Source: Chloroflexota bacterium | GTDB taxonomy: Bacteria; Chloroflexota; Limnocylindria; Limnocylindrales; CSP1-4 | Assembly (NCBI GenBank): GCA_003141455.1 | Contig: PLMA01000042.1 | Coordinates: 114,953 to 178,952, forward strand | DNA: 64,000 nucleotides | Reading direction: 5' to 3' | In this document: piece by piece, positions 1-64,000 of the stretch | Layout: every line of letters starts with the position of its first letter | How positions within the stretch are numbered: the stretch's first letter is position 1 | Notes under the pieces: model-generated | What the model saw: the letters and a program-made list of their open reading frames with translations, nothing else | What the model was told of the DNA's origin: nothing | The model's database searches: none | Made by a program: the position numbers and the translations under genes

Positions 1-308
1 ACCGAGAGATCGTCTCCGGGATCGGGAACAAGGACGCCATCGCGAAGAAGGCGCTGGTCGAGGCATTCGTGTCGTTCAGCAGCCGGATCGGGGCCCAGGT
101 GATCGCCGAAGGGATCGAGAACCGGCGCGACCTGGTGGCGCTCCAGGAGCGCGAGGTGGACTTCGGACAGGGCTACTTGCTCGGACGATCCTCTCTGACC
201 CCCGTCCAACCGCGGCGCCTTTCCGATATCGACGAGCTGAAGCTCGGGATCCCGACCGTGGGCACCTGGGATGGCAAGGTCCGGCCGCCGGTCGCGTCGG
301 GGCAGTAG
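1..308 (+). CDS. C-terminal fragment of an EAL-domain (c-di-GMP phosphodiesterase-like) protein; the gene starts upstream of the window
   Basis: The frame is open from nt 3. The translation ...VIAEGIENRRDLVALQEREVDFGQGYLLGRS matches the conserved C-terminal EAL motifs (AEGVE...QGY). Stop codon at 306-308. Confidence 0.5.
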   Translation, partial: REIVSGIGNKDAIAKKALVEAFVSFSSRIGAQVIAEGIENRRDLVALQEREVDFGQGYLLGRSSLTPVQPRRLSDIDELKLGIPTVGTWDGKVRPPVASGQ

Positions 309-430
309 CGGCCCAAGGGCAGGGTCCGGCGGAGGTTCCGGCACGGACACCCAAGCGGAGAGTGGCCACGGCAGGCAGCGCGTGCCGGCGCTACCATCGA
401 GCCGACGCATAGCCGCAACTCGCGAGACCG

Positions 431-865
431 ATGACCGCCCCGAACCTGACAGCAGCACCCTTCCCCACTCTCTCGGCGGCTGCGCGCCGTTTCCTCGAGG
501 CACCGCGGTTCGGGATCGTGGCGACCATCAACCCCGACGGCAGCCCGCTCCAGGCGGTCGTCTGGTATGTGCTCGAGACCGACACGATCGTCTTCAACAG
601 TCGCGCAGGACGCCGGTGGCCGTGCAACCTGCAGCGCGACGCTCGAGTCTCCATCACGGTGGCCGACGGCTACGACTACGCCGAGATGCGCGGTCGGGTT
701 GAGATCGACGAAGATCCTGATCTCGGCCAGGCCGTCATCGCCCAACTGGCCCGCCGCTACAGGAGCGACAGTGCGGTGGCCGAGGCAGACATCGAGGGCT
801 TCCAAAAGCAGCGCCGGGTGACCTTTCGGCTCCGCCCGGAACGGGTTTTCGAGCGCTTCCGCTGA
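431..865 (+). CDS. PPOX-class (pyridoxamine 5'-phosphate oxidase-like) F420-dependent enzyme family protein
   Basis: 144-aa ORF. The motif FGIVATINPDGSPLQAVVWY...DTIVFNSRAGRRW is typical of the PPOX-class F420-dependent/FMN-binding split-barrel family. Confidence 0.7.
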   Translation: MTAPNLTAAPFPTLSAAARRFLEAPRFGIVATINPDGSPLQAVVWYVLETDTIVFNSRAGRRWPCNLQRDARVSITVADGYDYAEMRGRVEIDEDPDLGQAVIAQLARRYRSDSAVAEADIEGFQKQRRVTFRLRPERVFERFR

Positions 866-912
866 CGAGCGCGTCGCAAGCGACGGGATTTCGCCCCGGG
901 AAGGAGTCACAT

Positions 913-1902
913 ATGGGCCAGCCGAAGATCGGCTACGCGGCGATGCTCGAGCAATTCGGGCCCGACGAGGTCCTCGACCTTTGCGCCGGGGCGGAGGCAG
1001 CCGGCTTCTCCGGCGTCATGGCCGCCGACCATTTCCAGCCCTGGACCCCGCAACAGGGACAGGCGTCGTTCGTCTGGGAGGTCCTCGCGATCGCGGGCGC
1101 CCGCACGAAGGGCGACCTGGGCCCCGGCGTCACATGCCCGTCATTCCGTATGCATCCGGCTATCGTCGCCCAGGCCGCGGCCACGCTCGAGGTGATGTAC
1201 CCGGGACGAACCTGGCTGGGTCTGGGCTCCGGGGAGGCCCTCAACGAGCACATCGTGGCCAGCTACTGGCCTGAGACTCCGGAGCGGATCAACCGCATGT
1301 TCGAGGCGGTCGAAATCATCCGGAAGCTGTTCTCGGGCAAAGACGTGAAGCACGACGGCCGCTACTTCAAGCTCGAGACGACGCGGCTGTGGACGATGCC
1401 CAACGTTCCGCCGCCGATCTACATCGCGACCGCCGGTCCCGTCACCGCCAAGCGGACGGGCGCGCTCGCCGATGGCCTGATCACCGTCGGAGCGCCTGAA
1501 GGCAAGATCGAGATGATCTTCGACAAGTGCCGTGAGGGCTGTCGAGAGGCCGGCCGCGATCCCGATCGGTTCAAGTACATCCTCCAGCTCCACCTCTCCT
1601 GGGCCGAGACGGACGAACTGGCCGTTCGCAACGCCATGGAGGAGTGGCCCAACGGCGGGATGAAGTTCCCTAAGGCGGACATCCGATCGCCGGGCGACTT
1701 CGAGCAGATGGCCAAGCTCGTTCGACCTGAGGACTTCGCGGGCCGGATGGTGATGTCCGCGGACCTCGAGGTCCATCGCAAGCAGATCCAGAAGTTCCTT
1801 GACATGGGATTCGACCAGATCTACCTGCACAACGTCGGCCGGAACCAGGCCGAATGGATCGATGCGTTCGGTCGTGAGGTCCTGCCGGGGCTGACCGCCT
1901 GA
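913..1902 (+). CDS. LLM-class F420-dependent oxidoreductase (luciferase-like monooxygenase family, F420-dependent G6PD-like)
   Basis: 329-aa ORF with luciferase-like TIM-barrel motifs (GFSGVMAADHFQPW, LGLGSGEALNEH). A GGAG-like RBS (aaggag) sits 6 nt upstream of the ATG. Confidence 0.8.
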   Translation: MGQPKIGYAAMLEQFGPDEVLDLCAGAEAAGFSGVMAADHFQPWTPQQGQASFVWEVLAIAGARTKGDLGPGVTCPSFRMHPAIVAQAAATLEVMYPGRTWLGLGSGEALNEHIVASYWPETPERINRMFEAVEIIRKLFSGKDVKHDGRYFKLETTRLWTMPNVPPPIYIATAGPVTAKRTGALADGLITVGAPEGKIEMIFDKCREGCREAGRDPDRFKYILQLHLSWAETDELAVRNAMEEWPNGGMKFPKADIRSPGDFEQMAKLVRPEDFAGRMVMSADLEVHRKQIQKFLDMGFDQIYLHNVGRNQAEWIDAFGREVLPGLTA

Positions 1903-1921
1903 ACCGCAGAGGAGGCGCCAC

Positions 1922-2863
1922 GTGTCTGCCGTCAAACTCGGACTGCTCTGCTGGAACCAGAACACCGACTGGCCGTCGCTTCATGCGGCGGGGGTTCGAG
2001 CCGACCGGCTCGGCTACGACAGCCTGTGGGCCTGGGACCACCTCTACCCGATCGTCGGCGACCCGGACGGGCCGTTCTACGAGGGTTGGCTGACGATTGC
2101 GGCCTGGGCCGCCGCCACCGAGCGCATCCGAGTCGGGCTCATGGTCGGCGCCAACCCGTACCGGAACCCGGCCCTGGTCGCCAAGATGGCAACCACCCTG
2201 GACCACATCAGCGGCGGGCGTACCTACCTGGGGATCGGGGCGGCCTGGAACGAGTACGAAGCCGGCGACTTCGGGATCGAGTTCGGGTCGGGGATACCGG
2301 AGCGTCTGCGCTGGCTCGGCGAGGCACTGCCGATCCTGCGGGGGATGCTTAACGGAGAGGCGCCTACTGCCTCCGGCCCTCACTACCACGCCGTCCACGT
2401 CCGCAACGACCCGGCGCCACTCCAGCCGCGACTCCCGATCCTGATCGGCGGCGGCGGCGAGCAGGTGACTCTCAAGCTGGTCGCGCAGTATGCGGATGCC
2501 GACAACCTGGGCGGAGGATTCGAGACGGTCAAGCGCAAGGATGAGATCCTGCGCCGCCACTGCGAGGCCGTGGGCCGCGACGAGAGCGAGATCGAGCGAA
2601 CGACGGGCGTCGGGGTGGTGGTGATCCGGGACTCGCACGCCGAAGCTCAGCGGGTCTACCGACGGCTGTTCGAGGTCAACCGCGTTGCACAGCTCTGGCA
2701 GGACCAGCCCGTGGGCACACCCGAGGAAGTCATCGAGATGCTGTCGCCGTACCTGAGCATCGGCTACCGTCACCTGATTGCGGGCCACCCGGCGCCGTAC
2801 GATGAGGAATCGGCGGTTCGCCTGGCGAAGGAGGTCCGGCCGGCGCTCGAAAGGGTCGGCTGA
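1922..2863 (+). CDS. LLM-class F420-dependent oxidoreductase
   Basis: 313-aa ORF with a GTG start. Motifs GYDSLWAWDHLYP, YLGIGAAWNEYE and ILIGGGGEQVTLKLVAQYAD are characteristic of the F420-dependent luciferase-like family. Confidence 0.8.
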   Translation: MSAVKLGLLCWNQNTDWPSLHAAGVRADRLGYDSLWAWDHLYPIVGDPDGPFYEGWLTIAAWAAATERIRVGLMVGANPYRNPALVAKMATTLDHISGGRTYLGIGAAWNEYEAGDFGIEFGSGIPERLRWLGEALPILRGMLNGEAPTASGPHYHAVHVRNDPAPLQPRLPILIGGGGEQVTLKLVAQYADADNLGGGFETVKRKDEILRRHCEAVGRDESEIERTTGVGVVVIRDSHAEAQRVYRRLFEVNRVAQLWQDQPVGTPEEVIEMLSPYLSIGYRHLIAGHPAPYDEESAVRLAKEVRPALERVG

Positions 2864-2966
2864 GCAGGCTCGATCGGACTCTGATCGGGACATCGGCACC
2901 TGCCGGCGCTAACCTTCCCTGCATCGATGTGGCCTGCATCGATATGGCCGTCGAACGGGAGGAGCG

Positions 2967-3962
2967 ATGCGCGTCGTCTGTCTGGCCGGGGGCGTGGGCG
3001 GGGCGAAGCTCGCCGACGGCCTCCAGCAGGAGCTGGCGCCGGGCGAGCTGACGGTCATCGTCAACACCGGCGACGACCTCGAGCGCCACTCCCTGACCAT
3101 CTGGCCGGACCACGACACCGTCCTGTACACGCTGGCCGGCATCGCCGAGCCGGGCCAGGGCTGGGGTATCGCCGGCGAGACCTGGCAGGTCATGGGCCAG
3201 CTCGCCCGGCTGGGCGAAGAGACGTGGTTCCGGCTGGGCGACAAGGACATCGCCACTCACCTGTACCGAACCGCGAGACTCCGCGGCGGCGCCCGGCCCA
3301 CCGAAATCGCGCTCGACATGTCTCGGGCTCTCGGCGTCCCGTCGCGCATCCTGCCTATGACAGACCAGTCGGTTCGAACCCGACTCCGCACCGACGACGG
3401 CTGGCTCGACTTCCAGGATTACTTCGTCCGGCTGCGCCAGACTCCCGACGTTCGAGAGGTCCGGTTCGAGGGAATCGAGTCGGCGAGCCTGACCCCCGAG
3501 TGCCGGGAGGCCATCCGCTCGGCCGAGACGATCGTGATCGCCCCATCCAATCCGATCGTCTCGATCGGGCCGATCCTGGCTGTGCCGGGGCTGCTGGCCG
3601 AGATCCTGGCTGCCCGCTCCCGCGGTGTCCCGACGGTCGGGGTCTCCGGCATCGTGGGCGGCAAGGCCCTGCGCGGCCCGGCCGACAGGATGATGTCCGG
3701 GCTCGGCGAGGAGTCGTCGGCGCTCGGAGTGGCCCGGCGGTACGCCGCCCAGGAGTTGCTCGACCTCCTGTTCATCGACCGTGAGGACGACGCCCTCGCG
3801 GATCCGATCAGAGCGCTGGGGCCCGATGTCGTGGTCACGGACACGATCATGACGAGCAATTCGTCGCGAGCTCGACTTGCCCGCGAGATGCTCGACGCGG
3901 CGGCCGCCATGCGAGCCAAACGAGATCCAGCCATGGATCCGGAACCGAGGGCGCGGCCGTGA
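2967..3962 (+). CDS. cofD: 2-phospho-L-lactate transferase (CofD/FbiA), coenzyme F420 biosynthesis
   Basis: 331-aa ORF. The N-terminus MRVVCLAGGVGGAKLADGL is the CofD/YvcK-family glycine-rich motif, and the length and downstream motifs fit CofD. It is followed directly by cofC and cofE. Confidence 0.85.
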   Translation: MRVVCLAGGVGGAKLADGLQQELAPGELTVIVNTGDDLERHSLTIWPDHDTVLYTLAGIAEPGQGWGIAGETWQVMGQLARLGEETWFRLGDKDIATHLYRTARLRGGARPTEIALDMSRALGVPSRILPMTDQSVRTRLRTDDGWLDFQDYFVRLRQTPDVREVRFEGIESASLTPECREAIRSAETIVIAPSNPIVSIGPILAVPGLLAEILAARSRGVPTVGVSGIVGGKALRGPADRMMSGLGEESSALGVARRYAAQELLDLLFIDREDDALADPIRALGPDVVVTDTIMTSNSSRARLAREMLDAAAAMRAKRDPAMDPEPRARP

Positions 3963-4603
3963 CCGTCACGGACCTGTCCCGCATCGTCGCCCTGGTGCCG
4001 GTGCGATCGCTCAGCGGGGCAAAGTCCCGCCTTGGCGAGCCGCTGGATCCGGAGGAGAGAGCCGACCTGATCCTGGCGCTTCTTCGCCGCACCGTCGAGG
4101 CCGCGCGGGCGGCCAGACGCCTGGCCGGCGTGATGGTCGTCTCCATGGACCCCGAGCTCCTGGAGCGGGCCCGCTCCATGGGCGCTGCCACGCTCCGGCA
4201 GGAGACCGACGGGCTCAACGAAGCCCTGGTCGAGGCCCGCCTCGCCGCCAGCCCCGCTACGGCCGTGGTCGCGCTGCCGGCGGACCTCCCCGGCATCACT
4301 GCCTCCGCGATAGACCAGCTGGCCCAGACGGCGGAGCGGGCGCTGCGAGAAGCCCCAGACCGACCGGTTGTCGTCCTGGTCCCCGACCGGCACGGTTGCG
4401 GCACTAATGCCCTGCTCCTGGCTCCGCCCACGGCCATCGACTTTCGTTTCGGCGAGGGGAGTCGAGCCGCCCACGCGGCGGCGGCCGTGGCCGCCGGCGC
4501 CATCTACCTGGAGTTGGAGGGGCCACTCTCCTTCGACGTCGATACGCCCGACGACCTGCTGGAGGCGGACCGGCGCGGACTCGACCACGAGGCCGGGCGG
4601 TGA
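3959..4603 (+). CDS. cofC: 2-phospho-L-lactate guanylyltransferase (CofC/FbiD)
   Basis: 214-aa ORF. Its start overlaps the cofD stop (ATGA). MobA-like nucleotidyltransferase fold motifs (ALVPVRSLSGAKSRL, VALPADLP) and its position between cofD and cofE support the call. Confidence 0.75.
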   Translation: MTVTDLSRIVALVPVRSLSGAKSRLGEPLDPEERADLILALLRRTVEAARAARRLAGVMVVSMDPELLERARSMGAATLRQETDGLNEALVEARLAASPATAVVALPADLPGITASAIDQLAQTAERALREAPDRPVVVLVPDRHGCGTNALLLAPPTAIDFRFGEGSRAAHAAAAVAAGAIYLELEGPLSFDVDTPDDLLEADRRGLDHEAGR

Positions 4604-5403
4604 GCCCCGATCCGATCGCGCGAGGCGCCGCTCAGCCTGACGGACGCGTCACGGTGATCGCCCTCGAAGGCGTGCCGGAGATCCGCCCAGGCGACGACCT
4701 GGCGGCGGCGCTCGTGGAGGCGCTGCGAGTGACGCCCCTGGCGCTGCCACTCCGAGACGACGATGTCCTTGTCGTGACCCAGAAGGTCGTCTCGAAGGCC
4801 GAGGGCGCGATCGTCGATCTGACGGCCGTCGAGCCGCGCCCGGAGCTCGTGGCTTTCGCCGAGCGCTGGGACCGCGACGCCCGCCAGCTGGAGGTCGTCC
4901 TGCGGGAGGCCCGCCGTGTCGTCCGCATGGCAAACGGTGTGCTAATCACCGAGACTCACCACGGCTTCATCTGCGCCAACGGCGGGGTCGACGCTTCCAA
5001 CATGGGGCCATTGAGCGGGGACGTGGTGACGCTGCTGCCCGTCGACCCGGACGCGTCGGCCGCCGGGATACGCGCGGCTGTCGAACGGGCATTCAGCGTG
5101 GACGTGCCCGTCCTCATCTCGGACAGCTTCGGGCGAACGTGGCGGTGGGGCATCACGGACGTCGCCATCGGCGTAAGCGGCATGCTCCCGCTCGACGATC
5201 TGCGCGGCACCCCGGACGCGGACGGCCGCATCATGCGCAGCACGGTTCGCGCCACTGCCGACGAGATCGCTACGGCCGCCGAGCTGGCGCTGGGCAAGAT
5301 CGCCAGGAGGCCTGCGGCGATCGTTCGGGGCGCGCATCCGACCCGCGGCGAGGGCAGGATCGTCGACGTGCTGATGCCCCGCGAGATGGACCTCTTTCCG
5401 TGA
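4600..5403 (+). CDS. cofE: Coenzyme F420-0:L-glutamate ligase (CofE), standalone with no fused nitroreductase domain
   Basis: 267-aa ORF overlapping the cofC stop. Motifs DDVLVVTQKVVSKAEG and ITETHHGFICANGGVD are typical of CofE. There is no FbiB-type C-terminal NTR domain. Confidence 0.8.
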   Translation: MSPDPIARGAAQPDGRVTVIALEGVPEIRPGDDLAAALVEALRVTPLALPLRDDDVLVVTQKVVSKAEGAIVDLTAVEPRPELVAFAERWDRDARQLEVVLREARRVVRMANGVLITETHHGFICANGGVDASNMGPLSGDVVTLLPVDPDASAAGIRAAVERAFSVDVPVLISDSFGRTWRWGITDVAIGVSGMLPLDDLRGTPDADGRIMRSTVRATADEIATAAELALGKIARRPAAIVRGAHPTRGEGRIVDVLMPREMDLFP

Positions 5404-5493
5404 CCGGCAGTACCCGCCGGGCGCCCGGCAAAGCTTCCGCTCCGACCAGCCCGACGCCCGGTCTGGGGGCCGCGCCGATGTCTGCCGCCGGCA

Positions 5494-6462
5494 ATGCGGC
5501 GGCGCCCACACCGGCTCTCGGCAACGCGGCCCTCCTCTCGCCGGGTGCTTGACGTTCGGCCGGTCTCGGCCAGCTTCCCCGCCCCCCAGCCGGTCGATCT
5601 CCGACTGACGCTGGCGCCGCTCCAGCACGGTAGCGGCGACCCGACCATCCGTCTCGCCCGAAACGGCGTATGGCTCACCCGCCGGACGGAGGCGGGCCCG
5701 GCGACTCTCCGCCTCTGGACTGACGACGCCGCCGACGCGGTCCGGGCCGAAGCCTGGGGGCCCGGTGCGGCAACGGCCCTGCTGGCCGCGCCGGGACTGG
5801 CGGGACTGCTGGACGATCCGACTCCGCTGAAGCCCCAGCATGCGCTGCTCCGCGAGCTGCAGCGTCGATTCGCCGGCCTGCGGCTGCCCCGCACCGGGCA
5901 GCTGCTGCCGGCGCTCGTGCCGGCGGTCCTCGGGCAGAAGGTGACTGCAGGCGAAGCACTCGCGGCATATTCCGCCATCGTCCGCCGCTTCGGAGAGCCG
6001 GCACCCGGACCCGCCGGCCTTCTCCTGGCACCTGCCGCTGCCCGCCTCGCGGAAGTTCCCTACTTCGAGTTCCATTCCCTGGGCCTCGAACGACGCCGGT
6101 CCGAGCTCCTGGCGCTGATCGGCCTGCGCGAGTCCGGCATCGAAGCCCTGATGGCGCTTCCGCCTGCCGAGGCGTACGCCAGCCTACAGAAGATACGGGG
6201 CATCGGTCCGTGGACCGCGGCCGAGACCACGCGGATTGCCTTCGGCGATCCCGACGCGGTCAGTCTCGGCGATGCTCATCTCCCCGATCTGGTGGCGTGG
6301 ACGCTCGCTGGAGAGCCTCGGGCCGACGATGCGCGAATGCTCGAGCTGCTGGAGCCGTACCGCGGCCAGCGAGCCCGCGTGGTCCGTCTGCTGGAGGCGT
6401 CCGGAATCAGAATCCCGCGCTTCGGGCCGCGCTTCGCGCCCCGCAGGATCGGCCGCATCTAG
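5494..6462 (+). CDS. DNA-3-methyladenine glycosylase II family protein (AlkA-like, HhH-GPD)
   Basis: A C-terminal HhH-GPD signature (LQKIRGIGPWTAAETTRIAFGDPDAVSLGDAHL) with an AlkA-like N-terminal domain. The true start may lie downstream of 5494. Confidence 0.65.
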   Translation: MRRRPHRLSATRPSSRRVLDVRPVSASFPAPQPVDLRLTLAPLQHGSGDPTIRLARNGVWLTRRTEAGPATLRLWTDDAADAVRAEAWGPGAATALLAAPGLAGLLDDPTPLKPQHALLRELQRRFAGLRLPRTGQLLPALVPAVLGQKVTAGEALAAYSAIVRRFGEPAPGPAGLLLAPAAARLAEVPYFEFHSLGLERRRSELLALIGLRESGIEALMALPPAEAYASLQKIRGIGPWTAAETTRIAFGDPDAVSLGDAHLPDLVAWTLAGEPRADDARMLELLEPYRGQRARVVRLLEASGIRIPRFGPRFAPRRIGRI

Positions 6463-6507
6463 ATCGGACGCCTCCGCCGGAGGCGACGTCTGCCCACGCC
6501 CCTCGCG

Positions 6508-7776
6508 CTAGCAGGCCGCCAGGTAGTTGCAGGGGTTGGCGGCGTCGGCGGTGGTGCCCAAGCCCCACGGATAGCCGAGCCATACCTCGAAGTGGAGGTG
6601 CGGGCCCGTGGCCTCACCCGTGTGGCCGACCAACCCGACGCGCTGCCCGGCCGACACCTTCTGGCCCACTCTAACGTTCCAGTACGAGAGGTGGTTGTAC
6701 GTCGTGTAGAGCTTGGCTCCGTGCTGGATCCAAACGACGTTTCCGCCACCCGAATAGCCCCGATTGCCGACCAACACCACAGTTCCGGCGGCGGCGGCCA
6801 CGACCGGCGTCCCCTCGCTGGCGGCGATGTCGAGGGCGCGATGGCCCGACCAGTAGTACTGGCTGATGTAGTTGTAACCTGCGACCGGCCAGACGAACCC
6901 GCCACCACGACTGGACGATCCCGACCCGGACCCGGACTTCGACGCCGGCATCGGCCCGCCGCTCGCCCCTGGGATGAGGAGTGTCTGGCCGAGCACGACA
7001 TTGGTATCTGGCAGGTTGTTGACGTCGGCGATGTCCTGCGCGGAGACCTTGTATTTGGCGGCCAGCGAGTCCAGCGTGTCTTTGGCCCCCACCTTCACCA
7101 GGACGCCGTCTATCGGCGGAATCAGAAGCTGCTGGCCGGGGCGGAGCGAGTCGGGATTCGGGACTTGCGCCTTGTTGGCCCAGTAGATCGTGGGTGTGGC
7201 CAGCTCGAACCTGTGGGCGATCTGGTTGAGCGTATCGCCCGGCTGCACGGCGTAGGTCAGCAACATGCTCTTGGCATCCGTGGCGACGCCGGGGTTCTGC
7301 ATCGTGTTCGGGATCGAGCCGTCGCCGAGGTACAGATTGCCCGCGTCGGTGGGCTCCGGGCTGGCCGTCGGGTCACTCGACGCCGACGCCTCGACTGCAC
7401 CGAGCGCCGGAGCGCTGGCGGCGGGCCGAGCCGCGGCCGACGCGGACTGTACGACCGGCAGCGAGCTGATGACGGCCGCGGCCACCAGAAGCAAGCAGAC
7501 TCCGACCGGGACGAGGCGCTCGAAGATGTCATGCCGGTCGAGGTTCCCTGCGATCCGGCGGAACACGTCACCCGTCGCGAACGGGCGCCTACCGGATGAC
7601 GCCGGGACTGAGGAGGCCCCCGCCGGGCCGCCTCCCGCTCGAGATCGGCCGCGCCCAACGAGCTCGCTCACTGCGTCGGAAACCGGCGTCATGAAGGACC
7701 GCAGGCCGGCCGCGGAAATCGCAGGCAGAGCGACGTGGGAGAGTGCCCGGCTGACGGCAGCCGCTGCTCGATGCAA
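6508..7776 (-). CDS. LysM-domain M23 family metallopeptidase (membrane-anchored cell-wall hydrolase)
   Basis: 422-aa ORF with one predicted TM helix and two LysM repeats (YAVQPGDTLNQIAHRF; VKVGAKDTLDSLAAKYKV). The C-terminal M23 motifs are HRALDIAA...HTGEATGPHLHFEV. An internal start such as MTPVSD is possible. Confidence 0.8.
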   Translation of the reverse strand: MHRAAAAVSRALSHVALPAISAAGLRSFMTPVSDAVSELVGRGRSRAGGGPAGASSVPASSGRRPFATGDVFRRIAGNLDRHDIFERLVPVGVCLLLVAAAVISSLPVVQSASAAARPAASAPALGAVEASASSDPTASPEPTDAGNLYLGDGSIPNTMQNPGVATDAKSMLLTYAVQPGDTLNQIAHRFELATPTIYWANKAQVPNPDSLRPGQQLLIPPIDGVLVKVGAKDTLDSLAAKYKVSAQDIADVNNLPDTNVVLGQTLLIPGASGGPMPASKSGSGSGSSSRGGGFVWPVAGYNYISQYYWSGHRALDIAASEGTPVVAAAAGTVVLVGNRGYSGGGNVVWIQHGAKLYTTYNHLSYWNVRVGQKVSAGQRVGLVGHTGEATGPHLHFEVWLGYPWGLGTTADAANPCNYLAAC

Positions 7777-8045
7777 TACGGGCTCCTGTGCGGGGAATGG
7801 CTCCGAGAATAGGCTGGAGGGCTGCGGGGATCGGCAGGAACCCTAGCAGAGCGGCGAAAACCGCGCAAACGCGACGGGGCCCGGCAACCTTGGGCGGGCG
7901 GCCGGCTCTATGAGCGGCCCGGTCCCGGCTCGACTTCCAGGATCGCCGGCAAATCGGGCACGACCGCGGGCCGGTGCTACCCTGTCGCCACTGCCCAAGA
8001 CCCTAGATCCATGCGCCGGCCTGGCCGCCGGCAGGGAGTCCAGTC

Positions 8046-8939
8046 GTGAAGCTCGGCCTGCAAATCCCCTCGTTTACCTGGCCCGGTGGCGACGCCGCGA
8101 TCGGCCCGACGCTGGCCCGCATCGCCGAAGCCGCGGACGCGGCCGGCTTCGACTCGCTATGGGTGATGGACCACTTCTATCAGATCCGCGGTGTCGGCCG
8201 GCCCGAGGAGCCGATGCTCGAAGGCTGGACGGCCCTGGGCTACATGGCCGCCCACTCGAAGCGGGCAACACTGGGCCTGATGGTGGGCGGCGTGCACTAT
8301 CGCCTGCCGGCCATCTGGGCCAAGGCCGCCACGACGCTGGACGTGCTCAGCGGCGGGCGCGCCTATCTCGGCATCGGGGCCGCGTGGAACGAGGAGGAGA
8401 GCCACGGCCTGGGCTTCCCGATGCCGCCCCTCGGCGTGCGCTTCGAGATGCTCGAGGAGACACTCCAGATCTGCCATTCGATGTGGCAGGGCGAGCGCGG
8501 TTCCGAGAAGGCCTTCGAGGGCAGTCACTACCAGGCGTCGCGGCTGCTCAACTCGCCCCAGGCGATCAGCAAGCCTCATCCCCGGATCCTGATCGGCGGC
8601 GGCGGCGAGCAGAAGACCCTGCGCCTGGTGGCCAAGTACGCCGACGCCTGCAACATCTTCGGCGGTCCGGACCAGCTGACTCACAAGTTCGGAGTCCTGC
8701 GCGAGCGCTGCGCCGAGGTCGGACGACCGTTCGACGAGATCGAGCGCACGAACCTCCAGTCGATCGACCTGGAGCGCGACGGCCCAGCCCAGGTGATCGC
8801 GCGGTTCCGAGCCCTGGCCGCGGTGGGCGTTCAGCACGTCATCTTCAGCGTGGCGAACGTCTGGGACATCCGGAACATCGAGACACTTGGCCGCGATGTG
8901 ATCCCTTCCATCCACGACCTCGAGGCTGCGGCCCTCTAG
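8046..8939 (+). CDS. LLM-class F420-dependent oxidoreductase
   Basis: 297-aa ORF with a GTG start. Motifs GFDSLWVMDHFYQ, YLGIGAAWNEEE and ILIGGGGEQKTLRLVAKYAD make it a paralog of the 1922..2863 gene. Confidence 0.8.
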   Translation: MKLGLQIPSFTWPGGDAAIGPTLARIAEAADAAGFDSLWVMDHFYQIRGVGRPEEPMLEGWTALGYMAAHSKRATLGLMVGGVHYRLPAIWAKAATTLDVLSGGRAYLGIGAAWNEEESHGLGFPMPPLGVRFEMLEETLQICHSMWQGERGSEKAFEGSHYQASRLLNSPQAISKPHPRILIGGGGEQKTLRLVAKYADACNIFGGPDQLTHKFGVLRERCAEVGRPFDEIERTNLQSIDLERDGPAQVIARFRALAAVGVQHVIFSVANVWDIRNIETLGRDVIPSIHDLEAAAL

Positions 8940-9054
8940 GAGCGAACCGATGGCGGACGCTTCCGCTACAACGGGCGCAACCGGGCGCCCGATGGGCCCA
9001 TCGGGCGCGACGATATACTCCCCGGGAGTATCCGCGCCGTGTTAGGATTAGCGC

Positions 9055-10164
9055 ATGAGCGACGACGCCACACCCAGGTCCACACGCCCACTGGGCGGCC
9101 TCAATCTGACCTTCCTCGCCCCGGCGGAAGGTGAGGGAATGGCCCAGGCGCGCCCTGGGACAACGGCGCCGGCCGAAGCCGGCCTCGTTGAGGAGGCGCG
9201 CGTCGTCATCGTGGGCTCGGGACCGGCGGGCCTCACCGCCGCCATCTACGCCGCTCGCGCCAATCTGCGACCGATCGTCATCGGAGGCGTCAGCGGCGGC
9301 GGTCAGCTCATGATCACGAGCGAGGTGGAGAACTACCCGGGCTTCCCCGATGGGATCGGCGGACCCGAGCTGATGGGACTCTTCCGCAAGCAGGCCGAGC
9401 GCTTCGGCGCCCGAGTCGTCGATGCGGACGTATCGCGGGTCGATCTCGGCATGCGGCCCTTCCGGCTCTGGGCCGCCGGCGTCGAATATCGGGCCCAGGC
9501 GGTGATAGTGGCCACGGGCGCGGATGCCCAGTGGCTCGGTATCGACAGCGAAACCCGGCTTCGCGGTCGCGGGGTCAGCGCTTGCGCCACCTGCGATGGG
9601 TTCTTCTTCCGCGACAAAGAGGTGGCAGTCGTCGGCGGCGGCGACAGCGCCCTGGAGGAAGCTCTCTTCCTCACCCACTTCGCCAGCAAGGTTCACCTCG
9701 TCCATCGCCGGGACGAGTTCCGCGGAAGCAAGATCATGCAGGCCCGAGCGGCCGCCCATCCCAAGATCGAGCTTCATCTGAACCGCACCGTCGCGGAGGT
9801 CCTCGGCGCGGACCATGTCGAAGGGCTGCGCCTGGGCAAGACGGACGAGCCCGGCGAGGAGACGGTGCGGCTGGATGGCGTCTTCGTGGCCATCGGGCAC
9901 AGGCCCAACGTGGCCGTATTCCGCGATTGGCTCGGGACCGACGAGAAGGGCTATCTATCGACCGGCGGCGCTACGACCGCCTCCTCGATCGACGGCGTGT
10001 TCATCGCCGGCGACGTGGACGATCACCGCTACCGCCAGGCCGTGACGGCGGCCGGCGAAGGATGTCGCGCCGCGATCGACGCGGAGCGCTGGCTCGAGGC
10101 GCAGGACGCCGGCCAATCGCACCCCGCCGAGGTCCCGAAGGAGACTGCGGCCGTCACCAAGTGA
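9055..10164 (+). CDS. trxB: Thioredoxin-disulfide reductase
   Basis: The FAD motif VVIVGSGPAGLTAAIYAAR, the redox-active CATCDG motif, the NADPH motif VAVVGGGDSALEEALFL and a C-terminal GDV motif are all present. The N-terminal 28-50 aa are probably an over-extension. The alternative ATG at 9139 has a better RBS. Confidence 0.85.
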   Translation: MSDDATPRSTRPLGGLNLTFLAPAEGEGMAQARPGTTAPAEAGLVEEARVVIVGSGPAGLTAAIYAARANLRPIVIGGVSGGGQLMITSEVENYPGFPDGIGGPELMGLFRKQAERFGARVVDADVSRVDLGMRPFRLWAAGVEYRAQAVIVATGADAQWLGIDSETRLRGRGVSACATCDGFFFRDKEVAVVGGGDSALEEALFLTHFASKVHLVHRRDEFRGSKIMQARAAAHPKIELHLNRTVAEVLGADHVEGLRLGKTDEPGEETVRLDGVFVAIGHRPNVAVFRDWLGTDEKGYLSTGGATTASSIDGVFIAGDVDDHRYRQAVTAAGEGCRAAIDAERWLEAQDAGQSHPAEVPKETAAVTK

Positions 10165-10232
10165 GCGGGCTCGCATCGCCCCGCGCGTCGTCGAGAGCTT
10201 GCTGGTAGGGTCGGCCCGTACGGGAGTCATTC

Positions 10233-12260
10233 ATGTCGTATTCCGGCGGCGGCCGCTATCGCTATGCCGCCTCCAGCGCTCGCGATAACCCGACCGGCCG
10301 GCCGCACGAACCGCGGAATCGAACGGCGCGCAAGATCGTCCGATTCTTCGCCCCCTACAGGACCGAGGTCACGGTCGTGCTGGTGGCGATCCTGATTACC
10401 AGCGGCTTGGGCGTGATCAACCCGATCTTGCTCAAGCTCCTGCTCGACGTCGCCATACCCCACCGCGACTTCGCCCTGCTGAACCTGTTCGTTGGGCTGA
10501 TGATCGTCGTACCGGTCGTGTCGAGCCTGATCGGCGTCGGTCAGAGCTACCTCAACAACCGCGTCGGCCAGAACGTCATGCGCGACCTGCGCAAGCTCCT
10601 GTACGGCCATCTCCAGTCCATGCCGCTGCGGTTCTTCACCGAGACGCGGACCGGCGAGATCCAGAGCCGCCTCTCGAACGACGTCGGCGGGATCCAGTCC
10701 GTCGTGACGGATACGGCTGCGAGCGTGACCAGCAACGTCGCCATCGTGGTCAGCACGGTCATCGCCATGCTCTTCATAGACTGGCGCCTGACGGCCCTGT
10801 CGCTCGTGATGTTGCCGATCTTCGCCTTCGTCGCCAATCGCGTGGGCAAGGTCCGCCGGGCCGCCTCGACCGAAACTCAGAAGTCGCTTGCCGACATGAC
10901 CGCAGCCACCGAAGAGACGCTCAGCGTCAGCGGCATCCTGCTCTCCAAGACGTTCGGCCAGCAGCAGGCGTCGGTGGACCGCTTCAGCACGCTCAACGAC
11001 CGAGTCGCTACCAACCAGATCCGCCAGGCGATGGTCGGCCGATGGTTCTTCGCCCTCATCGGCACGATCATGTCGATCATTCCCGCCTTCGTGTACTGGC
11101 TGGCGGGCTATCTCGCGATCAATCACGACCCGCACCCGCCCTCCGCCGGCGACATCGTGGCCTTCACCACCCTCCAGAGCCGCCTCTTCTTTCCGCTCGG
11201 CCAGCTGCTAAGCGTCCAGGTCGAGTTGCAGGGGGCGCTGGCCCTCTTCGACCGCATCTTCGAGTACCTGGAAATGAAGCCCGAGATCACCGACGCGCCG
11301 GACGCGGTCGAGCTGGATCCGAAGAACGTTCGGGGTGCCGTTCGCTTCCGCAACGTCTCGTTCAGCTACCCGACCCGGGCCGCCCAGCTCGCCGTCGAAG
11401 GGGCCGAGAATGGAAACGGCGCCGCGCCAGAGGCAGCCGGGGCAACCCTTGCCGGAACCGCGGAGACCCTGGCGGGAACGGGAGCGAGCGCCGGCGCCGG
11501 TCCGGAAGCTGCCGCCCCAGCCGAGGCGCCGGAGCAAGGGCGTCCCTTTGCCCTCGAGAACCTCGACTTCGAGGTCAGGCCGGGGCAGCTGGTGGCGCTG
11601 GTCGGTCCATCGGGCGCCGGCAAGACCAGCACCACCTACTTGATCCCGCGCCTGTACGACGTCGACACCGGGGCCGTGGAACTGGACGGGCTGGACGTGC
11701 GGGCCATCAAGCTCGCGTCGATCGGACAGATCGTGGGCTTCGTGACGCAGGAGACGTACCTCTTCCACAGTTCCGTGAGAGACAACCTGCGCTATGCCCG
11801 ACCGCTGGCAACCGACGCCGAGCTCGAGGCCGCGGCCCGCGCGGCGGCGATCCACGACCGCATCGTTGAGTTCCCAGAGGGTTACGACACGATGGTCGGA
11901 GAACGCGGCTACAAGCTCTCCGGCGGCGAGAAGCAGCGGATCGCGATCGCGCGGGTGCTGCTGAAGGATCCACGAGTCCTCATCCTCGACGAGGCCACTT
12001 CCGCTCTCGACACGGTCAGCGAGCGGCTGATCCAACAGGCCCTCGAAGGGTTGGTGGCCGGCCGGACGACGATCGCCATCGCCCACCGGCTCTCGACGAT
12101 CCTGCGAGCCGACCTGATCCTGGTGTACCAGCGAGGGCGAATCGTCGAGCGCGGCACGCACGCCGAGCTGCTTGCCCTGAACGGGTTGTATGCACGGCTC
12201 TACCGCGAGCAGTTCGAAACCCCGGACTCGGCCCCGGCCGAGTCGGCGCCGGCGCGCTAG
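10233..12260 (+). CDS. ABC transporter ATP-binding/permease fusion protein (type I exporter, MsbA-like)
   Basis: 675-aa ORF with six TM segments followed by an NBD (Walker A GPSGAGKTS, signature LSGGEKQRIAIAR, Walker B LILDEATSALD, H-loop). The NBD carries a ~50-aa Ala/Gly/Glu-rich insertion. Confidence 0.85.
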   Translation: MSYSGGGRYRYAASSARDNPTGRPHEPRNRTARKIVRFFAPYRTEVTVVLVAILITSGLGVINPILLKLLLDVAIPHRDFALLNLFVGLMIVVPVVSSLIGVGQSYLNNRVGQNVMRDLRKLLYGHLQSMPLRFFTETRTGEIQSRLSNDVGGIQSVVTDTAASVTSNVAIVVSTVIAMLFIDWRLTALSLVMLPIFAFVANRVGKVRRAASTETQKSLADMTAATEETLSVSGILLSKTFGQQQASVDRFSTLNDRVATNQIRQAMVGRWFFALIGTIMSIIPAFVYWLAGYLAINHDPHPPSAGDIVAFTTLQSRLFFPLGQLLSVQVELQGALALFDRIFEYLEMKPEITDAPDAVELDPKNVRGAVRFRNVSFSYPTRAAQLAVEGAENGNGAAPEAAGATLAGTAETLAGTGASAGAGPEAAAPAEAPEQGRPFALENLDFEVRPGQLVALVGPSGAGKTSTTYLIPRLYDVDTGAVELDGLDVRAIKLASIGQIVGFVTQETYLFHSSVRDNLRYARPLATDAELEAAARAAAIHDRIVEFPEGYDTMVGERGYKLSGGEKQRIAIARVLLKDPRVLILDEATSALDTVSERLIQQALEGLVAGRTTIAIAHRLSTILRADLILVYQRGRIVERGTHAELLALNGLYARLYREQFETPDSAPAESAPAR

Positions 12261-12310
12261 GCTGAGCCGCAACAGGACCGGCCACCGGCGGCCGCTCGAA
12301 GGAGAAGAGA

Positions 12311-12802
12311 TTGGGTCAGAAGCAGGTCAGCCTCAGGCATACGGGCGGGTCGCGGTTCGTAGCCCGGTCCGGCTCGGGCCACGACATCGTCGTGGACAAT
12401 GCCGCCGGGAATTCCGGGCCCCGGCCGACCGAGCTCGTCCTTGCCGCGTTGGCCGGCTGCACGGCCATGGACGTGGTCGAGATCCTCGCTAAGAAGCGCC
12501 AGGTCGTGGACGGCTACTCGGTCGAGGTCACCGGCACCCAGCGCGAAAAGGCGCCGAACGTATACACGGATATCACCGTCCTCCACGTCGTAGAAGGCAA
12601 CGTGGATACGGAGGCGGTGCGCCGGTCGATCGAGCTATCGGCGACGAAGTACTGCACAGTGAGCGCCCAACTCGCTTCCGGGGCGGCCCGGATCAGTCAC
12701 CGTTACACCATCAAGCGGCCCGCAGCGGCCGGCGCCCCGCCAACCGAGGAATCGGGTGACGTGGTGGTCGAAGGCCCGGGCAAGGACGTTCTGGCAGACT
12801 GA
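12311..12802 (+). CDS. OsmC/Ohr family peroxiredoxin-like protein
   Basis: 163-aa ORF. The motifs PTELVLAALAGCTAMDVV...ATKYCTVS carry the two conserved Cys of the OsmC family. Confidence 0.7.
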   Translation: MGQKQVSLRHTGGSRFVARSGSGHDIVVDNAAGNSGPRPTELVLAALAGCTAMDVVEILAKKRQVVDGYSVEVTGTQREKAPNVYTDITVLHVVEGNVDTEAVRRSIELSATKYCTVSAQLASGAARISHRYTIKRPAAAGAPPTEESGDVVVEGPGKDVLAD

Positions 12803-12823
12803 CGGCCGGCGGCTCCGCCGGGC

Positions 12824-13459
12824 GTGAGGGAGGGACAAAAGATCGAAGCTCCGGACGAGGGCACCCTCGATCCAGGCAGGCCTCGGATATGGCGAATCTG
12901 GGGCGTGTCTTTCGACGCCCGTATCGTCCAGATCGTCATGGCCGCCACGCTCATCCTGATCGTCGCCTTCAACAACCGCTTCGTCCAGGACGAGTACGAG
13001 CGGTTCATCCTGGAGTTCATCGTCCCGCTCGCCATCATCGTGCTGGCCTGGCGCGAAGACCCCAGGCGCTATGGGCTCCGACTGGGCGACTGGCGGCTCG
13101 GCCTGGCGGTGACTGTCGTCGGAATCGCGGCTATGGCCATCGTCATCTGGCTGTTCGGTCGCTTGCCCGACTTCCGCCAGTACTACACGGATACCATCGG
13201 CGGCCGGCCCATGTGGCGTCTGGTGATAGACACCGGCATCGACCTGTTCGCGTGGGAGTTCTTCTTCCGCGGCTGGCTCCTGTGGGGGCTGGGACGCAAG
13301 TACGGGACGGACGCCATCTGGCTCCAGGTGATTCCCTTCGCGCTCATGCATGTCTGGAAGCCCGAGATCGAGCAGCTGTCGACTGTGCTGGGCGGAGCCT
13401 TCTTCGGGATCCTGGCGTGGCGAACCAGGTCGTTCGTGTGGGGCTTCCTGCTCCACTGA
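12824..13459 (+). CDS. CPBP family intramembrane metalloprotease (CAAX protease/Abi)
   Basis: 211-aa multi-TM ORF with the EFFFRGWLL motif and conserved His motifs (FALMHVW) of the CPBP family. Confidence 0.7.
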   Translation: MREGQKIEAPDEGTLDPGRPRIWRIWGVSFDARIVQIVMAATLILIVAFNNRFVQDEYERFILEFIVPLAIIVLAWREDPRRYGLRLGDWRLGLAVTVVGIAAMAIVIWLFGRLPDFRQYYTDTIGGRPMWRLVIDTGIDLFAWEFFFRGWLLWGLGRKYGTDAIWLQVIPFALMHVWKPEIEQLSTVLGGAFFGILAWRTRSFVWGFLLH

Positions 13460-13568
13460 TTCATGGTGGCCTGGGTCCTGATGGTGGCCGCGGGCTACGC
13501 CTGAGGGTCTGCGCCGGGCTCTTCGGCGCGGTGCGGAGAGTCCGCGGTGTGGGTGTCGTTGGCGCGGT

Positions 13569-13606
13569 CTTGCATCACTATGCAACAAACCGTATAATCC
13601 CGGACC
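13569..13606 (+). promoter_or_regulatory. argC promoter: an AT-rich island with an ARG-box-like palindrome overlapping the -35 (TTGCAT) and a perfect TATAAT -10. The predicted transcript is leaderless.
   Basis: 13569-13586 reads cTTGCATCACTATGCAAc, an inverted repeat TGCAT-N4-ATGCA. TATAAT lies at 13594-13599 with an 18-nt spacer. The argC ATG at 13607 is 8 nt after the -10, so there is no room for an SD. Confidence 0.55.
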
Positions 13607-14833
13607 ATGACCGCCACACGATCCACGCCTGACGGCGTTCCTACGGCCACTCCCGTCGAGGGAGCGGTGCCGGTTTCGGCCGGCAGTGTTCCCCAGGACG
13701 CGGGCGGTGATTCGACTGCCGGACCGGTACGCGGACTCGGGCCCAAGGCAGCCAGCACGCGATCCGGCCGCCGGACGATCACCGTCGGCATCGTCGGGGC
13801 CACGGGATACGCAGGCGGCGAGCTCGTCAGATTGCTGTTGCATCACCCGAACGTCCGTCTGGCCGGGCTGTATGGCCGCAACCGCGACAAGGAGCCGATC
13901 GCCGCGTCGCACCCGAATCTCGGGGCCACGGGCCTGGTCATCGACCGGGCGATCCCGGAGGCCGACGCCATATTCACGGCTCTGCCATACGGCGCCGCGG
14001 CAGAGATGGCCGGCGAGATCGTGGCGCGCGGCTCCGCCCTGCTGGACGTTGGGCCGGACTTCCGCCTCCATGACCCGGCCGACTATCCGCGCTGGTACAA
14101 GTTCGACCACCCTGCTCCTGAACTGCTGGCCCAGGCGGTCTACGGCCTGCCCGAGCTGCACCGCGAGGAGATACGCGAGGCGGCCGATCGACCGACCACC
14201 ATCATCGGCCTGCCGGGTTGCTACTCGACGGCGACGATCCTTACCCTCGCGCCATTGGCGCGCGCGGGTCTGATCGCGGATCTGGCGGTCGACGCCAAGA
14301 GCGGCGTTTCCGGAGCCGGGCGCGAGCCCAAACCGGACCTGCTCTTCTCCGAGGTCAACGAAAGCGTCAGGGCGTACGGCATGTTCGGCCACCGCCACAC
14401 AGCGGAGATGGAGCAGGAGCTCGGGGAGCAGGGCGAGCGCGGAGCGATGGGCAGCCGCGACGCGAACCCCGGCGTCGCCACGGTCGACTTCCTGCCGCAC
14501 TTGATCCCAATGACGCGGGGCATCCTGACCAGCTGCCACGTCCGGACCACGCGGCCGGTCACGCAGGCCGAGCTGGACACCCTCTACGGTGAGGCCTACC
14601 GCGACGAGCCGTTCGTGCAGATCGTGGCCGATGCGCCCGCCACGAAACACGTCTTCGGCAGCAACCTGTGCCGGATCTGGGTCCGCGTGGATCCGCGCAG
14701 TGGCAAGGTGCTCGCCCTGGGCGTCATCGACAACCTGGTCAAGGGTGCCGCCGGCCAGGCGGTTCAGGCACTCAACGTCCTCTTCGGCCTGCCCGAGGCC
14801 GCCGGCCTGGAGCAGTACCCGATAGCGCCCTGA
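13607..14833 (+). CDS. argC: N-acetyl-gamma-glutamyl-phosphate reductase
   Basis: The dinucleotide-binding motif ITVGIVGATGYAGGELVRLL, the catalytic Cys motif GLPGCYSTA and the C-terminal HLIPMTRGIL are present. A ~55-aa N-terminal extension is implied if the leaderless ATG at 13607 is used. Confidence 0.85.
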   Translation: MTATRSTPDGVPTATPVEGAVPVSAGSVPQDAGGDSTAGPVRGLGPKAASTRSGRRTITVGIVGATGYAGGELVRLLLHHPNVRLAGLYGRNRDKEPIAASHPNLGATGLVIDRAIPEADAIFTALPYGAAAEMAGEIVARGSALLDVGPDFRLHDPADYPRWYKFDHPAPELLAQAVYGLPELHREEIREAADRPTTIIGLPGCYSTATILTLAPLARAGLIADLAVDAKSGVSGAGREPKPDLLFSEVNESVRAYGMFGHRHTAEMEQELGEQGERGAMGSRDANPGVATVDFLPHLIPMTRGILTSCHVRTTRPVTQAELDTLYGEAYRDEPFVQIVADAPATKHVFGSNLCRIWVRVDPRSGKVLALGVIDNLVKGAAGQAVQALNVLFGLPEAAGLEQYPIAP

Positions 14834-14901
14834 GACCCTCTACCGCGAACCGTCGCACAGCCCAGCCGATTGCCGGCGCCAGTGGGAGGCAAGCCAGTCC
14901 G

Positions 14902-16299
14902 ATGCAGCCGGGTTCCGACCGCTCCTCGAAAGCGGGGGCGTCGCTGGGCGACGTGCTGGCGCCTCTGACGAACCCGCTTCCGCCCGTCGAAGAGCGAGCC
15001 GTCATGCCGTCCGGATTCCGAGCCGCGGGGCTGGCGTGCGGGATCAAGCCATCCGGCCGGCCGGATCTGGCTCTCGTGGCGACTCTGGACGGGCCGGCGG
15101 CCGTCGCCGCGGTCTTCACCCGCAATGCGGTCGTCGCCGCGCCGATTCGGCTGTCGCGGGCCCATCTCAACGCCACGGAGATCGGCGGTGGCGGACGGTT
15201 CGGCTGGGCCGATGCGGTGGTGGCCACGGCCGGCTCCGCGAACGCGGCCACTGGCCCCGAAGGCGACGCGGACCAGGAGGAGCTGAGCAGGGCGGTCGCC
15301 GCGCTGCTGAACACGGAGCCCGAACGGACGCTCGCCCTCTCGACCGGCGTCATCGGCGTGAGACTTCCGATGCCGCAGGTCTGCGACGGCGTGGCCCGGC
15401 TCGTGGCGCTGTTGGAGCCGACGAATGCAGGTCTCGAGGCGTTCGCGACGGCGATCATGACCACGGACACAAAGGTCAAGCTCGCCACTACGTCGGTCGA
15501 GCTGCCGGGGCCGGACGGCAAGGGGGTCACGGTCACGGTCTCCGGGATAGCCAAGGGCGTCGGCATGATCCATCCGCGCATGGCCACGATGCTCAGCCTC
15601 ATCCTGACCGACGCGAGCGCGTCGCCGGCGACGCTCTTCGGCCTGCTGTCTCCGGCCGTGCAGCGGACGTGGAACCAGACCAGCGTCGACGGCGACACCA
15701 GCACCAACGACACCGTCTTCCTCCTGGCGTCGGGCTCGTCGAAGGCCCGCGTCGTGGCGACCGCCAGCCCCGACGCTGAGATCCTGGGCCGGGCCGTCGA
15801 GTCGGTGGCGAGATCCCTGGCCCGCCAGCAGGCCGCCGACGGCGAGGGCGCGACGACTCTCATCACATGCCAGGTGAGCGGCGCGGCGGACGACTACGAC
15901 GCTCGCGCCATTGCCCGCGCCGTTGTGAGCAGCAGCCTCCTCAAAGCCGCCGTCCACGGCCGCGACCCCAACTGGGGCCGCGTCGCGAGCGCCGCCGGCA
16001 ACGCCCGCCTCCCAGAGGAGCAGCTCCTCGAGGCGGCGGGCCTGCACCACACCGAGGCCATGCCTCGAGCCGGCCGATCGCCCGAGCTGGAGGTCGACCG
16101 CCTGCGTATCGCCATCGCCGGAACTCTCGTCTTCGCCGGCGCTCCCCTCCCCTTCGACCGGGACGCGGTCCGCGCGGCGATGAATGCTCCCGAGGTGCTC
16201 ATCCGCCTTGACATGGGTCTGGGCGACGGCATCGGTGAAGCGTTTGGCTGCGATCTGACCGAGGGCTACGTCATCGAGAACGCGGAGTACACGACGTGA
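14902..16299 (+). CDS. argJ: Bifunctional glutamate N-acetyltransferase/amino-acid acetyltransferase
   Basis: ArgJ motifs PSGFRAAGLACGIKPSGRPDLALV...ATMLSLILTDA...TSTNDT are present. I chose the ATG at 14902, which follows a GGGAGG RBS. The alternative ATG at 15004 gives the canonical N-terminus MPSGF. Confidence 0.8.
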   Translation: MQPGSDRSSKAGASLGDVLAPLTNPLPPVEERAVMPSGFRAAGLACGIKPSGRPDLALVATLDGPAAVAAVFTRNAVVAAPIRLSRAHLNATEIGGGGRFGWADAVVATAGSANAATGPEGDADQEELSRAVAALLNTEPERTLALSTGVIGVRLPMPQVCDGVARLVALLEPTNAGLEAFATAIMTTDTKVKLATTSVELPGPDGKGVTVTVSGIAKGVGMIHPRMATMLSLILTDASASPATLFGLLSPAVQRTWNQTSVDGDTSTNDTVFLLASGSSKARVVATASPDAEILGRAVESVARSLARQQAADGEGATTLITCQVSGAADDYDARAIARAVVSSSLLKAAVHGRDPNWGRVASAAGNARLPEEQLLEAAGLHHTEAMPRAGRSPELEVDRLRIAIAGTLVFAGAPLPFDRDAVRAAMNAPEVLIRLDMGLGDGIGEAFGCDLTEGYVIENAEYTT

Positions 16300-17108
16300 G
16301 CGAAGTGCTCGTCCTCAAGCTCGGCGGGACAACGCTCGCCGACCAGGCGCACGTCCTCGACGAGGTCGCTACGGTCGCTCGTGGGCGCCCCGTCGTCCTG
16401 GTCCACGGCGGCGGAAAGCGCATAACCGAATGGCTGGAGCGTCTCGGCGTCCCGAGCCGGTTCGAGGGAGGGCTTCGCGTAACGGACCAGGCCGCGCTGG
16501 ACGTTGCCGCGGCCGTTCTCCGGGGTGTGGTGAACTCAGAACTGGTCTCCGACCTGCGCGACCGTGGCGTCGACGCGGTGGGGCTCTCCGGCGTCGACGG
16601 CGGCTTCATGATCGCCGAGCGCGTCCCCGGCCTTGGGCTTGTGGCTCACATCGTCGGCGTCAGGCGCGACTTCCTGGACACGCTGCTGGTGGCCGGGCAG
16701 GTAGCCGTGGTGGCGCCGCTCGCCCGCGACGAGCAGGGGATCGTCTGTAACGTCAATGCGGACGACGCCGCCGCCGGCATCGCGGCGGGGCTCGGTGCCC
16801 GCCAGCTCGTCCTGATGACCGACGTCGACGGCGTCCGCGACGCGGCTGGCGAGAAGCTTGCCGCCATGACCGCGGATCAGGCCGAGAAGCTGATCGCCGA
16901 CGGCGTGATCAAGGGCGGCATGGTGCCCAAGATCCGGGCCGCCCTGCAGGCGGTCAACTGGCCGGGCGCCGAGGCGGTCATCGCGGATTCCGCCGACCCG
17001 CATGCCCTGACGCGCGCACTCTCCGACCCGACCTTCGGGACCCGAATCACGCGCCATGAACGGCGGGCGTCACGCCAGGCCAATGAAGCCTCCGCCGGAC
17101 CGGCGTGA
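16296..17108 (+). CDS. argB: Acetylglutamate kinase
   Basis: 270-aa ORF with a GTG start overlapping the argJ stop. Amino-acid kinase family motifs VLKLGG, VLVHGGG and NVNADDAAAGIAAGLGA are present. Confidence 0.85.
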   Translation: MSEVLVLKLGGTTLADQAHVLDEVATVARGRPVVLVHGGGKRITEWLERLGVPSRFEGGLRVTDQAALDVAAAVLRGVVNSELVSDLRDRGVDAVGLSGVDGGFMIAERVPGLGLVAHIVGVRRDFLDTLLVAGQVAVVAPLARDEQGIVCNVNADDAAAGIAAGLGARQLVLMTDVDGVRDAAGEKLAAMTADQAEKLIADGVIKGGMVPKIRAALQAVNWPGAEAVIADSADPHALTRALSDPTFGTRITRHERRASRQANEASAGPA

Positions 17109-17112
17109 TCGG

Positions 17113-17658
17113 ATGACCTCGATGATCCTCAACGGCAGCCAGATCAACGCCAAGCAGCGCCGCCAGCGCATCCTCCTGGAACTCGTCGCCCGCTCGGCGA
17201 TCGGCAGCCAGGAGGAGCTCGTGGAGTTGCTCCGCGAGGCCGGCTTCGAGGTGACGCAGGCGACCGTCAGCCGCGATGCCGCCGAGCTCGGACTGGTCAA
17301 GGTGCCCCGCGGCGACCGCCATGTCTATGCCACGCCCGAAACCGCGGCCACCGGCGACGTCTACGACGCCAGGCTCCGCCGGCTGCTCGAGGACATCCCG
17401 GTTCGCATCGCGCGGAGCGGCCTCAGCCTCGTCTTGCTGGCGACGCCGGGCTCGGCCGGGGCAATCGCCCAGGCCATCGACCAGTCCAGCCTGCTCGACC
17501 AGATCGGCACCCTCGCCGGCGACAACACGCTGCTAGTGCTCTTCGAGACCGAGGCCGCCCTCGAACGGTGGCTGGTCCGCTTCGAGAGCTATCAACCGGC
17601 CGGCGCCGACAAGCTGCTGCCCGCCCGACCTTTTGCCAATTCGGAGGCACCTCGATGA
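17113..17658 (+). CDS. argR: Arginine repressor
   Basis: A winged-helix N-domain (QRRQRILLELVARSAIGSQEELVELLREAGFEVTQATVSRD) and a C-terminal oligomerisation/arginine-binding domain (GDNTLLVLFETEA). The ATG lies 5 nt after the argB stop. It is embedded in the arg operon as in actinobacteria. Confidence 0.75.
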   Translation: MTSMILNGSQINAKQRRQRILLELVARSAIGSQEELVELLREAGFEVTQATVSRDAAELGLVKVPRGDRHVYATPETAATGDVYDARLRRLLEDIPVRIARSGLSLVLLATPGSAGAIAQAIDQSSLLDQIGTLAGDNTLLVLFETEAALERWLVRFESYQPAGADKLLPARPFANSEAPR

Positions 17659-18941
17659 AGAAAGTAGTGCTCGCCTACTCCGGTGGACTCGACACCTCGG
17701 TCGCCGTCGCCTGGTTGCGCGAACAGTACGACGTTGAGGTTGTCACGCTCACCGTCGACCTGGGCGGCGGCGTGCTCAAGGAAGATGTCGACCGACGGGC
17801 GATCAGTGCCGGAGCGACTCGCGCATACGTGGTCGACGGACGAGAGCACTTCGTGCGCGATTTCTGCTGGCCTCACGTCCAGGCCGGCGCCCTGTACCAG
17901 GGTGTCTACCCGCTGGCCACGGCCATGGCTCGGCCGCTGATCGCCCAGCTGCTGGTCGAGGTCGCTCACAAGGAAGGAGCCCAGGCCGTTGCCCACGGCT
18001 GCACCGGCAAGGGCAACGATCAGGTTCGCTTCGACGTCGCCACGCACGCGCTCGATCCATCTCTTGCCGTCATCGCCCCGATGCGCGTCGGCATGGGCCT
18101 GTCCCGCGAGCAGGAGATCGAGTACGCCAAGGCGCGCAACATCGAGATCACGATCTCGAAGGAGTCGATCTACTCCATCGACGTGAACCTGTGGGGCCGC
18201 TCGATCGAGGCCGGCAGCCTCGAGGATCCGTGGACTGCGCCACGCGAAGACGTCTACCGCTGGACCGTGGATCCCGACAAGGCGCCCGAGCCGGTCGAGA
18301 TCGTGATCGGCTTCGAGGGCGGCGTCCCCGTCTCGCTCGACGGGGAACGGCTCGGTCCCGTGACCCTGGTCGAGCACCTCCACGATCTCGCCGGCGCTCA
18401 CGGCGTCGGACGCGTCGACCACGTCGAAGACCGCCTGGTCGGCATCAAGAGCCGCGAGATCTACGAGGCTCCCGCCGCCACGGTCATTTATCGCGCCCAC
18501 CGCGCCCTGGAGGGCCTGACGCTCTCCAAGGACACGTTGCGCTTCAATCGGCTCGTGGCCGACGAGCTGGCCCAGCTCACCTACGACGGGCTCTGGTTCA
18601 GCGCCCTGCACCGCGACCTGCGCGCCTACGCGGCGAGCAGCCAGCGCGTGGTCAGCGGCGACGTCCGCATCCGACTCGACCACGGCACCGCAATGGTCAC
18701 CGGCCGGCGCAGCCCACTGTCTCTGTATGACAAGGCCCTGGCTACGTACGAGGCGGACGACAGCTACGACCACGCCGCGGCGGTCGGTTTCATCGAGATC
18801 TTTGGGCTGCCGCTGCGGACCGAAGCCGCCCGCCACGGAGCCGTCGGCAGGAGCCACGGCGCGGCCTGGACCTGGACCGATCCACTCCTCGAAAGCCTGC
18901 CGACGAAGGTCTTCGACGCCCCGCCGGCGGCGGTTGACTAG
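17655..18941 (+). CDS. argG: Argininosuccinate synthase
   Basis: The N-terminus is MKKVVLAYSGGLDTS (PP-loop). The ATG at 17655 follows a GGAGG RBS and overlaps the argR stop (ATGA). 428 aa. Confidence 0.9.
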   Translation: MKKVVLAYSGGLDTSVAVAWLREQYDVEVVTLTVDLGGGVLKEDVDRRAISAGATRAYVVDGREHFVRDFCWPHVQAGALYQGVYPLATAMARPLIAQLLVEVAHKEGAQAVAHGCTGKGNDQVRFDVATHALDPSLAVIAPMRVGMGLSREQEIEYAKARNIEITISKESIYSIDVNLWGRSIEAGSLEDPWTAPREDVYRWTVDPDKAPEPVEIVIGFEGGVPVSLDGERLGPVTLVEHLHDLAGAHGVGRVDHVEDRLVGIKSREIYEAPAATVIYRAHRALEGLTLSKDTLRFNRLVADELAQLTYDGLWFSALHRDLRAYAASSQRVVSGDVRIRLDHGTAMVTGRRSPLSLYDKALATYEADDSYDHAAAVGFIEIFGLPLRTEAARHGAVGRSHGAAWTWTDPLLESLPTKVFDAPPAAVD

Positions 18942-18969
18942 GAGGCCCGCCCTGGGCGCAGACGAACAG

Positions 18970-20385
18970 ATGGCCAGCTCGATCGAACCGGCAAAGGCCC
19001 GTGGGCCGGCCGGTCGGCCCACGCCCGCGGCAGCCCGGGGCGGCGCCGGGAGCTCGACGGATGCCGAGCGCAAGCTGCGCGAGCTGGAGTTCCTGCACGA
19101 GTTCGCCAAGCTGCTGACCACGGCCCGAAACTGGGACGAACTGATGCGGACCATCGTCGACCGGACGACAGACGCCCTGAACGTTGAGGTCTGCTCCGTA
19201 TACATCATGGAGCGCGACGAGGCCCGCCTGCGCCTGGCCGCCACCAACGGCCTGGACCGCGACCAGATCGGACTCGTCGCCATGGCCCTTGGTGAAGGCC
19301 TGACCGGTCGAGCGGCCCAACTGGGCCAGCCCGTGGCTTCGCCGGACGTTCGAGTGGACCCGCTCTTCAAGTGGGTACCGGGCTTCGACCAGTCGCAGTT
19401 CACGTCGATGCTCTCGGTGCCTATGCCCTGGAACGACACGATCGTCGGCGTGGTCAACGTCCAGGCCATCGAGACCCGCACGTTCTCGCCCGAGGAGGTC
19501 GAATTCCTCGTGACCATCGGGGCGCTGCTCGGCGGCGTCGTGGAGAAGGGTCGCCTGCAGGCCGAGGCCCAGGAGCAGGTGGAGACCCTCACCGCGCTCG
19601 ACGGCGCCCGCGCCGAGTTGCTCGCGGTCGTGACTCACGAGTTGCGCACGCCGCTGGCCGTGGTGCGGGCATATCTGGATCTGATGGCGGATGCTGCCGT
19701 CGACGCGACCGGAGGCGGCCCCCGCGACGACCAGGGCGCGATCGCCGGCCCGCGCCCCAGCCCGGCGCTCGTCGAGGAATGGCGGGCCCAGGCTACCGCC
19801 CAGGTGACGCGGCTGGATCGGCTCGTCGACTCCATCCTGGCCTCGGTTCGGGGCGAGGGCCTGGCCGCCGGGCTGGCTCGCGATGCCTTCGACGTCGCCA
19901 CGGCCGTGAACGATACGATCGGCGAGATGACGCCGCTGCTGCGCGGACACCCTCTCCGGCGGAGCGGAACGTCGGAGGCCCTGATGGGGATCGGCGACGA
20001 GGGCCGCTTCCGCCAGGTCCTGGAGCACCTCCTGGAGAACGAGGTCAAGTACTCGCCCGAGGGCGGTTCCGTGAGCGTGGGGGCCTTGCGCAAGGACTCT
20101 GAGGTTCTGGTGTATGTCACCGATGACGGCCCCGGCATCCCGGAGCCGGAATGGGAGTCCGTCTTCGATGCCTACGTTCGCACGGCCAACCGACCTCGCG
20201 GCTCCGGGATCGGCCTGTACGCCGCCAGGCGGCTCATGGGAGCCATGGGCGGTCGCGTGTGGCTCGAGTCGAACGGGTTCGGCGGAACCCGGTTCATGGT
20301 GGCCGTGCCCGAGATGCGCCAAACTGACGAAGGCACAGCCGGTCCGGAGGCAGGTGTAATGTCCGAGGCAGGGCCGGAGGCGTAG
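18970..20385 (+). CDS. GAF-domain sensor histidine kinase
   Basis: An N-terminal GAF-like domain is followed by an H-box (VTHELRTPLAVV) and an HATPase_c domain (N, G1 and G2 boxes: LENEVKYSPEGG, DDGPGIP, GSGIGLYAA). The ORF upstream of 18970 is low-complexity and is probably not translated. Confidence 0.75.
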   Translation: MASSIEPAKARGPAGRPTPAAARGGAGSSTDAERKLRELEFLHEFAKLLTTARNWDELMRTIVDRTTDALNVEVCSVYIMERDEARLRLAATNGLDRDQIGLVAMALGEGLTGRAAQLGQPVASPDVRVDPLFKWVPGFDQSQFTSMLSVPMPWNDTIVGVVNVQAIETRTFSPEEVEFLVTIGALLGGVVEKGRLQAEAQEQVETLTALDGARAELLAVVTHELRTPLAVVRAYLDLMADAAVDATGGGPRDDQGAIAGPRPSPALVEEWRAQATAQVTRLDRLVDSILASVRGEGLAAGLARDAFDVATAVNDTIGEMTPLLRGHPLRRSGTSEALMGIGDEGRFRQVLEHLLENEVKYSPEGGSVSVGALRKDSEVLVYVTDDGPGIPEPEWESVFDAYVRTANRPRGSGIGLYAARRLMGAMGGRVWLESNGFGGTRFMVAVPEMRQTDEGTAGPEAGVMSEAGPEA

Positions 20386-20406
20386 CGCCACAATGGAGAC
20401 ATCGAG

Positions 20407-21120
20407 GTGAACGGAATGGGTCCGAATGGGGAGACCAGCCTGCTGGTACTCGTCGTCGACGATGAGCCCGCCATGGTCGGCGCCGTCTCGGCTCTCGTCG
20501 GACGCGCCGGCCACCGCGTTGTCACCGCATATGACGGCAACACGGCCCTGCGCCGTTTCTCGGAGGAGCGGCCGGACCTCGTTCTCCTCGACCTGGCCAT
20601 GCCGGGCCTGGACGGAGTCGAGGTCTGCCGGGCGATCCGGCGCATGTCGCAGACGCCGATCATCGTCCTGACGGGCGAGTCGGACGAGCGAGCCAAGGTC
20701 GAGGCGCTCGACATGGGGGCGGACGACTACGTGGTCAAGCCCTTCGGCAAGCAGGAGCTCCTGGCCCGTATCCGAGCCGTCATGCGGCGTCGAGGCAACG
20801 ACGCGGAGCCGCGAGGCGCCGGGGAGCTGCGCTGGGGATCGATCGTCCTGGACCGGGGTCGCCACACCGCCTCCGTCGCGGACGCCCAGCTCGTCCTCAC
20901 ACGCACCGAGTACAGCCTGCTCGCGTCACTGGTTGCCGCCGCTGGCCATGTGGTTTCGCACAGCGCGTTGCTGAACGCCGGCTGGCCCGGCGAGCCCAAC
21001 CCGGATCCGCAGTGGCTCAAACCCCACCTGGCCCGCCTGCGCTTCAAGCTCGGCGAAGCTGGCGCGCCCGTGCCGGCCTCGGTCCGCGGCGTGGGCTACC
21101 GCCTGGAAGAAGCCGGCTAG
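20407..21120 (+). CDS. OmpR/PhoB-family DNA-binding response regulator
   Basis: A receiver domain (LVVDDEPAM...DLVLLDLAMPGLDG...DDYVVKPF) plus a C-terminal winged-helix domain (VGYRLE). It is 22 nt downstream of the kinase. Confidence 0.85.
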   Translation: MNGMGPNGETSLLVLVVDDEPAMVGAVSALVGRAGHRVVTAYDGNTALRRFSEERPDLVLLDLAMPGLDGVEVCRAIRRMSQTPIIVLTGESDERAKVEALDMGADDYVVKPFGKQELLARIRAVMRRRGNDAEPRGAGELRWGSIVLDRGRHTASVADAQLVLTRTEYSLLASLVAAAGHVVSHSALLNAGWPGEPNPDPQWLKPHLARLRFKLGEAGAPVPASVRGVGYRLEEAG

Positions 21121-21238
21121 CAGAGGGGCGGAAGGGATCGGCTGGCCCGACGCCTCCGCGCTGTTGGTCCCGCGCACCCAGGGACCGATTCTCGCGAGGT
21201 AGTGAACGAAACGAGGGCCATCCGTCGTCATATCATGC

Positions 21239-21790
21239 ATGGGTAGGGCGGGAGCCGAGGGAGTCATGAGGGTGGAACCGATACAGCTATCGGTCGTGGG
21301 GGACGACCCTTTCGACATCTTTGCCGCGCTGACGCCTCATCATCTCGACAGGGCCTACAGGCTTGCCTGGGCGATACTCGGCAACGATGAGGAGGCCCAG
21401 GACGCCACCCAGGACGCGCTGACCGTCGCGTGGCGACAACGCCGCAGCCTTCGCGACCCGGGCAAGCTGGAGGCCTGGCTGGGGCGGATTCTGGTGAACA
21501 CATGTAGGGACCACCTTAGAAGGCGGGCGCGAAGCCGCAGCCAACCGCTGGAGTTGGGCCCCCTGCCCTCCGTCTCCGACGGCAGCCGGGCTGCCGAAAG
21601 CCGCGACCAGCTTGGCCGAGCCCTCGGAGCCCTCAACCCCGATCAAAGGATCGTGGTCGTCCTGAGGTTCTGGGCCGATCTGACTGTCGACGACATTGCG
21701 GACCGGCTGGGCGTACCGGCCGGCACCGTGAAATCGCGCCTTCATCATTCCTTACGCGCGCTCCGCTCGACTTTGGAGGAACCTCGATGA
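21239..21790 (+). CDS. ECF-family RNA polymerase sigma factor (sigma-70 regions 2 and 4)
   Basis: Region 2 is AYRLAWAILGNDEEAQDATQDALTVAW. Region 4 is VVLRFWADLTVDDIADRLGVPAGTVKSRLHHSLRALR. Its stop overlaps the start of the downstream membrane protein (ATGA). Confidence 0.85.
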   Translation: MGRAGAEGVMRVEPIQLSVVGDDPFDIFAALTPHHLDRAYRLAWAILGNDEEAQDATQDALTVAWRQRRSLRDPGKLEAWLGRILVNTCRDHLRRRARSRSQPLELGPLPSVSDGSRAAESRDQLGRALGALNPDQRIVVVLRFWADLTVDDIADRLGVPAGTVKSRLHHSLRALRSTLEEPR

Positions 21791-24528
21791 CTGACGACGA
21801 GCTGGGCCAGCGTCTTCAGGAGGAGCTTCACTCGCGGATCGACCCGCCCGTGGCTGCTCCCGACGCCATACACGAACACGTCGTGAATCTTCGTTCTATG
21901 CAAGAGGTCCGACGGGGCGAGCCCGGCTACCGGGCGCACTCGCTCAGAAACCTCTTCGCGGTCGCGGCGGGTTTCGCGATCGTCGCTCTACTGACAACCG
22001 GACTGCTCTCCTGGCAGTCGCTCAAGCCACGAACGGGCACGGTGAGCGCAGTCGGCGGGATCGAGATGTTCGGGCGGTTGGACTCGAAGGTCGCCTGGGC
22101 TGAGTCCGGCTCAGACCTGTATGTCACTCGCGACGGCGGGGTTTCCTGGTCACGAGGGACTGTACCGGGCGGGCGTTCGCTCGGCCAACTCGCAGCCTCC
22201 AATTACGCGACAGATGCGCCGGCGCTCAGCACGCCTACACCCGTGGGTCCCGATGCAGGGCCAGCGTCCAGCGTTGAGCCCGTCGGAGCAAGCTCGATTT
22301 TTGGCTTCTTCCCAGACCATCTGTATCCGACCTTTGTCGACGCCGACCACGGCTGGCTCCTCTCGTGGACGGTGTCCAACGCAACGAGCCTCCAGACGGC
22401 GGCGTGGACTCTCACTGTGCATAGGACGAAGGATGGCGGCCAGACGTGGGAGTCGACCCAGCTGCCCGGTACCTACAAGGGCTACGGAATGACCCAATTC
22501 GTCGACTCCCAGCATGGATGGGTAGTGGTCTACCGGATGGACTACGCCATGTCGGCCGGCGGGGGGAGCGGCCCTGAGCCCTCGCCGATGCCCTCTCCGA
22601 CGATGCCGTCCGATACCACGACGGTCCTGGCAACGAGTGACGGCGGAGTCACCTGGTCGCCGGCCTCGACCCTCGGGGCGCTGGCCCTCGTGCAGTTCAC
22701 GAGCGTATCCGAGGCCTGGGGCACCGAGAGCGGCTACAGCAGTGGAGCGGCCGCCGTGGTCCACTCAACCGATGGCGGCCACACTTGGTCCCGATCGGTT
22801 CTCCCCTTGCCGCAATGCAGCACACTCCCGAACGCGGCCTCCATACCGGCGCGAGCAAACGGGTTGCTCGAGCTACGGCTGGGGTGCGACCAGACCGGCA
22901 ACGTTACTGGGGGCTCCCCATATGCGCTGCTGACCTTCGTGAGCGTCGATGACGGCCAAACCTGGACCCTCGAGTCGACGAGCCAGGTTGACGGCGCCCT
23001 CTTCAACGTCAGCATGGCCTCGGTCTTGAACCTCCCCGCAGGGCAGCCCATCGTCGCCTACAGCCCCTACGGGACATACACGGGCACAGGCCCAATGCCG
23101 CTGAAGGCGACCTTCGACGGCGGGAAGACCTGGGCCACATACGCCACGGCCGGCCTACCATCCACCGTCACAGTGGCCGAGTGGGCCTCTCCCGACGACG
23201 TCTGGGTCATGGTCGGACCTGCTGGCTCCCTGGCGGGAACGCTGGCGGGCCGGTTGTACTCGACCGCAGACGCCGGCAAGACATGGACGTCCTTGCTGGG
23301 TGCGCCGGCCTGGCCTGCCTCACCGGCGCCGGCGATCACCCCGGAAATCATCTACGTGACCAACCCTCCGGTCCCGATTAGCTCCGAGGCGCCAACCCGG
23401 ACCGGACCATCGATCGCCTCCTACGGTCGGGTCGACGCCAAAGCCGGCTGGGTCGTAGTGGCCGAGTCGACGGGCAGCTACGACGTGAGACTTACGCAGG
23501 ACGGCGGGGTGACCTGGTCCGAGCCGCGAGCCATGCCGAGTGGCGGAGACGTCCAGTTCGTCGACGCGGACCACGGCTGGATCCTGACATCGGATACGGA
23601 GGGCCAAGGTGCCGCCGGCGGCTACTCGGCTGTGGTGTTGTGGACAGCAGACGGCGGACGCACCTGGGACAAGCCCGCGGGGATCGACCTGGGCGCTCTG
23701 CAGGGCAATCCGCAGAAGACCTTTGCTTCTACCTCGATCCACTTCCGAGATACTCTCCACGGCGAGTTGTATGCCGCCTTCGGGTCTAGCTCCGACGGCC
23801 CGACCTCAGCACCAACCGCATCGCCGGCCACGGCAGCGGTGTGTGAGCAGTTCTCAACCGCCGACGCGGGGGCAACATGGTCGAAGCCGAGAAGCGCGCC
23901 CTGCATGACGCAAGTGAGCTTCGAGGACGCCTCGCTCGGGTATGGCAGCGATTTGCTGCTGACTCCAGTCATACACGTCTCCGTAGACGGCGGCCAGAGT
24001 TGGATCGACGCCAATCTGCCGCTTCCCTCGGGGGTGAGCGCAGGGAGCTCCAACGGGGCAATCGTCAAGCTCCTGGAACATCGTGCGGACGGTACCTTGC
24101 GAGCGATGGTCGAGTGGAGCAACGGTCCGGCCGTCACGACGATCGTCGTCAGCGCCGATGGCGGGAGGACCTGGACGTCGGCCGGAACCGCTCAAGGCTT
24201 CTCCGCCTACGGTTATGCCGTCGCATCGCTCGGCGAGGGCAACTGGCTCGCCCTGGGGCAGACGCTCACGCCCGGCGCCACGCCGTTCGCTCTCGACGCT
24301 CGCGTCACCGACGATGGCGGCCTTACCTGGAAAGCGATCACAGCCCAGGGGCTGCCGGCTTACCCGACTACACCATTCTTCGTGAGCGCGACGGACGGGT
24401 GGGTGGCAGCCGTCGACCCCGTCTGCGACGCCTCCTCCACCGGCAGGCAAAGCTGCCCCCTGGCAACTTGGTCTATATACGGCACCAAGGATGGCGGCGT
24501 GACCTGGAAGGCAATCCTCACTCCGTAA
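21787..24528 (+). CDS. Membrane-anchored BNR/Ycf48-like repeat (beta-propeller) protein; putative anti-sigma factor cognate to the upstream ECF sigma
   Basis: 913 aa. A ~55-aa cytoplasmic N-terminus is followed by one TM helix (LFAVAAGFAIVALLTTGLL) and then about 14 repeats of the S-x-D-G-G-x-T-W motif (TRDGGVSW, TKDGGQTW, TSDGGVTW, STDGGHTW ... TKDGGVTW). It is translationally coupled to the sigma gene. Confidence 0.8.
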   Translation: MTDDELGQRLQEELHSRIDPPVAAPDAIHEHVVNLRSMQEVRRGEPGYRAHSLRNLFAVAAGFAIVALLTTGLLSWQSLKPRTGTVSAVGGIEMFGRLDSKVAWAESGSDLYVTRDGGVSWSRGTVPGGRSLGQLAASNYATDAPALSTPTPVGPDAGPASSVEPVGASSIFGFFPDHLYPTFVDADHGWLLSWTVSNATSLQTAAWTLTVHRTKDGGQTWESTQLPGTYKGYGMTQFVDSQHGWVVVYRMDYAMSAGGGSGPEPSPMPSPTMPSDTTTVLATSDGGVTWSPASTLGALALVQFTSVSEAWGTESGYSSGAAAVVHSTDGGHTWSRSVLPLPQCSTLPNAASIPARANGLLELRLGCDQTGNVTGGSPYALLTFVSVDDGQTWTLESTSQVDGALFNVSMASVLNLPAGQPIVAYSPYGTYTGTGPMPLKATFDGGKTWATYATAGLPSTVTVAEWASPDDVWVMVGPAGSLAGTLAGRLYSTADAGKTWTSLLGAPAWPASPAPAITPEIIYVTNPPVPISSEAPTRTGPSIASYGRVDAKAGWVVVAESTGSYDVRLTQDGGVTWSEPRAMPSGGDVQFVDADHGWILTSDTEGQGAAGGYSAVVLWTADGGRTWDKPAGIDLGALQGNPQKTFASTSIHFRDTLHGELYAAFGSSSDGPTSAPTASPATAAVCEQFSTADAGATWSKPRSAPCMTQVSFEDASLGYGSDLLLTPVIHVSVDGGQSWIDANLPLPSGVSAGSSNGAIVKLLEHRADGTLRAMVEWSNGPAVTTIVVSADGGRTWTSAGTAQGFSAYGYAVASLGEGNWLALGQTLTPGATPFALDARVTDDGGLTWKAITAQGLPAYPTTPFFVSATDGWVAAVDPVCDASSTGRQSCPLATWSIYGTKDGGVTWKAILTP

Positions 24529-24777
24529 TGGGGTTCCGGCGGGTCCACGTATCCAAAGAGCGCCGCCGTCAGCCACAAATCGCCCGGCGGCGCCGCACGA
24601 GAACGACCGGCCGCCCGAGCCGCACCAGGCCTCACCCAAGAATCAACGAACCCGCGCTACCTGCCGAAAGGTGCGCGGGTCGATGTTCTGTGAGCCGTCT
24701 TGTCTGGCGGCGCCGGGGTCCTCAGCCGGCCAAGGAGGCGAGAAACGACCGCGACTGCTCGAGGTCGAGAGGTTCTA

Positions 24778-24858
24778 CTCCTCCGCCTTGGCGCGAGACG
24801 GTGCTACGAACCAACCTACGACCAGGACTCCGAAACTTAGGAAGGCGGCTGCGATCAC
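24778..24858 (-). CDS. Candidate 27-aa hydrophobic micropeptide (V/M-IAAAFLSFGVLVVGWFVAPSRAKAEE)
   Basis: A GTG start is preceded by a perfect AAGGAG 6 nt upstream. A single TM-like segment is predicted. It lies 70 nt downstream of the second 5x11-bp repeat array, on the amt strand. Confidence 0.3.
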
Positions 24859-24927
24859 TCTTGGCTCCTTCGGCTGAACCGCGGGACCCTCGTCCCATTC
24901 ACTGATCGGGAGTTTATGGCCCGTGCC

Positions 24928-25002
24928 GGGCGAAATCAGTAGCGCCCGAGTAGACCAGTGGTGACGCTCCGGTGACGCGCGGGTTGCGGTTCGGGACGGC
25001 CG
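24928..25002 (-). promoter_or_regulatory. Array of five phased 11-bp direct-repeat units (GTnnC + 6-nt spacer, read on the + strand). A paralog of the element upstream of amt. Candidate OmpR/PhoB-family (GlnR-like) operator.
   Basis: The + strand reads gaaatcaGTAGCgcccgaGTAGAccagtgGTGACgctccgGTGACgcgcggGTTGCggttcgggacggc. This is 75% identical over 69 ungapped nt to 26487-26555. Confidence 0.5.
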
Positions 25003-25168
25003 ATCAGTCGACGAGAGTTTCCGACGAGGGTCCCCAACGCAGCCCCGTTCAAGAGGGTGCGGCGACGACAACCCAGCGGGTCCGTGCTGGGACTATGGCG
25101 ACCCGGGTGCGAAGGGGAGGCACCGAGGTCGCCATCGCGGCGGGAGGCGGCAGTCTGGCTGGTCCAGG

Positions 25169-26410
25169 CTAGGCCTGGTAGACGACCACCTCGCCGTGCT
25201 GGGAGGAGTCGAGGCCGGCTTCCTCTTCGGACTCCTCCACGCGGAGGCCCACGAAGAAGTCCACGACCTTGAGAATCGCGAAGGTGGCGACGCCGCTGTA
25301 GATCCACGTGGCGGCCACCGCGATGAGCTGCTTGCCGAGTTGGCTGGCATTGCCGTCGATGAGGCCCGAGGCGCCGTTGACCGCGGCGACCGCGAAGACG
25401 CCGGTCAGAATCGCGCCGAGTGTTCCACCGACGCCGTGGACCGCCCAGACGTCGAGGGCGTCGTCGACCTTGAGCCTCTCGCGCAGCAGGATCGCGCCGT
25501 AGCAGACCGACCCGGCCGCGAAGCCGATGATGATGGCCGCGCTCGCGTCCACGTATCCGGAGGCCGGCGTAATCGCCACCAGCCCGGCCACGCCTCCTGC
25601 CACCGCCCCGACGACGCTCGGCGTGCCCTTGTGCAGCCAGCTGACCGTGACCCAGGTGAGGGCGGCCATGCCGGCGGCCGTGTTCGTGACGACGAACGCA
25701 TTGGCCGCCAGGCCGTTCGCCGCGAGGGCAGAGCCGCCATTGAAGCCGAACCAGCCGAACCAGAGCAACCCGGCGCCGATGACCGTCAGGCGGACGTCGT
25801 GCGGCTCGAAGCGCTCGGATTCTCGCTTGACCCGCGGGCCCAGCACGAGCGCCGCGATCAGCGCCGCGACACCGGAGCTGATGTGGACGACGGTGCCACC
25901 TGCGAAGTCGATGGCGCCCAGCTTGTTGAGCCAGCCGCCCTGACCCCAAACCCAGTGGGCGATCGGCGAGTAGACGAGGAGGGTCCACAGGAGCGAGAAG
26001 AGGACGAAAGCCTTGAAGCGCTTCCGCTCGGCGAAGGCGCCAGTAATCAGAGCCGGCGTGATGACCGCGAACATCATCTGGAAGGCCATGTAGGCGCTGG
26101 CCGGGATGGTCGGCGCATATGAGATCGGGTCCTTGCCGATGCCGTGCAGGCCGATGAAGTCGAGGCCGCCGATGATGCCCCATCCGTTCACGTCCGTCCC
26201 GAAAGCAAGCGTGAAGCCGATCAGGACCCAGGTGACGCTGACCAGGGCCAGGATGAAGACGCTGTGCATGATCGTGCTGAGCACGTTCTTGCGGCGGACC
26301 AGGCCGCCGTAGAAGAGGGCGAGACCGGGCGTCATCAACATGACGAGCGCCGTCGAGGTCAGTACCCAGGCGGTGTCGCCACTGTCGATCGGATGTCCCG
26401 TCAAGATCAC
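25169..26410 (-). CDS. amt: Ammonium transporter (Amt/MEP family)
   Basis: 413 aa with 11 TM segments and the Amt signature motifs DFAGGTVVHISSG...GAVAGLVAITPASGYV...HGVGGTLGAILTGVFA. GTG start with an AAAGGGGA RBS. There is no glnK downstream. Confidence 0.9.
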   Translation of the reverse strand: MILTGHPIDSGDTAWVLTSTALVMLMTPGLALFYGGLVRRKNVLSTIMHSVFILALVSVTWVLIGFTLAFGTDVNGWGIIGGLDFIGLHGIGKDPISYAPTIPASAYMAFQMMFAVITPALITGAFAERKRFKAFVLFSLLWTLLVYSPIAHWVWGQGGWLNKLGAIDFAGGTVVHISSGVAALIAALVLGPRVKRESERFEPHDVRLTVIGAGLLWFGWFGFNGGSALAANGLAANAFVVTNTAAGMAALTWVTVSWLHKGTPSVVGAVAGGVAGLVAITPASGYVDASAAIIIGFAAGSVCYGAILLRERLKVDDALDVWAVHGVGGTLGAILTGVFAVAAVNGASGLIDGNASQLGKQLIAVAATWIYSGVATFAILKVVDFFVGLRVEESEEEAGLDSSQHGEVVVYQA

Positions 26411-26482
26411 TCGCGTCCCCTTTCGAATCCGTGGAATCCCGGCGCAGGTGGCGCCCGACGACCGAAGGGTAAGGATGCGGTT

Positions 26483-26556
26483 CGGGGAAATCAGTAGCCG
26501 TCGGGTGACCCCTGGGTCGCGCTCAGGTGGCGCCCGGGTTGCCGTTCAGGACGGCT
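26483..26556 (-). promoter_or_regulatory. Array of five phased 11-bp direct-repeat units located 77-145 nt upstream of the amt start codon. Candidate OmpR/PhoB-family (GlnR-like nitrogen regulator) operator.
   Basis: The + strand reads gaaatcaGTAGCcgtcggGTGACccctggGTCGCgctcagGTGGCgcccggGTTGCcgttcaggacggc. The five GTnnC pentamers are spaced exactly 11 bp apart. Confidence 0.5.
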
Positions 26557-26601
26557 GGCCGCGGTGCGGCCCGGAACGTAGCGGGGCGCAACGAACGCGG
26601 C

Positions 26602-26883
26602 CTAGCTTGCGGCGGCCTCCAGCGGAGTGGTCCGATGCGGCAGGTCGAGGCACGCAATCCGGCAGCCGCGCGCGTCGTGCCCGGGAGCTCCCAGGAAATG
26701 GCGCCAGGCTGCGTCGGGGCCGAGCATGCCGCCATCGGCAAGCGATTCGCGTGACGTGAGGCGGCAGCCGCAGGCGGCGCAGGTCAGGACGAACGAGTCC
26801 TCCCGGCGCATGGCACGCGGGTAAGGCAACTCCCCCACCGGCTCGAACTCATGCAGCTTCATCGGTCCCAGTCCAGGGCGCAC
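26602..26883 (-). CDS. Hypothetical small Cys-containing protein (93 aa), downstream of the Kelch-repeat gene
   Basis: Open reading frame with a GTG/ATG start. Contains CxxCxC and CxxxC clusters. I recognise no family. Coding status is uncertain. Confidence 0.25.
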   Translation of the reverse strand: MRPGLGPMKLHEFEPVGELPYPRAMRREDSFVLTCAACGCRLTSRESLADGGMLGPDAAWRHFLGAPGHDARGCRIACLDLPHRTTPLEAAAS

Positions 26884-26978
26884 ACGCGGGCCATGTTGAG
26901 GCTACGGCGCGACGCGCCCCAAGACTATGCCGTGCCGGTGCCGCTTGGGTGGCAGATGGGGACGCGGCCGGGCGGCGA

Positions 26979-29432
26979 CTACTGGCTCGGGTGTGAGGTC
27001 AGCCCGGTCGTCGGGCTCGGCGTGGCGGCCGGCGTCGCGGCGGGATCGTACAGCTCGGCGGATGCCATCGCCGAGAAGAAAGAAGTGTCTCCGACCGCCA
27101 CGGGGAAACTGCCTCCGGCGATCAGGACGCGGCCGTCGGACAAGAGCGTCGCGGTGTAGTTCGATCTGAGCTGTAGGAATGACCCGGTCGGGCTTGAAGT
27201 GCCGGTCGCGGGGTCGTAGACGTCAAACGTCGCGGATACCCCGGCTTGCCAGGTGGCTGCCGCAACCAGAACTCGACCGTCGGACAAGAGCGTCGCCGTG
27301 TGGCTGTAGAAGCCGAGCGAAGCGGTCAAGCTCGGGATGAACTTCCCGCCGCGCGGGTCATACAGCTCCCCTACTCCGTTGCCGAGCATCAGGACGCGGC
27401 CGTCGGAGAGCCGAGTCGCCGTGGACGTGGAGGAATCTCGAGCCTGTGCCATCGATCCCGTCGCGCTGAACGTGCCGCTTGCGGGGTCGTACAACTCGGC
27501 AGAAGAGAGCGCCGAGGCGAGTGGGCTCGGTCTCGTCGCGCCGAAGCCGCCCGCCATCAGGACGCGGCCGTCCGACAGCAGCATCGCGGTATGGAAGGAG
27601 CGAGCCTCCTGCATCGACCCCGTGGCGGTGAACGTGCCGCTGCCGGGGTCGTAGAGCTCCGCTCCGGCAACGACAAGCACCGAGTTCTGACTCGGTTGGC
27701 CTCCGGCGACCAGGACTCGGCCGTCGGGCAGGAGACTGGCCGTGAAGCCCACCCGAGGGTAGTTCATCGACCCGGTTTCGCTGAACGAGCCCGTCGCGGG
27801 GTCGTACAGCTCGGCCGAGGCAATGGCAGCTCCAGTGCCGTCATAGCCGCCCGTGACCAGGACCCGGCCGTCGGGCAGCAGCGTGGCCAGAGGGTAGGTG
27901 CGTGGGTGGGCCATCGAACCGGTCGAGCTGAATTTGCCCGTACCCGGATCGTAGAGCTCTGCTGTGGCAACAGGAGTCGCGTTCTCGTCCACGCCTCCCA
28001 CGACGAGGACGCGGCCGTCCGCCAACCGGACTGCGGCATGTTGGGCGCGGGGCTGAACCATCGGCCCCGTCGCGCCGAACGCTCCCCGCGTCGGCGGGTT
28101 GGACTGAGGCTTGGCGCTCGGGTCGTACAGCTGGGCGAACGCGATTATCTGCGGCATCGCCGTAGGGGCCCGGCCCCCCGCGATGAGGACGCGACCATCT
28201 GGGAGCAGGGTGGCGGTGTGGTCGGCGATGGGCATGGCGAGCGACCCGGCTGGGCTGAATCGGCCAGTCGCGGGGTCGTACGACTCCGCTGTTGCTGGGT
28301 ACACGTCCGCCGCCGGGTCGGGAACGAAGCCGCCCGCGACGAGGACGCGGCCGTCAGGGAGCAGGGTGGCGGTGTGGTCGTGGCGGCCGTAGGCCATGGA
28401 GCCTGTCGAACTGAACTTACCCGTCGCCGGGTCGTACAGCTCCGCGGAGGTCAGGAGTGACGGCTGGTCGCCTGCCGGCGACATGCCGCCGGCGATCAGA
28501 ACGCGGCCGTCAGGGAGCAGGGTGGCGGTGTCGTAGATCCGAGCCTCCGGCATCGACCCCGTTGGACTGAACTTGCCGGTCCCGGGATCGTATAGCTCCG
28601 CCGACGAGGTGCCACCCTGGGGGCTGAATCCACCTTCGATGAGCACCCGGCCATCCTTGAGCAGGACCGCATGGTGCAGGAAGCGCGGATGCGACATCGA
28701 GCCCGTGAGGCTGAACGTGCCGGTTCTCGGGTCGTAGAGCTCCGCCGAAGATGGGAGCGTCGCGGCACTGGCGCTGCCGCTCGCCCCGCCGGCTATCAGC
28801 ACTCGGCCGTCAGGGAGCAGGGTGGCGGTGTCGTTCCAACGCGAGTTCGCCATCGAACCGGTCGCGTTGAACGTGCCGCTCTTCGGGTCGTAGAGCTCGG
28901 CCGTGCTGTCGTCGCCACCCGTCGTGGCATCGCCGCCACCGGTGACCAGGACGTGACCGTCGGGCAGGAGAGTAGCTGTGGGGGACGTGCGAGCGTGGAT
29001 CATGGAGCCGGTGGCGCTGAACGTGCCGGTCGTCGGGTCGTACAGCTCTGCAGAGGCGAGTGCGCCGTCAGGGCCCCGCCCGCCGAGGATCAGCACCCGG
29101 CCGTCTGGAAGCAACACCGCAGCTTGATCCCCGCGGGCCTGCAGCAGCGAGCCGGTCTGGCTGAAGGCCCCAATCGACGGTTTCGTCGAGGCGGCCGGAG
29201 CCGGCCGGTTCGCGACGACTGTCAGCAGCGCCGCGGCCAAGACCAACGTTGCTGCCAATCCCACCAGCGCCGGGAGGGCGCGGCCGGTCGGCCGATGCCA
29301 GGTGAACGCACGCCGCGCCGCGGGGCGCGTGCGGTCGCGGAGCACCGCCTCGCGAAGGCGGTCGGGCGCGCCAACCACGGGAGCCGCTCCGAGGAGGTCT
29401 CCGAGACGAAGCTCGATATCGCGGTCGTTCAT
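26979..29432 (-). CDS. Membrane-anchored Kelch-repeat (beta-propeller) protein; putative anti-sigma factor cognate to the adjacent ECF sigma
   Basis: About 818 aa counted from MNDRDIELRLGDLL. A ~50-aa cytoplasmic N-terminus is followed by one TM helix (ALPALVGLAATLVLAAALLTVV) and then about 16 Kelch-like repeats (LLPDGRVLIAGG...AELYDPATGTFSATGSM). The ATG overlaps the sigma stop (ATGA). Confidence 0.8.
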   Translation of the reverse strand: MNDRDIELRLGDLLGAAPVVGAPDRLREAVLRDRTRPAARRAFTWHRPTGRALPALVGLAATLVLAAALLTVVANRPAPAASTKPSIGAFSQTGSLLQARGDQAAVLLPDGRVLILGGRGPDGALASAELYDPTTGTFSATGSMIHARTSPTATLLPDGHVLVTGGGDATTGGDDSTAELYDPKSGTFNATGSMANSRWNDTATLLPDGRVLIAGGASGSASAATLPSSAELYDPRTGTFSLTGSMSHPRFLHHAVLLKDGRVLIEGGFSPQGGTSSAELYDPGTGKFSPTGSMPEARIYDTATLLPDGRVLIAGGMSPAGDQPSLLTSAELYDPATGKFSSTGSMAYGRHDHTATLLPDGRVLVAGGFVPDPAADVYPATAESYDPATGRFSPAGSLAMPIADHTATLLPDGRVLIAGGRAPTAMPQIIAFAQLYDPSAKPQSNPPTRGAFGATGPMVQPRAQHAAVRLADGRVLVVGGVDENATPVATAELYDPGTGKFSSTGSMAHPRTYPLATLLPDGRVLVTGGYDGTGAAIASAELYDPATGSFSETGSMNYPRVGFTASLLPDGRVLVAGGQPSQNSVLVVAGAELYDPGSGTFTATGSMQEARSFHTAMLLSDGRVLMAGGFGATRPSPLASALSSAELYDPASGTFSATGSMAQARDSSTSTATRLSDGRVLMLGNGVGELYDPRGGKFIPSLTASLGFYSHTATLLSDGRVLVAAATWQAGVSATFDVYDPATGTSSPTGSFLQLRSNYTATLLSDGRVLIAGGSFPVAVGDTSFFSAMASAELYDPAATPAATPSPTTGLTSHPSQ

Positions 29433-30016
29433 CGCAGCACCTCCCTGGCGGCACGGTCCATGTGGCTTCGCAGGGCGGCGATCGCTGAGTGCAATCTCGA
29501 TTTCACAGTGCCCGCCGGGCAGTCCAACTGTGTGGCTATCTCCTCGATCGGCAGGTCCCGCCAAAAGCGCAGGACGACCACTGCCCGCTGTTCGGGGGTC
29601 AGGACAACCAGGGCTCGTCCCAATTCATCCTGGGCCAGCATGTCGCGGAACGGGTCGCGGTCCGCGACTTCCTCGCCCTCCTCGATCTCTACGAACCGGA
29701 TGAGTTTTCGACGGCGCATTCGGTCCAGGCACGTGTTGACGAGGACTCGATCCAGCCAGCCATCGAAAGCGGCCTTGTCCTTGAGAGTCCCGCGGGCTCG
29801 CCAGGCGCGGGCCATCGCCTCCTGGGTCGCATCCTCGGCCTCAGCGGCATTGCCCAGCAGGTACCCGGCCAGCGAGTAGCAGCGGTCGAGCCCACGTCCG
29901 CTCAAACGCTCGAACGCGGCGTCGATCGTGTCGGGTAGCTCACTGGGAACCACTAGCCCTCCCTGGAACGTTGGCGCTCTCTCCGGTACCTGCAAGTCGG
30001 CACGGTCCTTCGTCAC
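29429..30016 (-). CDS. ECF-family RNA polymerase sigma factor; paralog of the 21239..21790 gene
   Basis: Region 2 is CYSLAGYLLGNAAEAEDATQEAMARAW. Region 4 is VVLRFWRDLPIEEIATQLDCPAGTVKSRLHSAIAALR, nearly identical to region 4 of the other sigma. Confidence 0.85.
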   Translation of the reverse strand: MTKDRADLQVPERAPTFQGGLVVPSELPDTIDAAFERLSGRGLDRCYSLAGYLLGNAAEAEDATQEAMARAWRARGTLKDKAAFDGWLDRVLVNTCLDRMRRRKLIRFVEIEEGEEVADRDPFRDMLAQDELGRALVVLTPEQRAVVVLRFWRDLPIEEIATQLDCPAGTVKSRLHSAIAALRSHMDRAAREVLR

Positions 30017-30139
30017 CAGGGACGGACGGGCGCCTCGAAACGTTCATTCCCGGGCGCTCGCAGTGCGCCCACCGCCACCGGCAGTGCCCCACAGGAGACG
30101 CCGAAAGCCGCCGGGTCGGCCGGGTCCAGGCCGAGGCCA

Positions 30140-31555
30140 CTAGAGCCCCAGGCGTTCCCTGGCGGCCGCGAGGGCCGTGGCGACGCGACGAGGGGCGGTC
30201 CCGCCTACGACGTCGCAACTGGCCAATGCGCCTTCCAGCGCGGCCGCGGCGCGCAGCTCCCCGGGGAGGGCGGAGTCACCCATGATCGTGAGCGCAACCG
30301 AATCGTCGGACGTGGCCAGGGCCGCCGCGATCGTGGCGTCGTCCAGCGCCTCGAGCCCGATTCCGGCCCTCTCCGCCTCGGCGACGAGCGTCCCCACCAC
30401 GTGGTGGGCGGCGCGAAATGCCACTCCCCGGCGGACGAGGGCGTCGGCGACGGCCGTGGCCGTGGTGTATCCCTCTCCCGCCGCCGCCCGCATACGCTCC
30501 CGGTCCACGGTCAGCGTCTCGACCATCCCGGCCATCACCGCGAGCGAGGCCTCGAGCGTGGCCGCCGCCTCGAAGAGTGGCGGCTTGTCTTCTTGCAGGT
30601 CCCGCTGATACCCGAGCGGCAGCCCCTTGAGCAGCGCCAGAAGACCCGTCAGCGAGCCGATGACCCGCGCTGCCCGGCCTCGCACCAGCTCGGCGGGATC
30701 GGGGTTCTTCTTGTTCGGCATCATCGACGAGCCGGTGGAGAACGAATCGGCCGCCCGCACGAACCCGAACCGCGGATTCGACCACCACGTGATCTCCTCC
30801 GCCAATCGGCTGAGATGGACCATGCAGAGCGCGAAGGCGGCGAGCGCTTCGGCCACGAAATCGCGGTCGCCGACGGCGTCGAGCGAATTGGCCGTCACAC
30901 CGTCGAAGCCGAGCTCCGCGGCCGTCGCTTCGCGATCGAGCGGGTAGCCCGCGCCCGCCAGCGCGCCCGAGCCCAGCGGTGAGACGTTCGCCCGCCGCCG
31001 GCAGTCGGCCAGCCGACCCCTGTCGCGCTCGAGCATCTCGACGTAGGCCAGCAGATGGTGAGCGAACAGGATCGGCTGGGCGGGCTGGATGTGAGTGGAG
31101 CCGGGCATGATCGCATCGCCGTCACGTTCGGCGAGCCGGACGAGCGCCCGCTCCATCTCCAGGACTGCCTCGTCCAGGCCGTCGATCGTTCGCCGCAGCC
31201 ACAGCCGCAGGTCCGTGGCGACCTGGTCGTTGCGCGAGCGGCCGGTGTGCAGCCGACCGGCGATCGGTCCAACCCGGTCCCTCAAGGCCTCTTCGAGGTT
31301 CATGTGGACGTCCTCGAGGGCCGGATCCCAGGCCAGGCTGCCCTCCTCGACTTCGGACCGCAGCCCTTCGAGCCCATGCACGAGCGTCTCGACCTCGTCG
31401 GGGGCCAACAGGCCCGCCCGGCCAAGGCCGTGCACATGGGCGATCGAGCCGGCGATGTCGTCGAGCGCAAGGGCGCGATCGACATCGATCGACCGGGTGA
31501 ACTCGGCCACCCGATCGTCAGTCGTGCCTTCGAATCGACCGCCCCAGAGCCGCAT
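30140..31555 (-). CDS. argH: Argininosuccinate lyase
   Basis: 471 aa from MRLWGGRFEG. Fumarate-lyase signature GSSMMPNKKNP. A GGAGGAGG RBS sits upstream of the ATG at 31555. The longer ORF reaching 31693 is an over-extension. Confidence 0.9.
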   Translation of the reverse strand: MRLWGGRFEGTTDDRVAEFTRSIDVDRALALDDIAGSIAHVHGLGRAGLLAPDEVETLVHGLEGLRSEVEEGSLAWDPALEDVHMNLEEALRDRVGPIAGRLHTGRSRNDQVATDLRLWLRRTIDGLDEAVLEMERALVRLAERDGDAIMPGSTHIQPAQPILFAHHLLAYVEMLERDRGRLADCRRRANVSPLGSGALAGAGYPLDREATAAELGFDGVTANSLDAVGDRDFVAEALAAFALCMVHLSRLAEEITWWSNPRFGFVRAADSFSTGSSMMPNKKNPDPAELVRGRAARVIGSLTGLLALLKGLPLGYQRDLQEDKPPLFEAAATLEASLAVMAGMVETLTVDRERMRAAAGEGYTTATAVADALVRRGVAFRAAHHVVGTLVAEAERAGIGLEALDDATIAAALATSDDSVALTIMGDSALPGELRAAAALEGALASCDVVGGTAPRRVATALAAARERLGL

Positions 31556-31637
31556 CGGTCCTCCTCCATCGCGCCGTTGCCGGCATGGTACCGGGCGACG
31601 GGGGCTGACGCGAGTCGCCGCTCGCAAATGGTTGCCC

Positions 31638-32861
31638 CTACGCGGTCCCGCCGACCGACTCTGCCGCGATCCGGTCCGATGCCGTCTCGTCATGGGGAAG
31701 GGCCACGAGCCCGATGAAGCCGCCGATCACCGCGCAGACGGCCCCCACTCCAAAGACGCCCAGCGCCCCGGCCTCCGCGTAAAGCAGTCCGCCTAACAGG
31801 TTCGCGAGGATCGCGGCCAGACCGAAACCGGTGGCCTGAAGAAGAGTCTGGCCGGTCGCCTGCAGACGCTCGGGAAGAATTCGAGCAATCGTCAGCACCA
31901 ACGACATGAGAATGCCGCCAAAGAAGATCCCCGAGGCGAACCGCGTCATCAGGATCGGGCCGGCGTCGACCAGCACTATCCAGCTCACCATGCACGCCGC
32001 GAACCCCACGGACGACACCAGCAGAACGGACCGCATGCCAAGCCGGCCAACGAGCCAGCCGGCCAGGATGAGCCCGGGCACCTCGGCCGCCCAGGCGACG
32101 CCGTTTGCGAACCCGACCTCGACGGCCCCGCCGCCCAGGTCCGCTATCCGCAGGGAAATGTACGTCCCGGACGCCATGCAGCCCATGAAGACGAAAATGA
32201 CCGCGAGCAGAACGGCCACCAGCCGAGGTCGGATCCTGAACGCCTCTCCGACGGACCCGAAACGCCCCCGTTCATGGGAGAGACGATCACGTCCGTCGAG
32301 CGCGCGCCGGGCGTTCTCGTGGCGCTCGCTGTCCCGTCCCATCGGGACGAACTGGGCCGAGATGAGCGCCAGGGCCATCGTCGCGATGTACAGGAACGGC
32401 GCGGCCACGTAGCCGGTCTGGCTGTAGACGATGCCGCAACCGATCGCCCCGCCGGCCGCACCGGCGCTGCTCAACAGCCGAAGTCGCGAGTACTCGCGAG
32501 AAACATCGGTCAGGACCGGTAGGGCCATGGCGTCGGTCAGGGCCATGATCGGGCCGCCGCCGGCGCAAATGAGTATCTGGCAGACGATCACCGCCGCGAC
32601 GGGGAGTGGCACGCTGAAGCCCAGCGCGAAGACGGCCGCCGGCAGGCAGGCGATCTGCAGCGCACGCCTGGGTCCGCTTACGACGTCGCCCACGTGACCC
32701 CAGACCGGCAGCGCCAGGGTGTAGGCAACCGAGCCCAGGCTTGTCGTCAGCCCGATCAGGGCCGGATCGAATCCCTTCGCCTGCAGCAGAACGGGCACGA
32801 AGCCGTACAGGGCGCCGACGGCAAGCCCGTTGGAGACGTACAGGGCCCGCAACCAACGCAC
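31638..32861 (-). CDS. MFS transporter
   Basis: 407 aa with 12 predicted TM helices. The hydrophobicity pattern and loop motifs are typical of the major facilitator superfamily. Confidence 0.7.
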   Translation of the reverse strand: MRWLRALYVSNGLAVGALYGFVPVLLQAKGFDPALIGLTTSLGSVAYTLALPVWGHVGDVVSGPRRALQIACLPAAVFALGFSVPLPVAAVIVCQILICAGGGPIMALTDAMALPVLTDVSREYSRLRLLSSAGAAGGAIGCGIVYSQTGYVAAPFLYIATMALALISAQFVPMGRDSERHENARRALDGRDRLSHERGRFGSVGEAFRIRPRLVAVLLAVIFVFMGCMASGTYISLRIADLGGGAVEVGFANGVAWAAEVPGLILAGWLVGRLGMRSVLLVSSVGFAACMVSWIVLVDAGPILMTRFASGIFFGGILMSLVLTIARILPERLQATGQTLLQATGFGLAAILANLLGGLLYAEAGALGVFGVGAVCAVIGGFIGLVALPHDETASDRIAAESVGGTA

Positions 32862-32968
32862 ATGCAGATGGTATCCGCCGAGCCCGTGGCCCTGCCGCGT
32901 CGGCAGGAACGTGCGCGGGCTTGACGAGCGGCTGCCGGCCGTCGTAGCCGTCGATCTCGAGGGCCGGC

Positions 32969-33751
32969 ATGTCGCGGCGTGGCCGCTGGGTGAGGGCGAC
33001 GGGGTACCATCGCGGAGTGCCCGATCAGCTCGATCTCAGTCTCACCGGCGACGAGGCGCGCCTGCCCCGATCGCTGCGGCCGATGCTGCCCAGGCCCGCC
33101 GAGGCCGCCTTCGATTCGGACGAGTTTCTCTTCGAGCCGCGGTGGGGCGGCCTGCGGACACTCGCGTTCATCGAACCGGACCGATCCGGGCGTGGCGCGC
33201 GACTCCGGCTCCTGGACGAGCTGGGTCGGGACCTGGCTCCGCACCTGCCCGAGCTTGCCAGTCTGCCCGACCTCGTCGGCGAATTGCCGGCGATCCTCGA
33301 CGGCGAGATCGTGGTCCCCGACAGGATCGGCCGCATGGACGATGACGCGCTGGTCGGTCGCCTAGCCGACGGCCAAACGACGGGCTCGGCTCCGGTCTTC
33401 CTGGCCTTCGACCTTCTGTGGGCCGCAGGGCGGCCCATCATCGCTCTGCCGCTCCAGCGCCGGCGCGAGCACCTGGCCCGGATCGTGCGCCCGAGCGCCG
33501 AGCTGGTGGTCATGCCCGGCGTCGTTCACGATGGAACGGATCTCTACTCCGCGGTCGCTCAGCAAGGCCTGCGCGGCGTCATGGCGCGCCACCTCAGAAG
33601 CCCGTATCTGCCCGGCCGCCGCAGTGCGCTATGGCGATGGATCGCGGTCCAGCCCGGCGAGATACCGTTGCACGTCGTGCCGGACCTCCTGGCGACGCCG
33701 CCTTCGAGACCGGTATTGGCCCTGATCCAGCGGCTGCCGCTCGAGGATTGA
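32969..33751 (+). CDS. ATP-dependent DNA ligase-like protein (LigD/LigC ligase-domain homolog) that contains no lysine and has a degenerate motif I. Probable pseudo-ligase.
   Basis: Colinear ligase motifs are present: FEPRWGGLR (canonical EPKWDG), ILDGEIVV, FLAFDLL, GLRGVMAR (canonical GxEGxVxK) and SPYLPGRRSALW. The 260-aa ORF has zero Lys. The likely start is ATG 33083 (MLPRPAEA). Confidence 0.6.
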   Translation: MSRRGRWVRATGYHRGVPDQLDLSLTGDEARLPRSLRPMLPRPAEAAFDSDEFLFEPRWGGLRTLAFIEPDRSGRGARLRLLDELGRDLAPHLPELASLPDLVGELPAILDGEIVVPDRIGRMDDDALVGRLADGQTTGSAPVFLAFDLLWAAGRPIIALPLQRRREHLARIVRPSAELVVMPGVVHDGTDLYSAVAQQGLRGVMARHLRSPYLPGRRSALWRWIAVQPGEIPLHVVPDLLATPPSRPVLALIQRLPLED

Positions 33752-33795
33752 CCGCGGCTGGGCCGACCCGCGCGGCCGGTCCTCGGGCGTTGCGG

Positions 33796-35115
33796 CTACC
33801 GCGAGACGCGGGCGGCCTTGAGGATCTGGCGGAAACCGACGCGCTGGCCGTAGAGCAGCACGCCGGCGCTGTAGATCCGCGCGGCCACGACCAGCGCGAT
33901 CGCGATCGCGACCAGCAGGAAGACGACCGCCAGCCCGAACTCCCAGACCTCCACGTGGCCAACCGAGACCCGCGCAAGCATCAGGTACGGGCTGAAGAAC
34001 GGGATGAACGAGGCGATCCTGACCCACGTCTCGTCGATCGCCTGCAGCCCGAAGATCGACATGAAGTAGCCGATCATGATCAGCATCATCAGCGGCGAGG
34101 TTGCACTCTGGACGTCCTCCTGCCGGCTCACCATCGAGCCGAGTGCGGCGTACAGGAGCGAGTACAGCAGGAAGCCCAGAGCGAACAGGACCACGAACGC
34201 CGCGAGAACGGGAGCGTTAAGGCCGCCGAATGCGCCGCTCGTACCGGAGCCGCTCAGGACGGCTTGATGAATCGGACCCTGGGCCACCAGCCCAACGACG
34301 ATTGCTCCCAGGATGATCCCGTATTGGGTCAACCCGGCCGCCCCGTTCCCGATCACCTTGCCCGCGAGCATCTGGAGCGGCGTGGTGGCGTTGAGCATCA
34401 GCTCCATGACACGGCTGCCCTTCTCCTCAGCGACGCTCATAGCCACCCACGTGCCGTAGGTGATGATGGCCATGAAGATCAGCACGATCAGCCCTGTCGA
34501 GAGCAGCGTGGACGACACTTCCTGACTGATGCTGTGGACCGCGGCCGTCCCGGACGAGCTGACCGGCAACACCTTCAAGTTGGTAGGAGCCAGAACGGAG
34601 GCCGTCGAGGTACCGGCGCGGACCAGCCCATCCTCGATGGCGAGCATCCGCGTAGCGCTGGTGATCATCTGCGCCTGCCGGCCGTCCGAGGGCATATCTG
34701 TCCTGAGGATGAAGGCAAGGTCGCGGCTGGTTGGATCCCGATCGATGATGAGAAGGGCATCGAACTTGCCCGTTTCCAGGGTGCTCTGAGCCGAGGCCGG
34801 GTCGCCGCCGACGAACCAGCTCAACGCATATGGCTTGTGAGAGCTCGAATCGGCGGCCGTACCCGAACCGTTGAGCACCTGATCTACGACCGTCAGCGCA
34901 TCCGACGGAAGGCCCGAGGCCGTCGCGAGGATTTCGACGCGCGTCTGGCTCGTGCCTTCGGCAACATCGATCAGGACCGGGAGTTGCGTCGCCGCGAAGG
35001 CGACGACGGCCAGGATGAGCGTGCCGATCAGGAAGCTCCGGCTGGTGGCGCGGCTCCGATATTCCCGCACCGCGACGTACCAGGCATTGGGGAAGAGGTT
35101 CCGCCAGCCGCTCAT
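33796..35115 (-). CDS. ABC-2 family transporter permease
   Basis: 439 aa. An N-terminal TM helix is followed by a large extracytoplasmic loop and a C-terminal 5-TM ABC-2 permease domain. It overlaps the stop of the upstream ATPase gene. Confidence 0.75.
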   Translation of the reverse strand: MSGWRNLFPNAWYVAVREYRSRATSRSFLIGTLILAVVAFAATQLPVLIDVAEGTSQTRVEILATASGLPSDALTVVDQVLNGSGTAADSSSHKPYALSWFVGGDPASAQSTLETGKFDALLIIDRDPTSRDLAFILRTDMPSDGRQAQMITSATRMLAIEDGLVRAGTSTASVLAPTNLKVLPVSSSGTAAVHSISQEVSSTLLSTGLIVLIFMAIITYGTWVAMSVAEEKGSRVMELMLNATTPLQMLAGKVIGNGAAGLTQYGIILGAIVVGLVAQGPIHQAVLSGSGTSGAFGGLNAPVLAAFVVLFALGFLLYSLLYAALGSMVSRQEDVQSATSPLMMLIMIGYFMSIFGLQAIDETWVRIASFIPFFSPYLMLARVSVGHVEVWEFGLAVVFLLVAIAIALVVAARIYSAGVLLYGQRVGFRQILKAARVSR

Positions 35116-36056
35116 GCGTACACCGCCTTGGGGGCGAGCGTCCGCTCGCTCGTGTCCATCTGGCCGACCTGCTCGATGAAGATCTCCTCAAGCGATGGGT
35201 CGGCAATCTCGAAATGGAGGATCTTGCAGTGGCGGGCCAGGGCGGCCTGGAGGACCATCTCCGGATCGAAGCCCTTCGCTACCTCCGCCTCGGTGTAGTC
35301 CTGGCCGCGCCTCGTGACGCGAACGCCGTCGAGCGTCGCGAGCCAGCCGATCTCGGGATCGCCCTCCACGGCGAGCCGGACTACCTGCCGTCCGGACGAG
35401 CGGCGCACGTCGCGGAGGTTGCCGCCCACGACGACTCGCCCGCGATCGAGGATGGCGATCGCCTCGCACAGCTCCTCGACCGTCTCCATCTGGTGAGTCG
35501 AGAAGATCAGGGTCTTCCCGCGGTCTTTCATCTCGAGGAACGCCTCCTTGAGCAGCGCCACGTTGATCGGATCGAGGCCGGTGAAGGGCTCGTCCATCAG
35601 CAGCACCTGCGGGTCGTGAAGGATCGCGGCGATGAACTGGATCTTCTGCTGGTTGCCCTTTGACAGCTGCTCCGCGCGACGGTCGGCGTACTCGGGGATG
35701 CGGAAACGATCGAGCCAGTCGCGCGTCTCCCGTTCGGCCGCCTTGGGTTTCACGCCGTGCAGCTTGGCGAAGAAGACCAGCTGGTCGAGGACCTTCATCT
35801 TCGCGTAGAGGCCCCGCTCCTCCGGCAGGTAGCCCCAGGTCTCGTGCGGGAGATCCCTGTTCGAGCGGCCGCCCCAGGTAACCGTCCCAGAGTCCGGCCG
35901 GAGGATGTCCAGCACGACGCGCATGGCCGTCGTCTTGCCGGCGCCGTTGGCGCCCAGGAAGCCGAAGACCTCGCCCGGCTTGATCTCGAGCGAAACCGCG
36001 TCGAGGGCCAGTACGTCGCCGAAGCGCTTAGTGATCGAGTCGATGACGAGGGACAT
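35112..36056 (-). CDS. ABC transporter ATP-binding protein
   Basis: Walker A GANGAGKTT, signature LSKGNQQKIQF, Walker B LLMDEPFTGLD. It is translationally coupled to the permease. Confidence 0.9.
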   Translation of the reverse strand: MSLVIDSITKRFGDVLALDAVSLEIKPGEVFGFLGANGAGKTTAMRVVLDILRPDSGTVTWGGRSNRDLPHETWGYLPEERGLYAKMKVLDQLVFFAKLHGVKPKAAERETRDWLDRFRIPEYADRRAEQLSKGNQQKIQFIAAILHDPQVLLMDEPFTGLDPINVALLKEAFLEMKDRGKTLIFSTHQMETVEELCEAIAILDRGRVVVGGNLRDVRRSSGRQVVRLAVEGDPEIGWLATLDGVRVTRRGQDYTEAEVAKGFDPEMVLQAALARHCKILHFEIADPSLEEIFIEQVGQMDTSERTLAPKAVYA

Positions 36057-36206
36057 GCGATCTCCCGGTGGCTGCCGAATTACTCATTGGACCGAGCTCC
36101 CAACCGAATGGTTCGATTATCGGGGCTGGCGGGCGTTCTGGCGGAAGACGACGGGCGCGGCGAGTTCACGATCGGGACCGTGTGCGGGCCTGGACGGGTC
36201 GCCTCT

Positions 36207-36614
36207 TCAGAGACGGCGCCTGAACCAGACGACACCGGCCAGGTAGCTGAGGCCCACCACGACGGCCATCAGAGCAAACTGCCAGTTGTCCCGACCCGCG
36301 AACTCGGTGACGATATAGCCACCGACCGCGACGACTGCCGCGCAGGTTGCCGCGAGTTCCGTTGCCCTCGAGTTGATCAAGCCCCAGCGTTCATCCACCG
36401 GGTTACCCGCCAGGGTGCCGATCGTGTCCTTGCGAGCCTGAAAGATGAAGAGCAGGGCCGCATAACCGGCGAGGATCGCGAAGCCCAACACCGCGCTCCA
36501 GATCGGCGCGCCCTGCCTGAGCACCGCGACCATGATTAGCACGCCGCCCAACAGGCCGGCCAAGACCGTAGACCGGGCGCGGCGCCGCGGAGGCTTAGTC
36601 TTTGTCGTCGTCAT
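36207..36614 (-). CDS. Small integral membrane protein (DUF2178/DUF2975-like partner of an XRE regulator)
   Basis: 135 aa with 3-4 TM helices. It overlaps the 3' end of the upstream XRE HTH gene. The XRE-regulator plus membrane-protein pairing resembles the yozG arrangement. Confidence 0.55.
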   Translation of the reverse strand: MTTTKTKPPRRRARSTVLAGLLGGVLIMVAVLRQGAPIWSAVLGFAILAGYAALLFIFQARKDTIGTLAGNPVDERWGLINSRATELAATCAAVVAVGGYIVTEFAGRDNWQFALMAVVVGLSYLAGVVWFRRRL

Positions 36615-36804
36615 GGAAGATCTCCTCGACCGGCTTGGTGAAATAGCGTCCGATGGCCAGCGCCAGCGGCAAGGACGGCAAGTACTTGCCGGTCTCGATG
36701 GCGTTGACGGTCTGGCGCGAGACGCCCAGGTGTCTGGCCAGGTCGCCCTGGCTGAGGGTCTGCTGCTCGCGCAGCTTGCGGACGTCGTTCTGCATGCCTG
36801 TCAA
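36595..36804 (-). CDS. XRE-family helix-turn-helix transcriptional regulator
   Basis: 69 aa. The HTH_3 motif is LREQQTLSQGDLARHLGVSRQTVNAIETGKYLPSLPLALAIGRYF. Confidence 0.8.
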   Translation of the reverse strand: MTGMQNDVRKLREQQTLSQGDLARHLGVSRQTVNAIETGKYLPSLPLALAIGRYFTKPVEEIFHDDDKD

Positions 36805-36862
36805 GTCTCCTTGACATTGGTCAGCGGCCCCGAGCGCCCGGCTGGGGCGTTCGCGCAGTAGC

Positions 36863-39454
36863 TCAGGCGACCCAGGGCCTGTGGCGAATGGCGCGGTAGC
36901 CCTCGGCGAAGAGGGCGGGCGCGAGAGCGACGACCGCGACGAGGAGCCAATCGGCAGCGTCGAGCGGGGTTGCCTGGAATGCTTCGGCGAGGGCCGGCAC
37001 GAAGGGGATGACGAGCTGGATGGCTACGCACAGGACGCCACCCAGGAACAGAATCGTGTTGGGGCGCCGCAGCAGCACCGGGTAGGCGAGGCTGCGGTTG
37101 GCATTTGCACGAACCACCTGGCCCACGACCAGTGCGGTATAGGCCAGCCATCTGGCGTGCTCGAAGTCGACGCTGTGCTGCTCGATCAGGTACAGCGCGG
37201 CGAAGGCGCTGAAGCCACCGGCCAGGCAGATGCGGGCCAGTATTCCCCAGCTCAGGATTGGCTCCGTGCGCGGCCGCGGCGGACGGCTCATCGCGCCCGG
37301 TTCCTCCGCCTCGCCGGCGAAGGAGACGGCCGTGAGCATGTCGATGAACACTTCCAGCCATAGGATCTGGATCGGCAGGAGCGGCTGGCTGAATCCCGCG
37401 ATCGTGGCGATGAGGATGAAGCCGAGCATCGCGACGTGCGTCGAGACCAGGAAGACGAGACCTTTCTGGACGTTGGCAACGAGGCGGCGCCCCTCGCGTA
37501 ATCCATGCATGAGCGTTACGAACGAGTCGTCGCCCAGGACCAGGTCCGATGCCCCTCGCGCGACGGCGGTACCGCTCCCCATGGCCACGGCAACGTCGGC
37601 GTGGTGCAGGGCGGGGGCGTCGTTCACGCCGTCGCCCGTCACCGCCACGGTCCGGTTGGAGCGCCGGGCAACGTCCACGATCCGGAGCTTCTGCTCGGGA
37701 ACGGCCCGGGCCACGATGTTCAGAGTGGGCAGTTCGGCGGCCAGGCGGTCGTCGTCCCACTCCGCCAGCTCCGAGCCGGTGACCACCCGCTCGTTGGGCA
37801 GACCCGCGTCGGCCGCGATCGCGGCCGCGGTGGTGGGGTGATCGCCGGTCACGACGAGGGGCTGGATCCCGGCCGCGACGGCGAGGACCATGGCCTCGCG
37901 AATACCGGGCCGGATCCTGTCGGCAAAGGCGAGGACGCCGAGTGGCAGCCACTCCTCGCCTTCGAGGCGGCGCGCCAGCAGCAGTAGCCGCTCGCCCGCC
38001 TCGGCGCCGCTCTCCACCAGGTCCTCCCACCCTCGGAGTTCGGTCGCGGACAGGCCGGAACACATGGCCAGGACGGCTTCGGCCGCGCCCAGGGACAATT
38101 CCTCTTCGGCCGGGTTGCCATCGGGGGTTCGCGTGCGGGCGCGAGTTCGCGAATACGGACGTTCGTCGCTCGCTGGGTCGGCATCGATCAACTCCGACGG
38201 GTCCAGCTCCAGGACGATCGCCTGCTCGGACAGGAAGCCGAAGAGCGACCGGCTGAACGAGCCCGGCTTGCTGCCGGTCGCCACGCTCCAGGCATCCTCC
38301 TCGGCCCGGACCGCGAGGACGGCAAGCTCGGCTACGCGGCGGGGATCCTCCACGACGCCGATCGGCGTGCGGATGGCCGTGAGAGCGAGCTTGTTCTCGG
38401 TGAGAGTACCGGTCTTGTCGGTGACGATCAGATCGACGGAGCCGAGCGTCTCCTGAGCCGAGAGGCGTCGGACGAGGACCTTCATCTGCAGCAGCCGGTA
38501 GGCTCCCAGTCCCAGAACGACTGCCACGAGCGCCGGCGGCTCCTCGGGGATCGCCGCGATCGCCGCCGAGACTCCGGCCAGCACGTTCTTGCCGGCTGGG
38601 TTCCCTCGCAGGAAGCCCAGAGTCACGACGATGGCGATCAGCCCGATTGCCACTACCAGCAGAATCCGGACAAGACGGTCCATCTCGCGCTGGAGCGGCG
38701 ACCGGCGCCGCTCGCGACCAGCGAGGGCCTGCGAGATGCGCCCGAACTCGGTCGTCAGACCGGTCGCGACGACCACGCCCTCGCCCCGCCCTCCGACCAC
38801 GGCCGTACCCGCGTAGGCAATCGAGTGGCATTCGGCCAAGGCGGCGCCTTCGGGATCGGGCTCGACCGAACCGGGTTCCGGCAGCGATTCGCCGGTGAGG
38901 ACGCTGCGATCGAAAGCCAGCGCCTCGGCGCGGATCAACCGCAGATCCGCCGGCGCGACGTCGCCCGTCCGGAGCAGCACCACGTCGCCTGGAACCAGCT
39001 CACGGGTGAGGACGTCGTCTACTCGCCCGTCTCGTCTGACTCTGGCGTACGGGGCAGCGGCCTCGCGCAGCGCCTCGAGCGCCTTCTCGCCGCGGTACTC
39101 CGTGATGACGCCGGCGCCCACGATCGGGGCCAGGATCACGAGCACGAGCAAACCGTCCCGGACCTCGTTGAGGGCGATCGCCAGACAGCCCGCGATGAAC
39201 AACAGGACGACGAAGGGCTCGCGAGCCCCGTCCCAGATGAGCCGCAGCAGCGACGTCTTGCGAACGGCCTCGAGTTCGTTCGGACCGAACCTGGCGAGCC
39301 GCTCCGAGGTCTGTTCTGGTGTGAGCCCGGTGGCGGGATTCGTCCCGAGCCGCTCCAGCACGGAGTCGGAGGTCAGCTGTGCGGCGACGCCGGACAGGTC
39401 AGGGAAAGGGTCGACCGGGCGAGCGGCGGCGCGCTCGCGGGCGGGGAGGTTCAT
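36863..39454 (-). CDS. Cation-translocating P-type ATPase (P2-type, Ca2+/Mg2+-like)
   Basis: 863 aa. Phosphorylation motif DKTGTLT, TGES-like motif LTGESLP, hinge motif VTGDGVNDAPAL and ten TM segments. Confidence 0.9.
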   Translation of the reverse strand: MNLPARERAAARPVDPFPDLSGVAAQLTSDSVLERLGTNPATGLTPEQTSERLARFGPNELEAVRKTSLLRLIWDGAREPFVVLLFIAGCLAIALNEVRDGLLVLVILAPIVGAGVITEYRGEKALEALREAAAPYARVRRDGRVDDVLTRELVPGDVVLLRTGDVAPADLRLIRAEALAFDRSVLTGESLPEPGSVEPDPEGAALAECHSIAYAGTAVVGGRGEGVVVATGLTTEFGRISQALAGRERRRSPLQREMDRLVRILLVVAIGLIAIVVTLGFLRGNPAGKNVLAGVSAAIAAIPEEPPALVAVVLGLGAYRLLQMKVLVRRLSAQETLGSVDLIVTDKTGTLTENKLALTAIRTPIGVVEDPRRVAELAVLAVRAEEDAWSVATGSKPGSFSRSLFGFLSEQAIVLELDPSELIDADPASDERPYSRTRARTRTPDGNPAEEELSLGAAEAVLAMCSGLSATELRGWEDLVESGAEAGERLLLLARRLEGEEWLPLGVLAFADRIRPGIREAMVLAVAAGIQPLVVTGDHPTTAAAIAADAGLPNERVVTGSELAEWDDDRLAAELPTLNIVARAVPEQKLRIVDVARRSNRTVAVTGDGVNDAPALHHADVAVAMGSGTAVARGASDLVLGDDSFVTLMHGLREGRRLVANVQKGLVFLVSTHVAMLGFILIATIAGFSQPLLPIQILWLEVFIDMLTAVSFAGEAEEPGAMSRPPRPRTEPILSWGILARICLAGGFSAFAALYLIEQHSVDFEHARWLAYTALVVGQVVRANANRSLAYPVLLRRPNTILFLGGVLCVAIQLVIPFVPALAEAFQATPLDAADWLLVAVVALAPALFAEGYRAIRHRPWVA

Positions 39455-39537
39455 GCCAACCTACACATCGAGCCGGGTCCGCTGCTCGGTTGTCATGCTT
39501 CCGGACGTCCGCCCCGACGCCGCCCCTAGAATGAGGC

Positions 39538-39888
39538 ATGAACCAGAGTCCCGCAAACACGCCCGTCAACATCAACGCGGACCGTGCCGCCGGCCTGCTG
39601 ACCATAGATTGGGCGGACGGCCATCGCAGCGAATACGATGCGGTGCCGCTTCGTCTTCTGTGTCCGTGCGCCTTTTGCCGAGGCGAGGCGGAGCGACCGG
39701 GATGGCTCGACACGAATCCAACCCTGACCGCCGAGCAGACCCAGATAGTCGGGGCGCGGCTCGTCGGGCAATACGCGATCGCCATGACGTGGGCGGACGG
39801 CCACGACACCGGGTACTACACATACGAGTCCCTCCGGGACAATTGCCCCTGCCAGGCCTGCACGATCGAGCGAGCCCGTCAGGGCTGA
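39538..39888 (+). CDS. DUF971 family protein (gamma-butyrobetaine hydroxylase-like N-terminal Zn-ribbon domain)
   Basis: 116 aa. The duplicated pattern LTIDWADGHRSEYDAVPLRLLCPCAFC ... AMTWADGHDTGYYTYESLRDNCPCQAC is characteristic of DUF971. Confidence 0.65.
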   Translation: MNQSPANTPVNINADRAAGLLTIDWADGHRSEYDAVPLRLLCPCAFCRGEAERPGWLDTNPTLTAEQTQIVGARLVGQYAIAMTWADGHDTGYYTYESLRDNCPCQACTIERARQG

Positions 39889-39934
39889 GACACACCGATG
39901 CCCAATCCAGTCGGCACCAGTAGAAGGAGACCGA

Positions 39935-40282
39935 ATGATCGTCACCACAACTCCCTACCTGACCGGTTTCCAGGTCACCGAGGTCAAGGGCCAGGTCTTT
40001 GGCCTGGTGGTCCGAAGCCGCGGCTTCGCAGGCAACTTCGTCGCGGGACTGCGCTCGCTGGTAGGCGGCGAGATCCACGAGTACACGCAGCTGCTCGAGG
40101 ACACCCGGCGGCAGGCCCTGGATCGAATGGTCCAGAACGCAACTCTGATGGGCGCCAACGCGGTCCTCTCCATGCGCTTCGACTCGTCCGAGATCGGCAG
40201 CACGATGTCCGAGATCGTCGCCTACGGCACCGCGGTGGTCGTCGTACCGGGCGCCAACGCCGGCCAGCCGGTCGCCGAATAG
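39935..40282 (+). CDS. YbjQ/UPF0145 family heavy-metal-binding-domain protein
   Basis: 115 aa. The motifs TTTPYLTGFQVTEVKGQVFGLVVRSRG...GANAVLSMRFDSSEIG are typical of YbjQ_1. Confidence 0.7.
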   Translation: MIVTTTPYLTGFQVTEVKGQVFGLVVRSRGFAGNFVAGLRSLVGGEIHEYTQLLEDTRRQALDRMVQNATLMGANAVLSMRFDSSEIGSTMSEIVAYGTAVVVVPGANAGQPVAE

Positions 40283-40298
40283 CGGAGTCGGCGCGACC

Positions 40299-40592
40299 AT
40301 GGCGATGCCTGACGTCTACACCTGGATCGCCTGGGCCCTGGCCGGCCTGGCGTTCGTCCTGGGCATCCAGGTGCTGGGAGTGGCTGGGCTGTTCGTCGTC
40401 GTCGTCGTCGGGCTCGTGGTCCTGACCGCCGCCGGGTTCATGGCCGGACAGCGCGTCCGGCGCCGCCACTCCCGTCCGGATCCGCGCTTCCAGCCCACGC
40501 CGGAGGTCTTCCGAGACCCACGCACCGGCCAGACCATGCGGGTCCACGTCGACGAGAAGACCGGCGAACGCCGCTACTGGAAGGCGCGCTGA
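40299..40592 (+). CDS. Small two-TM membrane protein with a conserved C-terminal tail (RDPRTGQTMRVHVDEKTGERRYWKA)
   Basis: 97-aa ORF with two hydrophobic helices and a basic, conserved C-terminus. A paralog lies immediately downstream. Confidence 0.5.
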   Translation: MAMPDVYTWIAWALAGLAFVLGIQVLGVAGLFVVVVVGLVVLTAAGFMAGQRVRRRHSRPDPRFQPTPEVFRDPRTGQTMRVHVDEKTGERRYWKAR

Positions 40593-40629
40593 CGGCCGCG
40601 CCCGGCCGCGAGTCAGCCAGGAGGCGGGC

Positions 40630-40976
40630 ATGCTCCACCTATCGATTCGGGCTCTGGCCTTCGTCCTGGGCCTCCTCATGTTCCTGGGGGGAGTGGCCAC
40701 GGTCAGCCTCGGCGGGCCGGAGGGTCTGACCGGCGCATGGGTCATCCTGGTCGGTTCCGCGTTCATGATCGGCGCTGTCTTGCAGCGTTCCCGCTATCGC
40801 CCGGAGGTGACCGAGCGCAGCAACGTCGACCCCGGCCCCGGCGGGGCGAGACGGGCTGGCTCGAGCCCCGTTTCGTGCCCACGACCGAGCTCTTCCCGGA
40901 CCCCACGAGCCAACGCCTGATGCGGGTCTACGTCGATTCTCGAACCGGCGAGCGCCACTACAAGGCCGAGGCGTGA
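40630..40976 (+). pseudogene. Frameshifted paralog of the 40299..40592 small membrane protein
   Basis: Frame A (40630..) encodes the two-TM N-terminus. The conserved tail ...RFVPTTELFPDPTSQRLMRVYVDSRTGERHYKAEA is in a different frame (40737..40976). The shift lies in the run gaccccggccccggcgggg near 40830-40850. Confidence 0.45.
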
Positions 40977-41057
40977 CGGGACGCGGGCCCCGGCGGGCAC
41001 AGTTCTCCGGGCGCGGTATGGACGGCGCCTATTGCGCTGCGGCCGCGACTGGCGAGA

Positions 41058-43280
41058 ATGGGCCGATGCACTCAACTCCCCGTTGAGACGACAAACGTCG
41101 AGGCGTACGGGATACAAGTGACCGCCATCGTTCGAAGGACCTCCGCCAGATCGGCCTCCGCCGGTCGCAAGGCCGGCTCGGAGTTCCCGTACATCAACCG
41201 CGAGTTGAGCTCATTGGAGTTCAACCGCCGCGTCTTGTACGAAGCCCGCGACGTGCGCAATCCGGTCCTCGAGCGCGTCAAGTTCCTGGCCATCTTCGCC
41301 AGCAACATGGACGAGTTCTTCCAGATCCGCGTCGCCGGCCTGATGGATCAGGCCGCGGCGAAGGCCGCCCCCAGCACTCCCGGCGAGCACCCGGCGGCCG
41401 AGCAGCTGGCAGCCATTCGGGCCCGCTTCCGCGAGCTGCTCGTGGAGCAGCACGACGCCTTCGACGAGGTCTGCTCGGCGCTGAACGACGCGGGGCTCGA
41501 GATCGTCGACTACGCGGAAGTGCCAGAACACCACGCCGCCCTGCGCCGGCGGTTCATCGACGAGATCTCCCCGGTCCTGACCCCCCTGACCGTCGACCCC
41601 GGCCATCCGTTCCCGTATATCAGCACTCTCAGCCTCTCCGTAGCGATCCGCCTTGAAGACCCGGAGGAGCACGAGGAACGGTTCGCCCGGGTCAAGGTGC
41701 CGCCCGTGCTGCCGCGGTTCCTCGAGATCGAGCCGCACAGGTTCGTCCTGCTGGAGCAGGTCATCGCAGCCAACCTGGACCGGCTCTTCTTCGGCATGAT
41801 GATCCACGAGACGCACTTCTTCCGGATCACGCGCAACGCCGACCTCGAGCTCGAGGAAGACGAAGCCGACGATCTGATGATGGCGATCGAGGAGGAGCTC
41901 CGGCGCAGGCGGTTCGGCGAGGCCGTCCGGCTCGAGGTGGACCAGGCCATGCCGGCCTCGATGCGCCGGATTCTGGAGCATGGCGTGGGCGTCGACCCCG
42001 AGGACTGCTACGAGATCTCCGGCATGCTGGATCACACCGGGCTGTGGCAGATCGCCGCGCAGGACCGGCCCGACCTCGGGCTGCCTCCCTACTCGCCCGT
42101 GGTGCCGCCGCGTCTGGTTCCGCCGGACGAGGACGAGCCGGCCGACGTCTTCGCCGCCGTCCGCTCGGGCGACATCCTGGTGCACCACCCATACGAGAGC
42201 TTCGCGGCCTCGACTCAGAGGTTCATCGCCCAGGCCGCCGGCGATCCCGACGTTCTGTCTATCAAGATGACCCTGTACCGCACCAGCGGCGACTCGCCCA
42301 TCGTGCGAGACCTCATCTCGGCCGCCGAACGAGGCACGGAAGTCGTGGTCCTGGTCGAGATCAAGGCCCGCTTCGACGAACAGGCGAACATCACCTGGGC
42401 GCGCAAGCTCGAGCAGGCCGGCGCGCACGTCGTCTACGGTCTGGTCGGCCTCAAGACGCACTCCAAGACGGCGCTCGTCGTCCGCCGCGAAGGCTCGACG
42501 CTGCGCCTGTACGTCCACATCGGCACGGGCAACTACAACTCCGGCACGGCTCGCTTGTACACGGACTTCGGCCTGCTCTCCTGCCGGCCCGAGCTCGGGG
42601 CCGACGTCAGCGATCTCTTCAACGTCCTGACCGGCCTGTCGCGGCAGCGCGACTTCAGGCGACTGATCGTGGCCCCGATGAACCTGCGCCGCTGGGTTCT
42701 CGAGATGATCCGGCGGGAGGCCGACCACGCCAGGGCCGGCCGGCCAGCCCACATCATTCTCAAGCTGAATTCGCTGGTCGATCCGGCATGCGTTGCCGCT
42801 CTCTACGCCGCCCGGCAGGCCGGCGTCGAGATAGACCTGATCATCCGTGGCATCTGCTCGTTGTGGCCCGGCGTGCCGGACGTCAGCGACGGCATCCGCG
42901 TGCGCTCGGTCGTGGGTCAGTACCTTGAGCACTCGCGCGTCTTCCATTTCGCCAATGACGGCCACCCTGAGTGGTACATCGGCTCGGCCGATCTCATGGA
43001 GCGAAACCTCGACAGGCGCGTCGAGGCCCTGGTGCCGATCGAGGATCCGGAAGCGCAGCGCAGCGTCCAGGCCGTGATCGAAGTCCTGCTCGCCGACGAC
43101 AGGCGCTCCTGGCAGTTGGGCTCTGACGGCGCGTACCGCCGCACCGAGGAACTCACCGGCGTTCCGGGTACCATCGACATCTTCGAGACGCTGCAGAAGC
43201 GGGCCATCGCGTCGTCGACGGCCGTCGCAGCGCCGCGACGGCCGCATGCCGGCATCGGATCGCTCGATCCAAGGGCGTAG
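41058..43280 (+). CDS. ppk: Polyphosphate kinase 1
   Basis: 740 aa. N-terminal motif YINRELSSLEFNRRVL. PLD-like C-terminal domains. The conserved His sits in an LVGLKTHSK-like motif. Confidence 0.9.
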   Translation: MGRCTQLPVETTNVEAYGIQVTAIVRRTSARSASAGRKAGSEFPYINRELSSLEFNRRVLYEARDVRNPVLERVKFLAIFASNMDEFFQIRVAGLMDQAAAKAAPSTPGEHPAAEQLAAIRARFRELLVEQHDAFDEVCSALNDAGLEIVDYAEVPEHHAALRRRFIDEISPVLTPLTVDPGHPFPYISTLSLSVAIRLEDPEEHEERFARVKVPPVLPRFLEIEPHRFVLLEQVIAANLDRLFFGMMIHETHFFRITRNADLELEEDEADDLMMAIEEELRRRRFGEAVRLEVDQAMPASMRRILEHGVGVDPEDCYEISGMLDHTGLWQIAAQDRPDLGLPPYSPVVPPRLVPPDEDEPADVFAAVRSGDILVHHPYESFAASTQRFIAQAAGDPDVLSIKMTLYRTSGDSPIVRDLISAAERGTEVVVLVEIKARFDEQANITWARKLEQAGAHVVYGLVGLKTHSKTALVVRREGSTLRLYVHIGTGNYNSGTARLYTDFGLLSCRPELGADVSDLFNVLTGLSRQRDFRRLIVAPMNLRRWVLEMIRREADHARAGRPAHIILKLNSLVDPACVAALYAARQAGVEIDLIIRGICSLWPGVPDVSDGIRVRSVVGQYLEHSRVFHFANDGHPEWYIGSADLMERNLDRRVEALVPIEDPEAQRSVQAVIEVLLADDRRSWQLGSDGAYRRTEELTGVPGTIDIFETLQKRAIASSTAVAAPRRPHAGIGSLDPRA

Positions 43281-43301
43281 CGGCAAGGCCGGAGGGCATC
43301 G

Positions 43302-45182
43302 GTGGCCACGGAGCGCAAGATCGAGGTCGAGCTCAAGTACCAGGTCACGACCCCTGGCGGCGCTGATCGCTACCTCGTGGCGCCCGAAATCGGCCCGTTC
43401 AAGCCCGTCGGCCAGATCCGGTCGGTCCGGCTCGAGGACGGCTACGTCGACTCGGCCGACTGGGGACTGGCCAGGGCCGGCTTCGCGGCTCGCCTGCGCC
43501 GGACTTCCGCGGGAACGCTCATCAGCGTGAAGGCGCACGCCACGTCCGGCGTCCGGCTGCATCGGCGCGAGGAGATCGAAGGCCCGGCCGACGCGGCCAG
43601 TGCGCCTAGAGACTGGCCCGACTCACAGGCCCGAACGGTCGTCCTCGAACTGTGCGGCGACGAGCCGCTGATCGAGCTTCTCAAGATCCGACAGCTGCGC
43701 AGAGTCCGCCGTCTCGAGGCCGGCGAGTCCAGGGCTGAGCTGAGCCTGGACGAGGTCGAGGTCTTCGGCAACGACACGCTGCTCGAACGTTTCGATGAGC
43801 TGGAGGTGGAACTCAAGAAGGGGGGCGAGGAGCCCCTGGAGGCCCTCGCGGACCTATTCGACCGGGACGAGGCCCTCCGCCCTGTCTCGGGATCCAAGCT
43901 GGACCGAGCGGTCCTGGCGATGAGGACGGCCTTGCCAACCATGCCCGAAGCGGTACGGAGGCGTTGGAGCACGGCTCCGCCGGAGCTGCTCGACGGCAAG
44001 TCGAAAGCCGCCAGACGCAAAGGCCGAGCCGCGAGCGAGGGCGCCACGACCGACGGCCTCGCCAGGCCTCCGCGAGATGCCACCCGGTCCTCGACTGACC
44101 CCGCCGCCACGTCCGAGACGGATCCGGGAACCTCCCGAGTCAGCGAGGCGGAACCTGCGGCCTCGGCGCCGGGCGGGCCAGAGTCCGAGTCGTCCGAGTC
44201 CCAGCCTGAGCCCGCGCCCCAGACGCCCATCCTCGCGCGTCGCCCCGGGCCTCGCACGCTTGGGATCGTGGCGGACGACAGCCTGCCGGAAGCCGCCCGG
44301 AAGGTCCTCCGGTTCCATTTCGCCCGGATGCAGAACCGAGAAGCCGGAGCCCGGAACGGAGACGACGCGGAGGATCTGCACGACATGCGGGTCGCGGTAC
44401 GGCGGATGCGAGCGGCCTGGCGGGTCTTCGACGACGCTTTCAAGTCGAGCCGCACCAAACGCCTGAGGCGGCGTCTGGAGAGCCTCTCCGACAAGCTCGG
44501 CTCGGTGAGAGACCTGGACGTGCTGACGCAAGGGCTGGAGGCCTATCGCCTTGGCCTGGATCCCGAGCAGCAGCCGGGCCTGGACCCGCTGCTGTCGCTC
44601 TGGGCCCGGCAACGTTCGTCTGCGCGAAGACAGCTCATCGAAGAGCTCGACTCGGGCGGGTACTCCGCCTTTGTCCGCGAGATGGAGGAATTCCTCGCGG
44701 CGGGCTCGAACGCGGCCGCCTCCGTGCCCACTCCCACGATCCCCCACCGAGTCAGGGACACGGCACCGTCCCAGATCTGGGCAGCCTACGAGGCGGTCCG
44801 GGCCTATGAGCTGGTCCTGCCCTGGGCCGACATCGAGACCATTCACCAGCTGCGGATCGCCACCAAGTGGCTCCGCTACACGCTGGAGTTCTTCGGCGAG
44901 ACTCTGGGCCCGGACGGCCCGCGCCTCCTGGGCCGTGTGGCCGCCCTCCAGGACTTCCTGGGCGATCTCCACGACGCCGACGTCGCCGCCAAGCTCGCCC
45001 GAGACGTGCTGGTGGCCCGGGCCGGCGAGTTGTCCCGCACGGAGACCGAGGCGATCGGCGCGTACCTCCACTCCCGCGAGCGAGAGCTGGTGCGGCGCCG
45101 TCGTTCGCTCGGCCCGATCTGGCGTGCGGTCAACGGGGCGCCGTTCAGGCGAGCTCTGGGTCGAGCCGCGGCAGCTTTGTAG
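43302..45182 (+). CDS. CYTH (triphosphate tunnel metalloenzyme) and CHAD domain-containing protein
   Basis: The N-terminus has the EVELKY CYTH signature. The C-terminal CHAD domain has DLHDMRVAVRRMRAAWRVF...LGDLHD. A low-complexity linker lies between them. It is directly downstream of ppk1. Confidence 0.75.
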   Translation: MATERKIEVELKYQVTTPGGADRYLVAPEIGPFKPVGQIRSVRLEDGYVDSADWGLARAGFAARLRRTSAGTLISVKAHATSGVRLHRREEIEGPADAASAPRDWPDSQARTVVLELCGDEPLIELLKIRQLRRVRRLEAGESRAELSLDEVEVFGNDTLLERFDELEVELKKGGEEPLEALADLFDRDEALRPVSGSKLDRAVLAMRTALPTMPEAVRRRWSTAPPELLDGKSKAARRKGRAASEGATTDGLARPPRDATRSSTDPAATSETDPGTSRVSEAEPAASAPGGPESESSESQPEPAPQTPILARRPGPRTLGIVADDSLPEAARKVLRFHFARMQNREAGARNGDDAEDLHDMRVAVRRMRAAWRVFDDAFKSSRTKRLRRRLESLSDKLGSVRDLDVLTQGLEAYRLGLDPEQQPGLDPLLSLWARQRSSARRQLIEELDSGGYSAFVREMEEFLAAGSNAAASVPTPTIPHRVRDTAPSQIWAAYEAVRAYELVLPWADIETIHQLRIATKWLRYTLEFFGETLGPDGPRLLGRVAALQDFLGDLHDADVAAKLARDVLVARAGELSRTETEAIGAYLHSRERELVRRRRSLGPIWRAVNGAPFRRALGRAAAAL

Positions 45183-45400
45183 CCGCACCGGAGCGGCGCC
45201 GCACCAGGAACTAGCGGGACCGGCTACCCGCCGCGGGTGGACCGCTTTTCGTGACTGTATGCTTGCCAGCCAAGAGGTACGGCGTCGCCGCGTTCCTCTT
45301 CCGTGGCCTCGTGCCGATACCCGCATGCATCGCTGGATGCGGCGGGCCGCCGAACTCGCCACGGGCATGGACGGCGCACGATCTCCGGGCAGGGTCCAGA

Positions 45401-46084
45401 GTGCAGGCAAGCGACCGATTCGGCGCCCACGTCCATCGCGACGTCTTCGATCAGGAACTGCTCCTGGTCAAGGAAGGCGTCGTGCGCATGGGCGTCCTGG
45501 TCGAAACCGCGATCGACTCCGCGGTCGCCGCTCTCGCGGCCCGTGACACCCGGGCGGCCGCGGACGTAGTCGCCGGCGATCGGGCCATCAACGAGGCTCA
45601 CGCCGAGCTGACAACCCTGATCGTGACCACGATCGCGACGCAATCCCCCGTCGCCACGGATCTTCGGTTCCTGATCGCCCTGGCTCACATCGCCTACGAG
45701 CTCGAGCGGATCGGAGATCACGCCGCCGGCGTGGCGAAGCGGGTCGCCAGGATCGGGTCCATGGCCTCCTCCGCGGATTCGGGGCTCGTGACGATTGGAG
45801 AGCTGACCGGCAGCATGCTCCACGGGGTCCTTCGATCGCTCGTCGATCTCGACGCGACAGAGGCCCGCGCCATGGCCGGACGCGATGACGAGATCGACCG
45901 CCTCTACCACTCCTACTTCGAGCGCGCGCTGGAGCGCATGAGGACCGACCCTGCCTGGGTGGACACCGGGGCGCACCTGCTCTTTGCCGCCAAGGACCTG
46001 GAGCGCATCGGCGACCGAGCCACGAACATCGCCGAGGAAGTGGTTCTCCTGTCCACCGGCGAGGTCGTCGACCTCAACCCCTGA
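45401..46084 (+). CDS. phoU: Phosphate signalling complex protein PhoU
   Basis: The six-helix PhoU repeat is DRAINEAHAEL...[14 protein letters not shown] ... [12 protein letters not shown]...LERIGDRATNIAEEVV. I prefer the GTG at 45401. The longer ORF from 45251 is a likely over-extension. Confidence 0.8.
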   Translation: MQASDRFGAHVHRDVFDQELLLVKEGVVRMGVLVETAIDSAVAALAARDTRAAADVVAGDRAINEAHAELTTLIVTTIATQSPVATDLRFLIALAHIAYELERIGDHAAGVAKRVARIGSMASSADSGLVTIGELTGSMLHGVLRSLVDLDATEARAMAGRDDEIDRLYHSYFERALERMRTDPAWVDTGAHLLFAAKDLERIGDRATNIAEEVVLLSTGEVVDLNP

Positions 46085-46138
46085 CCCGCATCGCACAGTC
46101 CGGCCCGCACAGAGCCGGCGGCGTGCGATCATCGACGT

Positions 46139-46648
46139 GTGAGAACGCAGCCATCGATCCAGTTGCACCTGCTCCGGCACGCCCATGCGGGCGATCCCCT
46201 CAAGTGGACCGGCGCCGACGACGTCCGCCCGCTATCCGAGAGGGGTCGTTGTCAGGCGGAACGGCTGGGCCTCTTCCTGGCGAAGACCGGCTTCGAGCCG
46301 GATCTGATCCTGAGCTCCCCGAAGCTTCGAGCCCTGGAGACGGCCCGGCTAGTGGCGACGCCCCTGGGACTGCCGACCCGGGTCGTCGACGCGCTCGCCG
46401 GTCCGCTGGACATCGACACCCTGGAAGAGTTGCTCCACGCCTCGGGCAACCCAGTGCGGCCATTGCTGGTGGGCCACGACCCGGATTTCAGCGTTCTTGC
46501 GGCCGAGCTCGTGGGCGTGGCGGACCTGGCGATACGCAAAGGGACGCTGGTGCGAATAGACCTCGACCGGCCGATCCGGCCTGGAGCCGGCGTACTTCGG
46601 TGGTTCGTTCCTCCCGACCTGCTCGCCACCCGCGATCACCCCGATTGA
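46139..46648 (+). CDS. Histidine phosphatase family protein (SixA-like phosphohistidine phosphatase)
   Basis: 169 aa. The N-terminal catalytic motif is LHLLRHAHAGD (RHG), and the C-terminal motif is LLVGHDPDFS. Confidence 0.7.
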   Translation: MRTQPSIQLHLLRHAHAGDPLKWTGADDVRPLSERGRCQAERLGLFLAKTGFEPDLILSSPKLRALETARLVATPLGLPTRVVDALAGPLDIDTLEELLHASGNPVRPLLVGHDPDFSVLAAELVGVADLAIRKGTLVRIDLDRPIRPGAGVLRWFVPPDLLATRDHPD

Positions 46649-46745
46649 CGCTCGGCAGGGGCGCGGTATGCTTCGCCGACGTCCCACGTGCGCCGGGATC
46701 CTGAGGCGCGCCGCCGCCGCGAAGGCATCGCGGATTAGGAGACCG

Positions 46746-47174
46746 ATGGCCAAGAAGCGCGATCGAAAGAAGGGCGCGAACGCCGGCAAAGATGGGGCGG
46801 CTGCGGCCGGTCGAGGCTTGCGGCGGCGTCTTCGCCGGCTGGAGAAGATGCTCGCCGTAGCGGCGGCGAAGGAAAGCCGGCGCGTTCGGAAGCTCGAGAA
46901 GGCTCACGTCCGGCGCCAGCAGATCGAGGCCAAGATCGAGACGGCCCGGCTGGCCGCGTCACTTGCCCCTGCCGCTTCGGTCAAGGCTCCGAAGGCTCCG
47001 CCGGTGAGCTCGACCGGCGACCCAGGGCCCAAAGCCGCGCCGGCCAAGACTCCGGCCAAGGCCGTTCGGGCTAAGGCACCGGCCAAGACCGTGCGGGCAA
47101 AGGCCGCGCCGGCCAAGACCGTGCGGGCAAAGGCCGCGCCGGCAACCCCGCCAGAGTCGCCGACAGCGTCCTGA
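46746..47174 (+). CDS. Lys/Ala-rich basic histone-like protein with a tandem AKxVRAKAAP repeat tail
   Basis: MAKKRDRKKGANAGK... with a coiled-coil-like middle and a C-terminal tail PAKAVRAKAPAKTVRAKAAPAKTVRAKAAPA. The ATG at 46746 lies within the longer ORF that begins at 46668. Confidence 0.55.
   Translation: MAKKRDRKKGANAGKDGAAAAGRGLRRRLRRLEKMLAVAAAKESRRVRKLEKAHVRRQQIEAKIETARLAASLAPAASVKAPKAPPVSSTGDPGPKAAPAKTPAKAVRAKAPAKTVRAKAAPAKTVRAKAAPATPPESPTAS
47081..47140 (+). repeat. Exact 30-nt tandem duplication (ggccaagaccgtgcgggcaaaggccgcgcc x2) inside the histone-like gene, with degenerate copies upstream
   Basis: 47081-47110 is identical to 47111-47140. It encodes the repeated peptide AKTVRAKAAP. 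Confidence 0.8.
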
Positions 47175-47238
47175 AGATCAGGCGCTGCCCCATCTGGCGC
47201 AAACCCCGCCCGGCCGGCTCACCGGCTGGGTCGGTCGC

Positions 47239-48549
47239 TCACGCAGGCGCCACGGAGTCATCCTCCGGGGCAGGCTCCGTCGCCTCGCCGGCTGCCCCTG
47301 ACGCGGGACCGGCCGCGACTCCCAGCGCCGCCACCGGTACGGCAAAGGAGAAGGTCGAGCCCTCGCCCTCCTCCGACTCGACCCAGATCCGGCCGCCATG
47401 CATCTCGACCACGTGGCGGGCGATCGACAGGCCCAGGCCCGTGCCCCCGCGACCGCGGACCCTGGCCCGGTCCACCTTGTAGAAGCGCTCGAAGATCCTG
47501 GCTATGTCCGCTCGCGGAACGCCGATCCCGGGATCCCGAACCCAAACCACGACTTCGCCGTCGTCTTCGCGAACACCCACGACGATCTCGCCGCCGTTCG
47601 GGCTGAACTTCACGGCGTTGTGGAGCAGGTTTACCAGTACCTGGCCCAGGCGATCCTCGTCGCCGCGAACGGGAGTGACGTGGTCGGGCAGCTCCAGGGC
47701 AAGGCGCAGTCCCTGGCGCTCGGCGAACGGCCGCAGCCTCTCGGTGGTGGCCTGGGCGACTCCGACCATGTCCACATCGTCGAGCAGCAGCGCGGCCGTC
47801 CCGCTTTCGATCTTGGAGAGATCGAGAAGCTCGTTCACCATCTGTATCAAGTGACCGGTCTCCACCTCGATCTTGGCAATGCGGTCGCGGAGGCGCGGAG
47901 ACGCCGACTCGGCGTCGTGTCCGGCAGTCTCGGCCAGCAAGCTGATGGTCGTAAGCGGCGTTCGCAGCTCATGCGACAGGTTGTCGATGAACTCGGCGCG
48001 GATGCGCTGCAGCCGCCGGAGTTCGGAAACGTCTTCGAGGACGAGCCACACGCCCGATACAGGAGACCGACGAGCGCGGACCGTGACCGTCGCCGCCGAG
48101 CTGGACCGCACCGTCAGCTCGCCGTTTGCCGACCCGAACTCCATTGCAGTCCGGGCAACTGCCTCGATCCGGGGGTCGACGAAGGCCTCCAGGGCGGAGC
48201 GACCGACCATCGTCCCCGGCCGACGCTCCAGCATTACGTGTGCGGCGCTGTTCGCGGACTCGACCGTCAGGTCGTCGCGAAGCCGGACCACCCCCGCTGT
48301 GAGCAGCTCGGAGAGGTATCCCGTGTCGTGGATGACCTGCTCGGCGTCCCAGCGGGCGGCATCGGCCGATTCGAGGGCGCCGCGGACACGTCGCTCGACG
48401 TCGTCGGCGTCGCCGGCACCGGTCGCATCGCGCAGACGCTCGATCACTCGGCCACGAGTGATGGCGACCGCGAGAGCCCAGGCCAACAGGATCGCCAGGC
48501 CGACTATGAACAGGACCGAAACGGCGTCCACAGGTCGAGCATGGCACAC
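47239..48549 (-). CDS. Sensor histidine kinase (PhoR-like, with TM and PAS)
   Basis: N-terminal TM helix, a PAS-like region, the H-box LSHELRTPLTTI, and an HATPase (NLLHNAVKFSP, DPGIGV, GGTGLGLSIAR). Confidence 0.8.
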   Translation of the reverse strand: MCHARPVDAVSVLFIVGLAILLAWALAVAITRGRVIERLRDATGAGDADDVERRVRGALESADAARWDAEQVIHDTGYLSELLTAGVVRLRDDLTVESANSAAHVMLERRPGTMVGRSALEAFVDPRIEAVARTAMEFGSANGELTVRSSSAATVTVRARRSPVSGVWLVLEDVSELRRLQRIRAEFIDNLSHELRTPLTTISLLAETAGHDAESASPRLRDRIAKIEVETGHLIQMVNELLDLSKIESGTAALLLDDVDMVGVAQATTERLRPFAERQGLRLALELPDHVTPVRGDEDRLGQVLVNLLHNAVKFSPNGGEIVVGVREDDGEVVVWVRDPGIGVPRADIARIFERFYKVDRARVRGRGGTGLGLSIARHVVEMHGGRIWVESEEGEGSTFSFAVPVAALGVAAGPASGAAGEATEPAPEDDSVAPA

Positions 48550-48632
48550 TGCCGAGAGTTCGGCAGTCTCGGCGCGGCTGGCAGCCCGGGCCGTAGGCCG
48601 CTAACCTAAGCGAGTCAACCCACGAGGTACCG

Positions 48633-49253
48633 GTGCCGTCGTTTCGTCTGATCCCGCGCGAGGAACGCTTCTTCGACCTGTTCGTCGAGGATGCGGCCAA
48701 CGTCCTTGAGGGCGCCCGCCAGCTGGAGACGATGCTGCGCACCTTCGACAACCCGGACAAGGCCGCCAAGAAGATCCGGGAAACCGAGCACAAAGGCGAC
48801 GAGATCAGCCACGACATCGGCCGGCGCCTGGAGCAGAGTTTCGTCACCCCCTTCGACCGCGAGGAGATCCACGCCCTCATAAGCGGCCTCGACGACGTCC
48901 TGGACCTGATCGAGGAAGTGGCCGACACGTTCGTCCTGTACCACATCGATGCGCCTACCAAGACCTCGATCAAGCAGGCTGCGCTCATCGTCCAGTGCTG
49001 CGAGACGCTCCACCAGGCCCTGAGCAACCTGCGCGGCTTCAAGGATCTCGACAAGTTCGTCATCGAGGTCCATCGCCTCGAGAACGAGGGCGACCGATTG
49101 GCCCGTTCGGCAATTGCCGGTCTCTTCGACGACGGCGCCAAGGCCATGGAAGTCCTCAAGTGGAAGGACATCTACAGCTTCCTGGAAGACACCATCGACA
49201 AGTGCGAAGACGTGGCCCAGATGATCGAGCGCATCGTCGTCAAGCACGCCTGA
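48633..49253 (+). CDS. DUF47 family protein (PhoU-like phosphate-transport regulator, Pit accessory protein type)
   Basis: 206 aa. FFDLF...ETEHKGDEISHDIGRRLEQSFVTPFDREEIHALISGLDDVLDLIEE matches the TIGR00153/DUF47 family. Confidence 0.7.
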   Translation: MPSFRLIPREERFFDLFVEDAANVLEGARQLETMLRTFDNPDKAAKKIRETEHKGDEISHDIGRRLEQSFVTPFDREEIHALISGLDDVLDLIEEVADTFVLYHIDAPTKTSIKQAALIVQCCETLHQALSNLRGFKDLDKFVIEVHRLENEGDRLARSAIAGLFDDGAKAMEVLKWKDIYSFLEDTIDKCEDVAQMIERIVVKHA

Positions 49254-49303
49254 CTCTGGGAGCGAAACCTCGGGCGGGAGTGCGACGGCCGCCTGCTGAA
49301 CTC

Positions 49304-49339
49304 AACGTTTACGCCGCCCGAACACGCCGTTAACGTGGC
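49304..49339 (+). promoter_or_regulatory. PHO-box-like array of three 11-bp direct-repeat units (GTTTAcgccgc CCGAAcacgcc GTTAAcgtggc), 18 nt upstream of the atypical regulator gene
   Basis: It has the same architecture and near-identical sequence to the array at 50188-50220 (AACGTT ... N19 ... GTTAA with identical spacing). Confidence 0.45.
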
Positions 49340-49356
49340 GCTGCGACATTCGGGCG

Positions 49357-50214
49357 ATGACGCAGGCGCATGACCACGTTCCGCCAGGCGCCGGCACCAA
49401 TCCCCAGCCCGGCAGTTTCGCCTTCTCCCCTCCGGCCGAGGGGTTCACCGGCTGGCTGGCCCTCTCCGACCCGGACGGCCCGATCGATCTGGCGCGCCTC
49501 TTCCCCAATGTCGACGTCCGAGTCGAGACCAGTTCGGCGGCCTTCTCCGAGGCGCTGTCGGTAGTCGAGCCGCGCCTTGTGGTCCTCATCGCGCCACCGG
49601 CAGGACCGGGTGACCTCCAGCGTGTGGCGAGCTGGCTGGGCGGCCACGACGAATCGCGCGCGGTCCTTCTCAGCCCTCACCCGTCCGTGGCGGCCCGACT
49701 GCACGCGCTCGAATTGGGCTTCGACGATGCCGTGGACCTCTCCTCGGACCCCATGGAGGTGGTAGGACGGCTCTCGATCGCGGGGCGCCGCGGACCGGGA
49801 ACGGTGCGCCTCTCCGACGACAGGATTCCCGTGGGCGAGGGCGTAGAGCTGGACCGTCGGGCCCACGCGATCCGCCGCGACGGGCATCTCATATCGCTCC
49901 GGCCCAAGGAGCTGGCCCTGCTCGAGTTCATGGCGATGCGCCCCGGGCGTGCCTTCACCCGCGGGGAACTGCTCAAGCACGTCTGGCACGACGCCGTCGG
50001 CCACGGGCGCATGGTCGACGTCTACGTCTTCTGGCTCCGCTCGAAGATCGAACGCGATCCGGCCGGTCCGGTCCACCTCGTGACCGTGCGTGGCTCGGGC
50101 TACCTGTTCGACCCGCCCAAGACGCCCGCCGCGGATCTGGCCGGTCACGGCGCGGCACCGGGCGGTTGGCCAGCAGGACCGTCGAACGTTAACGAACCGC
50201 CAACACAGCGTTAA
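49357..50214 (+). CDS. OmpR/PhoB-type winged-helix regulator with a degenerate receiver domain that lacks the acidic pocket
   Basis: The C-terminal trans_reg_C domain is ISLRPKELALLEFMAMRPGRAFTRGELLKHVW...VDVYVFWLRSKIE...LVTVRGSGY. The N-terminal receiver-like region is LVVLIAPPAGPG. It has neither the DD pair nor the phospho-acceptor Asp. Confidence 0.65.
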   Translation: MTQAHDHVPPGAGTNPQPGSFAFSPPAEGFTGWLALSDPDGPIDLARLFPNVDVRVETSSAAFSEALSVVEPRLVVLIAPPAGPGDLQRVASWLGGHDESRAVLLSPHPSVAARLHALELGFDDAVDLSSDPMEVVGRLSIAGRRGPGTVRLSDDRIPVGEGVELDRRAHAIRRDGHLISLRPKELALLEFMAMRPGRAFTRGELLKHVWHDAVGHGRMVDVYVFWLRSKIERDPAGPVHLVTVRGSGYLFDPPKTPAADLAGHGAAPGGWPAGPSNVNEPPTQR

Positions 50215-50220
50215 GCGCCC
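50188..50220 (+). promoter_or_regulatory. PHO-box-like array of three 11-bp direct-repeat units (GTTAAcgaacc GCCAAcacagc GTTAAgcgccc), ~75 nt upstream of pstS
   Basis: Exact 11-bp periodicity. It overlaps the stop codon of the regulator gene and is paralogous to the 49304-49339 site. Confidence 0.45.
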
Positions 50221-50293
50221 CCTTCGATCATCCGAGCGGAACCTGGGAGCAGGTTGGACTCATCTAGCCGCCCACCACAGAGGAGACACTAAG

Positions 50294-51262
50294 TTGCTGA
50301 ACGGAACGCGTCGCTTCGGCGCACTGGCCATCGCAGCCGCATTGTTTGCGTCGGCGTGTTCATCGGCCGGCGCCTCGCCCACCCCGGCGCCAGCTGCCAC
50401 TCCGGCCCCGGCCACGCCCACGCCGGCGGCCATGGACACATCCTCGGCGGCCCCGGGCACGCCGGCGGCCACACCGGCGCCGACGGTCAACTGCGTGACC
50501 GGTAGCATCACCACTTCAGGCTCCACCGCCCTGCAGCCCCTCGTCGACGCGGCCGCCAAGCAGTACGCGAAGGCGTGCGCCGGCGCCACGATCACGGTCA
50601 ACGGCGGCGGCTCCGGCACGGGTCTCAGCCAGGTCGCCCAGGGCGCCGTCCAGATCGGCGACTCCGACGTGACGGCCGAAAGCAAGCTCGCCACCCCGGA
50701 CGCGTCCAAGCTCGTCGACCACGTCGTCGCCCGCCAGGGCTGGATCGTGGTCACGAACAAGGACGTGACCGTGACGAACCTGACCACTCAGCAGAACATC
50801 GACATCTGGACCGGCAAGGTCAAGAACTGGAAAGATGTCGGCGGCCCGGATATGCCGATCGTTCTGATCTTCCGCCCGGCCTCGTCCGGCACGCGCGCCA
50901 CCTTCAAGAAGCTGGTTCTCGGCGGCGCCACTGAGGCGACCGGCGGCCAGAACGTGACTCAGGACTCGAATGGTGCCGTCACGACGGCGATCACCAAGAC
51001 CGACGGATCGGTCAGCGTCATCGGCTTCGCCTACTACGACGACCCGGCCAACAAACCCCTCCTCAATGGCCTTCAGCTCGACGGCGTCGACGCCACCGTC
51101 GCGAACATGGCCGGCGGCACCTACAAGCTCGCTGCCGACGGTCACATGTACACCAACGGCCAGCCCTCCGGCCTGACCGCAGCCTTCCTGGCCTACATGA
51201 TGGGCCCGGAGGTCCAGGGCACCCTGATCCCGAGCCTCTCCTACGCTCCGGTCGTCAAGTAG
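50294..51262 (+). CDS. pstS: Phosphate ABC transporter substrate-binding lipoprotein
   Basis: TTG start after an AGGAGA RBS. A lipoprotein-like signal ends in LFASAC. PstS motifs ITTSGSTALQPL and VNGGGSGTG are present. Confidence 0.85.
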   Translation: MLNGTRRFGALAIAAALFASACSSAGASPTPAPAATPAPATPTPAAMDTSSAAPGTPAATPAPTVNCVTGSITTSGSTALQPLVDAAAKQYAKACAGATITVNGGGSGTGLSQVAQGAVQIGDSDVTAESKLATPDASKLVDHVVARQGWIVVTNKDVTVTNLTTQQNIDIWTGKVKNWKDVGGPDMPIVLIFRPASSGTRATFKKLVLGGATEATGGQNVTQDSNGAVTTAITKTDGSVSVIGFAYYDDPANKPLLNGLQLDGVDATVANMAGGTYKLAADGHMYTNGQPSGLTAAFLAYMMGPEVQGTLIPSLSYAPVVK

Positions 51263-51348
51263 CCCGTAGCCAGCTCCGAGCCTCGTTGTGACGGGCGAGG
51301 CTCGGAGCATTCCTGTATTCAGCTGGCCGTGAAGCCGAGGCAGCGCCG

Positions 51349-52332
51349 ATGGCACAACTGACATCCGCCAACCGGATGGCCGGTCTGCGGGCCGCGCCCA
51401 GCTTCGCCGAACGCATCGACCTCCCTCAACGCGTGGTGTTCCTGGCCGCGGCGTCGATGATCGGAATCGTGATCCTGCTGCTGGGCTTCATCACCTGGCA
51501 GGGACTGCAGCTCTTCCTCAAGGATGGCGTGCCGGTCACACAGGTCCTGTCGACCACATGGCAGCCTGACTCGACCAGCCCGGACGTCACTTTCGGCCTC
51601 CTGCCCTTCATCGCCGGCACGGTCTTCGTCACGGCGGTGGCGTTGCTGATCTCGACACCCCTTTCGGTGGGTCTTGCCTTGTTCCTATCCGAAGTGGCGC
51701 CGCGTTGGGCCAGAGCCATCGTCCAGCCGGCCCTCGAGATCTTCGTCGGCATCCCGAGCGTCGTCTGGGGCTGGCTCGGCATCACCATCCTGGTGCCGTT
51801 CCTCAGCGACACCTTCCACCACGACTTCGTCCTGTCCCTCCCGGTCGTGGGCGAGGTGTTCCGTGCTCCGGGCTTCCTCACCGGCTTCTCCTGGCTGGCC
51901 GGCTCGCTCGTCCTCTCGATCATGGTCCTGCCGACAATCACGAGTGTCTCCTTCGATGCCTTCCGGGCCATTCCGCAGGAGCTCCGAACCGGCTCGCTGG
52001 CCCTGGGAACGACGCGCTGGCAGACGATCCGGCACATCCTGATCCCGGCCGCGCTGCCGGGCGTCCTCACGGCGGTGGTGCTCGGCATGACCCGAGCCGC
52101 CGGAGAGGCTCTGGCGGTTCAGATGGTCATCGGCAACTCGCCGATGATGCCCCAGGCGATCAGCCAGCCCGTAACGACGCTGACGTCCCAGATCACGCTC
52201 GACATGGGCAACACGGTCTTCGGTGAGCCCTGGCAGGACGCCCTCTGGACGATGAGCCTGGTCCTCCTGATCATCTCGATCACCTCGGTCGTCCTGGTGA
52301 GGGTCATCAACAAGAGGAGGATGGCCTCGTGA
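51349..52332 (+). CDS. pstC: Phosphate ABC transporter permease PstC
   Basis: 327 aa with 6 TM segments and an EAA-like loop. It sits between pstS and pstA. Confidence 0.85.
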   Translation: MAQLTSANRMAGLRAAPSFAERIDLPQRVVFLAAASMIGIVILLLGFITWQGLQLFLKDGVPVTQVLSTTWQPDSTSPDVTFGLLPFIAGTVFVTAVALLISTPLSVGLALFLSEVAPRWARAIVQPALEIFVGIPSVVWGWLGITILVPFLSDTFHHDFVLSLPVVGEVFRAPGFLTGFSWLAGSLVLSIMVLPTITSVSFDAFRAIPQELRTGSLALGTTRWQTIRHILIPAALPGVLTAVVLGMTRAAGEALAVQMVIGNSPMMPQAISQPVTTLTSQITLDMGNTVFGEPWQDALWTMSLVLLIISITSVVLVRVINKRRMAS

Positions 52333-53285
52333 CCGCGACCGCCTCGTCTGCCGGCAGCGGCTCGCGCGGACCCTCGCCCAGCCTTCGGCACCGCCGCTCC
52401 AGCGGAAGCATCCTGGCCGACCGCGCCGCCACCGTCGTCCTGTGGGGCACGGGCATCTTCGTCCTTCTCCTCCTCGGAGCCATCATCCTCCACTTCGCGG
52501 TGGCGGCCTGGGGAGTCGTCTCGCCGAGCTTCGTCCTCAACGATCCCAGCGACTCGGCTCTCGGCGGCATCATGCCGGTGCTGTGGAACTCCCTCTACAT
52601 GCTCGCGCTGACGATGCTGATCGCTATTCCGGTGGGGCTCCTGGGTGGCATCTACATGTCGGAGTACGCCGGCGACAACCCCATCACAAGCGCGATCCGG
52701 TTCGCCGAGGAGGCGATCAGCTCGGTCCCGTCGATCGTGGTTGGTCTGTTCGGACTGATCCTCTTCGTCGACAACTTCCACATGGGCTTCACGGCTCTCG
52801 GCGGCGCCCTGGCCCTGACGCTTTTCAACCTGCCCCTGATGACCCGTCTCTCCGAGCAGGCTCTCCGGGCGGTTCCGCAGGATGAGCGCAGCGCGAGCCT
52901 GGCTCTGGGCGCGACCAAGTGGCAAACGATCCGCCACGTGGTGGTGCCCCTCGCGATCCCGGGCCTGGTCACCGGGGTGATCCTGACGGCCGGCCGTGTT
53001 TTTGGAGAGGCGGCGGTGCTGCTCTTCACGTCCGGCATCGGGACTCCGGCGCACTACGACTTCGCGAACCTGGACCTGACCAATCCCGCGTCGCCGTGGA
53101 GCCCGTTCCGGCCGGCCACCACCCTGTCGGTCTACATCTGGAAGCTCCAGTCGGAGGGGCTCGGGGCGTTCAAGAACCAGATCATCGACGGCTCGGCCGC
53201 GATTCTCATTTCTATGGTCCTGATCTTCAACCTCGGAGCGCGGCTTGTCGGCCGCCTTCTCACCCGCAGGCTGACTGCCGCATGA
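52329..53285 (+). CDS. pstA: Phosphate ABC transporter permease PstA
   Basis: 318 aa. Its start overlaps the pstC stop. PstA-like TM topology. Confidence 0.85.
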
Positions 53286-54166
53286 ACACCGGAGACGAGA
53301 TGCTTGCTGCCTCTGCCACGTATCAGGAACCCTTGATCCGGCGCGTCGAGGTGAGCGCCTCTCTCGCGGCCGACACGGCCACCGCCGCGGAGCACGAGAT
53401 CAAGATCGCCACGAGCCACGTCTCGATCTCGTACGGCGAGAAGGTCGCCGTTCGAGACGTTTCATTGGAGATCCAGGATCGTTCGATCATGGCCTTGATC
53501 GGGCCGTCGGGCAGCGGCAAGAGCACGTTCCTGCGCTGCTTCAATCGCATGAACGACCTCATCCCGAGCGCTTCCGTTCAGGGTGAGGTGACACTGGACG
53601 GCGAGAACGTGACCGATCCCGATGTCAGCGTCGTGGAGCTGAGACGCCGGGTGGGCATGGTCTTCCAGCGCCCGAATCCGTTTCCGATGTCGATCTACGA
53701 GAACGTCGCCTATGGGCCGAGACGACGGGGCCTGAACGACCGCCGGAAGCTCGAGGAGCTCGTCGAGACGAGCCTGAGGCGAGCGGCCCTCTGGGACGAG
53801 GTCAAGGACGACCTTCGACGCAAGTCCGGCCTGGCTCTCTCCGGCGGCCAGCAACAGCGCCTGTGCATCGCTCGCGTCCTGGCCACCGAGCCGGAGGTCA
53901 TCCTGATGGACGAGCCCGCGTCGGCGCTGGACCCGGTCTCCACCCTCCGCATCGAGGAGCTGATGCGGGAGCTGAGAGAGGCCTACACCATCGTCATCGT
54001 CACCCACAACATGCAGCAGGCTGCCCGCGTAAGCGACGTCACGGCCTTCTTCACGATGGCGGAAGACCGGGCCGGCTACCTGGTCGAGGTCGGACCCACC
54101 GGGCAGATCTTCACGCGGCCGAATGAGCGACTGACAGAGGACTACATCTCAGGGCGGTTCGGATGA
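53282..54166 (+). CDS. pstB: Phosphate ABC transporter ATP-binding protein PstB
   Basis: The ATG overlaps the pstA stop (ATGA). Walker [10 protein letters not shown], signature [13 protein letters not shown], Walker [12 protein letters not shown]. The N-terminal ~30 aa are an extension relative to typical PstB. Confidence 0.9.
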
Positions 54167-54954
54167 ACGCACACGGAGGCGAGGAGTCGACGATGCAGTC
54201 CCTGGAAGAAGCCGCCGGCACGCCGGCCATGGAGCCGACCGCCGCCGGATCCGACGCGGTCGCCGAGGCTGAGGCCGAAGCCGAACGCCATTCGACGCAC
54301 ATTCGAGAGAGCCTCGATGCCGAGATGCGAGACGTCAAGGAGGGCGTCTTGCGCATGGGCAGCCTCGTGGAGGAGCAGATCCTGGCTGCGCACGACGCGA
54401 TCATGAATCGGGATGCAGTCCTAGCGGCGGCCGTTATCGCCTCGGACGGGCGGATCAACGAAGTGCAGAAGGACGTTACCGGGGTGGTAGCGTTGACCAT
54501 CGCGACCCAGGCCCCCGTGGCGAGAGACCTTCGCTTCTTGCTCGCCCTGGACCGGGTCACGTACGAGCTCGAGCGCATCGGCGACCACGCCGGGTCCGTC
54601 GCGAAGCAGGCCCGCAAGCTCGCGGGGGTTACGAGCATGGTGACCTACGACGAGCTGACGCCGATGGCCACTCTGGCTGCGCAGCAGGTCCGGGACGTCG
54701 TACTGGCTCTTATCGACATCGACGAGAACAAAGCCCGGGAAGTCGCCTCCCGCGACGACGAGATCGACCGCCTCTACCACCAGGTCTTCGACGACGTTCT
54801 GGCGGAGATGCGGACCGATCCGGCCAAGGTGGACCCCGGGACCCGGATCCTCTTCGCCGCCCACTACCTCGAGCGTATCGGCGACCGTGTCACCAACATC
54901 GCCGAGGACGTGGTCTTCCTCGCGACGGGTGAGGTCGAAGACCTGAACCCCTAG
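54163..54954 (+). CDS. phoU: Phosphate signalling complex protein PhoU (second copy, pst-linked)
   Basis: Its start overlaps the pstB stop. The PhoU repeats are [14 protein letters not shown] ... [12 protein letters not shown] ... [16 protein letters not shown], preceded by an acidic, Ala-rich N-terminal extension. Confidence 0.85.
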
Positions 54955-55165
54955 AGGCCAATCCTCCACGAACGGAAAGCTTGGACGGCGGATCTGGTCG
55001 GAGGCTTGACTCCTCTCGACAAGACACGGGTGGTCGGAACGCCCGGTCCCGCAGACTGCTACGTACCGACGAGGGCAGGCTGGCGCGGCAGCTCGGTGGT
55101 ATACATGATCCATGGGACCTTCTGGAGTTGCGCGCGCAGGAGTAGTCGGGGCGAAGGCGCGGTCG

Positions 55166-56422
55166 ATGAAGTCCGCCACCCTCCTCTTGTCCCTGCTAGT
55201 CGCCGCCTGCGGGACACAGCCGGCATCGCCGCCTGCGCCTCCATCGACGGCGCTGCCTGCGACGGCGTCGCCTCGATCTCTTGGCCCGTCGCCGAGTCTG
55301 AGCCCGAGCCGCCTACTCGCGCCGGGCACTCAGTGTGGTGCGACGGTCGCGTTTGGCGGTCAAATTGTCGCCCCTCCTCTGCCCAGTTCGACCGGCCGTG
55401 GGAATCCGCCGACGTGGTCGGCACAAGCCGCAGCCTTCGCCATCGAGAGTGTCGCTGCTTCCCCCGACGGTCAGTTGTTGGCAATTGCCGGAGCCTCGGA
55501 CAGTAGCCACACTGCCCAGCTGTGGGCGGCGGACGGATCGAAGCTGGCGACACTCGCTGACGGCGGTGCGGTGGTCACATGCCTGGCCTGGTCGCCCGAT
55601 GGCGCGCTCCTTGCGGGGGCCTCTCGGGCCGGGGACGTGAGGCTCTGGGACCGGCACGGGCAGCTGGTCCGAATACTGCACGGGACGGACCCGGTCTTCA
55701 GCCTTGCTTGGTCGCCTGACGGCGCCGTACTGGCTACGGGAGCCATCCATTTCCCAGCTCCGACCGCGACCGGCCTGGCCCCCCTGCCGGGCGTGGTCCG
55801 GCTGTGGGGACGGGACGGCAGTCTCAATCGCACTCTCGGGACAGAGTCTACTGGTGGCAAGTTCCTCAATCTCGCGTGGTCGCCCGACGGGTCGATGCTC
55901 GCGGCTGGCGCCGGCGACTACAACGTCTGGCGAGCCGACGGGACACAGGTCGGCGTCCTGCGGACGGGCGGAACCCCGGCCTGGGCGATGGTCTGGTCGC
56001 CAGATGGCCGCGCACTCGCCATTGGCGACGAGAGTGGCGTCCTGCAGATCGTCACGCCCGGTGGCACGATGCAGAGCGTCAGCTCCTTCGAGGGCGACGT
56101 CAACGCAGTCAGCTACTCGCCAGACGGCGCCTCTCTGGCCGTTGGGCATGACTCGATAGTGAGCGTCGTCAAGGCTACTGACGGACGAACCGTCCTTTGG
56201 TCAGTGGCCGCCGTCGCGGCCTACACCATCTGGTCGATCGACGGACGCAAACTGCTGATCTCGGCAGCCGACGGCCTCGCCCTGGTCGGCGCGGGCGGCG
56301 CGCCCTCTTCCACACTGACTGGCTGCCCGGGCGACGTCAGCGCCTTCTCCTGGGATGGAGCGGTCGTGGTCGCCGCTACCGATACTGGCTGGCTCTGTAG
56401 CTGGCGCTCACCCGGTCCGTGA
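55166..56422 (+). CDS. WD40/PD40-like beta-propeller repeat lipoprotein
   Basis: The signal peptide MKSATLLLSLLVAACG has a lipobox. It is followed by ~7 repeats of LAWSPDG-type motifs (LAWSPDGALLAG, LAWSPDGAVLAT, LAWSPDGSMLAA, MVWSPDGRALAI, VSYSPDGASLAV). Confidence 0.75.
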   Translation: MKSATLLLSLLVAACGTQPASPPAPPSTALPATASPRSLGPSPSLSPSRLLAPGTQCGATVAFGGQIVAPPLPSSTGRGNPPTWSAQAAAFAIESVAASPDGQLLAIAGASDSSHTAQLWAADGSKLATLADGGAVVTCLAWSPDGALLAGASRAGDVRLWDRHGQLVRILHGTDPVFSLAWSPDGAVLATGAIHFPAPTATGLAPLPGVVRLWGRDGSLNRTLGTESTGGKFLNLAWSPDGSMLAAGAGDYNVWRADGTQVGVLRTGGTPAWAMVWSPDGRALAIGDESGVLQIVTPGGTMQSVSSFEGDVNAVSYSPDGASLAVGHDSIVSVVKATDGRTVLWSVAAVAAYTIWSIDGRKLLISAADGLALVGAGGAPSSTLTGCPGDVSAFSWDGAVVVAATDTGWLCSWRSPGP

Positions 56423-56541
56423 ACGCACCCAGAACAGCTCCAGCACATAGCATCCGTGCCCGCCAGTTCTCATGACACAGTCCAGCTATCGACGCGGCTG
56501 GGAGGTTTCGGCGAGGTCAGCCGGCACGCTCCGTCAACCTG

Positions 56542-56579
56542 GCCACGGATGTTCGTACCTTCACCCGTATAGTGTCGGG
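56542..56579 (+). repeat. Direct repeat, copy A (ttcgtaccttcacccgtatagtgtcgg...gactcctc), immediately 3' of the CDF transporter gene
   Basis: A 27-nt block is identical to 57585-57611, plus a conserved gactcctc 3 nt later. Confidence 0.8.
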
Positions 56580-56611
56580 CCGACTCCTCAGCGACCTCCG
56601 ACCATGCCCCC

Positions 56612-57544
56612 TCAACTGTGCGCTGCGCCTTCGAGCCTTCGCCGATCGCTGGACTCCAGCTGAAATGTCGAGTGCTCGATGTCGAAGTGTTCAGACAGGC
56701 ATCCGCAGAGGAATTGGAGCACGGCGGCGCCATCCGCGTCCGACTTGAGGACCACGTGTGCCGAGAGGACATTCACGCCTGACGTAATCGTCCAGGCGTG
56801 GAGGTCGTGGACATCGGCGACGCCGGAAGCGTCGAGGATGTGGGCACGAACCTCATCCATGTTCACGCCCTTTGGTGTCGCCTCTAGAAGCACGTCTGTG
56901 GCGTCGCGCAGCAGGCCCCAGACGCGCGGCAGGATCAGCAGGGCGATGGCCACCGAGGCGACTGCATCGGCCGGGGTCCAGCCGGTCAGCGAGATGGCCA
57001 CGGCAGCAACGATGACCGCGGCCGATCCGCCGAGGTCACCCATGACTTCGAGGTAGGCGGCGCGCATGTTGAGGCTGTGGGCCTGAGCGTCGCGCAGCAT
57101 CCACATCGAGGCAGCGTTGATCAGGAGGCCAACAAGGGCCACGCCGAGCATGAGTCCGGAGGCGACTTGAGGCGGTTCCGAGAACCGACGCCAGGCTTCA
57201 AAGAGGATGAAGCCCGCCACTCCAAAGAGCAGCACAGCATTGGCCACAGCCGCGAGGATTTCGAGGCGGAGGTAACCGTAGGTCCGCCCGGTGCTCGCTG
57301 GACGTGTCCCGATCCAGATTGCCAACAAGGCGAGGCTGATACCCGCCGCGTCAGTGAAGACGTGAGCGGCATCGGCCAGAAGCGCGAGGCTGTTGGAGGC
57401 CAGGCCGCCCACGACCTCGATTGCTAGGATTGCGAGCGACAGGCCGAGGACCGCGAGCAGGCGCCTTACGTTGGCCCGCGCGGTGGAATGAGGCATGCAC
57501 CCCAGTCTATCGGGTCGGCTCCGGGGAGTCGGACGCGACCACAC
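56612..57544 (-). CDS. Cation diffusion facilitator family transporter (CzcD-like)
   Basis: Six TM helices with the CDF signature, HxxxD-type motifs (AHVFTDAAGISLAL) and a C-terminal cytoplasmic domain. The start is probably an internal ATG (MPHSTARANV...). Confidence 0.85.
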   Translation of the reverse strand: MWSRPTPRSRPDRLGCMPHSTARANVRRLLAVLGLSLAILAIEVVGGLASNSLALLADAAHVFTDAAGISLALLAIWIGTRPASTGRTYGYLRLEILAAVANAVLLFGVAGFILFEAWRRFSEPPQVASGLMLGVALVGLLINAASMWMLRDAQAHSLNMRAAYLEVMGDLGGSAAVIVAAVAISLTGWTPADAVASVAIALLILPRVWGLLRDATDVLLEATPKGVNMDEVRAHILDASGVADVHDLHAWTITSGVNVLSAHVVLKSDADGAAVLQFLCGCLSEHFDIEHSTFQLESSDRRRLEGAAHS

Positions 57545-57584
57545 TCAGGCCGATGCCTGGCGCCCGATGGCCGTAATCCGCCCG

Positions 57585-57622
57585 CTTCGTACCTTCACCC
57601 GTATAGTGTCGGCTTGACTCCT
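57585..57622 (+). repeat. Direct repeat, copy B, 40-80 nt 5' of the CDF gene start and upstream of the PiT gene
   Basis: A 27-nt block is identical to copy A. It contains TATAGT. Confidence 0.8.
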
Positions 57623-57683
57623 CTCGCCCAGACCATAGCCATTCGGGCGGGCACCAAGATCGCCGGCGTTGGAGCCTCGCCGG

Positions 57684-58997
57684 ATGGCGAGCGACGAAGA
57701 TGCCGCTCCCTGGGCGATCGACCCCGGAGACTCCGGCTCGAGGGCGAGGTGGGAGCAAGGCCGCTCGCGACCTGATAGCCTCTCCGTTGTGGTGGCCCCC
57801 GCCGCGGCTCCACTCCCACTACGAGGGCGTGCAGGCTTGTCCGAGGCAACGCTACTTGGCCTGATCGCGATCTTCGCGCTGTCGGTGACGTTCGACTACA
57901 TCAACGGCTTTCACGACACGGCCAACGCGATCGCCACTTCCGTCTCCACCCGGGCGCTGAAACCCGAGCACGCCATCGTGCTTTCGGCCACCGCCAACTT
58001 CGTCGGTGCGCTCATCTTCGGCACGGCCGTCGCGGGTACGATCGGCAGCGGTATCGTTCAAGACAGCCACATTCTGGCCAACGGATCCATGGTGCTGGGT
58101 GCGGCGCTCATCGGCGCGATCGCCTGGAACCTGATCACCTGGGCTCTTGCGATCCCCAGCTCCAGCAGCCACGCCCTCGTCGGCGGTCTGATCGGCGCAG
58201 CCTGGGCCTCGGCCGGCGCCGACGCCGTTCAATGGGGCAACTTTGCCGTGAAAGTGCTGGTGCCCCTAGTCAGCTCGCCGGTGCTTGGCTTCGCCATCGC
58301 CCTGACGCTCATGGTCGTGCTTCTCAATGCCATCGGCTGGATGAATCCACGTCACGCCGTGGCGGCATTTCGCCGCCGGCGATCCTCGGCGGCCGGCATT
58401 GACTCCGGGTCCCCTGACGGCGAAGAGCCTGCGGAGCCCGCGCCGGTGATCGGCACCAGCCCCAAGCGAATCAACGATCGATTCCGACGCCTTCAGGTCC
58501 TGTCCGCCACTTACATGGCTCTCAGCCACGGCTCCAACGATGCCCAGAAGACGATGGGCATCATGACCCTGGCCCTCTTCAGCTCCGGCGCGATCCACGA
58601 CAAGACCGTCCCCGTATGGGTCATTCTCCTGGCCGCGACGGCGATGTCTCTCGGCACCGCGGCGGGAGGCTGGCGGATCATGAAGACGATGGGTCAGAGG
58701 GTCGTCAAGCTCGATCCGGTCCACGGCTTCGCGGCAGAGACGACGGCGGCCTCGATCATCCTGGGCGCTTCGCATTTCGGCATGCCGGTCTCGACCACGC
58801 ACGTGATTTCGAGCGCGATCATGGGCGTGGGCGCAAGCGACCGAGTCCACGCGGTCCACTGGGCAGTGGCTCGCAGCATCGTAACGGCCTGGATCCTTAC
58901 CATCCCGTGCGCCGCCGCCATCGCCGCCGTCTCATACCTGGCGCTGCACCTGTCCTCCGGGCCGGTGGCGTCGGTGCTTCACGTCTTCGGCGTCTAG
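57684..58997 (+). CDS. pit: Inorganic phosphate transporter (PiT/PHO4 family)
   Basis: Duplicated PHO4 signatures GFHDTANAIATSV and HGSNDAQKTMGI with ~10 TM helices. The true start may be the TTG at 57836 (MSEATLLGLIAIFAL). Confidence 0.85.
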   Translation: MASDEDAAPWAIDPGDSGSRARWEQGRSRPDSLSVVVAPAAAPLPLRGRAGLSEATLLGLIAIFALSVTFDYINGFHDTANAIATSVSTRALKPEHAIVLSATANFVGALIFGTAVAGTIGSGIVQDSHILANGSMVLGAALIGAIAWNLITWALAIPSSSSHALVGGLIGAAWASAGADAVQWGNFAVKVLVPLVSSPVLGFAIALTLMVVLLNAIGWMNPRHAVAAFRRRRSSAAGIDSGSPDGEEPAEPAPVIGTSPKRINDRFRRLQVLSATYMALSHGSNDAQKTMGIMTLALFSSGAIHDKTVPVWVILLAATAMSLGTAAGGWRIMKTMGQRVVKLDPVHGFAAETTAASIILGASHFGMPVSTTHVISSAIMGVGASDRVHAVHWAVARSIVTAWILTIPCAAAIAAVSYLALHLSSGPVASVLHVFGV

Positions 58998-59036
58998 CTC
59001 GATCGCGAAGGCGGGCCGTCGGGCCCGGTAGAACGC

Positions 59037-59735
59037 TTACTCCCCCTCGGGTCGGCGCAGTACGTAGCCCACGCCGCGGACAGTCTCCAGGTACACCGGG
59101 TTGGCCGGGTCAGCCTCTATCTGGGCCCGCAGCCAGTGGATGTGGACATCCACCGTACGCGTCTCTCCGGCGTAGTCGTAGCCCCAGACCTGCTCCAGAA
59201 GTTGGTCGCGCGTGAAGACATGGCCGGCGTTCCGCAGGAGGAAGAGCAGCAACTCGAAGACCTTGGGCTTTACCGGCAGGACTTCTCCCCCACGCAGCAG
59301 CCGATGCCCTGCCATGTCCACCTTGACCTGGCCGAGATCGACCGTCTCAAGCTCCGGCGCCAGAGCCTGCTGCTCGGTTCGGCGCAGCAGGGCGTGGATG
59401 CGGGCGAGCAGCTCGCGGAAGCTGAACGGCTTGGTCACGTAATCGTCCGCCCCAAGCTCGAGACCGACCACCTTCTCGACCTCGGCGCTCTTGGCGGTCA
59501 GCATCAGGATCGGCACGACCGATTCGGCTCGGATGATTCGACACACCTCGGTGCCGCTGAGCTCGGGCAGCATCAGGTCCAGCAGAATCAGATCCGGGTG
59601 ATAACGCCGGAAGGCCTCCACGGCCTCGCGCCCGTCCGCCGCCTGGACCACGGTGAACCCCTCCGTCTCCAGGCTTTCGGCCAGGGTCTCGCGCAGGGTG
59701 CGTTCGTCGTCGACGACCAGGATCGTTCGAGCCAC
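59037..59735 (-). CDS. OmpR/PhoB-family response regulator (orphan, 11 nt downstream of gltX)
   Basis: GTG start after a GGAGGG RBS. Receiver motifs ILVVDDERT...DLILLDLMLPELSG...DDYVTKPF, plus a winged helix (VRGVGYVLR). The longer ORF to 61052 is a frame artefact overlapping gltX. Confidence 0.85.
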   Translation of the reverse strand: MARTILVVDDERTLRETLAESLETEGFTVVQAADGREAVEAFRRYHPDLILLDLMLPELSGTEVCRIIRAESVVPILMLTAKSAEVEKVVGLELGADDYVTKPFSFRELLARIHALLRRTEQQALAPELETVDLGQVKVDMAGHRLLRGGEVLPVKPKVFELLLFLLRNAGHVFTRDQLLEQVWGYDYAGETRTVDVHIHWLRAQIEADPANPVYLETVRGVGYVLRRPEGE

Positions 59736-59746
59736 CGAATTCCCTC

Positions 59747-61255
59747 CTACGGCGTGACGGCCGGCTGCGCCTCGAGCCTCTCGATGGCCCGATCGATCCG
59801 GGCCAGCGTCCGTTCGTATCCGAGAGCCACCATCGTATCGAAGAGCGGCGGACTGACCGTCCGGCCGGTGATCGCGACGCGAATGGCCATGAACAGATCG
59901 CCGACCTTCCAGCCGCCCTCTTCGACCAGGCGCCGCAGCGGTGGCTCGATCTCGTCCGCCTCCCAGCTGACCCGCCCGACTTCGGCAATCGTGCGGCGGG
60001 CGGCGCGGAGCGCGGACGCGGCCTTGGCCGCGTCCCAGCGCTTGGGGATCATGAGCGCCGGGTCCGGCTCGAGATCCTTCACGAACAGGAAACCGATGAG
60101 GTCGCCCACGGCGGCCAGGGTCGGCAGGCGCTCCTGGACCACGGGCAGCAGAGCCCGCAGCTCGCCGTCGGAGGGCAGCCACTCGATGTGGCCCGCCGCA
60201 ACCTCCGCCTCCAAGAACGGGCGGAGCCGATCGATCAGATCGTCCGGCGACAGGCGCCGGATCCACTGGCCGTTCAGCCACTCGAGCCGTTCGCGGTCGA
60301 AGATGGAGCCGGCCTTGTTGACGCTCGCGAGATCGAATCGATCGATCAGCTCGGGCAGCGAAAGGACCTCCTCCTCCGTCCCGGTCGACCAGCCGAGCAG
60401 GGCCAGGTAGTTGACGAAGGCCTCCGGGATGAAGCCCTCGGCCCGGTAGTTGGCTACCGCGGTCTCGCTCTTGCGCTTGCTCATCTTGGTCCGGTCGGCA
60501 TTCAGGATGAGCGGCAGGTGGCCGAACTGAGGGACCGCCGACCCGAGCGCCTCGAAGAGGAGGATGTGCTTGGGGGTATTGGACAGATGGTCCTCGCCGC
60601 GGATCACGTGCGTGATCGCCATGGCCGCGTCGTCCACGGCCACCGTGAAGTGGTAGAGAGGCGTCCCGTCCGAGCGCACGATGACCAGGTCGCCGCCGAG
60701 GGCGCTGGTGTCGATCGCCACGTGCCCGCGAATCATGTCGTCGAAGACAATCGTGCGATCCGGTGGAATTCGGAAGCGGACGACGGGCTCGCGCCCCTCG
60801 GCCTCGAAGGCAACGCGTTGCTCGGCTGTCAGCTGGGCACAACGGCCGTTGTAGCGTGGGGACTGACGCGCGGCCTCCTGGCGCCTGCGCTCGGCGTCCA
60901 GCTCTTCGGGCGAGCAGTAGCAGTAGTAGGCCTTGTCCTCCGCCAGCAGCCGATCCGCTGCCTCCCGGTATCGCGGCAGGCGCTGCATCTGGCGGTAGGG
61001 GCCGTAGGTGCCGCATTCCGGCTCGTCGCCCACGGCCGGACCTTCGTCCCACGTCATCTCAAGCCAGTGCAGGCCATCGATGATGTCGCGTTCGAACGCA
61101 TCGGTGGAGCGGGCCTGGTCCGTGTCCTCCAGGCGCAAGATGAACGTGCCGCCGGCGTGCCGCGCGAAGAGGAAGTTGAAGAGCGCGGTCCGGGCCGTAC
61201 CCAGATGGAGCGGCCCGGTAGGGCTCGGCGCGATGCGAACGCGGACCTCGGTCAT
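59747..61255 (-). CDS. gltX: Glutamate--tRNA ligase
   Basis: 502 aa. Class I HIGH motif RIAPSPTGPLHLGTAR and KMSKS motif KMSKRK. Confidence 0.9.
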   Translation of the reverse strand: MTEVRVRIAPSPTGPLHLGTARTALFNFLFARHAGGTFILRLEDTDQARSTDAFERDIIDGLHWLEMTWDEGPAVGDEPECGTYGPYRQMQRLPRYREAADRLLAEDKAYYCYCSPEELDAERRRQEAARQSPRYNGRCAQLTAEQRVAFEAEGREPVVRFRIPPDRTIVFDDMIRGHVAIDTSALGGDLVIVRSDGTPLYHFTVAVDDAAMAITHVIRGEDHLSNTPKHILLFEALGSAVPQFGHLPLILNADRTKMSKRKSETAVANYRAEGFIPEAFVNYLALLGWSTGTEEEVLSLPELIDRFDLASVNKAGSIFDRERLEWLNGQWIRRLSPDDLIDRLRPFLEAEVAAGHIEWLPSDGELRALLPVVQERLPTLAAVGDLIGFLFVKDLEPDPALMIPKRWDAAKAASALRAARRTIAEVGRVSWEADEIEPPLRRLVEEGGWKVGDLFMAIRVAITGRTVSPPLFDTMVALGYERTLARIDRAIERLEAQPAVTP

Positions 61256-61388
61256 GCCTTAAGTGTACGGGCAGCGGCAGCGAGCCTCACGGACCGGCGG
61301 ACGCCGGCGGCCCATGCGGACACCAGGCGATCGATCGAGCCTGCATCCGCTTCGCTGAGACAACGTAGGGGTGGAGACATACAAACTC

Positions 61389-61403
61389 ACGTTGTAATAA
61401 CGT
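61389..61403 (+). promoter_or_regulatory. Palindromic candidate ArsR operator ACGTTgtaatAACGT in an AT-rich island, 17 nt upstream of arsR
   Basis: A perfect 5-bp inverted repeat with a 5-nt AT-rich spacer, inside the only AT-rich stretch of the arsR upstream region. Confidence 0.4.
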
Positions 61404-61419
61404 CTGTTAGAATAACGGC

Positions 61420-61836
61420 GTGAATACGAAGTTGACCAACCCTCCGCCCCCAGCCCTGGCACCCGACTTCGTCAGCGGCCTCCAGGCAATTGCCGAGCCG
61501 ACCCGCGCACGGATCGTCGCGCTCCTCGGCCACGGGGAGCATTGCGTCTGCGACGTCGGAGACACGCTCGCGCTCAGCCCCGCCCTCGTCTCGCATCACC
61601 TGCGCTCGCTTCGGGAGAGCGGCCTGTTGCGGGAGCGCCGCAGCGGCCGGTGGGTGTACTACTCGCTCGACATCGAGGCTCTCGAGCAGTTGCGCGAGGC
61701 CGTCACTCGCCTCCTCACGCCGACCGACGAGGCAGCCACCGCCTGCCTGTGCTCTGACTGCGGCCCCGAACGAAGCTCCCGGCCAGTCGCCTCGAGCCAG
61801 CCCGCCTTCGCGCCGTTCCCAGAGATCCTCTCATGA
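61420..61836 (+). CDS. arsR: ArsR/SmtB-family metalloregulatory transcriptional repressor
   Basis: The HTH_20 motif is IAEPTRARIVALLGHGEHCVCDVGDTLALSPALVSHHLRSLRESGLL, which includes the metal-binding CVC motif. A C-terminal Cys cluster is CLCSDC. Confidence 0.8.
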   Translation: MNTKLTNPPPPALAPDFVSGLQAIAEPTRARIVALLGHGEHCVCDVGDTLALSPALVSHHLRSLRESGLLRERRSGRWVYYSLDIEALEQLREAVTRLLTPTDEAATACLCSDCGPERSSRPVASSQPAFAPFPEILS

Positions 61837-62174
61837 GCTGCGACGTCCTTATCGTTGGGCTGCCACCCGCCGCGGGTTGCCCCAGCAACGAGACCTGGCG
61901 CGCTGCTGCCGAGTTCGTGCAATCGCGATTGGCCGGCCGATTCGGGTCCGCCACTCGGTTCGAGTATGTCGATCTCTTCAGCCCCGAGATGACGCGATAC
62001 CCGGAAATCGAGGCGCTCGTCGCTGAGGGCGCGGCGCTGCCCATAGTTGTCATTGATCGAGTCGCCCGGTTCGTTGGCGGGAAGCTCAACATCTCGGCGA
62101 TCGAACGTGCGGTCGCCGAAAACCTCTCACCGGGCGCACCGGCACCCTCAGCCACCGAGGCATCTGTCCTGTGA
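61833..62174 (+). CDS. ArsD-like thioredoxin-fold protein (divergent, non-canonical Cys arrangement)
   Basis: 113 aa. MSCDVLIVG...GCPSN ... PIVVIDRVARFVGGKLN is colinear with ArsD (FDPxxCC...PLLLLDGETVMAGRYP) but lacks the CC-x4-C triad. It overlaps arsR upstream and arsD downstream. Confidence 0.4.
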   Translation: MSCDVLIVGLPPAAGCPSNETWRAAAEFVQSRLAGRFGSATRFEYVDLFSPEMTRYPEIEALVAEGAALPIVVIDRVARFVGGKLNISAIERAVAENLSPGAPAPSATEASVL

Positions 62175-62503
62175 TCGATCCAGCCACCACCACCGCGATC
62201 GACGTCGAGGTCTTCGACCCGCCGCTCTGTTGCCCCACCGGGCTCTGCGGGCCGGTCCTCGACACGACCCTGCTCGACTTGGGCGAAGCGATCGTCGCAC
62301 TCCAATCCGAGGGTCACGCCGTCACGCGGCACATGATGACGACCGACCCGCAGGCCTTTATGCGCAACCGCGACGTCTATGAGGCCATTCGGGCTCGCCA
62401 GCTCGAGGTCCTCCCGATCACCGTCGTCCGCGGTCGCATTGTCAAGACAGGCTCATACCCGACGCTCGACGAACTGCACGCGGCTCTTGCCGCTGCCGGC
62501 TGA
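62171..62503 (+). CDS. arsD: Arsenical resistance operon metallochaperone/repressor ArsD
   Basis: VEVFDPPLCCPTGLCGP matches the ArsD Cys12-Cys13-Cys18 motif. ITVVRGRIVKTGSYPTLDEL follows. Confidence 0.8.
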   Translation: MIDPATTTAIDVEVFDPPLCCPTGLCGPVLDTTLLDLGEAIVALQSEGHAVTRHMMTTDPQAFMRNRDVYEAIRARQLEVLPITVVRGRIVKTGSYPTLDELHAALAAAG

Positions 62504-62557
62504 GCCCCGCCGTCGCCACTCCCCGCGCCATCCCCGCTGAAAGGATCCGCACATATC

Positions 62558-64000
62558 GTGACCGAGTTCCTCTTCTTCTCAGGCAAAGGCGGCGTAGGCA
62601 AGACCACGATGGCCTGCACGACCGCGGTCGCCGAGGCCGATGCCGGGCGGCGCGTTCTCATCGTGACGACCGACCCTGCTTCGAACCTGGCCGACGTCTT
62701 CGAACAGCCGATCGGTCACGCCGTCACCCCGCTCGCGGGGGTGCCGAACCTCTGGGCGATGGAGATCGATCCCGACGCGGCGACCGCGGAATACACGGAT
62801 CGAACGCTCGCCCCTCTGCGCGAGATCTTCCCGCCGGAGATCGTCCGGGTCATGGAGGAGCAGCTCGCCGGGCCGTGCACGGCCGAGGTGGCGGCGTTCG
62901 ATCGGTTCGCCGACTTCCTCGATCCAAACGCGCCCGCGGCACCGTCGGCGCCAGATGGCTTCGATCTGGTCATCTTCGACACGGCACCAACGGGTCATAC
63001 CGTCCGGCTGCTCGAGTTGCCCGAGGCTTGGACCAAGAGCATCTCCGAAGCCGAGGCCGGAGCCGGTCAGACGTGCATCGGCCCCGCGGCCGCGATCGCC
63101 GAGTCCAAGGCGAAGTACGAGCGGGCCGTCACTGCCCTGCGCGACCCGCGTTCGACCCGCTTCGTCTTCGTGCTTCAGCCGGAGGCGACGTCGATCTCCG
63201 AGACCCGCCGCGCAGGCGCCGAGCTCGCGAAGCTCGGCATCGCGACGAGCGAGCTCATCGTGAACGGCATCGTGCCCCATGAGGAGGCGTCGACACCGTT
63301 CTTCGCCGCGCGGATCGCGATGCAGGAGCGCTACCTCGGCGAGATCGCCCGCCAGCTCCCGGTGCCGACGCGACACGTGCCGCTCCTCGACGGCGAGGTC
63401 CGCGGCATCGCCCGGCTGCGCGCGGTCGTGCCGCTCCTTGCCGACGGCGGCGCGGCGAGACCCGTGTTCGGAGGCGAAAGGGCTGCGATCGCGACGCGGA
63501 CTCGAGCGGCCGATCCGGCGGCTGCGTTCGCGACGCTCGTACCCGACGGGCGGCCGCGGACGATCTTCTTCGCGGGCAAGGGTGGCGTGGGCAAGACCGT
63601 CGTCTCGTGCGCGACCGCAGTCTGGCTCGCACGCAGCGGCCATCGCACTCTTCTGGTCACGACCGATCCCGCGGCGCACATCGGCGACGTTCTCGGCGTC
63701 ACCGTGGGCCCCGAGCCTGCGCCAGTCGCCGGCGTCGAAGGGCTTTGGGCTGCGAATGTGGATGCCAAGGCCGCCGCGGTCGCATACACCGATCGGATCA
63801 TCGCCGACGCGGTTGCCCGTGGCCGAAGCGCTGACTCGATCGCGGCGATGCGCGAGGAGCTCGACTCGCCGTGCACCGAGGAGATGGCCGCCTTCGATCG
63901 GTTCATCGACCTCGCCAGCCGCGACACCTATGACATGACGGTCTTTGACACCGCCCCGACCGGTCACACGCTCCGCCTGCTCGAGCTCCCGATCGAGTGG
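62558..64000 (+). CDS. arsA: Arsenite-transporting ATPase ArsA, partial (continues past the window end)
   Basis: GTG start. Two homologous halves each carry a P-loop (FFSGKGGVGKTT / FFAGKGGVGKTV) and a DTAPTGHT signature. There is no in-frame stop before nt 64000. Confidence 0.85.
   Translation, partial: MTEFLFFSGKGGVGKTTMACTTAVAEADAGRRVLIVTTDPASNLADVFEQPIGHAVTPLAGVPNLWAMEIDPDAATAEYTDRTLAPLREIFPPEIVRVMEEQLAGPCTAEVAAFDRFADFLDPNAPAAPSAPDGFDLVIFDTAPTGHTVRLLELPEAWTKSISEAEAGAGQTCIGPAAAIAESKAKYERAVTALRDPRSTRFVFVLQPEATSISETRRAGAELAKLGIATSELIVNGIVPHEEASTPFFAARIAMQERYLGEIARQLPVPTRHVPLLDGEVRGIARLRAVVPLLADGGAARPVFGGERAAIATRTRAADPAAAFATLVPDGRPRTIFFAGKGGVGKTVVSCATAVWLARSGHRTLLVTTDPAAHIGDVLGVTVGPEPAPVAGVEGLWAANVDAKAAAVAYTDRIIADAVARGRSADSIAAMREELDSPCTEEMAAFDRFIDLASRDTYDMTVFDTAPTGHTLRLLELPIEW

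Follow-up and report, generated by a model that had tools for sequence, protein, structure and literature searches.

Two gene cassettes in a soil Chloroflexota genome each place a gene for a large membrane protein directly behind an ECF sigma factor gene. Each cassette is best explained as an autoregulated ECF sigma/membrane anti-sigma module with a double-propeller surface sensor, a reading to which we give a probability of roughly 0.6. In general terms, the cassettes are probably an unusual sensor version of an ordinary sigma/anti-sigma switch. The original prediction called the system undescribed, and no paper describing it was found, but its general kind is familiar: an ECF sigma gene followed at +1 by one for a single-pass partner is a standard arrangement (PMC7826278).

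Layout of the two cassettes

The window analyzed here is a 64,000-nt stretch of DNA, and its cassette features are collected in Table 1. The sigma stop codon and the partner start codon form an ATGA overlap at both junctions, and immediately 5' of sigma 1 are genes for a GAF histidine kinase and an OmpR-type response regulator, both as originally predicted. The ammonium transporter gene amt lies between the two sigma-partner pairs, and a 72-nt repeat element occurs twice.

Table 1. Features of the two sigma-propeller cassettes and the region between them, in positions of the window.
Feature	Positions	Strand	Basis and remarks
Predicted ECF-type autoregulatory promoter, cassette 1	21202..21233	+	GTGAACGAA-N15-CGTCGTCATAT; conserved 5' of sigma in BNR-type loci
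ECF sigma factor 1	21266..21790	+	174 aa from ATG 21266 (likely start); longest ORF 21239-21790; Pfam Sigma70_r2 + r4_2
Partner 1, putative anti-sigma/sensor	21787..24528	+	913 aa; ATGA overlap; Pfam BNR/BNR_2/PSII_BNR/Sortilin-Vps10; 14 Asp boxes; AlphaFold2 model
Partner 1 putative cytoplasmic N-terminal segment, aa 1-44	21787..21918	+	helices 3-18 and 26-36; alignment and AlphaFold2 model
Partner 1 transmembrane helix, aa ~52-78	21940..22020	+	sole Kyte-Doolittle peak >=1.6; model helix 56-78
Partner 1 propeller 1, aa ~94-503	22066..23295	+	Asp boxes 1-7
Partner 1 Pro-rich disordered inter-propeller linker, aa ~504-541	23296..23409	+	pLDDT <50 at residues 511-538
Partner 1 propeller 2, aa ~542-911	23410..24519	+	Asp boxes 8-14
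72-nt repeat element, copy 1	24929..25000
amt	25169..26410	-
72-nt repeat element, copy 2	26484..26555
Partner 2, putative anti-sigma/sensor	26979..29432	-	817 aa; ATGA overlap; Pfam Kelch_1/4/6; 14 DGRVL repeats; AlphaFold2 model
Partner 2 Kelch propellers, aa ~90-796	27045..29165	-	blades 1-7 and 8-14; junction near aa 421-450
Partner 2 transmembrane helix, aa ~50-78	29199..29285	-	hydrophobicity and model
Partner 2 putative cytoplasmic N-terminal segment, aa 1-42	29307..29432	-	model helices 2-16 and 23-42, low pLDDT
ECF sigma factor 2	29429..29953	-	174 aa from GTG 29953 (likely start); longest ORF 29429-30016; Pfam Sigma70_r2 + r4/r4_2
Predicted ECF-type autoregulatory promoter, cassette 2	30016..30047	-	ATGAACGTTTCG-N10-CCGTCCCTGG; conserved in L005, L006, L169

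The sigma factors

Both sigma factors far exceed the cutoff of the NCBIfam model TIGR02937 (85.3 and 84.9 bits against 42.9), and their PDB matches are SigE, SigL, SigW, and SigK. By domain content they are assigned to the ECF (group 4) sigma-70 family, with only sigma-2 and sigma-4 domains present. They are 50% identical over 153 aa and form sister clades in a neighbor-joining tree. Region 4, which had been taken for near-identical, is about 60% identical when counted on the same 153-aa alignment; the two are paralogues without being near-identical.

The true starts are likely ATG 21266 and GTG 29953, judging from their Shine-Dalgarno sequences (GAGGGAG and GGGAGGG, respectively) and from orthologues, which are 174 aa for sigma 1 and, in L169, for sigma 2. 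With the longer ORFs, start and promoter overlap.

Architecture of the partner proteins

Each partner has a single hydrophobic segment and none elsewhere, and both AlphaFold2 models show two N-terminal helices, one long helix, and then propellers, bearing out the predicted short N-terminus, single transmembrane helix, and huge propeller ectodomain. The flanking charge bias is ambiguous in partner 1; partner 2 carries a net charge of +4 over the 15 residues that precede the segment and of +1 over the 15 that follow. The N-terminus is most likely cytoplasmic, with the propellers on the cell surface. Partner 2 starts at the ATG of MNDRD, the 861-aa TTG ORF being an over-extension.

Exactly 14 Asp boxes (S/TxDxGxxW) were counted in partner 1, in line with the ~14 BNR/Ycf48-like repeats predicted, and its ectodomain has three conserved Cys pairs. 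Domain by domain, it is matched best by Ycf48 and generic propellers, and its fold resembles that of Ycf48. The Ycf48/HCF136 photosystem II assembly factors are proteins of phototrophs that match a seven-bladed model of ~300 aa over its full length. Assignment to them was rejected: the Pfam PSII_BNR match (46 bits) covers only residues 277-339 (~60 residues), and the NCBIfam Ycf48 model gives 33 bits where its cutoff is 326.

The ectodomain of partner 2 belongs to the Kelch-repeat beta-propeller proteins, whose tandem repeats are ~50 aa long, with Pfam scores of 225 bits for Kelch_4 and 214 bits for Kelch_6 and TM-scores of 0.76-0.81 between its model and Kelch domains. Its 14 DG[RH]VL motifs give 14 blades (2 x 7) rather than the ~16 repeats first proposed. 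In radical copper oxidases, the cofactor is a cross-linked Cys-Tyr pair within a Kelch propeller of seven blades. Partner 2 was rejected as a member of this group (galactose oxidase/GlxA), since the whole protein contains no cysteine and the NCBIfam GlxA score of 156 bits is under that model's cutoff of 800.

The N-terminal segment and the anti-sigma question

The N-terminal 44 aa of the BNR-type partners are their most conserved part, with a mean pairwise identity of 55% against 45-50% in the propellers. Partner 1 and partner 2 share the N-terminal motif MND..[IL]E.[RK]L...AP[DE].L; overall similarity between BNR-type and Kelch-type N-termini is weak and not significant (E = 0.13).

Class I anti-sigma domains are N-terminal domains of ~80-90 aa, with an HxxxCxxC motif in the zinc-binding subclass. 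The segment here is about half that length. A Pfam search with the first 91 aa of either partner returned no family at E up to 10, and NCBIfam and PDB-sequence searches of the N-terminus returned no anti-sigma model and no match. A class I domain (zf-HC2/RskA/RsdA-like) was rejected on these grounds, there being only two predicted helices before the transmembrane segment and, in either N-terminus, no Cys and no zinc motif. Each partner nonetheless combines the features by which anti-sigma factors are recognized operationally, namely a +1 gene position, a transmembrane helix, and a conserved cytoplasmic region (Casas-Pastor et al. 2021, PMC7826278). A single-pass protein encoded at +1 is the form that putative anti-sigma factors usually take, and Pfam matches are lacking for most of them (PMC7826278). 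The partners are probably anti-sigma factors in the functional sense too, and would then bind and inhibit the cognate sigma factor.

Promoters

The upstream elements fit the ECF pattern, in which the -35 element contains AAC and the -10 element CGT, and the two cassettes differ in promoter details. Two family forms, TGAACGAA-N11-15-CGTCGTC and TGAACGTTT-N-CGTCC, are conserved ahead of sigma genes only. In 14 loci of the family, the majority of those examined, a type-specific TGAAC...CGTC motif stands 5' of the sigma gene, one copy per locus, and none was found away from sigma genes in the ~270 kb searched. From these motifs, the sigma operons are most likely autoregulated, each through its own ECF-type promoter; the same ~270-kb scan found no regulon members beyond the sigma operon itself.

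Conservation and modularity

The sigma-propeller pairing is kept in every related locus examined, while other neighbors vary. In 19/19 extracted loci the sigma stop and partner start overlap by 4-11 bp, and L168 and L169 have the same layout, so the adjacency at stake in the original prediction is conserved without exception. One- and two-propeller versions occur in both families, one relative carrying a one-propeller Kelch form. A singleton ORF in L008 joins sigma, transmembrane, and NHL segments, and kinase-NHL fusions are also seen.

Duplication of a module with swapped ectodomains, as first suggested, is a reasonable history because the sigma factors are sister clades and the partners share one architecture while their propeller types differ. 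In close relatives, the argG-argH locus contains just one of the two cassettes: in L168 the arg/amt backbone is unchanged but only the BNR cassette is present, and L005-L007 and L169 have the Kelch cassette only. The cassettes behave as clean insertions or deletions of 3.3-3.5 kb; they are paralogues and most likely act as independent, gain-and-loss-prone units.

Proposed mechanism and alternative explanations

In the proposed switch, the N-terminal helices would sequester the sigma factor at the membrane in an inactive state. An extracellular ligand, probably polymeric (a glycan or a protein, for instance), would bind the propellers and cause release of the sigma factor, by analogy through regulated proteolysis. 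Free sigma would then transcribe its own operon and a further regulon.

The strongest alternative, which we consider improbable but worth weighing, is that the propeller proteins are products rather than regulators: membrane-anchored surface proteins (for binding, adhesion, or GH74-like or lyase-like enzyme activity) that are co-transcribed with a sigma factor controlled in some other way. The promoter copies found drive only their own operon, making the partner the one demonstrable output, and the N-terminus lacks an anti-sigma domain match. Foldseek ranks GH74 xyloglucanases first among the matches of the BNR model and places polysaccharide lyases and sialidases further down, so its ectodomain may be enzymatic. 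Against this, the GH74 matches have only 12-13% identity and TM-scores of 0.26-0.33. GH74 enzymes have two tightly packed seven-bladed propellers with a substrate cleft and two catalytic Asp residues; a cleft of that type is unlikely in partner 1 because a disordered linker joins its propellers and one-propeller relatives exist. GH33 sialidases are Asp-box propellers of six blades, with a FRIP (xRxP) motif and a catalytic Arg triad. This assignment was rejected, given seven blades rather than six, weak matches (8-12% identity), and a search for the FRIP motif ([FYW]R[IVLT]P) that found none. The original prediction had named a glycosidase or sialidase identity as the argument against a sensor; no glycosidase signature emerged from the FRIP search, from the Kelch protein, which is free of cysteine, or from the per-domain matches, which Ycf48 and generic propellers lead. 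The product explanation also sits poorly with a cytoplasmic segment that is the most conserved part of the protein and with a similar layout across two unrelated ectodomains. ATGA coupling, present in 19/19 pairs, is typical of stoichiometric sigma/anti-sigma pairs.

It is considerably less probable that control of the sigma factors is chiefly transcriptional, exerted for instance by the neighboring response regulator as in the SigE/CseBC system of Streptomyces (ECF39), and that the partner has only an accessory envelope role. Two-component systems regulate some members of ECF39 (PMC7826278), and one immediately precedes sigma 1 both in the window and in L168. TIGR02983, the SigE-family model (actinobacterial SigE-like), is the best NCBIfam match of both sigma factors, but their scores (135.5 and 125.4 bits) fall below its curated cutoff of 141.55 bits, so neither is a member of that SigE-like subfamily. 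The two-component system is not beside sigma 1 in L001, L002, and L004, and what is conserved ahead of the sigma genes is a promoter of ECF type rather than the 11-nt repeat array.

That array, an operator, precedes only the amt copies and a small peptide gene. The repeat-array operators predicted at the amt locus are not tied to the sigma genes; together with the GAF kinase and its regulator, they belong to amt and the small peptide gene. The flanking of amt by two pairs is real, but it has no functional meaning, and the kinase/regulator neighbor has none either: the convergent placement is an accident of this genome, because relatives at the argG-argH locus carry one cassette or the other and BNR pairs elsewhere (L001, L002, L004) have unrelated neighbors, with neither amt nor this two-component system nearby. 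A single nitrogen- or envelope-sensing circuit around the ammonium transporter, uniting cassettes, amt, repeat operators, and GAF kinase/regulator, is very improbable, even though all these elements adjoin within the window and the Kelch cassette also lies beside amt in L005-L007 and L169, since either cassette can be present alone as a clean insertion or deletion and no sigma-type promoter was found ahead of amt. The cassettes have no real link to the transporter between them.

Comparison with known systems

Read as sigma/anti-sigma modules with surface sensors, the cassettes resemble RpoE-RseA, SigW-RsiW, and the Mycobacterium tuberculosis pairs SigD-RsdA and SigK-RskA in having a two-domain ECF sigma factor and a coupled +1 partner. 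They also share with canonical ECF pairs a single transmembrane helix behind a short cytoplasmic N-terminus, and an autoregulated promoter of the AAC/CGT type. Unlike those pairs, the cytoplasmic segment is ~44 aa with two helices, no zinc motif, and no model match, and the ectodomain is a 700-830-aa propeller pair instead of a small domain.

Tandem seven-bladed extracytoplasmic propellers also occur in the BT4663 sensor of a Bacteroides hybrid two-component system (PDB 4A2L/4A2M), which is among the structural matches of the Kelch model (~770 aligned columns, 12% identity, TM-score ~0.3). Its output is a histidine kinase/response regulator rather than a sigma factor, and its propeller family is different. 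GH74 enzymes, the top Foldseek matches, share two tandem seven-bladed Asp-box propellers, but neither they nor Ycf48/HCF136 are membrane-anchored behind a sigma gene. PknD-type Ser/Thr kinases, which have an NHL ectodomain, signal by phosphorylation. Like these kinases and ECF57, the cassettes couple a propeller to a bacterial signaling protein. In ECF57, WD40-like C-terminal repeats are fused to the sigma factor itself, an account that implies a cytoplasmic extension (PMC8999054), whereas the propellers here are on a separate partner.

A further parallel is SigI/RsgI of Clostridium thermocellum. Like Clostridium, the Chloroflexota organism probably lacks an outer membrane. SigI/RsgI is likewise a paralogous sigma/anti-sigma module family, in which a constant cytoplasmic sigma-binding part (putative here) is joined to interchangeable extracellular modules; in RsgI, carbohydrate-active or carbohydrate-binding modules outside the cell sense insoluble polymers (PMC10328401, PMC6582324). 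The cassettes differ in that the sigma factor is ECF (group 4), not SigI, and propellers take the place of CBM, PA14, or GH modules as sensors; neither an RsgI N-terminal domain nor a SEAL/autoproteolytic domain was detected in the partners. A more speculative proposal, which we hold only tentatively, is that the partners form an unrecognized anti-sigma class, with a minimal ~40-residue two-helix sigma-binding segment, missed by every current anti-sigma domain model, and one or two surface propeller receptors for extracellular polymers, in a cassette gained, lost, and re-equipped (BNR, Kelch, possibly NHL) as a unit. If so, soil Chloroflexota and, in parallel, Dormibacterota, Acidobacteriota, and Binatota would have a plug-in sensing repertoire comparable to that of RsgI/SigI in clostridia.

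Sigma/propeller pairing and a proposed mechanism

The sigma/propeller cassettes, each an ECF sigma gene followed by the gene for a membrane-bound partner (a BNR protein in cassette 1, a Kelch protein in cassette 2), are a real, conserved and unusual form of a well-known signalling type. Both sigma/partner junctions are translationally coupled through ATGA overlaps, as had been read from the sequence, and the adjacency is conserved in relatives: in every family locus that could be read (19 of 19 pairs), the ECF sigma gene overlaps the start of its partner by 4-11 bp. Two related loci, L168 and L169, share this layout, and the remaining neighbours of the pairs vary between loci. Full-length BNR homologues number about 42, all metagenomic.

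The best-supported model, at a probability of roughly 60%, is an autoregulated ECF sigma that the two cytoplasmic helices of the membrane partner would hold and that an event at the surface propellers would release. The partners are predicted to adopt an N-in/C-out topology, with the sigma factor presumably bound by the N-terminus. By analogy, release might proceed through regulated proteolysis; ligand and regulon are likewise putative.

Locus and gene order

The window has a G+C content of about 68% and is most closely related to metagenome-assembled Chloroflexota in the order Candidatus Limnocylindrales. Gene order in the region was taken from Pfam annotation, and the argC-J-B-R-G ... argH-MFS-ligase-ABC backbone around the cassettes matches related contigs. 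The longest ORF for the histidine kinase overlaps the end of argG; since its orthologues span only 421-496 aa, the true kinase start probably lies further downstream. An Rfam search of 20000-31000 matched no RNA family, and scans for terminators and sigma-70 promoters gave background levels only.

Features of the argG...argH region, in window coordinates
Feature	Position	Strand	Remarks
argG	17568-18941		first in gene order
GAF histidine kinase	18727-20385	+	longest ORF, 552 aa; follows argG
OmpR-type response regulator	20407-21120		between kinase and ECF sigma 1
ECF sigma 1	predicted start 21266	+	between regulator and BNR protein
BNR protein (partner 1)	21787-24528	+	913 aa
Small hydrophobic ORF	24775-24858	-	27 aa
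Operator-like 72-nt element	24929-25000 and 26484-26555	-	strand on which it is read
amt	25169-26410	-
Cys-rich ORF	26602-26862	-	86 aa; between Kelch gene and amt
Kelch protein (partner 2)	26979-29432	-	817 aa
ECF sigma 2, then argH	predicted sigma start 29953	-	after Kelch protein in gene order

Sigma factors and promoters

Both sigma factors are typical ECFs; in NCBIfam they score best against the SigE-type subfamily TIGR02983, just under its cutoff. They share 50% identity over 153 aa; their region 4 had been described as near-identical, but a hand count on the same alignment gives about 60% there. The proposal of a duplicated module with swapped ectodomains is reasonable. A neighbour-joining tree of the sigmas, in which the Kelch-associated and BNR-associated clades are sisters, supports an exchange of ectodomains as modules.

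Each cassette type has its own conserved ECF promoter motif upstream of the sigma gene, TGAACGAA-N11-15-CGTCGTC(ATAT) for the BNR type and ATGAACGTTTCG-N10-CCGTCCCTGG for the Kelch type. The strict patterns occur once per locus in 14 family loci, always immediately 5' of sigma, with no further site in about 270 kb; the regulon search returned autoregulatory sites only. With the looser pattern TGAAC-N14-18-CGTC, the window yields both sigma-upstream sites and five others, judged intracoding. Promoter position, Shine-Dalgarno sequences and orthologue lengths together point to the sigma starts listed in the table, with predicted products of 174 aa each.

Architecture and conservation of the partners

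Only one hydrophobic segment occurs in either partner, spanning residues ~52-78 in the BNR protein and ~50-78 in the Kelch protein. AlphaFold2 models built from family alignments (mean pLDDT 75 for BNR and 80 for Kelch) place two short N-terminal helices before one long helix, followed by beta structure. The BNR partner contains exactly 14 Asp boxes, in agreement with the earlier estimate of about 14 repeats, arranged in two seven-bladed propellers (about 94-503 and 542-911) joined by a Pro-rich disordered linker. An F-x-D-x-x-x-G-W type motif alternates with the Asp box in most blades, and three Cys pairs are conserved. The Kelch partner had been credited with about 16 repeats, but 14 very regular blades are counted, with a mean pairwise core identity of 54% and no cysteines. 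One- and two-propeller versions both occur in the BNR family (P0209-P0219 versus P0225/P0232), and the Kelch partner at the orthologous locus in L169 (6001-7392) has one propeller in 463 aa, with 75% identity over the shared part; gain or loss of entire propellers is evident.

Within the BNR family, conservation is highest in the N-terminal segment (mean pairwise identity 55%, versus 45-50% for the propellers). In an exhaustive HMM search of 1.84 billion proteins, a 44-residue N-terminal profile recovers only 38 representative clusters, and the matching stretch is N-terminal in nearly all of them. All ten new matches that were scanned have one or two BNR propellers, and Kelch-type members form a narrow side branch. 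High Kelch scores in this search are circular, because the profile itself included Kelch sequences. With an HMM from BNR-type N-termini alone, the Kelch N-terminus is the best non-family match among 14,586 candidates, at a non-significant E = 0.13.

Distant pairs of overlapping genes, in which an ECF sigma is followed by a short N-terminus, a transmembrane helix and a BNR propeller, occur on other Chloroflexota, Dormibacterota, Binatota and Acidobacteriota contigs. Comparison of their N-termini with those of the Limnocylindria by hhalign gives a probability of 1%, at which homology is not demonstrable, and the likeness is one of architecture only.

Locus L008, from the same kind of organism, holds a 640-aa ORF (8662-10584) in which an ECF sigma and an internal MNDIDRE... 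segment are joined to a transmembrane helix and an NHL propeller. It was dropped as Rosetta-stone evidence: no second such fusion was found, and this singleton may be a fused gene call. In the 553-2192 region of L008, about 340 bp separate a further ECF sigma gene from a downstream PD40/WD40-like gene whose 5' end may be missing.

Enzyme or sensor

Enzymatic ectodomains are the less likely reading. GH74 xyloglucanases are, with sortilin Vps10 domains, the top Foldseek matches of the BNR model, but at 9-15% identity and TM-scores of 0.14-0.33. A GH74-type interdomain cleft fits poorly with loosely tethered propellers and with the existence of one-propeller relatives. A sialidase is disfavoured by the absence of the FRIP motif, and a copper radical oxidase by the lack of cysteine in the Kelch protein, which therefore cannot form the Cys-Tyr cofactor. 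Structural matches of the Kelch model are peptide-binding Kelch domains and, at full length, the double-propeller sensor of BT4663, a hybrid two-component system. An enzymatic ectodomain would not exclude sensing, since some RsgI anti-sigma factors sense through glycoside-hydrolase modules.

The amt unit and cassette presence

The organisation of two pairs around amt, which was the more striking element of the prediction, does not hold. It is incidental, as relatives at the same locus carry one cassette or the other.

Cassettes and amt copies at the argG...argH locus of the window and related contigs
Locus	BNR cassette	Kelch cassette	amt copies
Window	present	14 blades	1
L168	present (partner 90% identical)	absent	2
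L005-L007	absent	14 blades (partner 74-75% identical)	1 (L005), 2 (L006/L007)
L169	absent	7 blades (463 aa)	2

Window segment 21119-24648 is missing from L005 and segment 26821-30145 from L168, which argues that the cassettes are independent insertions or deletions of ~3.3-3.5 kb each. No target-site duplications or terminal repeats are visible at the cassette boundaries. Third-position G+C is 0.76-0.82 in cassette genes versus 0.84-0.91 in argG, kinase, regulator, amt and argH, a small difference that fits their variable presence.

The repeat-array operators noticed at amt are real. The 72-nt element comprises about six 11-nt direct repeats, G(T/C)CAC-N6, terminating in GCTACTGATT, and has no Rfam match. 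In the window, L005, L006, L168 and L169, each amt copy and a conserved gene for a small peptide have it on their 5' side; no sigma gene does. Its periodicity is typical of OmpR/PhoP/GlnR-family response-regulator arrays, and the adjacent regulator and GAF kinase are obvious candidate regulators. The element belongs to a separate nitrogen-related unit, of which the kinase/regulator pair is probably also a part.

The 27-aa ORF encodes a conserved, hydrophobic product (VIAAAFLSFGVLVVGWFVAPSRAKAEE). Upstream of it lie a strong Shine-Dalgarno sequence (GAAGGAGCC) and a separate copy of the operator array found at amt; downstream of it, a GC-rich hairpin precedes a T-run. L005, L006/L007 (with a 39-aa call) and L168 share the ORF, which probably specifies a small membrane peptide co-regulated with amt. 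The Cys-rich ORF, with TCAACGC and GCRIAC motifs, matches nothing in Pfam or NCBIfam; ORFs of 85-86 aa occupy the equivalent position in L005, L007, L168 and L169. The two amt paralogues of L168 (9085-11783), L006 and L169 are in tandem. The window amt aligns with one L168 copy (~90%) and its upstream region with the upstream of the other, which suggests a deletion by recombination between tandem copies.

Comparison with known systems

A literature search found no paper on propeller ectodomains in ECF anti-sigma factors, group-by-group ECF descriptions lying outside its scope, nor on this Limnocylindria family. Should the two helices at the N-terminus prove to be a genuine anti-sigma element, they would form a minimal sigma-binding module missed by present annotation pipelines, and beta-propellers, single or tandem, would be a sensor domain of ECF signalling. 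This small family offers a way into surface sensing in poorly studied soil and peat Chloroflexota, and the presence or absence of cassettes at one locus, with 7-blade and 14-blade variants, provides natural comparisons for experiments. The amt, operator and two-component-system neighbourhood is best kept apart from the sigma system as a nitrogen-related unit.

The partners have the features by which ECF classification recognizes putative anti-sigma factors: they are encoded at +1, contain a transmembrane helix and have a cytoplasmic region that is conserved. Tests for class I anti-sigma domains were negative. No anti-sigma model matched their N-termini, a common outcome among putative anti-sigma factors (PMC7826278). 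In function the cassettes come closest to four known types: the RsgI/SigI polymer sensors (PMC10328401), hybrid two-component systems whose ectodomains are propellers (PDB 4A2L/4A2M), NHL-propeller kinases, observed in this analysis, and ECF57 sigmas with fused WD40-like repeats (PMC8999054).

Follow-up and report, generated by a model that had tools for sequence, protein, structure and literature searches.

Two phased arrays bracket amt

In the 64,000-nt stretch of Chloroflexota DNA analysed here (the window), the ammonium transporter gene amt is flanked on both sides by similar periodic elements, and the question is whether these act as operators for a DNA-binding protein or as RNA, and which regulator might read them. 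The gene (minus strand, 25169–26410; PF00909) has a GTG start and codes for a protein of 413 aa, homologues of which are 88–93% identical in Candidatus Limnocylindrales metagenome bins. A 92-aa ORF upstream of amt matched no family in Pfam or NCBIfam. As a first-pass annotation of the sequence had pointed out, no glnK follows amt, and we found no glnK/PII homologue anywhere in the window.

The same annotation had described two paralogous elements bracketing amt, and both are present where it had placed them. Element B (26489–26553), 77–146 nt upstream of the amt GTG at 26410, is the putative operator array of the amt promoter; element A (24934–24998), ∼74 nt upstream of the GTG of a small ORF at 24858 (70 nt had been claimed), has the same six-unit layout and would serve the small-ORF promoter. 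Because amt lies on the minus strand, the functional reading of the elements is the reverse complement of the plus-strand reading first given, which is abandoned here. Read on the minus strand, element B is CGTCCTGAACGGCAACCCGGGCGCCACCTGAGCGCGACCCAGGGGTCACCCGACGGCTACTGATT and element A is CGTCCCGAACCGCAACCCGCGCGTCACCGGAGCGTCACCACTGGTCTACTCGGGCGCTACTGATT. The two 65-bp cores are identical at 48 of 65 positions without gaps, in agreement with the earlier figure of 75% over 69 ungapped nt, and the DNA that flanks them is indeed unrelated. The size and make-up of the elements needed revision: the conserved block measures 65 bp rather than 75 nt, with its last unit overlapping a −35-like hexamer, and the strict 11-bp phasing holds for six units instead of five, the distal one being degenerate ([A/C]C). 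The AC (or CC) dinucleotides that mark the units of element B fall at 26550–49, 26539–38, 26528–27, 26517–16, 26506–05 and 26495–94.

The conserved ends of the elements correspond to GAAATCAGTAGC (plus strand, 24932–24943 and 26487–26498) and, at the other end, to GCCGTCCYGAACSGCAACCCG (minus strand, 24980–25000 and 26535–26555), each of which occurs exactly twice in 64 kb; for the longer of the two motifs, 0.01 occurrences would be expected. Element B carries five GNNAC units in succession on the minus strand (GTNNC on the plus strand), and element A has GNNAC in four of five units, its fourth unit being TCTAC. A four-unit GNNAC pattern gave two matches in the window versus 0.04 expected, and 0 of 100 shuffles contained it. 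When the whole window was scored with a four-unit weight matrix, the two copies reached 36.1 and 35.0 bits and the next site 2.4 bits; the maxima of 20 shuffled windows were at most 17.1 bits. No further array was detected with this matrix in the 64-kb window, and 630 kb of related contigs yielded only an antisense site at the junction of the kinase and regulator genes described below, in two loci. In the window, the kinase and regulator genes have no array upstream.

The array recurs before amt paralogues and a small ORF

A search for additional copies, as the first-pass annotation had proposed, returned many, including copies in orthologous amt promoters. In related metagenome contigs (Candidatus Limnocylindrales, Chloroflexota) we found 168 homologous copies, 103 of them before amt and 58 before the small ORF, with two more before a truncated small ORF; the rest are followed by no callable ORF or by a broken one. 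Wherever the gene downstream of a copy can be recognised, it is either a paralogue of amt or the 27-aa ORF, which is conserved, and the amt paralogues of the cluster all carry the array. Most copies were gathered by a pattern that demanded ACTGATT and TAnnnT, and the unbiased set consists only of 23 extra nhmmer copies, the promoter of a distant locus (L012, see below) and the protein-anchored loci. A genome search anchored on the Amt protein returned only relatives of ≤71% identity from many phyla and was of no use for orthologous promoters; its hits were reused as a negative control set and are the source of L012. Because the array was found with no other nitrogen gene in the sequences covered, among which were no glnA, gltB or nirB promoters, amt is the single link on which the term ‘nitrogen regulon’ depends.

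The consensus of the 11-bp phased unit, repeated six times, is sCGCnACCsrn. Over 680 units the A and the C are 99% invariant, and the G at −3 is present in 84%. Conservation among the 136 unique copies is carried by the AC every 11 bp together with the flanking CG..ACC, the positions between varying freely, and its onset is abrupt, rising from ∼0.2 bits upstream to 1.4–2.0 bits. Periods of 11–12 stand out as a broad peak in the information content. A highly conserved GAAC in the distal part is off-phase and lies outside what the unit model explains.

Promoter anatomy

At the gene-proximal end of each array, a −35-like hexamer and a predicted −10 hexamer are found on the minus strand. In the amt promoter, CTGATT (26489–26494), which is overlapped by the promoter-proximal unit, is followed after 17 bp by TACCCT (26466–26471); in the small-ORF promoter, CTGATT (24934–24939) is followed after 17 bp by TAAACT (24911–24916), for which orthologous small-ORF promoters mostly have TAGACT. 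ACTGATT is nearly invariant in the 136 unique copies. TAnnnT is located at +17 in 125 of 125 unique strict copies and at 16–18 nt in all 23 nhmmer copies, which had been found without a −10 constraint. The sequence of the 17-bp spacer is not conserved across gene classes, and in amt1-type promoters the spacer contains a second copy of CGAACCGCA.

CTGATT shares three of six bases with TTGACA, and a canonical sigma-70 scan detected no promoter at the amt −35/−10 site; the weak −35 and the miss in the canonical scan are consistent with an activator-dependent promoter. The conserved hexamers at the end of the array place the element upstream of the likely transcription start, predicted for amt near 26459 with a 5′ UTR of ∼49 nt. 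The elements are direct repeats of six units with a period of one helical turn (∼11 bp); they extend upstream from a weak −35, which they overlap, in a predicted sigma-70-type promoter, the layout expected for an operator of the OmpR/PhoB family.

The small ORF behind element A

The tiny hydrophobic peptide ORF noted in the first reading turned out to be a real, conserved gene. It occupies 24775–24858 on the minus strand, codes for the 27-aa peptide MIAAAFLSFGVLVVGWFVAPSRAKAEE from a GTG start preceded by the Shine-Dalgarno sequence GAAGGAG, and occurs in relatives in 43 distinct variants, always as the final gene of the amt cluster. The entropy per codon position is 19.8, 16.7 and 28.8 for the first, second and third positions, respectively, and the peptide matched no Pfam family. 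We considered that the ORF might be the remnant of a lost second amt and rejected this, since in loci that have amt2 the ORF comes after it, as a conserved gene in its own right. Its leader (24859–24905, minus strand) has two small conserved hairpins according to RNAalifold, GGGAC...GTCCC and GGUUC...GAGCC, the latter pairing the Shine-Dalgarno sequence; 28 leaders gave eight pairs, three of them with compensatory changes, and the leader had no match in Rfam.

A candidate kinase–regulator pair

An OmpR/PhoB-family response regulator of 237 aa (Response_reg and Trans_reg_C; plus strand, 20407–21120) is encoded in the window, preceded by a candidate sensor, a GAF-HisKA-HATPase_c histidine kinase (plus strand, 18727–20385) in which neither a membrane nor an extracellular sensor domain was detected. 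The kinase ORF overlaps argG in its 5′ part, so that the ATG at 18970 is probably the true start. As read from the sequence, the receiver of the regulator has a canonical acidic pocket (DD), the acceptor Asp, the Thr and the Lys. Among solved structures, its DNA-binding domain is matched best by Mycobacterium tuberculosis GlnR (8HIH, E 2e-9) and is also matched by Saccharopolyspora erythraea GlnR (8HML, E 7.9e-8); GlnR entries make up three of the five best matches, and the domain is only about one third identical to M. tuberculosis GlnR. Of the GlnR residues that contact DNA, R196, R198, H193, W179, R213 and Y217 are kept, whereas R188, T189 and R195 are not.

We propose that each element forms the upstream half of a sigma-70-type promoter that depends on an activator; six head-to-tail units would cover approximately −96 to −31 and the proximal unit would overlap the poor −35, CTGATT. 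Protomers of an OmpR/PhoB-family response regulator would line up on these units along one face of the helix, all in head-to-tail orientation, and would bring in RNA polymerase, a mode of action known from structures of GlnR at the amtB promoter of M. tuberculosis. The likeliest regulator would be the adjacent two-component system, comprising the soluble GAF kinase and the phosphorylatable regulator with its GlnR-like DNA-binding domain, and its targets would be each amt paralogue of the cluster and the 27-aa membrane peptide, each from its own promoter copy. Four points of this model are inferred from the sequences: where transcription starts, that the regulator activates and does not repress, which protein binds, and that the signal is nitrogen.

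That the neighbouring regulator is the binder seems to us somewhat better than an even proposition. The regulator is 85–98% conserved, the kinase–regulator pair adjoins the cluster in ∼20 loci with conserved synteny, and in 18 related loci the GAF kinase gene immediately precedes that of the regulator. Among 80 amt loci of other lineages, only L012, from a distant Chloroflexia MAG, has homologues of both kinase and regulator, and it alone has a strong array (26.1 bits, versus 14.2 for the next of the 80 loci), with five phased xxxxACC units, CTGACA, a 17-bp spacer and TAGCGT; both the pair and the array are absent from the 79 other loci. These co-occurrences, and the GlnR match of the DNA-binding domain, argue against a rather less probable reading in which the same kind of operator is bound by an OmpR/PhoB-family regulator encoded elsewhere, the neighbouring two-component system being unrelated to it. 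Candidates for such a distant regulator would be a genuine GlnR orthologue or a protein resembling PhoP or MtrA, through which nitrogen uptake would be tied to phosphate or to some other signal. In its favour, several long loci (e.g. L086, L113, L164, L178 and L189) have no regulator gene near the cluster, and the whole regulator protein scores best against the MtrA, RpaB and PhoB models, in each case below the cut-off. The units CGCCACC and GGTCACC also resemble Streptomyces PHO direct-repeat units, and PhoP binds the Streptomyces amtB promoter (PMC3561978).

A repressor site is improbable. Protomers spread over −96 to −31 would occlude the −35 and turn the genes off, for example in nitrogen excess; GlnR and PhoP are among the OmpR-family regulators able to repress (PMC3662644, PMC3561978), the proximal unit overlaps the −35-like hexamer, and the additional CGAACCGCA in the spacer of amt1-type promoters would fit such a role. 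Against this, the poor −35 (3/6) and the failure to detect a canonical promoter are typical of promoters that require an activator, and the geometry is that by which GlnR and PhoB activate, their sites reaching from upstream into the −35 (PMC10235972).

The elements have no RNA signature

The first-pass annotation had weighed a riboswitch and preferred a protein operator array, a preference with which the unit conservation, the promoter anatomy, the RNA-structure results and the regulator context agree. If the element acted as RNA, either as a riboswitch or leader (glutamine-riboswitch-like, or of the downstream-peptide type) or as a periodic site for an RNA-binding protein, transcripts containing it would have to begin upstream of it or to arise by read-through from amt. 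No intrinsic terminator was detected between amt and element A, so that read-through RNA could include the element, and both elements precede a gene in sense orientation, in one case a tiny peptide ORF, which recalls Downstream-peptide. However, RNAalifold on 66 diverse copies gave 0 consensus pairs and 0 kcal/mol in both sense and antisense, and the folding of both single copies on both strands gave MFE z-scores from −0.59 to +1.62, none significant and no better than shuffles. The suggested check for glnA (RF01739) and Downstream-peptide (RF01704) RNAs produced no match: an Rfam search of the whole window at gathering score found nothing relevant, and focused permissive scans found none at E ≤ 10. 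The 5′ edge of conservation is abrupt and has no promoter-like motif upstream, whereas the conserved −35/−10 lies at the 3′ edge. An RNA role is therefore largely refuted, and we regard it as very unlikely.

Two similar copies within 1.6 kb of otherwise unrelated intergenic DNA might recall a dispersed REP- or MITE-like repeat devoid of regulatory meaning, but the context refutes this reading, which has next to no probability, as the window holds only two copies, those of relatives are fixed in orientation and in distance to the −10 and gene start and lie only before amt paralogues or the small ORF, and neither terminal inverted repeats nor self-complementarity or a conserved inverted repeat was found in the element.

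Comparison with known operators

Taking the promoter anatomy, the 0 RNA pairs and the lack of an Rfam match as grounds, we consider it quite likely that the element is an untranscribed OmpR/PhoB-type operator array within the promoter, closest to GlnR boxes. The sites of NtcA, TnrA/GlnR-MerR, NtrC and AmtR are palindromic half-sites, and a dyad-symmetric site of any of these types was rejected, the element consisting of direct repeats with no conserved inverted repeat. GlnR sites have the form Gn2AC-n6-GnAAC, in which AC-n9-AC is essential (PMC3662644), and the operators of both GlnR and PhoP are built of 11-nt direct-repeat units (PMC3561978). [quoted passage not shown] The arrays described here likewise consist of 11-bp direct repeats with AC-n9-AC in GnnAC-n6-GnnAC, and, as at S. 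coelicolor amtB, the promoter of an ammonium transporter gene has several contiguous sites that surround its −35 and extend upstream from there; the known regulator of such boxes is an OmpR/PhoB-family protein that binds head to tail (PMC3662644, PMC10235972, PMC3561978).

The differences from GlnR boxes are also clear. The host belongs to the Chloroflexota and not to the Actinobacteria; the units are uniformly sCGCnACC and lack the alternation of a-site (gTnAc) and b-site (GaAAC) seen in the 22-bp GlnR box, only unit 1 (GCAAC) resembling a b-site; and neither glnK nor glnD follows amt. Unlike the orphan GlnR, the candidate regulator retains the canonical phospho-acceptor residues and is always preceded by its cognate kinase, a soluble GAF protein, and it keeps only part of the DNA-contact residues.

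The PHO boxes of PhoB and PhoP and the OmpR sites F1–F3 and C1–C3 are similar in that they consist of 11-bp direct-repeat units in tandem; in the known systems, one protomer binds to each unit. The arrays share with PHO boxes well-conserved core units, weaker extension units and a proximal unit in place of a poor −35, and PHO-type arrays of up to 6–7 units are documented (PMC3561978). In contrast to PHO and OmpR sites, the targets here are ammonium transporters rather than phosphate or porin genes, the unit sequence differs, and no phosphate-related genes were found near the arrays. With the glutamine riboswitch (RF01739) and Downstream-peptide (RF01704) the elements have in common that they are nitrogen-related cis elements before amt-type genes or a tiny ORF, but they differ in having no covariance-model match, structure or covariation and in lying upstream of the −10, outside the predicted 5′ UTR. 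A literature search brought up no paper on GlnR-type regulation in Chloroflexi, which, given its incomplete coverage, is weak evidence of novelty.

Implications for Limnocylindria

Members of the Limnocylindria (Ellin6529 and relatives) are abundant in soils and freshwater; to our knowledge the class has no cultured representative and its gene regulation is wholly undescribed. The arrays provide a precise, testable cis-element, together with a candidate sensor–regulator pair, for ammonium uptake in this group, and they flag a conserved 27-aa membrane peptide, predicted to be co-regulated, at amt loci without glnK. For annotation they serve as a warning that periodic elements of this kind should not be called riboswitches. 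The findings suggest that control of the GlnR-box type extends beyond the Actinobacteria and can be coupled to a conventional kinase. We tentatively raise the possibility, though we would not bet on it, of an undescribed nitrogen circuit of Limnocylindria in which the GAF kinase would phosphorylate the GlnR-like regulator, and the regulator would in turn occupy six-unit arrays and activate the amt paralogues and the 27-aa peptide gene. Within such a circuit, the GAF kinase would possibly sense 2-oxoglutarate or glutamine directly, and the peptide, perhaps as a subunit or regulator associated with Amt, may take the place of the absent amt-linked GlnK.

Phased arrays flank amt and recur in relatives

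The amt gene (25169–26410, minus strand; 413 aa, GTG start, PF00909) lies between two 65-bp elements: copy B (26489–26553, minus strand), 77–146 nt upstream of the amt GTG, and copy A (24934–24998, minus strand), which follows the amt stop and precedes a small ORF by ∼74 nt. A first-pass annotation had described paired, phased elements around amt. The pairing holds, as the cores are identical at 48 of 65 ungapped positions within flanks that are unrelated to each other, and a four-unit weight matrix scored them at 36.1 and 35.0 bits, compared with 2.4 bits for the next site in the window and at most 17.1 bits in shuffles. The end motifs of the element were found in the 64-kb window at copies A and B only. 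The 11-bp phasing is likewise exact in copy B, where five GNNAC units follow one another; 0.04 matches to the four-unit pattern are expected in the window by chance. Two details needed correction: the elements had been read on the plus strand, but they are co-oriented with amt on the minus strand, and each has not five units but six, the distal sixth keeping the phase despite its degenerate sequence ([A/C]C).

Metagenome contigs encode the Amt protein, and among its named relatives Candidatus Limnocylindrales bacteria are the closest (Chloroflexota; 88–93% identity). A scan of metagenome contigs with a pattern that required the −10 gave 108 stretches, and a profile built from the 67-nt element, run with nhmmer on the retrieved loci, gave 168 instances, so that the further copies for which a search had been proposed do exist in relatives. 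An amt paralogue lies downstream of 103 of the 168 and the small ORF downstream of 58, with two more truncated; in the remainder the downstream ORF is broken or not callable. In two protein-anchored loci (L082 and L085) the order is amt1, amt2, small ORF, with an element ahead of each gene, and in the relatives' loci the small ORF invariably closes the amt cluster. With the four-unit matrix, neither the window nor 630 kb of related contigs yielded a further array, except for an antisense site at a kinase/regulator junction in L103 (11228–11271, plus strand, 25.1 bits) and L143 (∼4015–4058, 15.8 bits). The corresponding place in the window gave no score, and this site may reflect chance or a coding-sequence effect.

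Anatomy of the predicted array promoter

Across 136 unique copies, information content steps from ∼0.2 to 1.4–2.0 bits exactly 65 nt before the ACTGATT end, giving the consensus cGTcCcgAAc.gCAACC...gCGccACC.gagCGc.ACC...gg..cACc.g..cGctACTGATT and a profile with a broad peak at periods 11–12. Pooled units 1–5 read sCGCnACCsrn (A 99%, C 99%, G at −3 84%). Directly after the array comes CTGATT, which has three of six bases in common with TTGACA, then a 17-bp spacer whose sequence varies between gene classes, then a −10 of the form TAnnnT (TACGCT 60, TAGACT 40, others 25). Since the collection pattern demanded the −10, 23 nhmmer copies failing the strict pattern were examined: TAnnnT occurs at exactly +17 in 20 and at +16 or +18 in the other three. 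The same layout (five phased xxxxACC units, CTGACA, 17 bp, TAGCGT) precedes amt in L012, a distant, uncultured Chloroflexia MAG with an Amt 64% identical, which lay outside the pattern's selection.

Placing the −10 at −12 to −7 puts the array at ∼−96 to −31, with the proximal one of its six units over the −35. No conserved promoter-like motif was detected upstream of the array, and a canonical sigma-70 scan of the region was negative for promoters, in keeping with a −35 that is weak and needs an activator. The array more probably activates than represses. In amt1-type promoters (L082, L086, L108, L171 and others; compare 26472–26488, minus strand, in the window), the −35/−10 spacer repeats the distal array motif CGAACCGCA, 64 bp downstream of its first copy and off the 11-bp phase; this is the case in ten of the 12 amt1-class copies. 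The repeat may bind a further protein. Next to the amt promoter, on its upstream side, lies a 92-aa Cys-containing ORF (26602–26883, minus strand) that matched no Pfam or NCBIfam family; at its position L085 has an unannotated gene call of ∼87 aa, and L001, the contig from which the window comes, has one of 86 aa.

A probable operator rather than an RNA element

RNAalifold, run on 66 copies each <86% identical to the others, paired no bases on either strand, sense or antisense, and single-sequence minimum free energies did not improve on those of shuffles. A scan of the whole window against Rfam was empty at gathering score, and two focused scans at E ≤ 10, which took in the small-ORF leader, turned up no relevant match. 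Together with the downstream −10, these results exclude that the element itself acts like a riboswitch and, with the phased units, uphold the earlier preference for an OmpR/PhoB-type operator array. NtcA, TnrA, NtrC and AmtR sites are dyad-symmetric, and the absence of conserved self-complementarity excludes them. The element is thus probably an untranscribed, protein-binding promoter array.

A candidate kinase and regulator

In L085, a Response_reg + Trans_reg_C gene is convergent with the small ORF. A tblastn search with the C-terminal 127 residues of its product found an 84–98% identical gene in ∼25 related loci, immediately after the small ORF in ∼20 of them, and a gene for a GAF-HisKA-HATPase_c kinase always precedes it. 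The window counterparts are a soluble kinase (18727–20385, plus strand; probable start 18970) and, at a distance of 3.7 kb from copy A, a regulator (20407–21120, plus strand). The stretch that separates the regulator gene from the small ORF contains an ECF sigma factor (21239–21790) and a 913-aa BNR-repeat protein (21787–24528), which most relatives lack at this spot. Arginine-biosynthesis genes surround the region (14668–18941, plus strand, and 30140–31693, minus strand): ArgJ, an amino-acid kinase (probably argB), argininosuccinate synthase and argininosuccinate lyase.

By the standard of its family, the receiver domain is canonical in its acidic pocket, acceptor Asp, Thr and Lys. The whole regulator resembles RegX3, MtrA, PrrA and PhoP but falls below every NCBIfam equivalog cut-off. 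For the DNA-binding domain alone, chain 8hih_O ranks first (E 2e-9), and 8hml_A and 8hig_A are among the best five matches; 8HIH is the transcription activation complex of Mycobacterium tuberculosis GlnR, and 8HML is the Saccharopolyspora erythraea GlnR DNA-binding domain on DNA (PMC10235972). Among the GlnR DNA-contact residues listed there, equivalents of T151, W179, H193, R196, R198, R213 and Y217 are kept, whereas those of K153, R188, T189, R195 and N214 are not.

Among 80 amt loci of many phyla (L002–L081), homologues of the kinase (42%) and regulator (56%) occur in L012 only, directly flanking amt (2383–2748 and 4404–5894), and L012 is also the only one with a strong array (26.1 bits versus 14.2 for the next). 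The pair of GAF kinase and regulator encoded nearby is somewhat more likely than not to be what binds the array. In most of these 80 loci glnK adjoins amt. The first-pass annotation had noted no glnK after amt, and a homology search detected no PII (GlnB/GlnK) homologue, neither across the 64 kb of the window nor at any of the Limnocylindria-type loci (L082–L193).

The small ORF

The 27-aa hydrophobic ORF (MIAAAFLSFGVLVVGWFVAPSRAKAEE; 24775–24858, minus strand) is a bona fide conserved gene, with its own array promoter in every case. Its 43 distinct variants take the form MIA[AV]AF[VL]SF..LVV[AG]WF[VI]APSRA..AE, with variation highest at third codon positions, and the peptide matched no Pfam family. 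The leader (24859–24905, minus strand), without an Rfam match, contains two small conserved hairpins, GGGAY-loop-RTCCC, with UA-to-CG compensatory changes, and GGUUC...GAGCC, which pairs the Shine–Dalgarno sequence; they could stabilise the 5′ end or control translation. The stop codon of the ORF lies within a GC-rich hairpin (GCCAAGGAGGC...GCCTTGGC, 24729–24792), which caused a weak, spurious tRNA-Sec match and, having no T-tract, is not a classical intrinsic terminator.

Relation to GlnR and PhoP operators

GlnR sites have the form Gn2AC-n6-GnAAC or GTnAC-n6-GTnAC, with an AC-n9-AC core whose adenines and spacing are essential for binding (PMC3662644). In the Streptomyces coelicolor amtB promoter, three boxes provide six sites; the cryo-EM complex has four GlnR protomers arranged head to tail around the −35, where they touch alpha, the beta flap and sigma region 4 (PMC10235972). 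GlnR/PhoP operators consist of 11-nt direct-repeat units in arrays of up to seven, and PhoP also binds nitrogen-gene promoters (PMC3561978). By analogy, the present arrays would work like GlnR/PhoP operators. Membership in the GlnR regulon is not demonstrable, because the arrays lack the a/b site alternation of GlnR boxes, the host belongs to another phylum, the candidate regulator has a paired kinase whereas GlnR is an orphan, and the targets seen are amt and the peptide gene only.

This kind of operator is already known elsewhere, and is found here in an uncultured, ecologically abundant lineage. The most novel part is the circuit that we infer, in which a soluble GAF kinase and a GlnR-like regulator would be joined with a conserved 27-aa membrane peptide and with amt paralogues that lack glnK.

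Follow-up and report, generated by a model that had tools for sequence, protein, structure and literature searches.

A conserved ligase-derived protein family of Limnocylindria, probably non-catalytic, with short conserved peptides at both termini

The window analysed here is a stretch of 64,000 nucleotides of DNA from a Chloroflexota bacterium, and its forward strand carries an open reading frame (ORF), 32969..33751, that encodes 260 amino acids with no lysine among them. A preliminary description of the window had singled out this lysine-free ORF, and both the ORF and all of the sequence segments quoted for it are indeed present. The encoded protein has a single domain, with no POL or PE module fused to it, while its gene is by itself on its strand and has no conserved operon partner. 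An MFS gene (31638-32861, minus strand) lies divergently upstream, and a convergent pair of genes for an ABC-2 permease and an ABC ATPase follows directly downstream. As had been described, there is no ku, ligD POL or ligD PE gene among the window's main coding-like ORFs; the same holds within ±10 kb in L001, a syntenic contig of 1.36 Mb, and in L082. Replication and repair genes are likewise missing as conserved neighbours, dnaN is not nearby, and a PADLOC search returned no match, so that the protein is not a known defence component. The features of the gene and of its product are collected in Table 1.

Table 1. Features of the ligase-like gene and its product (aa numbers refer to the 260-aa ORF unless the 244-aa protein is named; sites are those of Mycobacterium tuberculosis LigD)
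Feature	Coordinates	Strand	Remarks
Pseudo-ligase gene, likeliest translated form	33017..33751	+	GTG start, 244 codons, stop 33749-33751
5' extension of the ORF from ATG 32969	32969..33016	+	Probably untranslated; no counterpart in orthologs
-10-like hexamer TACCAT	33005..33010	+	Ends 6 nt upstream of the start codon
N-terminal peptide DQLDLSL	33023..33043	+	Residues 3-9 of the 244-aa protein; candidate beta-sliding-clamp-binding motif
NTase (adenylation) domain core	33074..33652	+	aa 36-228; PF01068, 1VS0 alignment, AF2, Foldseek
Motif I remnant FEPRWGGLR	33131..33157	+	FEPRWGG = aa 55-61; R58 at K481 site, G60 at D483 site
Motif III ILDGEIVV, retained	33293..33316	+	aa 109-116; E113 = E530, ribose contact
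Motif IIIa FLAFDLL, retained	33398..33418	+	aa 144-150; D148 invariant (81/81)
Motif IV remnant GLRGVMAR	33566..33589	+	aa 200-207; R202 at E613 site (metal-binding Glu), R207 at K618 site
Motif V remnant LWRWIA	33629..33646	+	W224 at K635 site, A226 at K637 site
Flexible linker of variable length	33653..33706	+	In place of the OB domain of real ligases; AF2 pLDDT, variation among relatives
C-terminal tail RPVLALIQRLPLED	33707..33748	+	Second conserved short peptide; predicted short helix

Translation almost certainly begins at the GTG at 33017, giving a protein of 244 amino acids, and not at the ATG at 32969. Of 81 orthologous loci, 79 have ATG or GTG at the codon aligned to 33017, 10 have an in-frame stop six codons or fewer upstream of the equivalent position, and several have stop codons within the stretch that corresponds to the 5' extension; moreover, homologs are mostly annotated in public gene calls with lengths of 243-247 aa. 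The extension itself falls in the divergent intergenic or promoter region shared with the MFS gene. The codon-position GC content of the gene is coding-like, with a GC3 of 0.84. Of 80 loci, 75 have a TAnnnT hexamer whose end lies 6-11 nt before the start, against a background rate of 0.9% of 16-nt windows, and in 64 of these it is exactly TACCAT. Shine-Dalgarno-like sequences precede the start in only 10 of 81 loci. Since the putative -10 element of the window gene ends just 6 nt before the start codon, its placement implies a leaderless or near-leaderless mRNA. The conserved TACCAT is visible only through the comparison of orthologs; a generic scan for sigma-70 promoters and terminators found no element.

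The ORF is homologous, far beyond chance, to the nucleotidyltransferase (NTase) domain of LigD and LigC ligases. The match to Pfam DNA_ligase_A_M (PF01068) scores 51.4 bits against a cut-off of 26.2 (E 1.4e-13, aa 48-222), and a phmmer comparison with the ligase domain of M. tuberculosis LigD (1VS0; E 1.9e-16, aa 36-222) sets FEPRWGGLR opposite FEGKWDGYR, which bears out the colinear homology that had been proposed. The RWGG segment is thereby homologous to motif I, with Arg in place of its Lys and Gly in place of its Asp, as the preliminary description had read it; in the K481M mutant chains 6NHX and 6NHZ, the Met falls in the R58 column. Structure modelling, which had been put forward as a check, agrees with this assignment: the AF2 model has a mean pLDDT of 84.9, with block means of 86-96 in the NTase core, and a Foldseek search with it gives 1VS0 and 6NHX as top matches (1VS0 E 6.7e-15, TMq 0.63), at ~29-30% identity to M. 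tuberculosis LigD LIG over ~200 aligned columns. The curated NCBIfam ligase equivalogs are all below threshold (best scores: PRK09632, 98.8 vs 989; TIGR02779, 90.7 vs 227.75).

ATP-dependent DNA ligases are textbook enzymes whose defining feature is the motif I lysine. In the window protein the replacements reach well beyond that residue. When the active site is mapped with the LigD residue list of PMC8656161 and the motif roles of PMC7470946, seven of the eleven listed residues of M. tuberculosis LigD are found to be replaced (H465, K481, R501, E613, K618, K635 and K637), as is D483. Across 81 species-level orthologs the K481 site is W in 31, R in 19, S in 19, N in 7, T in 2, A in 2 and F in 1, and is never Lys, whilst the D483 site is G in all 81; the orthologs retaining the motif I Lys and Asp that were to be sought, in order to time their loss, are not found among these 81. 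In motif IV (EGxxxK in active ligases), the E613 site is A in 53 and R in 16, with others in the remainder, and the K618 site, where the Lys contacts adenine, is R in all 81. The further reading that a motif V lysine had become Arg has to be amended, in that the Arg of GVMAR occupies the motif IV K618 position and the motif V residues K635 and K637 correspond to W224 and A226; in the family, these two sites are mostly F (41) or W (27) and A (52) or P (22), respectively. Motif V was placed by extending the 1VS0 alignment, with canonical relatives that have W[LI]K.K as a check. The Arg residues at the two Lys sites are encoded by CGG and CGC, and two changes would be needed to turn either into a codon for Lys. 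Moreover, a search for the OB domain (PF04679), which clamps the DNA and carries the motif VI needed for step 1 of the reaction, gave no match, PF01068 being the sole Pfam domain, and downstream of aa 228 there is only the low-confidence linker and the 14-aa tail. Having lost its nucleophile together with the Asp of motif I, the Glu that binds metal, the Arg and Lys residues that bind phosphate and the whole OB domain, the protein should neither self-adenylylate nor seal nicks; in M. tuberculosis LigD, either of the single mutations E613A and K637A is enough to abolish nick sealing (PMC8656161). Judged from these eight replacements, the missing OB domain and the variation at the nucleophile site, it is highly probable that the protein is inactive as a ligase, in keeping with the catalytically dead pseudo-ligase first predicted.

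What has been kept, besides the fold, are the residues that contact the adenosine portion of the cofactor. The equivalent of E479 (E56 here) is Glu in 79 of the 81 orthologs and that of R486 (R63 here) is Arg in all 81; in motif III, D111 is found in 81/81 and E113, the equivalent of E530, in 80/81. The equivalent of R629 is retained as well, and the SPYLPGRRS hairpin is present at aa 211-219. It is possible, if somewhat short of an even chance, that the pocket still binds an adenosine-containing ligand; the kept contacts could instead have a purely structural role. Such binding may in any case not be universal, since the motif III Glu varies among the most distant representatives of the family, and only among these.

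Limnocylindria are an abundant lineage of soil, peat and freshwater. Intact orthologs of the gene are present in 80 or more species-level genomes, nearly all of them metagenome-assembled genomes of Chloroflexota/Limnocylindrales, and at least 120 close homologs or protein clusters come from independent assemblies (orthologous loci were gathered with a 12-sequence alignment, and residue counts refer to 81 species-level loci). Against 14 orthologs the dN/dS ratio is 0.14-0.26, and that the gene is functional and under selection can hardly be doubted. From the comparison of these sequences, it represents a natural pseudo-ligase family that is conserved in the Chloroflexota class Limnocylindria. 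Its members are publicly named 'hypothetical protein', ATP-dependent DNA ligase or LigD; the ligase and LigD names are mislabels, and would inflate the capacity for NHEJ inferred from metagenomes. In the literature searched, no natural bacterial family is described that has the adenylation fold but lacks the nucleophile, the ligands of metal and phosphate and the OB domain, and a search of the literature on DNA repair in Limnocylindria gave nothing relevant.

Some relatives appear to record the steps by which the present form arose. In P0192 the motif I Lys is replaced by Arg and the OB domain is kept, in P0136 the OB domain is degenerate and both terminal peptides are present, and the short form of the window follows; in other words, the series runs from loss of the Lys through decay of the OB domain to its loss, and as such is a clean case of pseudoenzyme evolution. 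A wider set of LigC-like proteins with an OB domain (P0192, P0230, P0193, P0166, P0168/P0179, P0169/P0178 and P0261/P0265/P0234) likewise lacks Lys in motif I, and some of the OB-bearing relatives (P0192, P0230, P0136) carry an LP[L/F] C-terminal tail or an N-terminal QLxLxL as the window protein does. These Lys-less relatives, all publicly named 'hypothetical protein', differ from it in their OB domain and in usually keeping WDG and the motif IV Lys.

The best clue to the present role of the pseudo-ligase lies in its two conserved terminal peptides; as candidate docking peptides of the 244-aa protein these are MPDQLDLSLTGD and SRPVLALIQRLPLED. Neither figured in the preliminary description. 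The N-terminal peptide has the family consensus M-x-DQL[S/D]LxL, its columns over 81 loci being D81, Q81, L81, [S62 D7 N7 T4 L1], L80, x and L80, and in some members it reads exactly QLSLPL. The consensus of the clamp-binding motif (CBM) is QL[S/D]LF and the hexapeptide of Hda is QLSLPL (PMC12309361; PMC3836487); the QLDLSL of the window protein fits the CBM/QLxLxL pattern at every position, including the preference for S or D at position 3. The motif occurs in none of 82 canonical Lys-bearing relatives and in none of 4,281 other coding-like ORFs, and the background of QL[SDNT]L.[LF] is 1.1e-5 per residue, which gives a chance of ~1.4e-4 per N-terminus. From the conserved start codon, the motif, at residues 4-9, is at the true N-terminus of the protein. 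The AF2 pLDDT is 52 over residues 1-10, and 52-58 at the motif in the models of the window protein and of the OB-bearing P0136, in both of which the two termini are of low confidence.

The C-terminal tail has the consensus PVLALIxRLP[L/F][D/E][D/E] (P80 V70 L73 A78 L71 I71 x R80 L81 P81 [L61 F20] [D/E] [D/E] over 81 loci), and no further ORF in 1.7 Mb carries its motif. AF2 places a helix at residues 232-239, with a pLDDT of ~58. The tail also follows the OB domain in three Lys-less proteins, P0136, P0192 and P0230, as well as in P0143, a canonical ligase; on these sequences, it is older than the loss of the OB domain. The linker that precedes it has a pLDDT below 50 at residues 219-229 and varies widely in length and composition among relatives, with up to ~70 Gly/Ala-rich residues in P0124.

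Taken together, these features suggest a folded domain held between two flexible, conserved peptides. By sequence comparison, the protein descends from an ATP-dependent DNA ligase of the LigC/LigD type, of which the NTase fold and the adenosine-holding residues were kept and the K618 position was fixed as Arg. The M-x-DQL[S/D]LxL peptide would fit into the cleft in which the beta clamp, DnaN, binds peptides, in the manner of the QLSLPL of Hda, and the PVLALIxRLP[L/F]DD peptide, on its variable tether, would reach a second clamp protomer or another partner. The crippled pocket may bind adenine as a nucleoside or nucleotide, or else a 5'-adenylated nick, and the protein would serve as an adaptor, reader or competitor at places where the DNA is marked by a clamp. 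That it binds the beta clamp at all is rated slightly above an even chance, the resemblance of its N-terminus to the CBM being a pattern match noticed post hoc; the fuller reading, of a non-catalytic LigC/LigD descendant acting as a clamp-tethered adaptor or ligand reader, is evenly poised. In this regard, the Foldseek matches include the Lig1-PCNA structure 7QNZ and the archaeal ligase-PCNA structure 7RPO, and homologous ligases act on sliding clamps (PMC6212786). Strong binding of DNA by the protein unaided is doubtful, as it is mildly acidic (pI 5.6 for the window protein) and has no OB domain; the charge of the core does not differ between the family and its active relatives and is uninformative on DNA binding. 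A more specific version, in which the clamp-riding protein reads adenine nucleotides or 5'-adenylated or nicked DNA and so controls the timing of nick sealing or processing, for example by shielding strand-discrimination nicks or by flagging abortive ligation, is improbable, although if true it would amount to a new, class-wide type of ligase-derived, clamp-bound regulator.

Parts of this arrangement have precedents. M. tuberculosis LigD LIG (1VS0, 6NHX, 6NHZ) and the stand-alone LigC share with the pseudo-ligase a colinear, homologous NTase fold, motifs III and IIIa, the SPYxPGxRS hairpin and the equivalents of E479, R486, E530 and R629. In contrast to them, the pseudo-ligase has no equivalents of H465 and R501, none of the lysines of motifs I, IV and V, no motif I Asp or motif IV Glu, no OB domain or motif VI and no Ku, POL, PE or PrimPolC partner, and it has the additional N- and C-terminal peptides. 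In Hda and HdaA, the tether that links a folded nucleotide-binding domain to the beta clamp is a hexapeptide within the first ~10 residues (QLSLPL in Escherichia coli Hda, QFKLPL in Caulobacter HdaA), and its counterpart in the pseudo-ligase is a candidate for the same function by its motif; Hda, however, is an active AAA+ regulator with a known target, whereas the pseudo-ligase has the unrelated ligase NTase fold. Closest in principle is mycobacterial ImuB, of the ImuA'-ImuB-DnaE2 mutasome, which, as is proposed for the pseudo-ligase, is a dead DNA enzyme that has kept its fold and carries a CBM: it is catalytically inactive, has QLPLWG as its clamp-binding motif and serves as a hub or adaptor (PMC10421592). 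It differs in being a Y-family polymerase whose gene belongs to a damage-inducible cassette that also encodes its partners, whereas the pseudo-ligase is encoded alone. Were the N-terminal peptide to dock on DnaN, the family would be the second case, after ImuB, of a dead DNA enzyme reused as a clamp-bound adaptor, and its 244-aa protein an expressible system for the study of those roles of a ligase NTase domain that need no chemistry. Inactive mutants of eukaryotic Lig4, to which two reports assign a structural role in NHEJ (PMC11754673, PMC3694833), show that the body of a ligase can have a function apart from catalysis; these are engineered, full-length point mutants in a known complex, whereas the pseudo-ligase family is natural, truncated and lineage-wide.

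The main competitor to the clamp-tethered reading, itself rather unlikely, is that the protein is a non-catalytic scaffold but not a client of the clamp, with terminal peptides that bind some other partner (a lineage-specific repair or regulatory protein, for instance), or each other, or the core, perhaps in the control of oligomerisation, their likeness to a CBM being coincidental. The loss of catalysis and the evidence of selection are equally compatible with such a scaffold. Moreover, the C-terminal tail departs from the canonical CBM in having no leading Gln, dnaN and the replication genes are not nearby, and many interaction systems use short Leu-rich peptides. Against coincidence are the maintenance of QL[S/D]L-x-L throughout the family, to the point of identity with QLSLPL in some members, the position of the peptide at the very end of the protein in a disordered segment, which it shares with Hda and HdaA, and the descent of the protein from a DNA enzyme with clamp-using relatives.

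It is very unlikely that the protein works with the adjacent ABC-2 exporter, for instance by sensing nucleotides as an accessory of a NatAB-like pump. Synteny, traced by targeted tblastn of the window's neighbour genes, does show that the ABC-2 permease and ABC ATPase pair stays adjacent even at orthologs of only 45-50% identity, while the upstream flank changes. The genes are convergent, however, and not co-transcribed, and at the distant loci conservation extends further downstream to GBBH_N (37/37), YbjQ (32/37) and PPK (35/37), which makes the arrangement a general synteny block. Furthermore, no transporter neighbour is found at L045, L072 and L080, nor beside the OB-bearing P0192, and the protein has no transmembrane or transporter-related features. 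From the convergent orientation and the reach of the synteny into unrelated genes, the exporter link was rejected as the main explanation.

Marginally less likely still is that the protein remains an enzyme, with another nucleophile or with non-covalent nucleotidyl transfer. Its strongly conserved fold and adenosine contacts, and the Arg fixed at the K618 position, would accord with this; but the nucleophile site varies between W, R, S, N, T, A and F, which equally disposes of the unprecedented chemistry at the motif I residue that had been offered as the alternative to a dead enzyme. Beyond this, the only invariant columns of Lys, His, Cys, Ser, Thr or Tyr are S219 and Y213, both of which belong to the SPYxPGxRS hairpin of normal ligases, and E613, K635, K637, R501 and the OB domain with motif VI are gone, the first and third of these residues being singly indispensable to nick sealing in LigD. 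Least tenable is that the ORF stems from an error of assembly or sequencing, or that a former ligase gene has become a decaying pseudogene. Either would accord with the many lost catalytic residues and the truncation relative to LigC but is refuted by the comparative data, namely the hundreds of intact orthologs under purifying selection, the conserved start codon and -10 element, the coding-like codon-position GC and the two changes that separate each Arg codon from Lys, such that sequencing reads, whose inspection had been advised, could alter single residues only.

There remains the total absence of lysine, which is true of the window ORF, as stated at the outset, but is not a trait of the family. 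The coding-like ORFs of the window average 1.8% Lys, so that the probability of none in 244 aa is ~0.012, and orthologs carry 0-4 Lys residues, 49 of the 81 having 1-4 at non-conserved sites; these residues led to the rejection of lysine avoidance as a selected trait. In no column of the family alignment does the share of Lys exceed 22%. On this comparison, the absence is incidental, and only mildly unusual within the window.

The 260-aa ORF, which as first described contains no lysine, lies in DNA of uniform composition (GC ~70%) and has the codon-position GC of the window's real genes (GC3 0.84, GC2 0.51). Its proposed homology to the nucleotidyltransferase (NTase) domain of LigD and LigC is borne out by Pfam, alignment and structure search alike. 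The ORF scores 51.4 bits against Pfam DNA_ligase_A_M (PF01068; gathering score 26.2), and the closest solved structure by alignment is the M. tuberculosis (Mtu) LigD ligase domain 1VS0 (E 1.9e-16), in which FEGKWDGYR stands opposite FEPRWGGLR of the ORF, and GVIAK opposite GVMAR. R58 shares the column of the catalytic Lys481, since the Met of the K481M crystallisation mutants 6NHX and 6NHZ falls there. An AlphaFold2 (AF2) model made from a 23-sequence family alignment has a pLDDT of 84.9 (block means 86-96 in the core), and a Foldseek search with it returns 1VS0 and 6NHX first, then archaeal and eukaryotic ATP-dependent ligases. Pfam alignment and model thus both place the protein in the ligase NTase fold; it is a folded NTase domain and, by homology, a member of the ligase NTase superfamily. 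The top NCBIfam matches are LigD and NHEJ-ligase models, far under their curated cut-offs (98.8 against 989 and 90.7 against 227.75).

Active-site residues were mapped using the 1VS0 alignment together with the Mtu LigD residue list from PMC8656161.

Active-site residues of Mtu LigD, their counterparts in the window protein (260-aa numbering) and residue counts in 81 species-level orthologs
Mtu LigD	Window protein	State	81 orthologs
H465	P43	lost	
E479	E56	kept	E79
K481	R58	lost	W31 R19 S19 N7 T2 A2 F1
D483	G60	lost	G81
R486	R63	kept	R81
R501	E84	lost	
E530	E113	kept	E80
E613	R202	lost	A53 R16, others
K618	R207	lost	R81
R629	R218	kept	R70
K635	W224	lost	F41 W27, others
K637	A226	lost	A52 P22, others

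The motif I changes noted in the preliminary description, Lys to Arg and the adjacent Asp to Gly, are confirmed. A further Lys to Arg change had been placed in motif V; the replacement stands (R207), but the label does not, because the adenine-contacting lysine belongs to motif IV, with additional lysines in motif V (PMC7470946). Motif V is lost as well, at the K635 and K637 sites. The codons of R58 and R207 are CGG and CGC, each two changes from Lys, such that no single base error restores lysine. Nick sealing by LigD is abolished by E613A or K637A singly (PMC8656161). Moreover, the OB domain, where motif VI, required for step 1, is located (PMC7470946), is absent: Pfam finds PF01068 alone, followed by a short linker and the chain end. 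Across the family, the phosphate, metal and nucleophile half of the pocket is dismantled, and the adenine and ribose half is under strong constraint. Judged from its sequence, the protein falls outside the definition of a DNA ligase: it fails on motifs I, IV and V, on the OB domain that would carry motif VI and on the curated thresholds. This is in keeping with the catalytically dead pseudo-ligase predicted earlier, and the protein ought not to be classed as LigC or LigD.

Family members are named 'hypothetical protein' by NCBI, and 'ATP-dependent DNA ligase' or 'bifunctional non-homologous end joining protein LigD' by JGI/IMG (homologous proteins P0007, P0028, P0029, P0039, P0271-P0279). The members so labelled by JGI/IMG have no POL, PE or OB domain and no catalytic lysine, and such labels could yield false NHEJ calls in metagenome surveys. 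A literature search found no paper on natural Lys-less bacterial ATP-dependent ligase homologues or on this pseudo-ligase family.

A word-indexed protein search scored 8,000 candidates, of which 2,776 reached E <= 0.001; the top 120 are 73-95% identical, mostly 243-247 aa long and, where the source is named, from Candidatus Limnocylindrales. Members of 35-53% identity came from an exhaustive comparison with 50%-identity representatives. When one genome per GTDB species was scanned, at least 531 stretches were confirmed, the best 80 of which are all family members (identity 43-91%), 77 from bins titled Chloroflexi, Chloroflexia, Chloroflexota, Limnocylindria/Limnocylindrales or Anaerolineaceae and three from bins titled Methylomirabilota, Thermomicrobiales and Sulfomarinibacteraceae. 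Against 14 orthologs, the window gene has a dN/dS of 0.14-0.26 (dS 0.26-1.2) and is under purifying selection; the family is conserved and not an accident. Two loci deviate, L029 lacking the N-terminal part of the gene in its ORF and L032 having unrelated sequence in place of the C-terminal tail; the probable cause is a frameshift or misassembly in the MAGs concerned, or else genuine decay at the locus.

The absence of lysine holds for the window copy, but not as an essential feature: the 81 orthologs carry 0-4 Lys each (none in 32), and Lys reaches at most 22% in any alignment column. The window's coding-like ORFs average 1.8% Lys, and the probability of none in 244 aa is ~0.012. The lysine-free state is therefore a by-product of high-GC Arg preference together with loss of the functional lysines.

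The likely start codon is ATG or GTG in 79 of 81 aligned loci, and ten loci have an in-frame stop within six codons upstream; the protein is accordingly 244 aa long and begins M-P-D-Q-L-D-L-S-L. Upstream lies a conserved -10-like hexamer that ends 6-11 nt short of the start codon (L001-L081). Of 80 loci, 64 have exactly TACCAT and 75 fit TAnnnT (background 0.9%); SD-like sequence occurs in 10 of 81. Since the hexamer is so near the start and SD-like sequences are rare, the mRNA is probably leaderless or near-leaderless. The hexamer's flanks (G/C-TACCAT-CG) are kept beyond the needs of a bare -10 box, even between 45%-identity orthologs.

Both ends of the protein carry peptides near-invariant in the 81 loci: M-x-D81-Q81-L81-[S62 D7 N7 T4 L1]-L80-x-L80 at the N-terminus and P80-V70-L73-A78-L71-I71-x-R80-L81-P81-[L61 F20]-[D/E]-[D/E] at the C-terminus. 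The linker before the latter varies greatly in length (~15 to ~80 residues) and composition, which fits a flexible tether of unimportant sequence; P0124 has a long Gly/Ala-rich stretch there (family alignment columns ~330-400). AF2 confidence is low at both ends, with a confident core between, in this protein and in a longer relative. Searched with strict patterns, 82 canonical Lys-bearing relatives contain neither peptide; among 4,281 coding-like ORFs from 1.7 Mb of Limnocylindria DNA, no other ORF has either one.

The bacterial clamp-binding motif is QL[S/D]LF, or more loosely QxxLF, and the Hda hexapeptide QLSLPL is described as a tight binder (PMC12309361); DnaN binding requires QLSLPL of E. 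coli Hda and QFKLPL of Caulobacter HdaA, each located in the first ~10 residues of its protein (PMC3836487). The N-terminal peptide fits this pattern throughout (Q, L, S/D, L, x, L), and in several members is exactly QLSLPL. QL[SDNT]L.[LF] has a frequency of 1.1e-5 per residue in coding-like ORFs of these genomes, or ~1.4e-4 per 12-residue terminus. From this post-hoc pattern match, the chance that the N-terminal peptide binds the beta clamp is put at slightly better than even. Clamp binding would also fit the ancestry of the protein, since association with sliding clamps is known from eukaryotic, archaeal, some bacterial and phage T4 ligases (PMC6212786); the model's structural neighbours in Foldseek include complexes of PCNA with Lig1 and with archaeal ligase. 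The C-terminal peptide ends in LP[L/F], like the LPL of Hda, but lacks the leading Gln; its partner may be the clamp dimer's second protomer or some other protein.

At the level of sequence, the comparisons establish that the protein is catalytically stripped, that both of its flexible terminal peptides are invariant and that the adenosine half of the pocket is conserved. On the mechanism proposed, the N-terminal peptide would dock in the DnaN cleft, and the docked domain would work on DNA loaded with the clamp, serving as adaptor or competitor or reading a ligand that contains adenosine, possibly a nucleotide or a 5'-adenylated nick; a further contact would be recruited or stabilised by the C-terminal tail. 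In its logic this most resembles ImuB, a Y-family polymerase without catalytic activity that is clamp-bound via QLPLWG and serves as a hub (PMC10421592), and Hda is the precedent for an N-terminal clamp hexapeptide. The main rival is that the protein is a scaffold whose partner is not the clamp. The family is rated a pseudoenzyme offshoot of LigC/LigD-type ligases with new, putatively docking, terminal peptides.

Relatives that retain the motif I Lys or Asp do exist, and the representatives include intermediate forms. P0143 is a canonical LigC-like ligase with KWDG and EG..K (EGIVAK) whose C-terminal end is already RPRLIVLNSLPF, the only family-like tail among 89 Lys-bearing representatives; the tail may go back to a recruitment peptide of that lineage's active ligases. 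A Pro-rich linker in P0143 is followed by RPRLIVLNSLPFPVT, similar to the family tail. In P0192 (Chloroflexota, 385 aa) the Lys has become Arg; WD, EG..K and a good OB domain remain, QLALDL lies near the N-terminus and the tail is LTLLSTLPL; no repair partner was found near its gene. P0136 (362 aa) has Ser for Lys, P...R at motif IV, both terminal peptides in the family's form, and an OB domain of weak Pfam score (E 1e-3) and confident AF2 fold. In a rough neighbour-joining tree without support values, P0136 groups with the short form, and several other Lys-less OB-bearing lineages lie nearby. The likely order, read from these sequences, begins with the tail; loss of Lys and acquisition of the N-terminal peptide come next, and the OB domain decays and disappears last. 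Since several other LigC-like lineages are also Lys-less, the nucleophile seems to have been lost repeatedly, or once deep in the tree, among the family's relatives. These others (P0166, from a Dehalococcoidia MAG; P0168/P0179; P0169/P0178; P0261/P0265/P0234; P0192/P0230/P0193; P0160; P0251) have L, A, M, R or D at motif I and a good OB domain, with WDG and the motif IV Lys usually retained.

Coordinates of the features discussed (window positions unless stated)
Feature	Position	Strand	Remarks
F420 cofactor cluster	721-6459, 8007-8936		three luciferase-like monooxygenases
CofD	2913-3959		F420 cluster
F420-0:gamma-glutamyl ligase	4408-5400		F420 cluster
Arg-rich ORF	5404-6459		F420 cluster; 352 aa; no Pfam match at 1e-5
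argH, longest ORF	30140-31693	minus	517 aa
Pseudo-ligase ORF	32969-33751	plus	260 aa
Hexamer TACCAT	33005-33010		-10-like
Likely start GTG	33017	plus	244 aa
ABC pair	33796-36056	minus	NatAB-like ABC-2 permease, DrrA-type ABC ATPase
Phosphate/polyphosphate neighbourhood (dense)	40977-58994		PPK1, CYTH-CHAD protein, two PhoU, PhoU_div/DUF47 + PHO4 transporter pair, PstS-like binding protein + permease, histidine kinase + response regulator
P0143 gene	281-1357 of locus L084		

The gene does stand alone among transporter genes, solitary on its strand between a divergent MFS transporter, with argH beyond, and the convergent ABC pair, ~45 bp separating the stop codons. The window's main coding-like ORFs, which include F420 and arginine biosynthesis, two-component systems, a P-type ATPase, PPK, CYTH-CHAD, phosphate-uptake genes and one ammonium transporter (two in the syntenic contig L001), gave no match to ku, ligD POL, ligD PE or dnaN, so that the reported lack of a ku or LigD polymerase/nuclease partner holds among them; PADLOC found nothing. 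Among L001-L081, the ABC pair stays adjacent even in 45-50%-identity orthologs, and the upstream flank differs. Because GBBH_N, YbjQ and PPK further downstream are equally conserved, this is block synteny, of apparently unusual stability, and not a specific pairing with the pseudo-ligase. The upstream gene in L036 reads as an S9-type peptidase. The longest argH ORF has an Arg-rich N-terminal extension overlapping the 3' end of the MFS gene, and the gene call for its L001 counterpart gives 472 aa; the true argH start is therefore probably internal.
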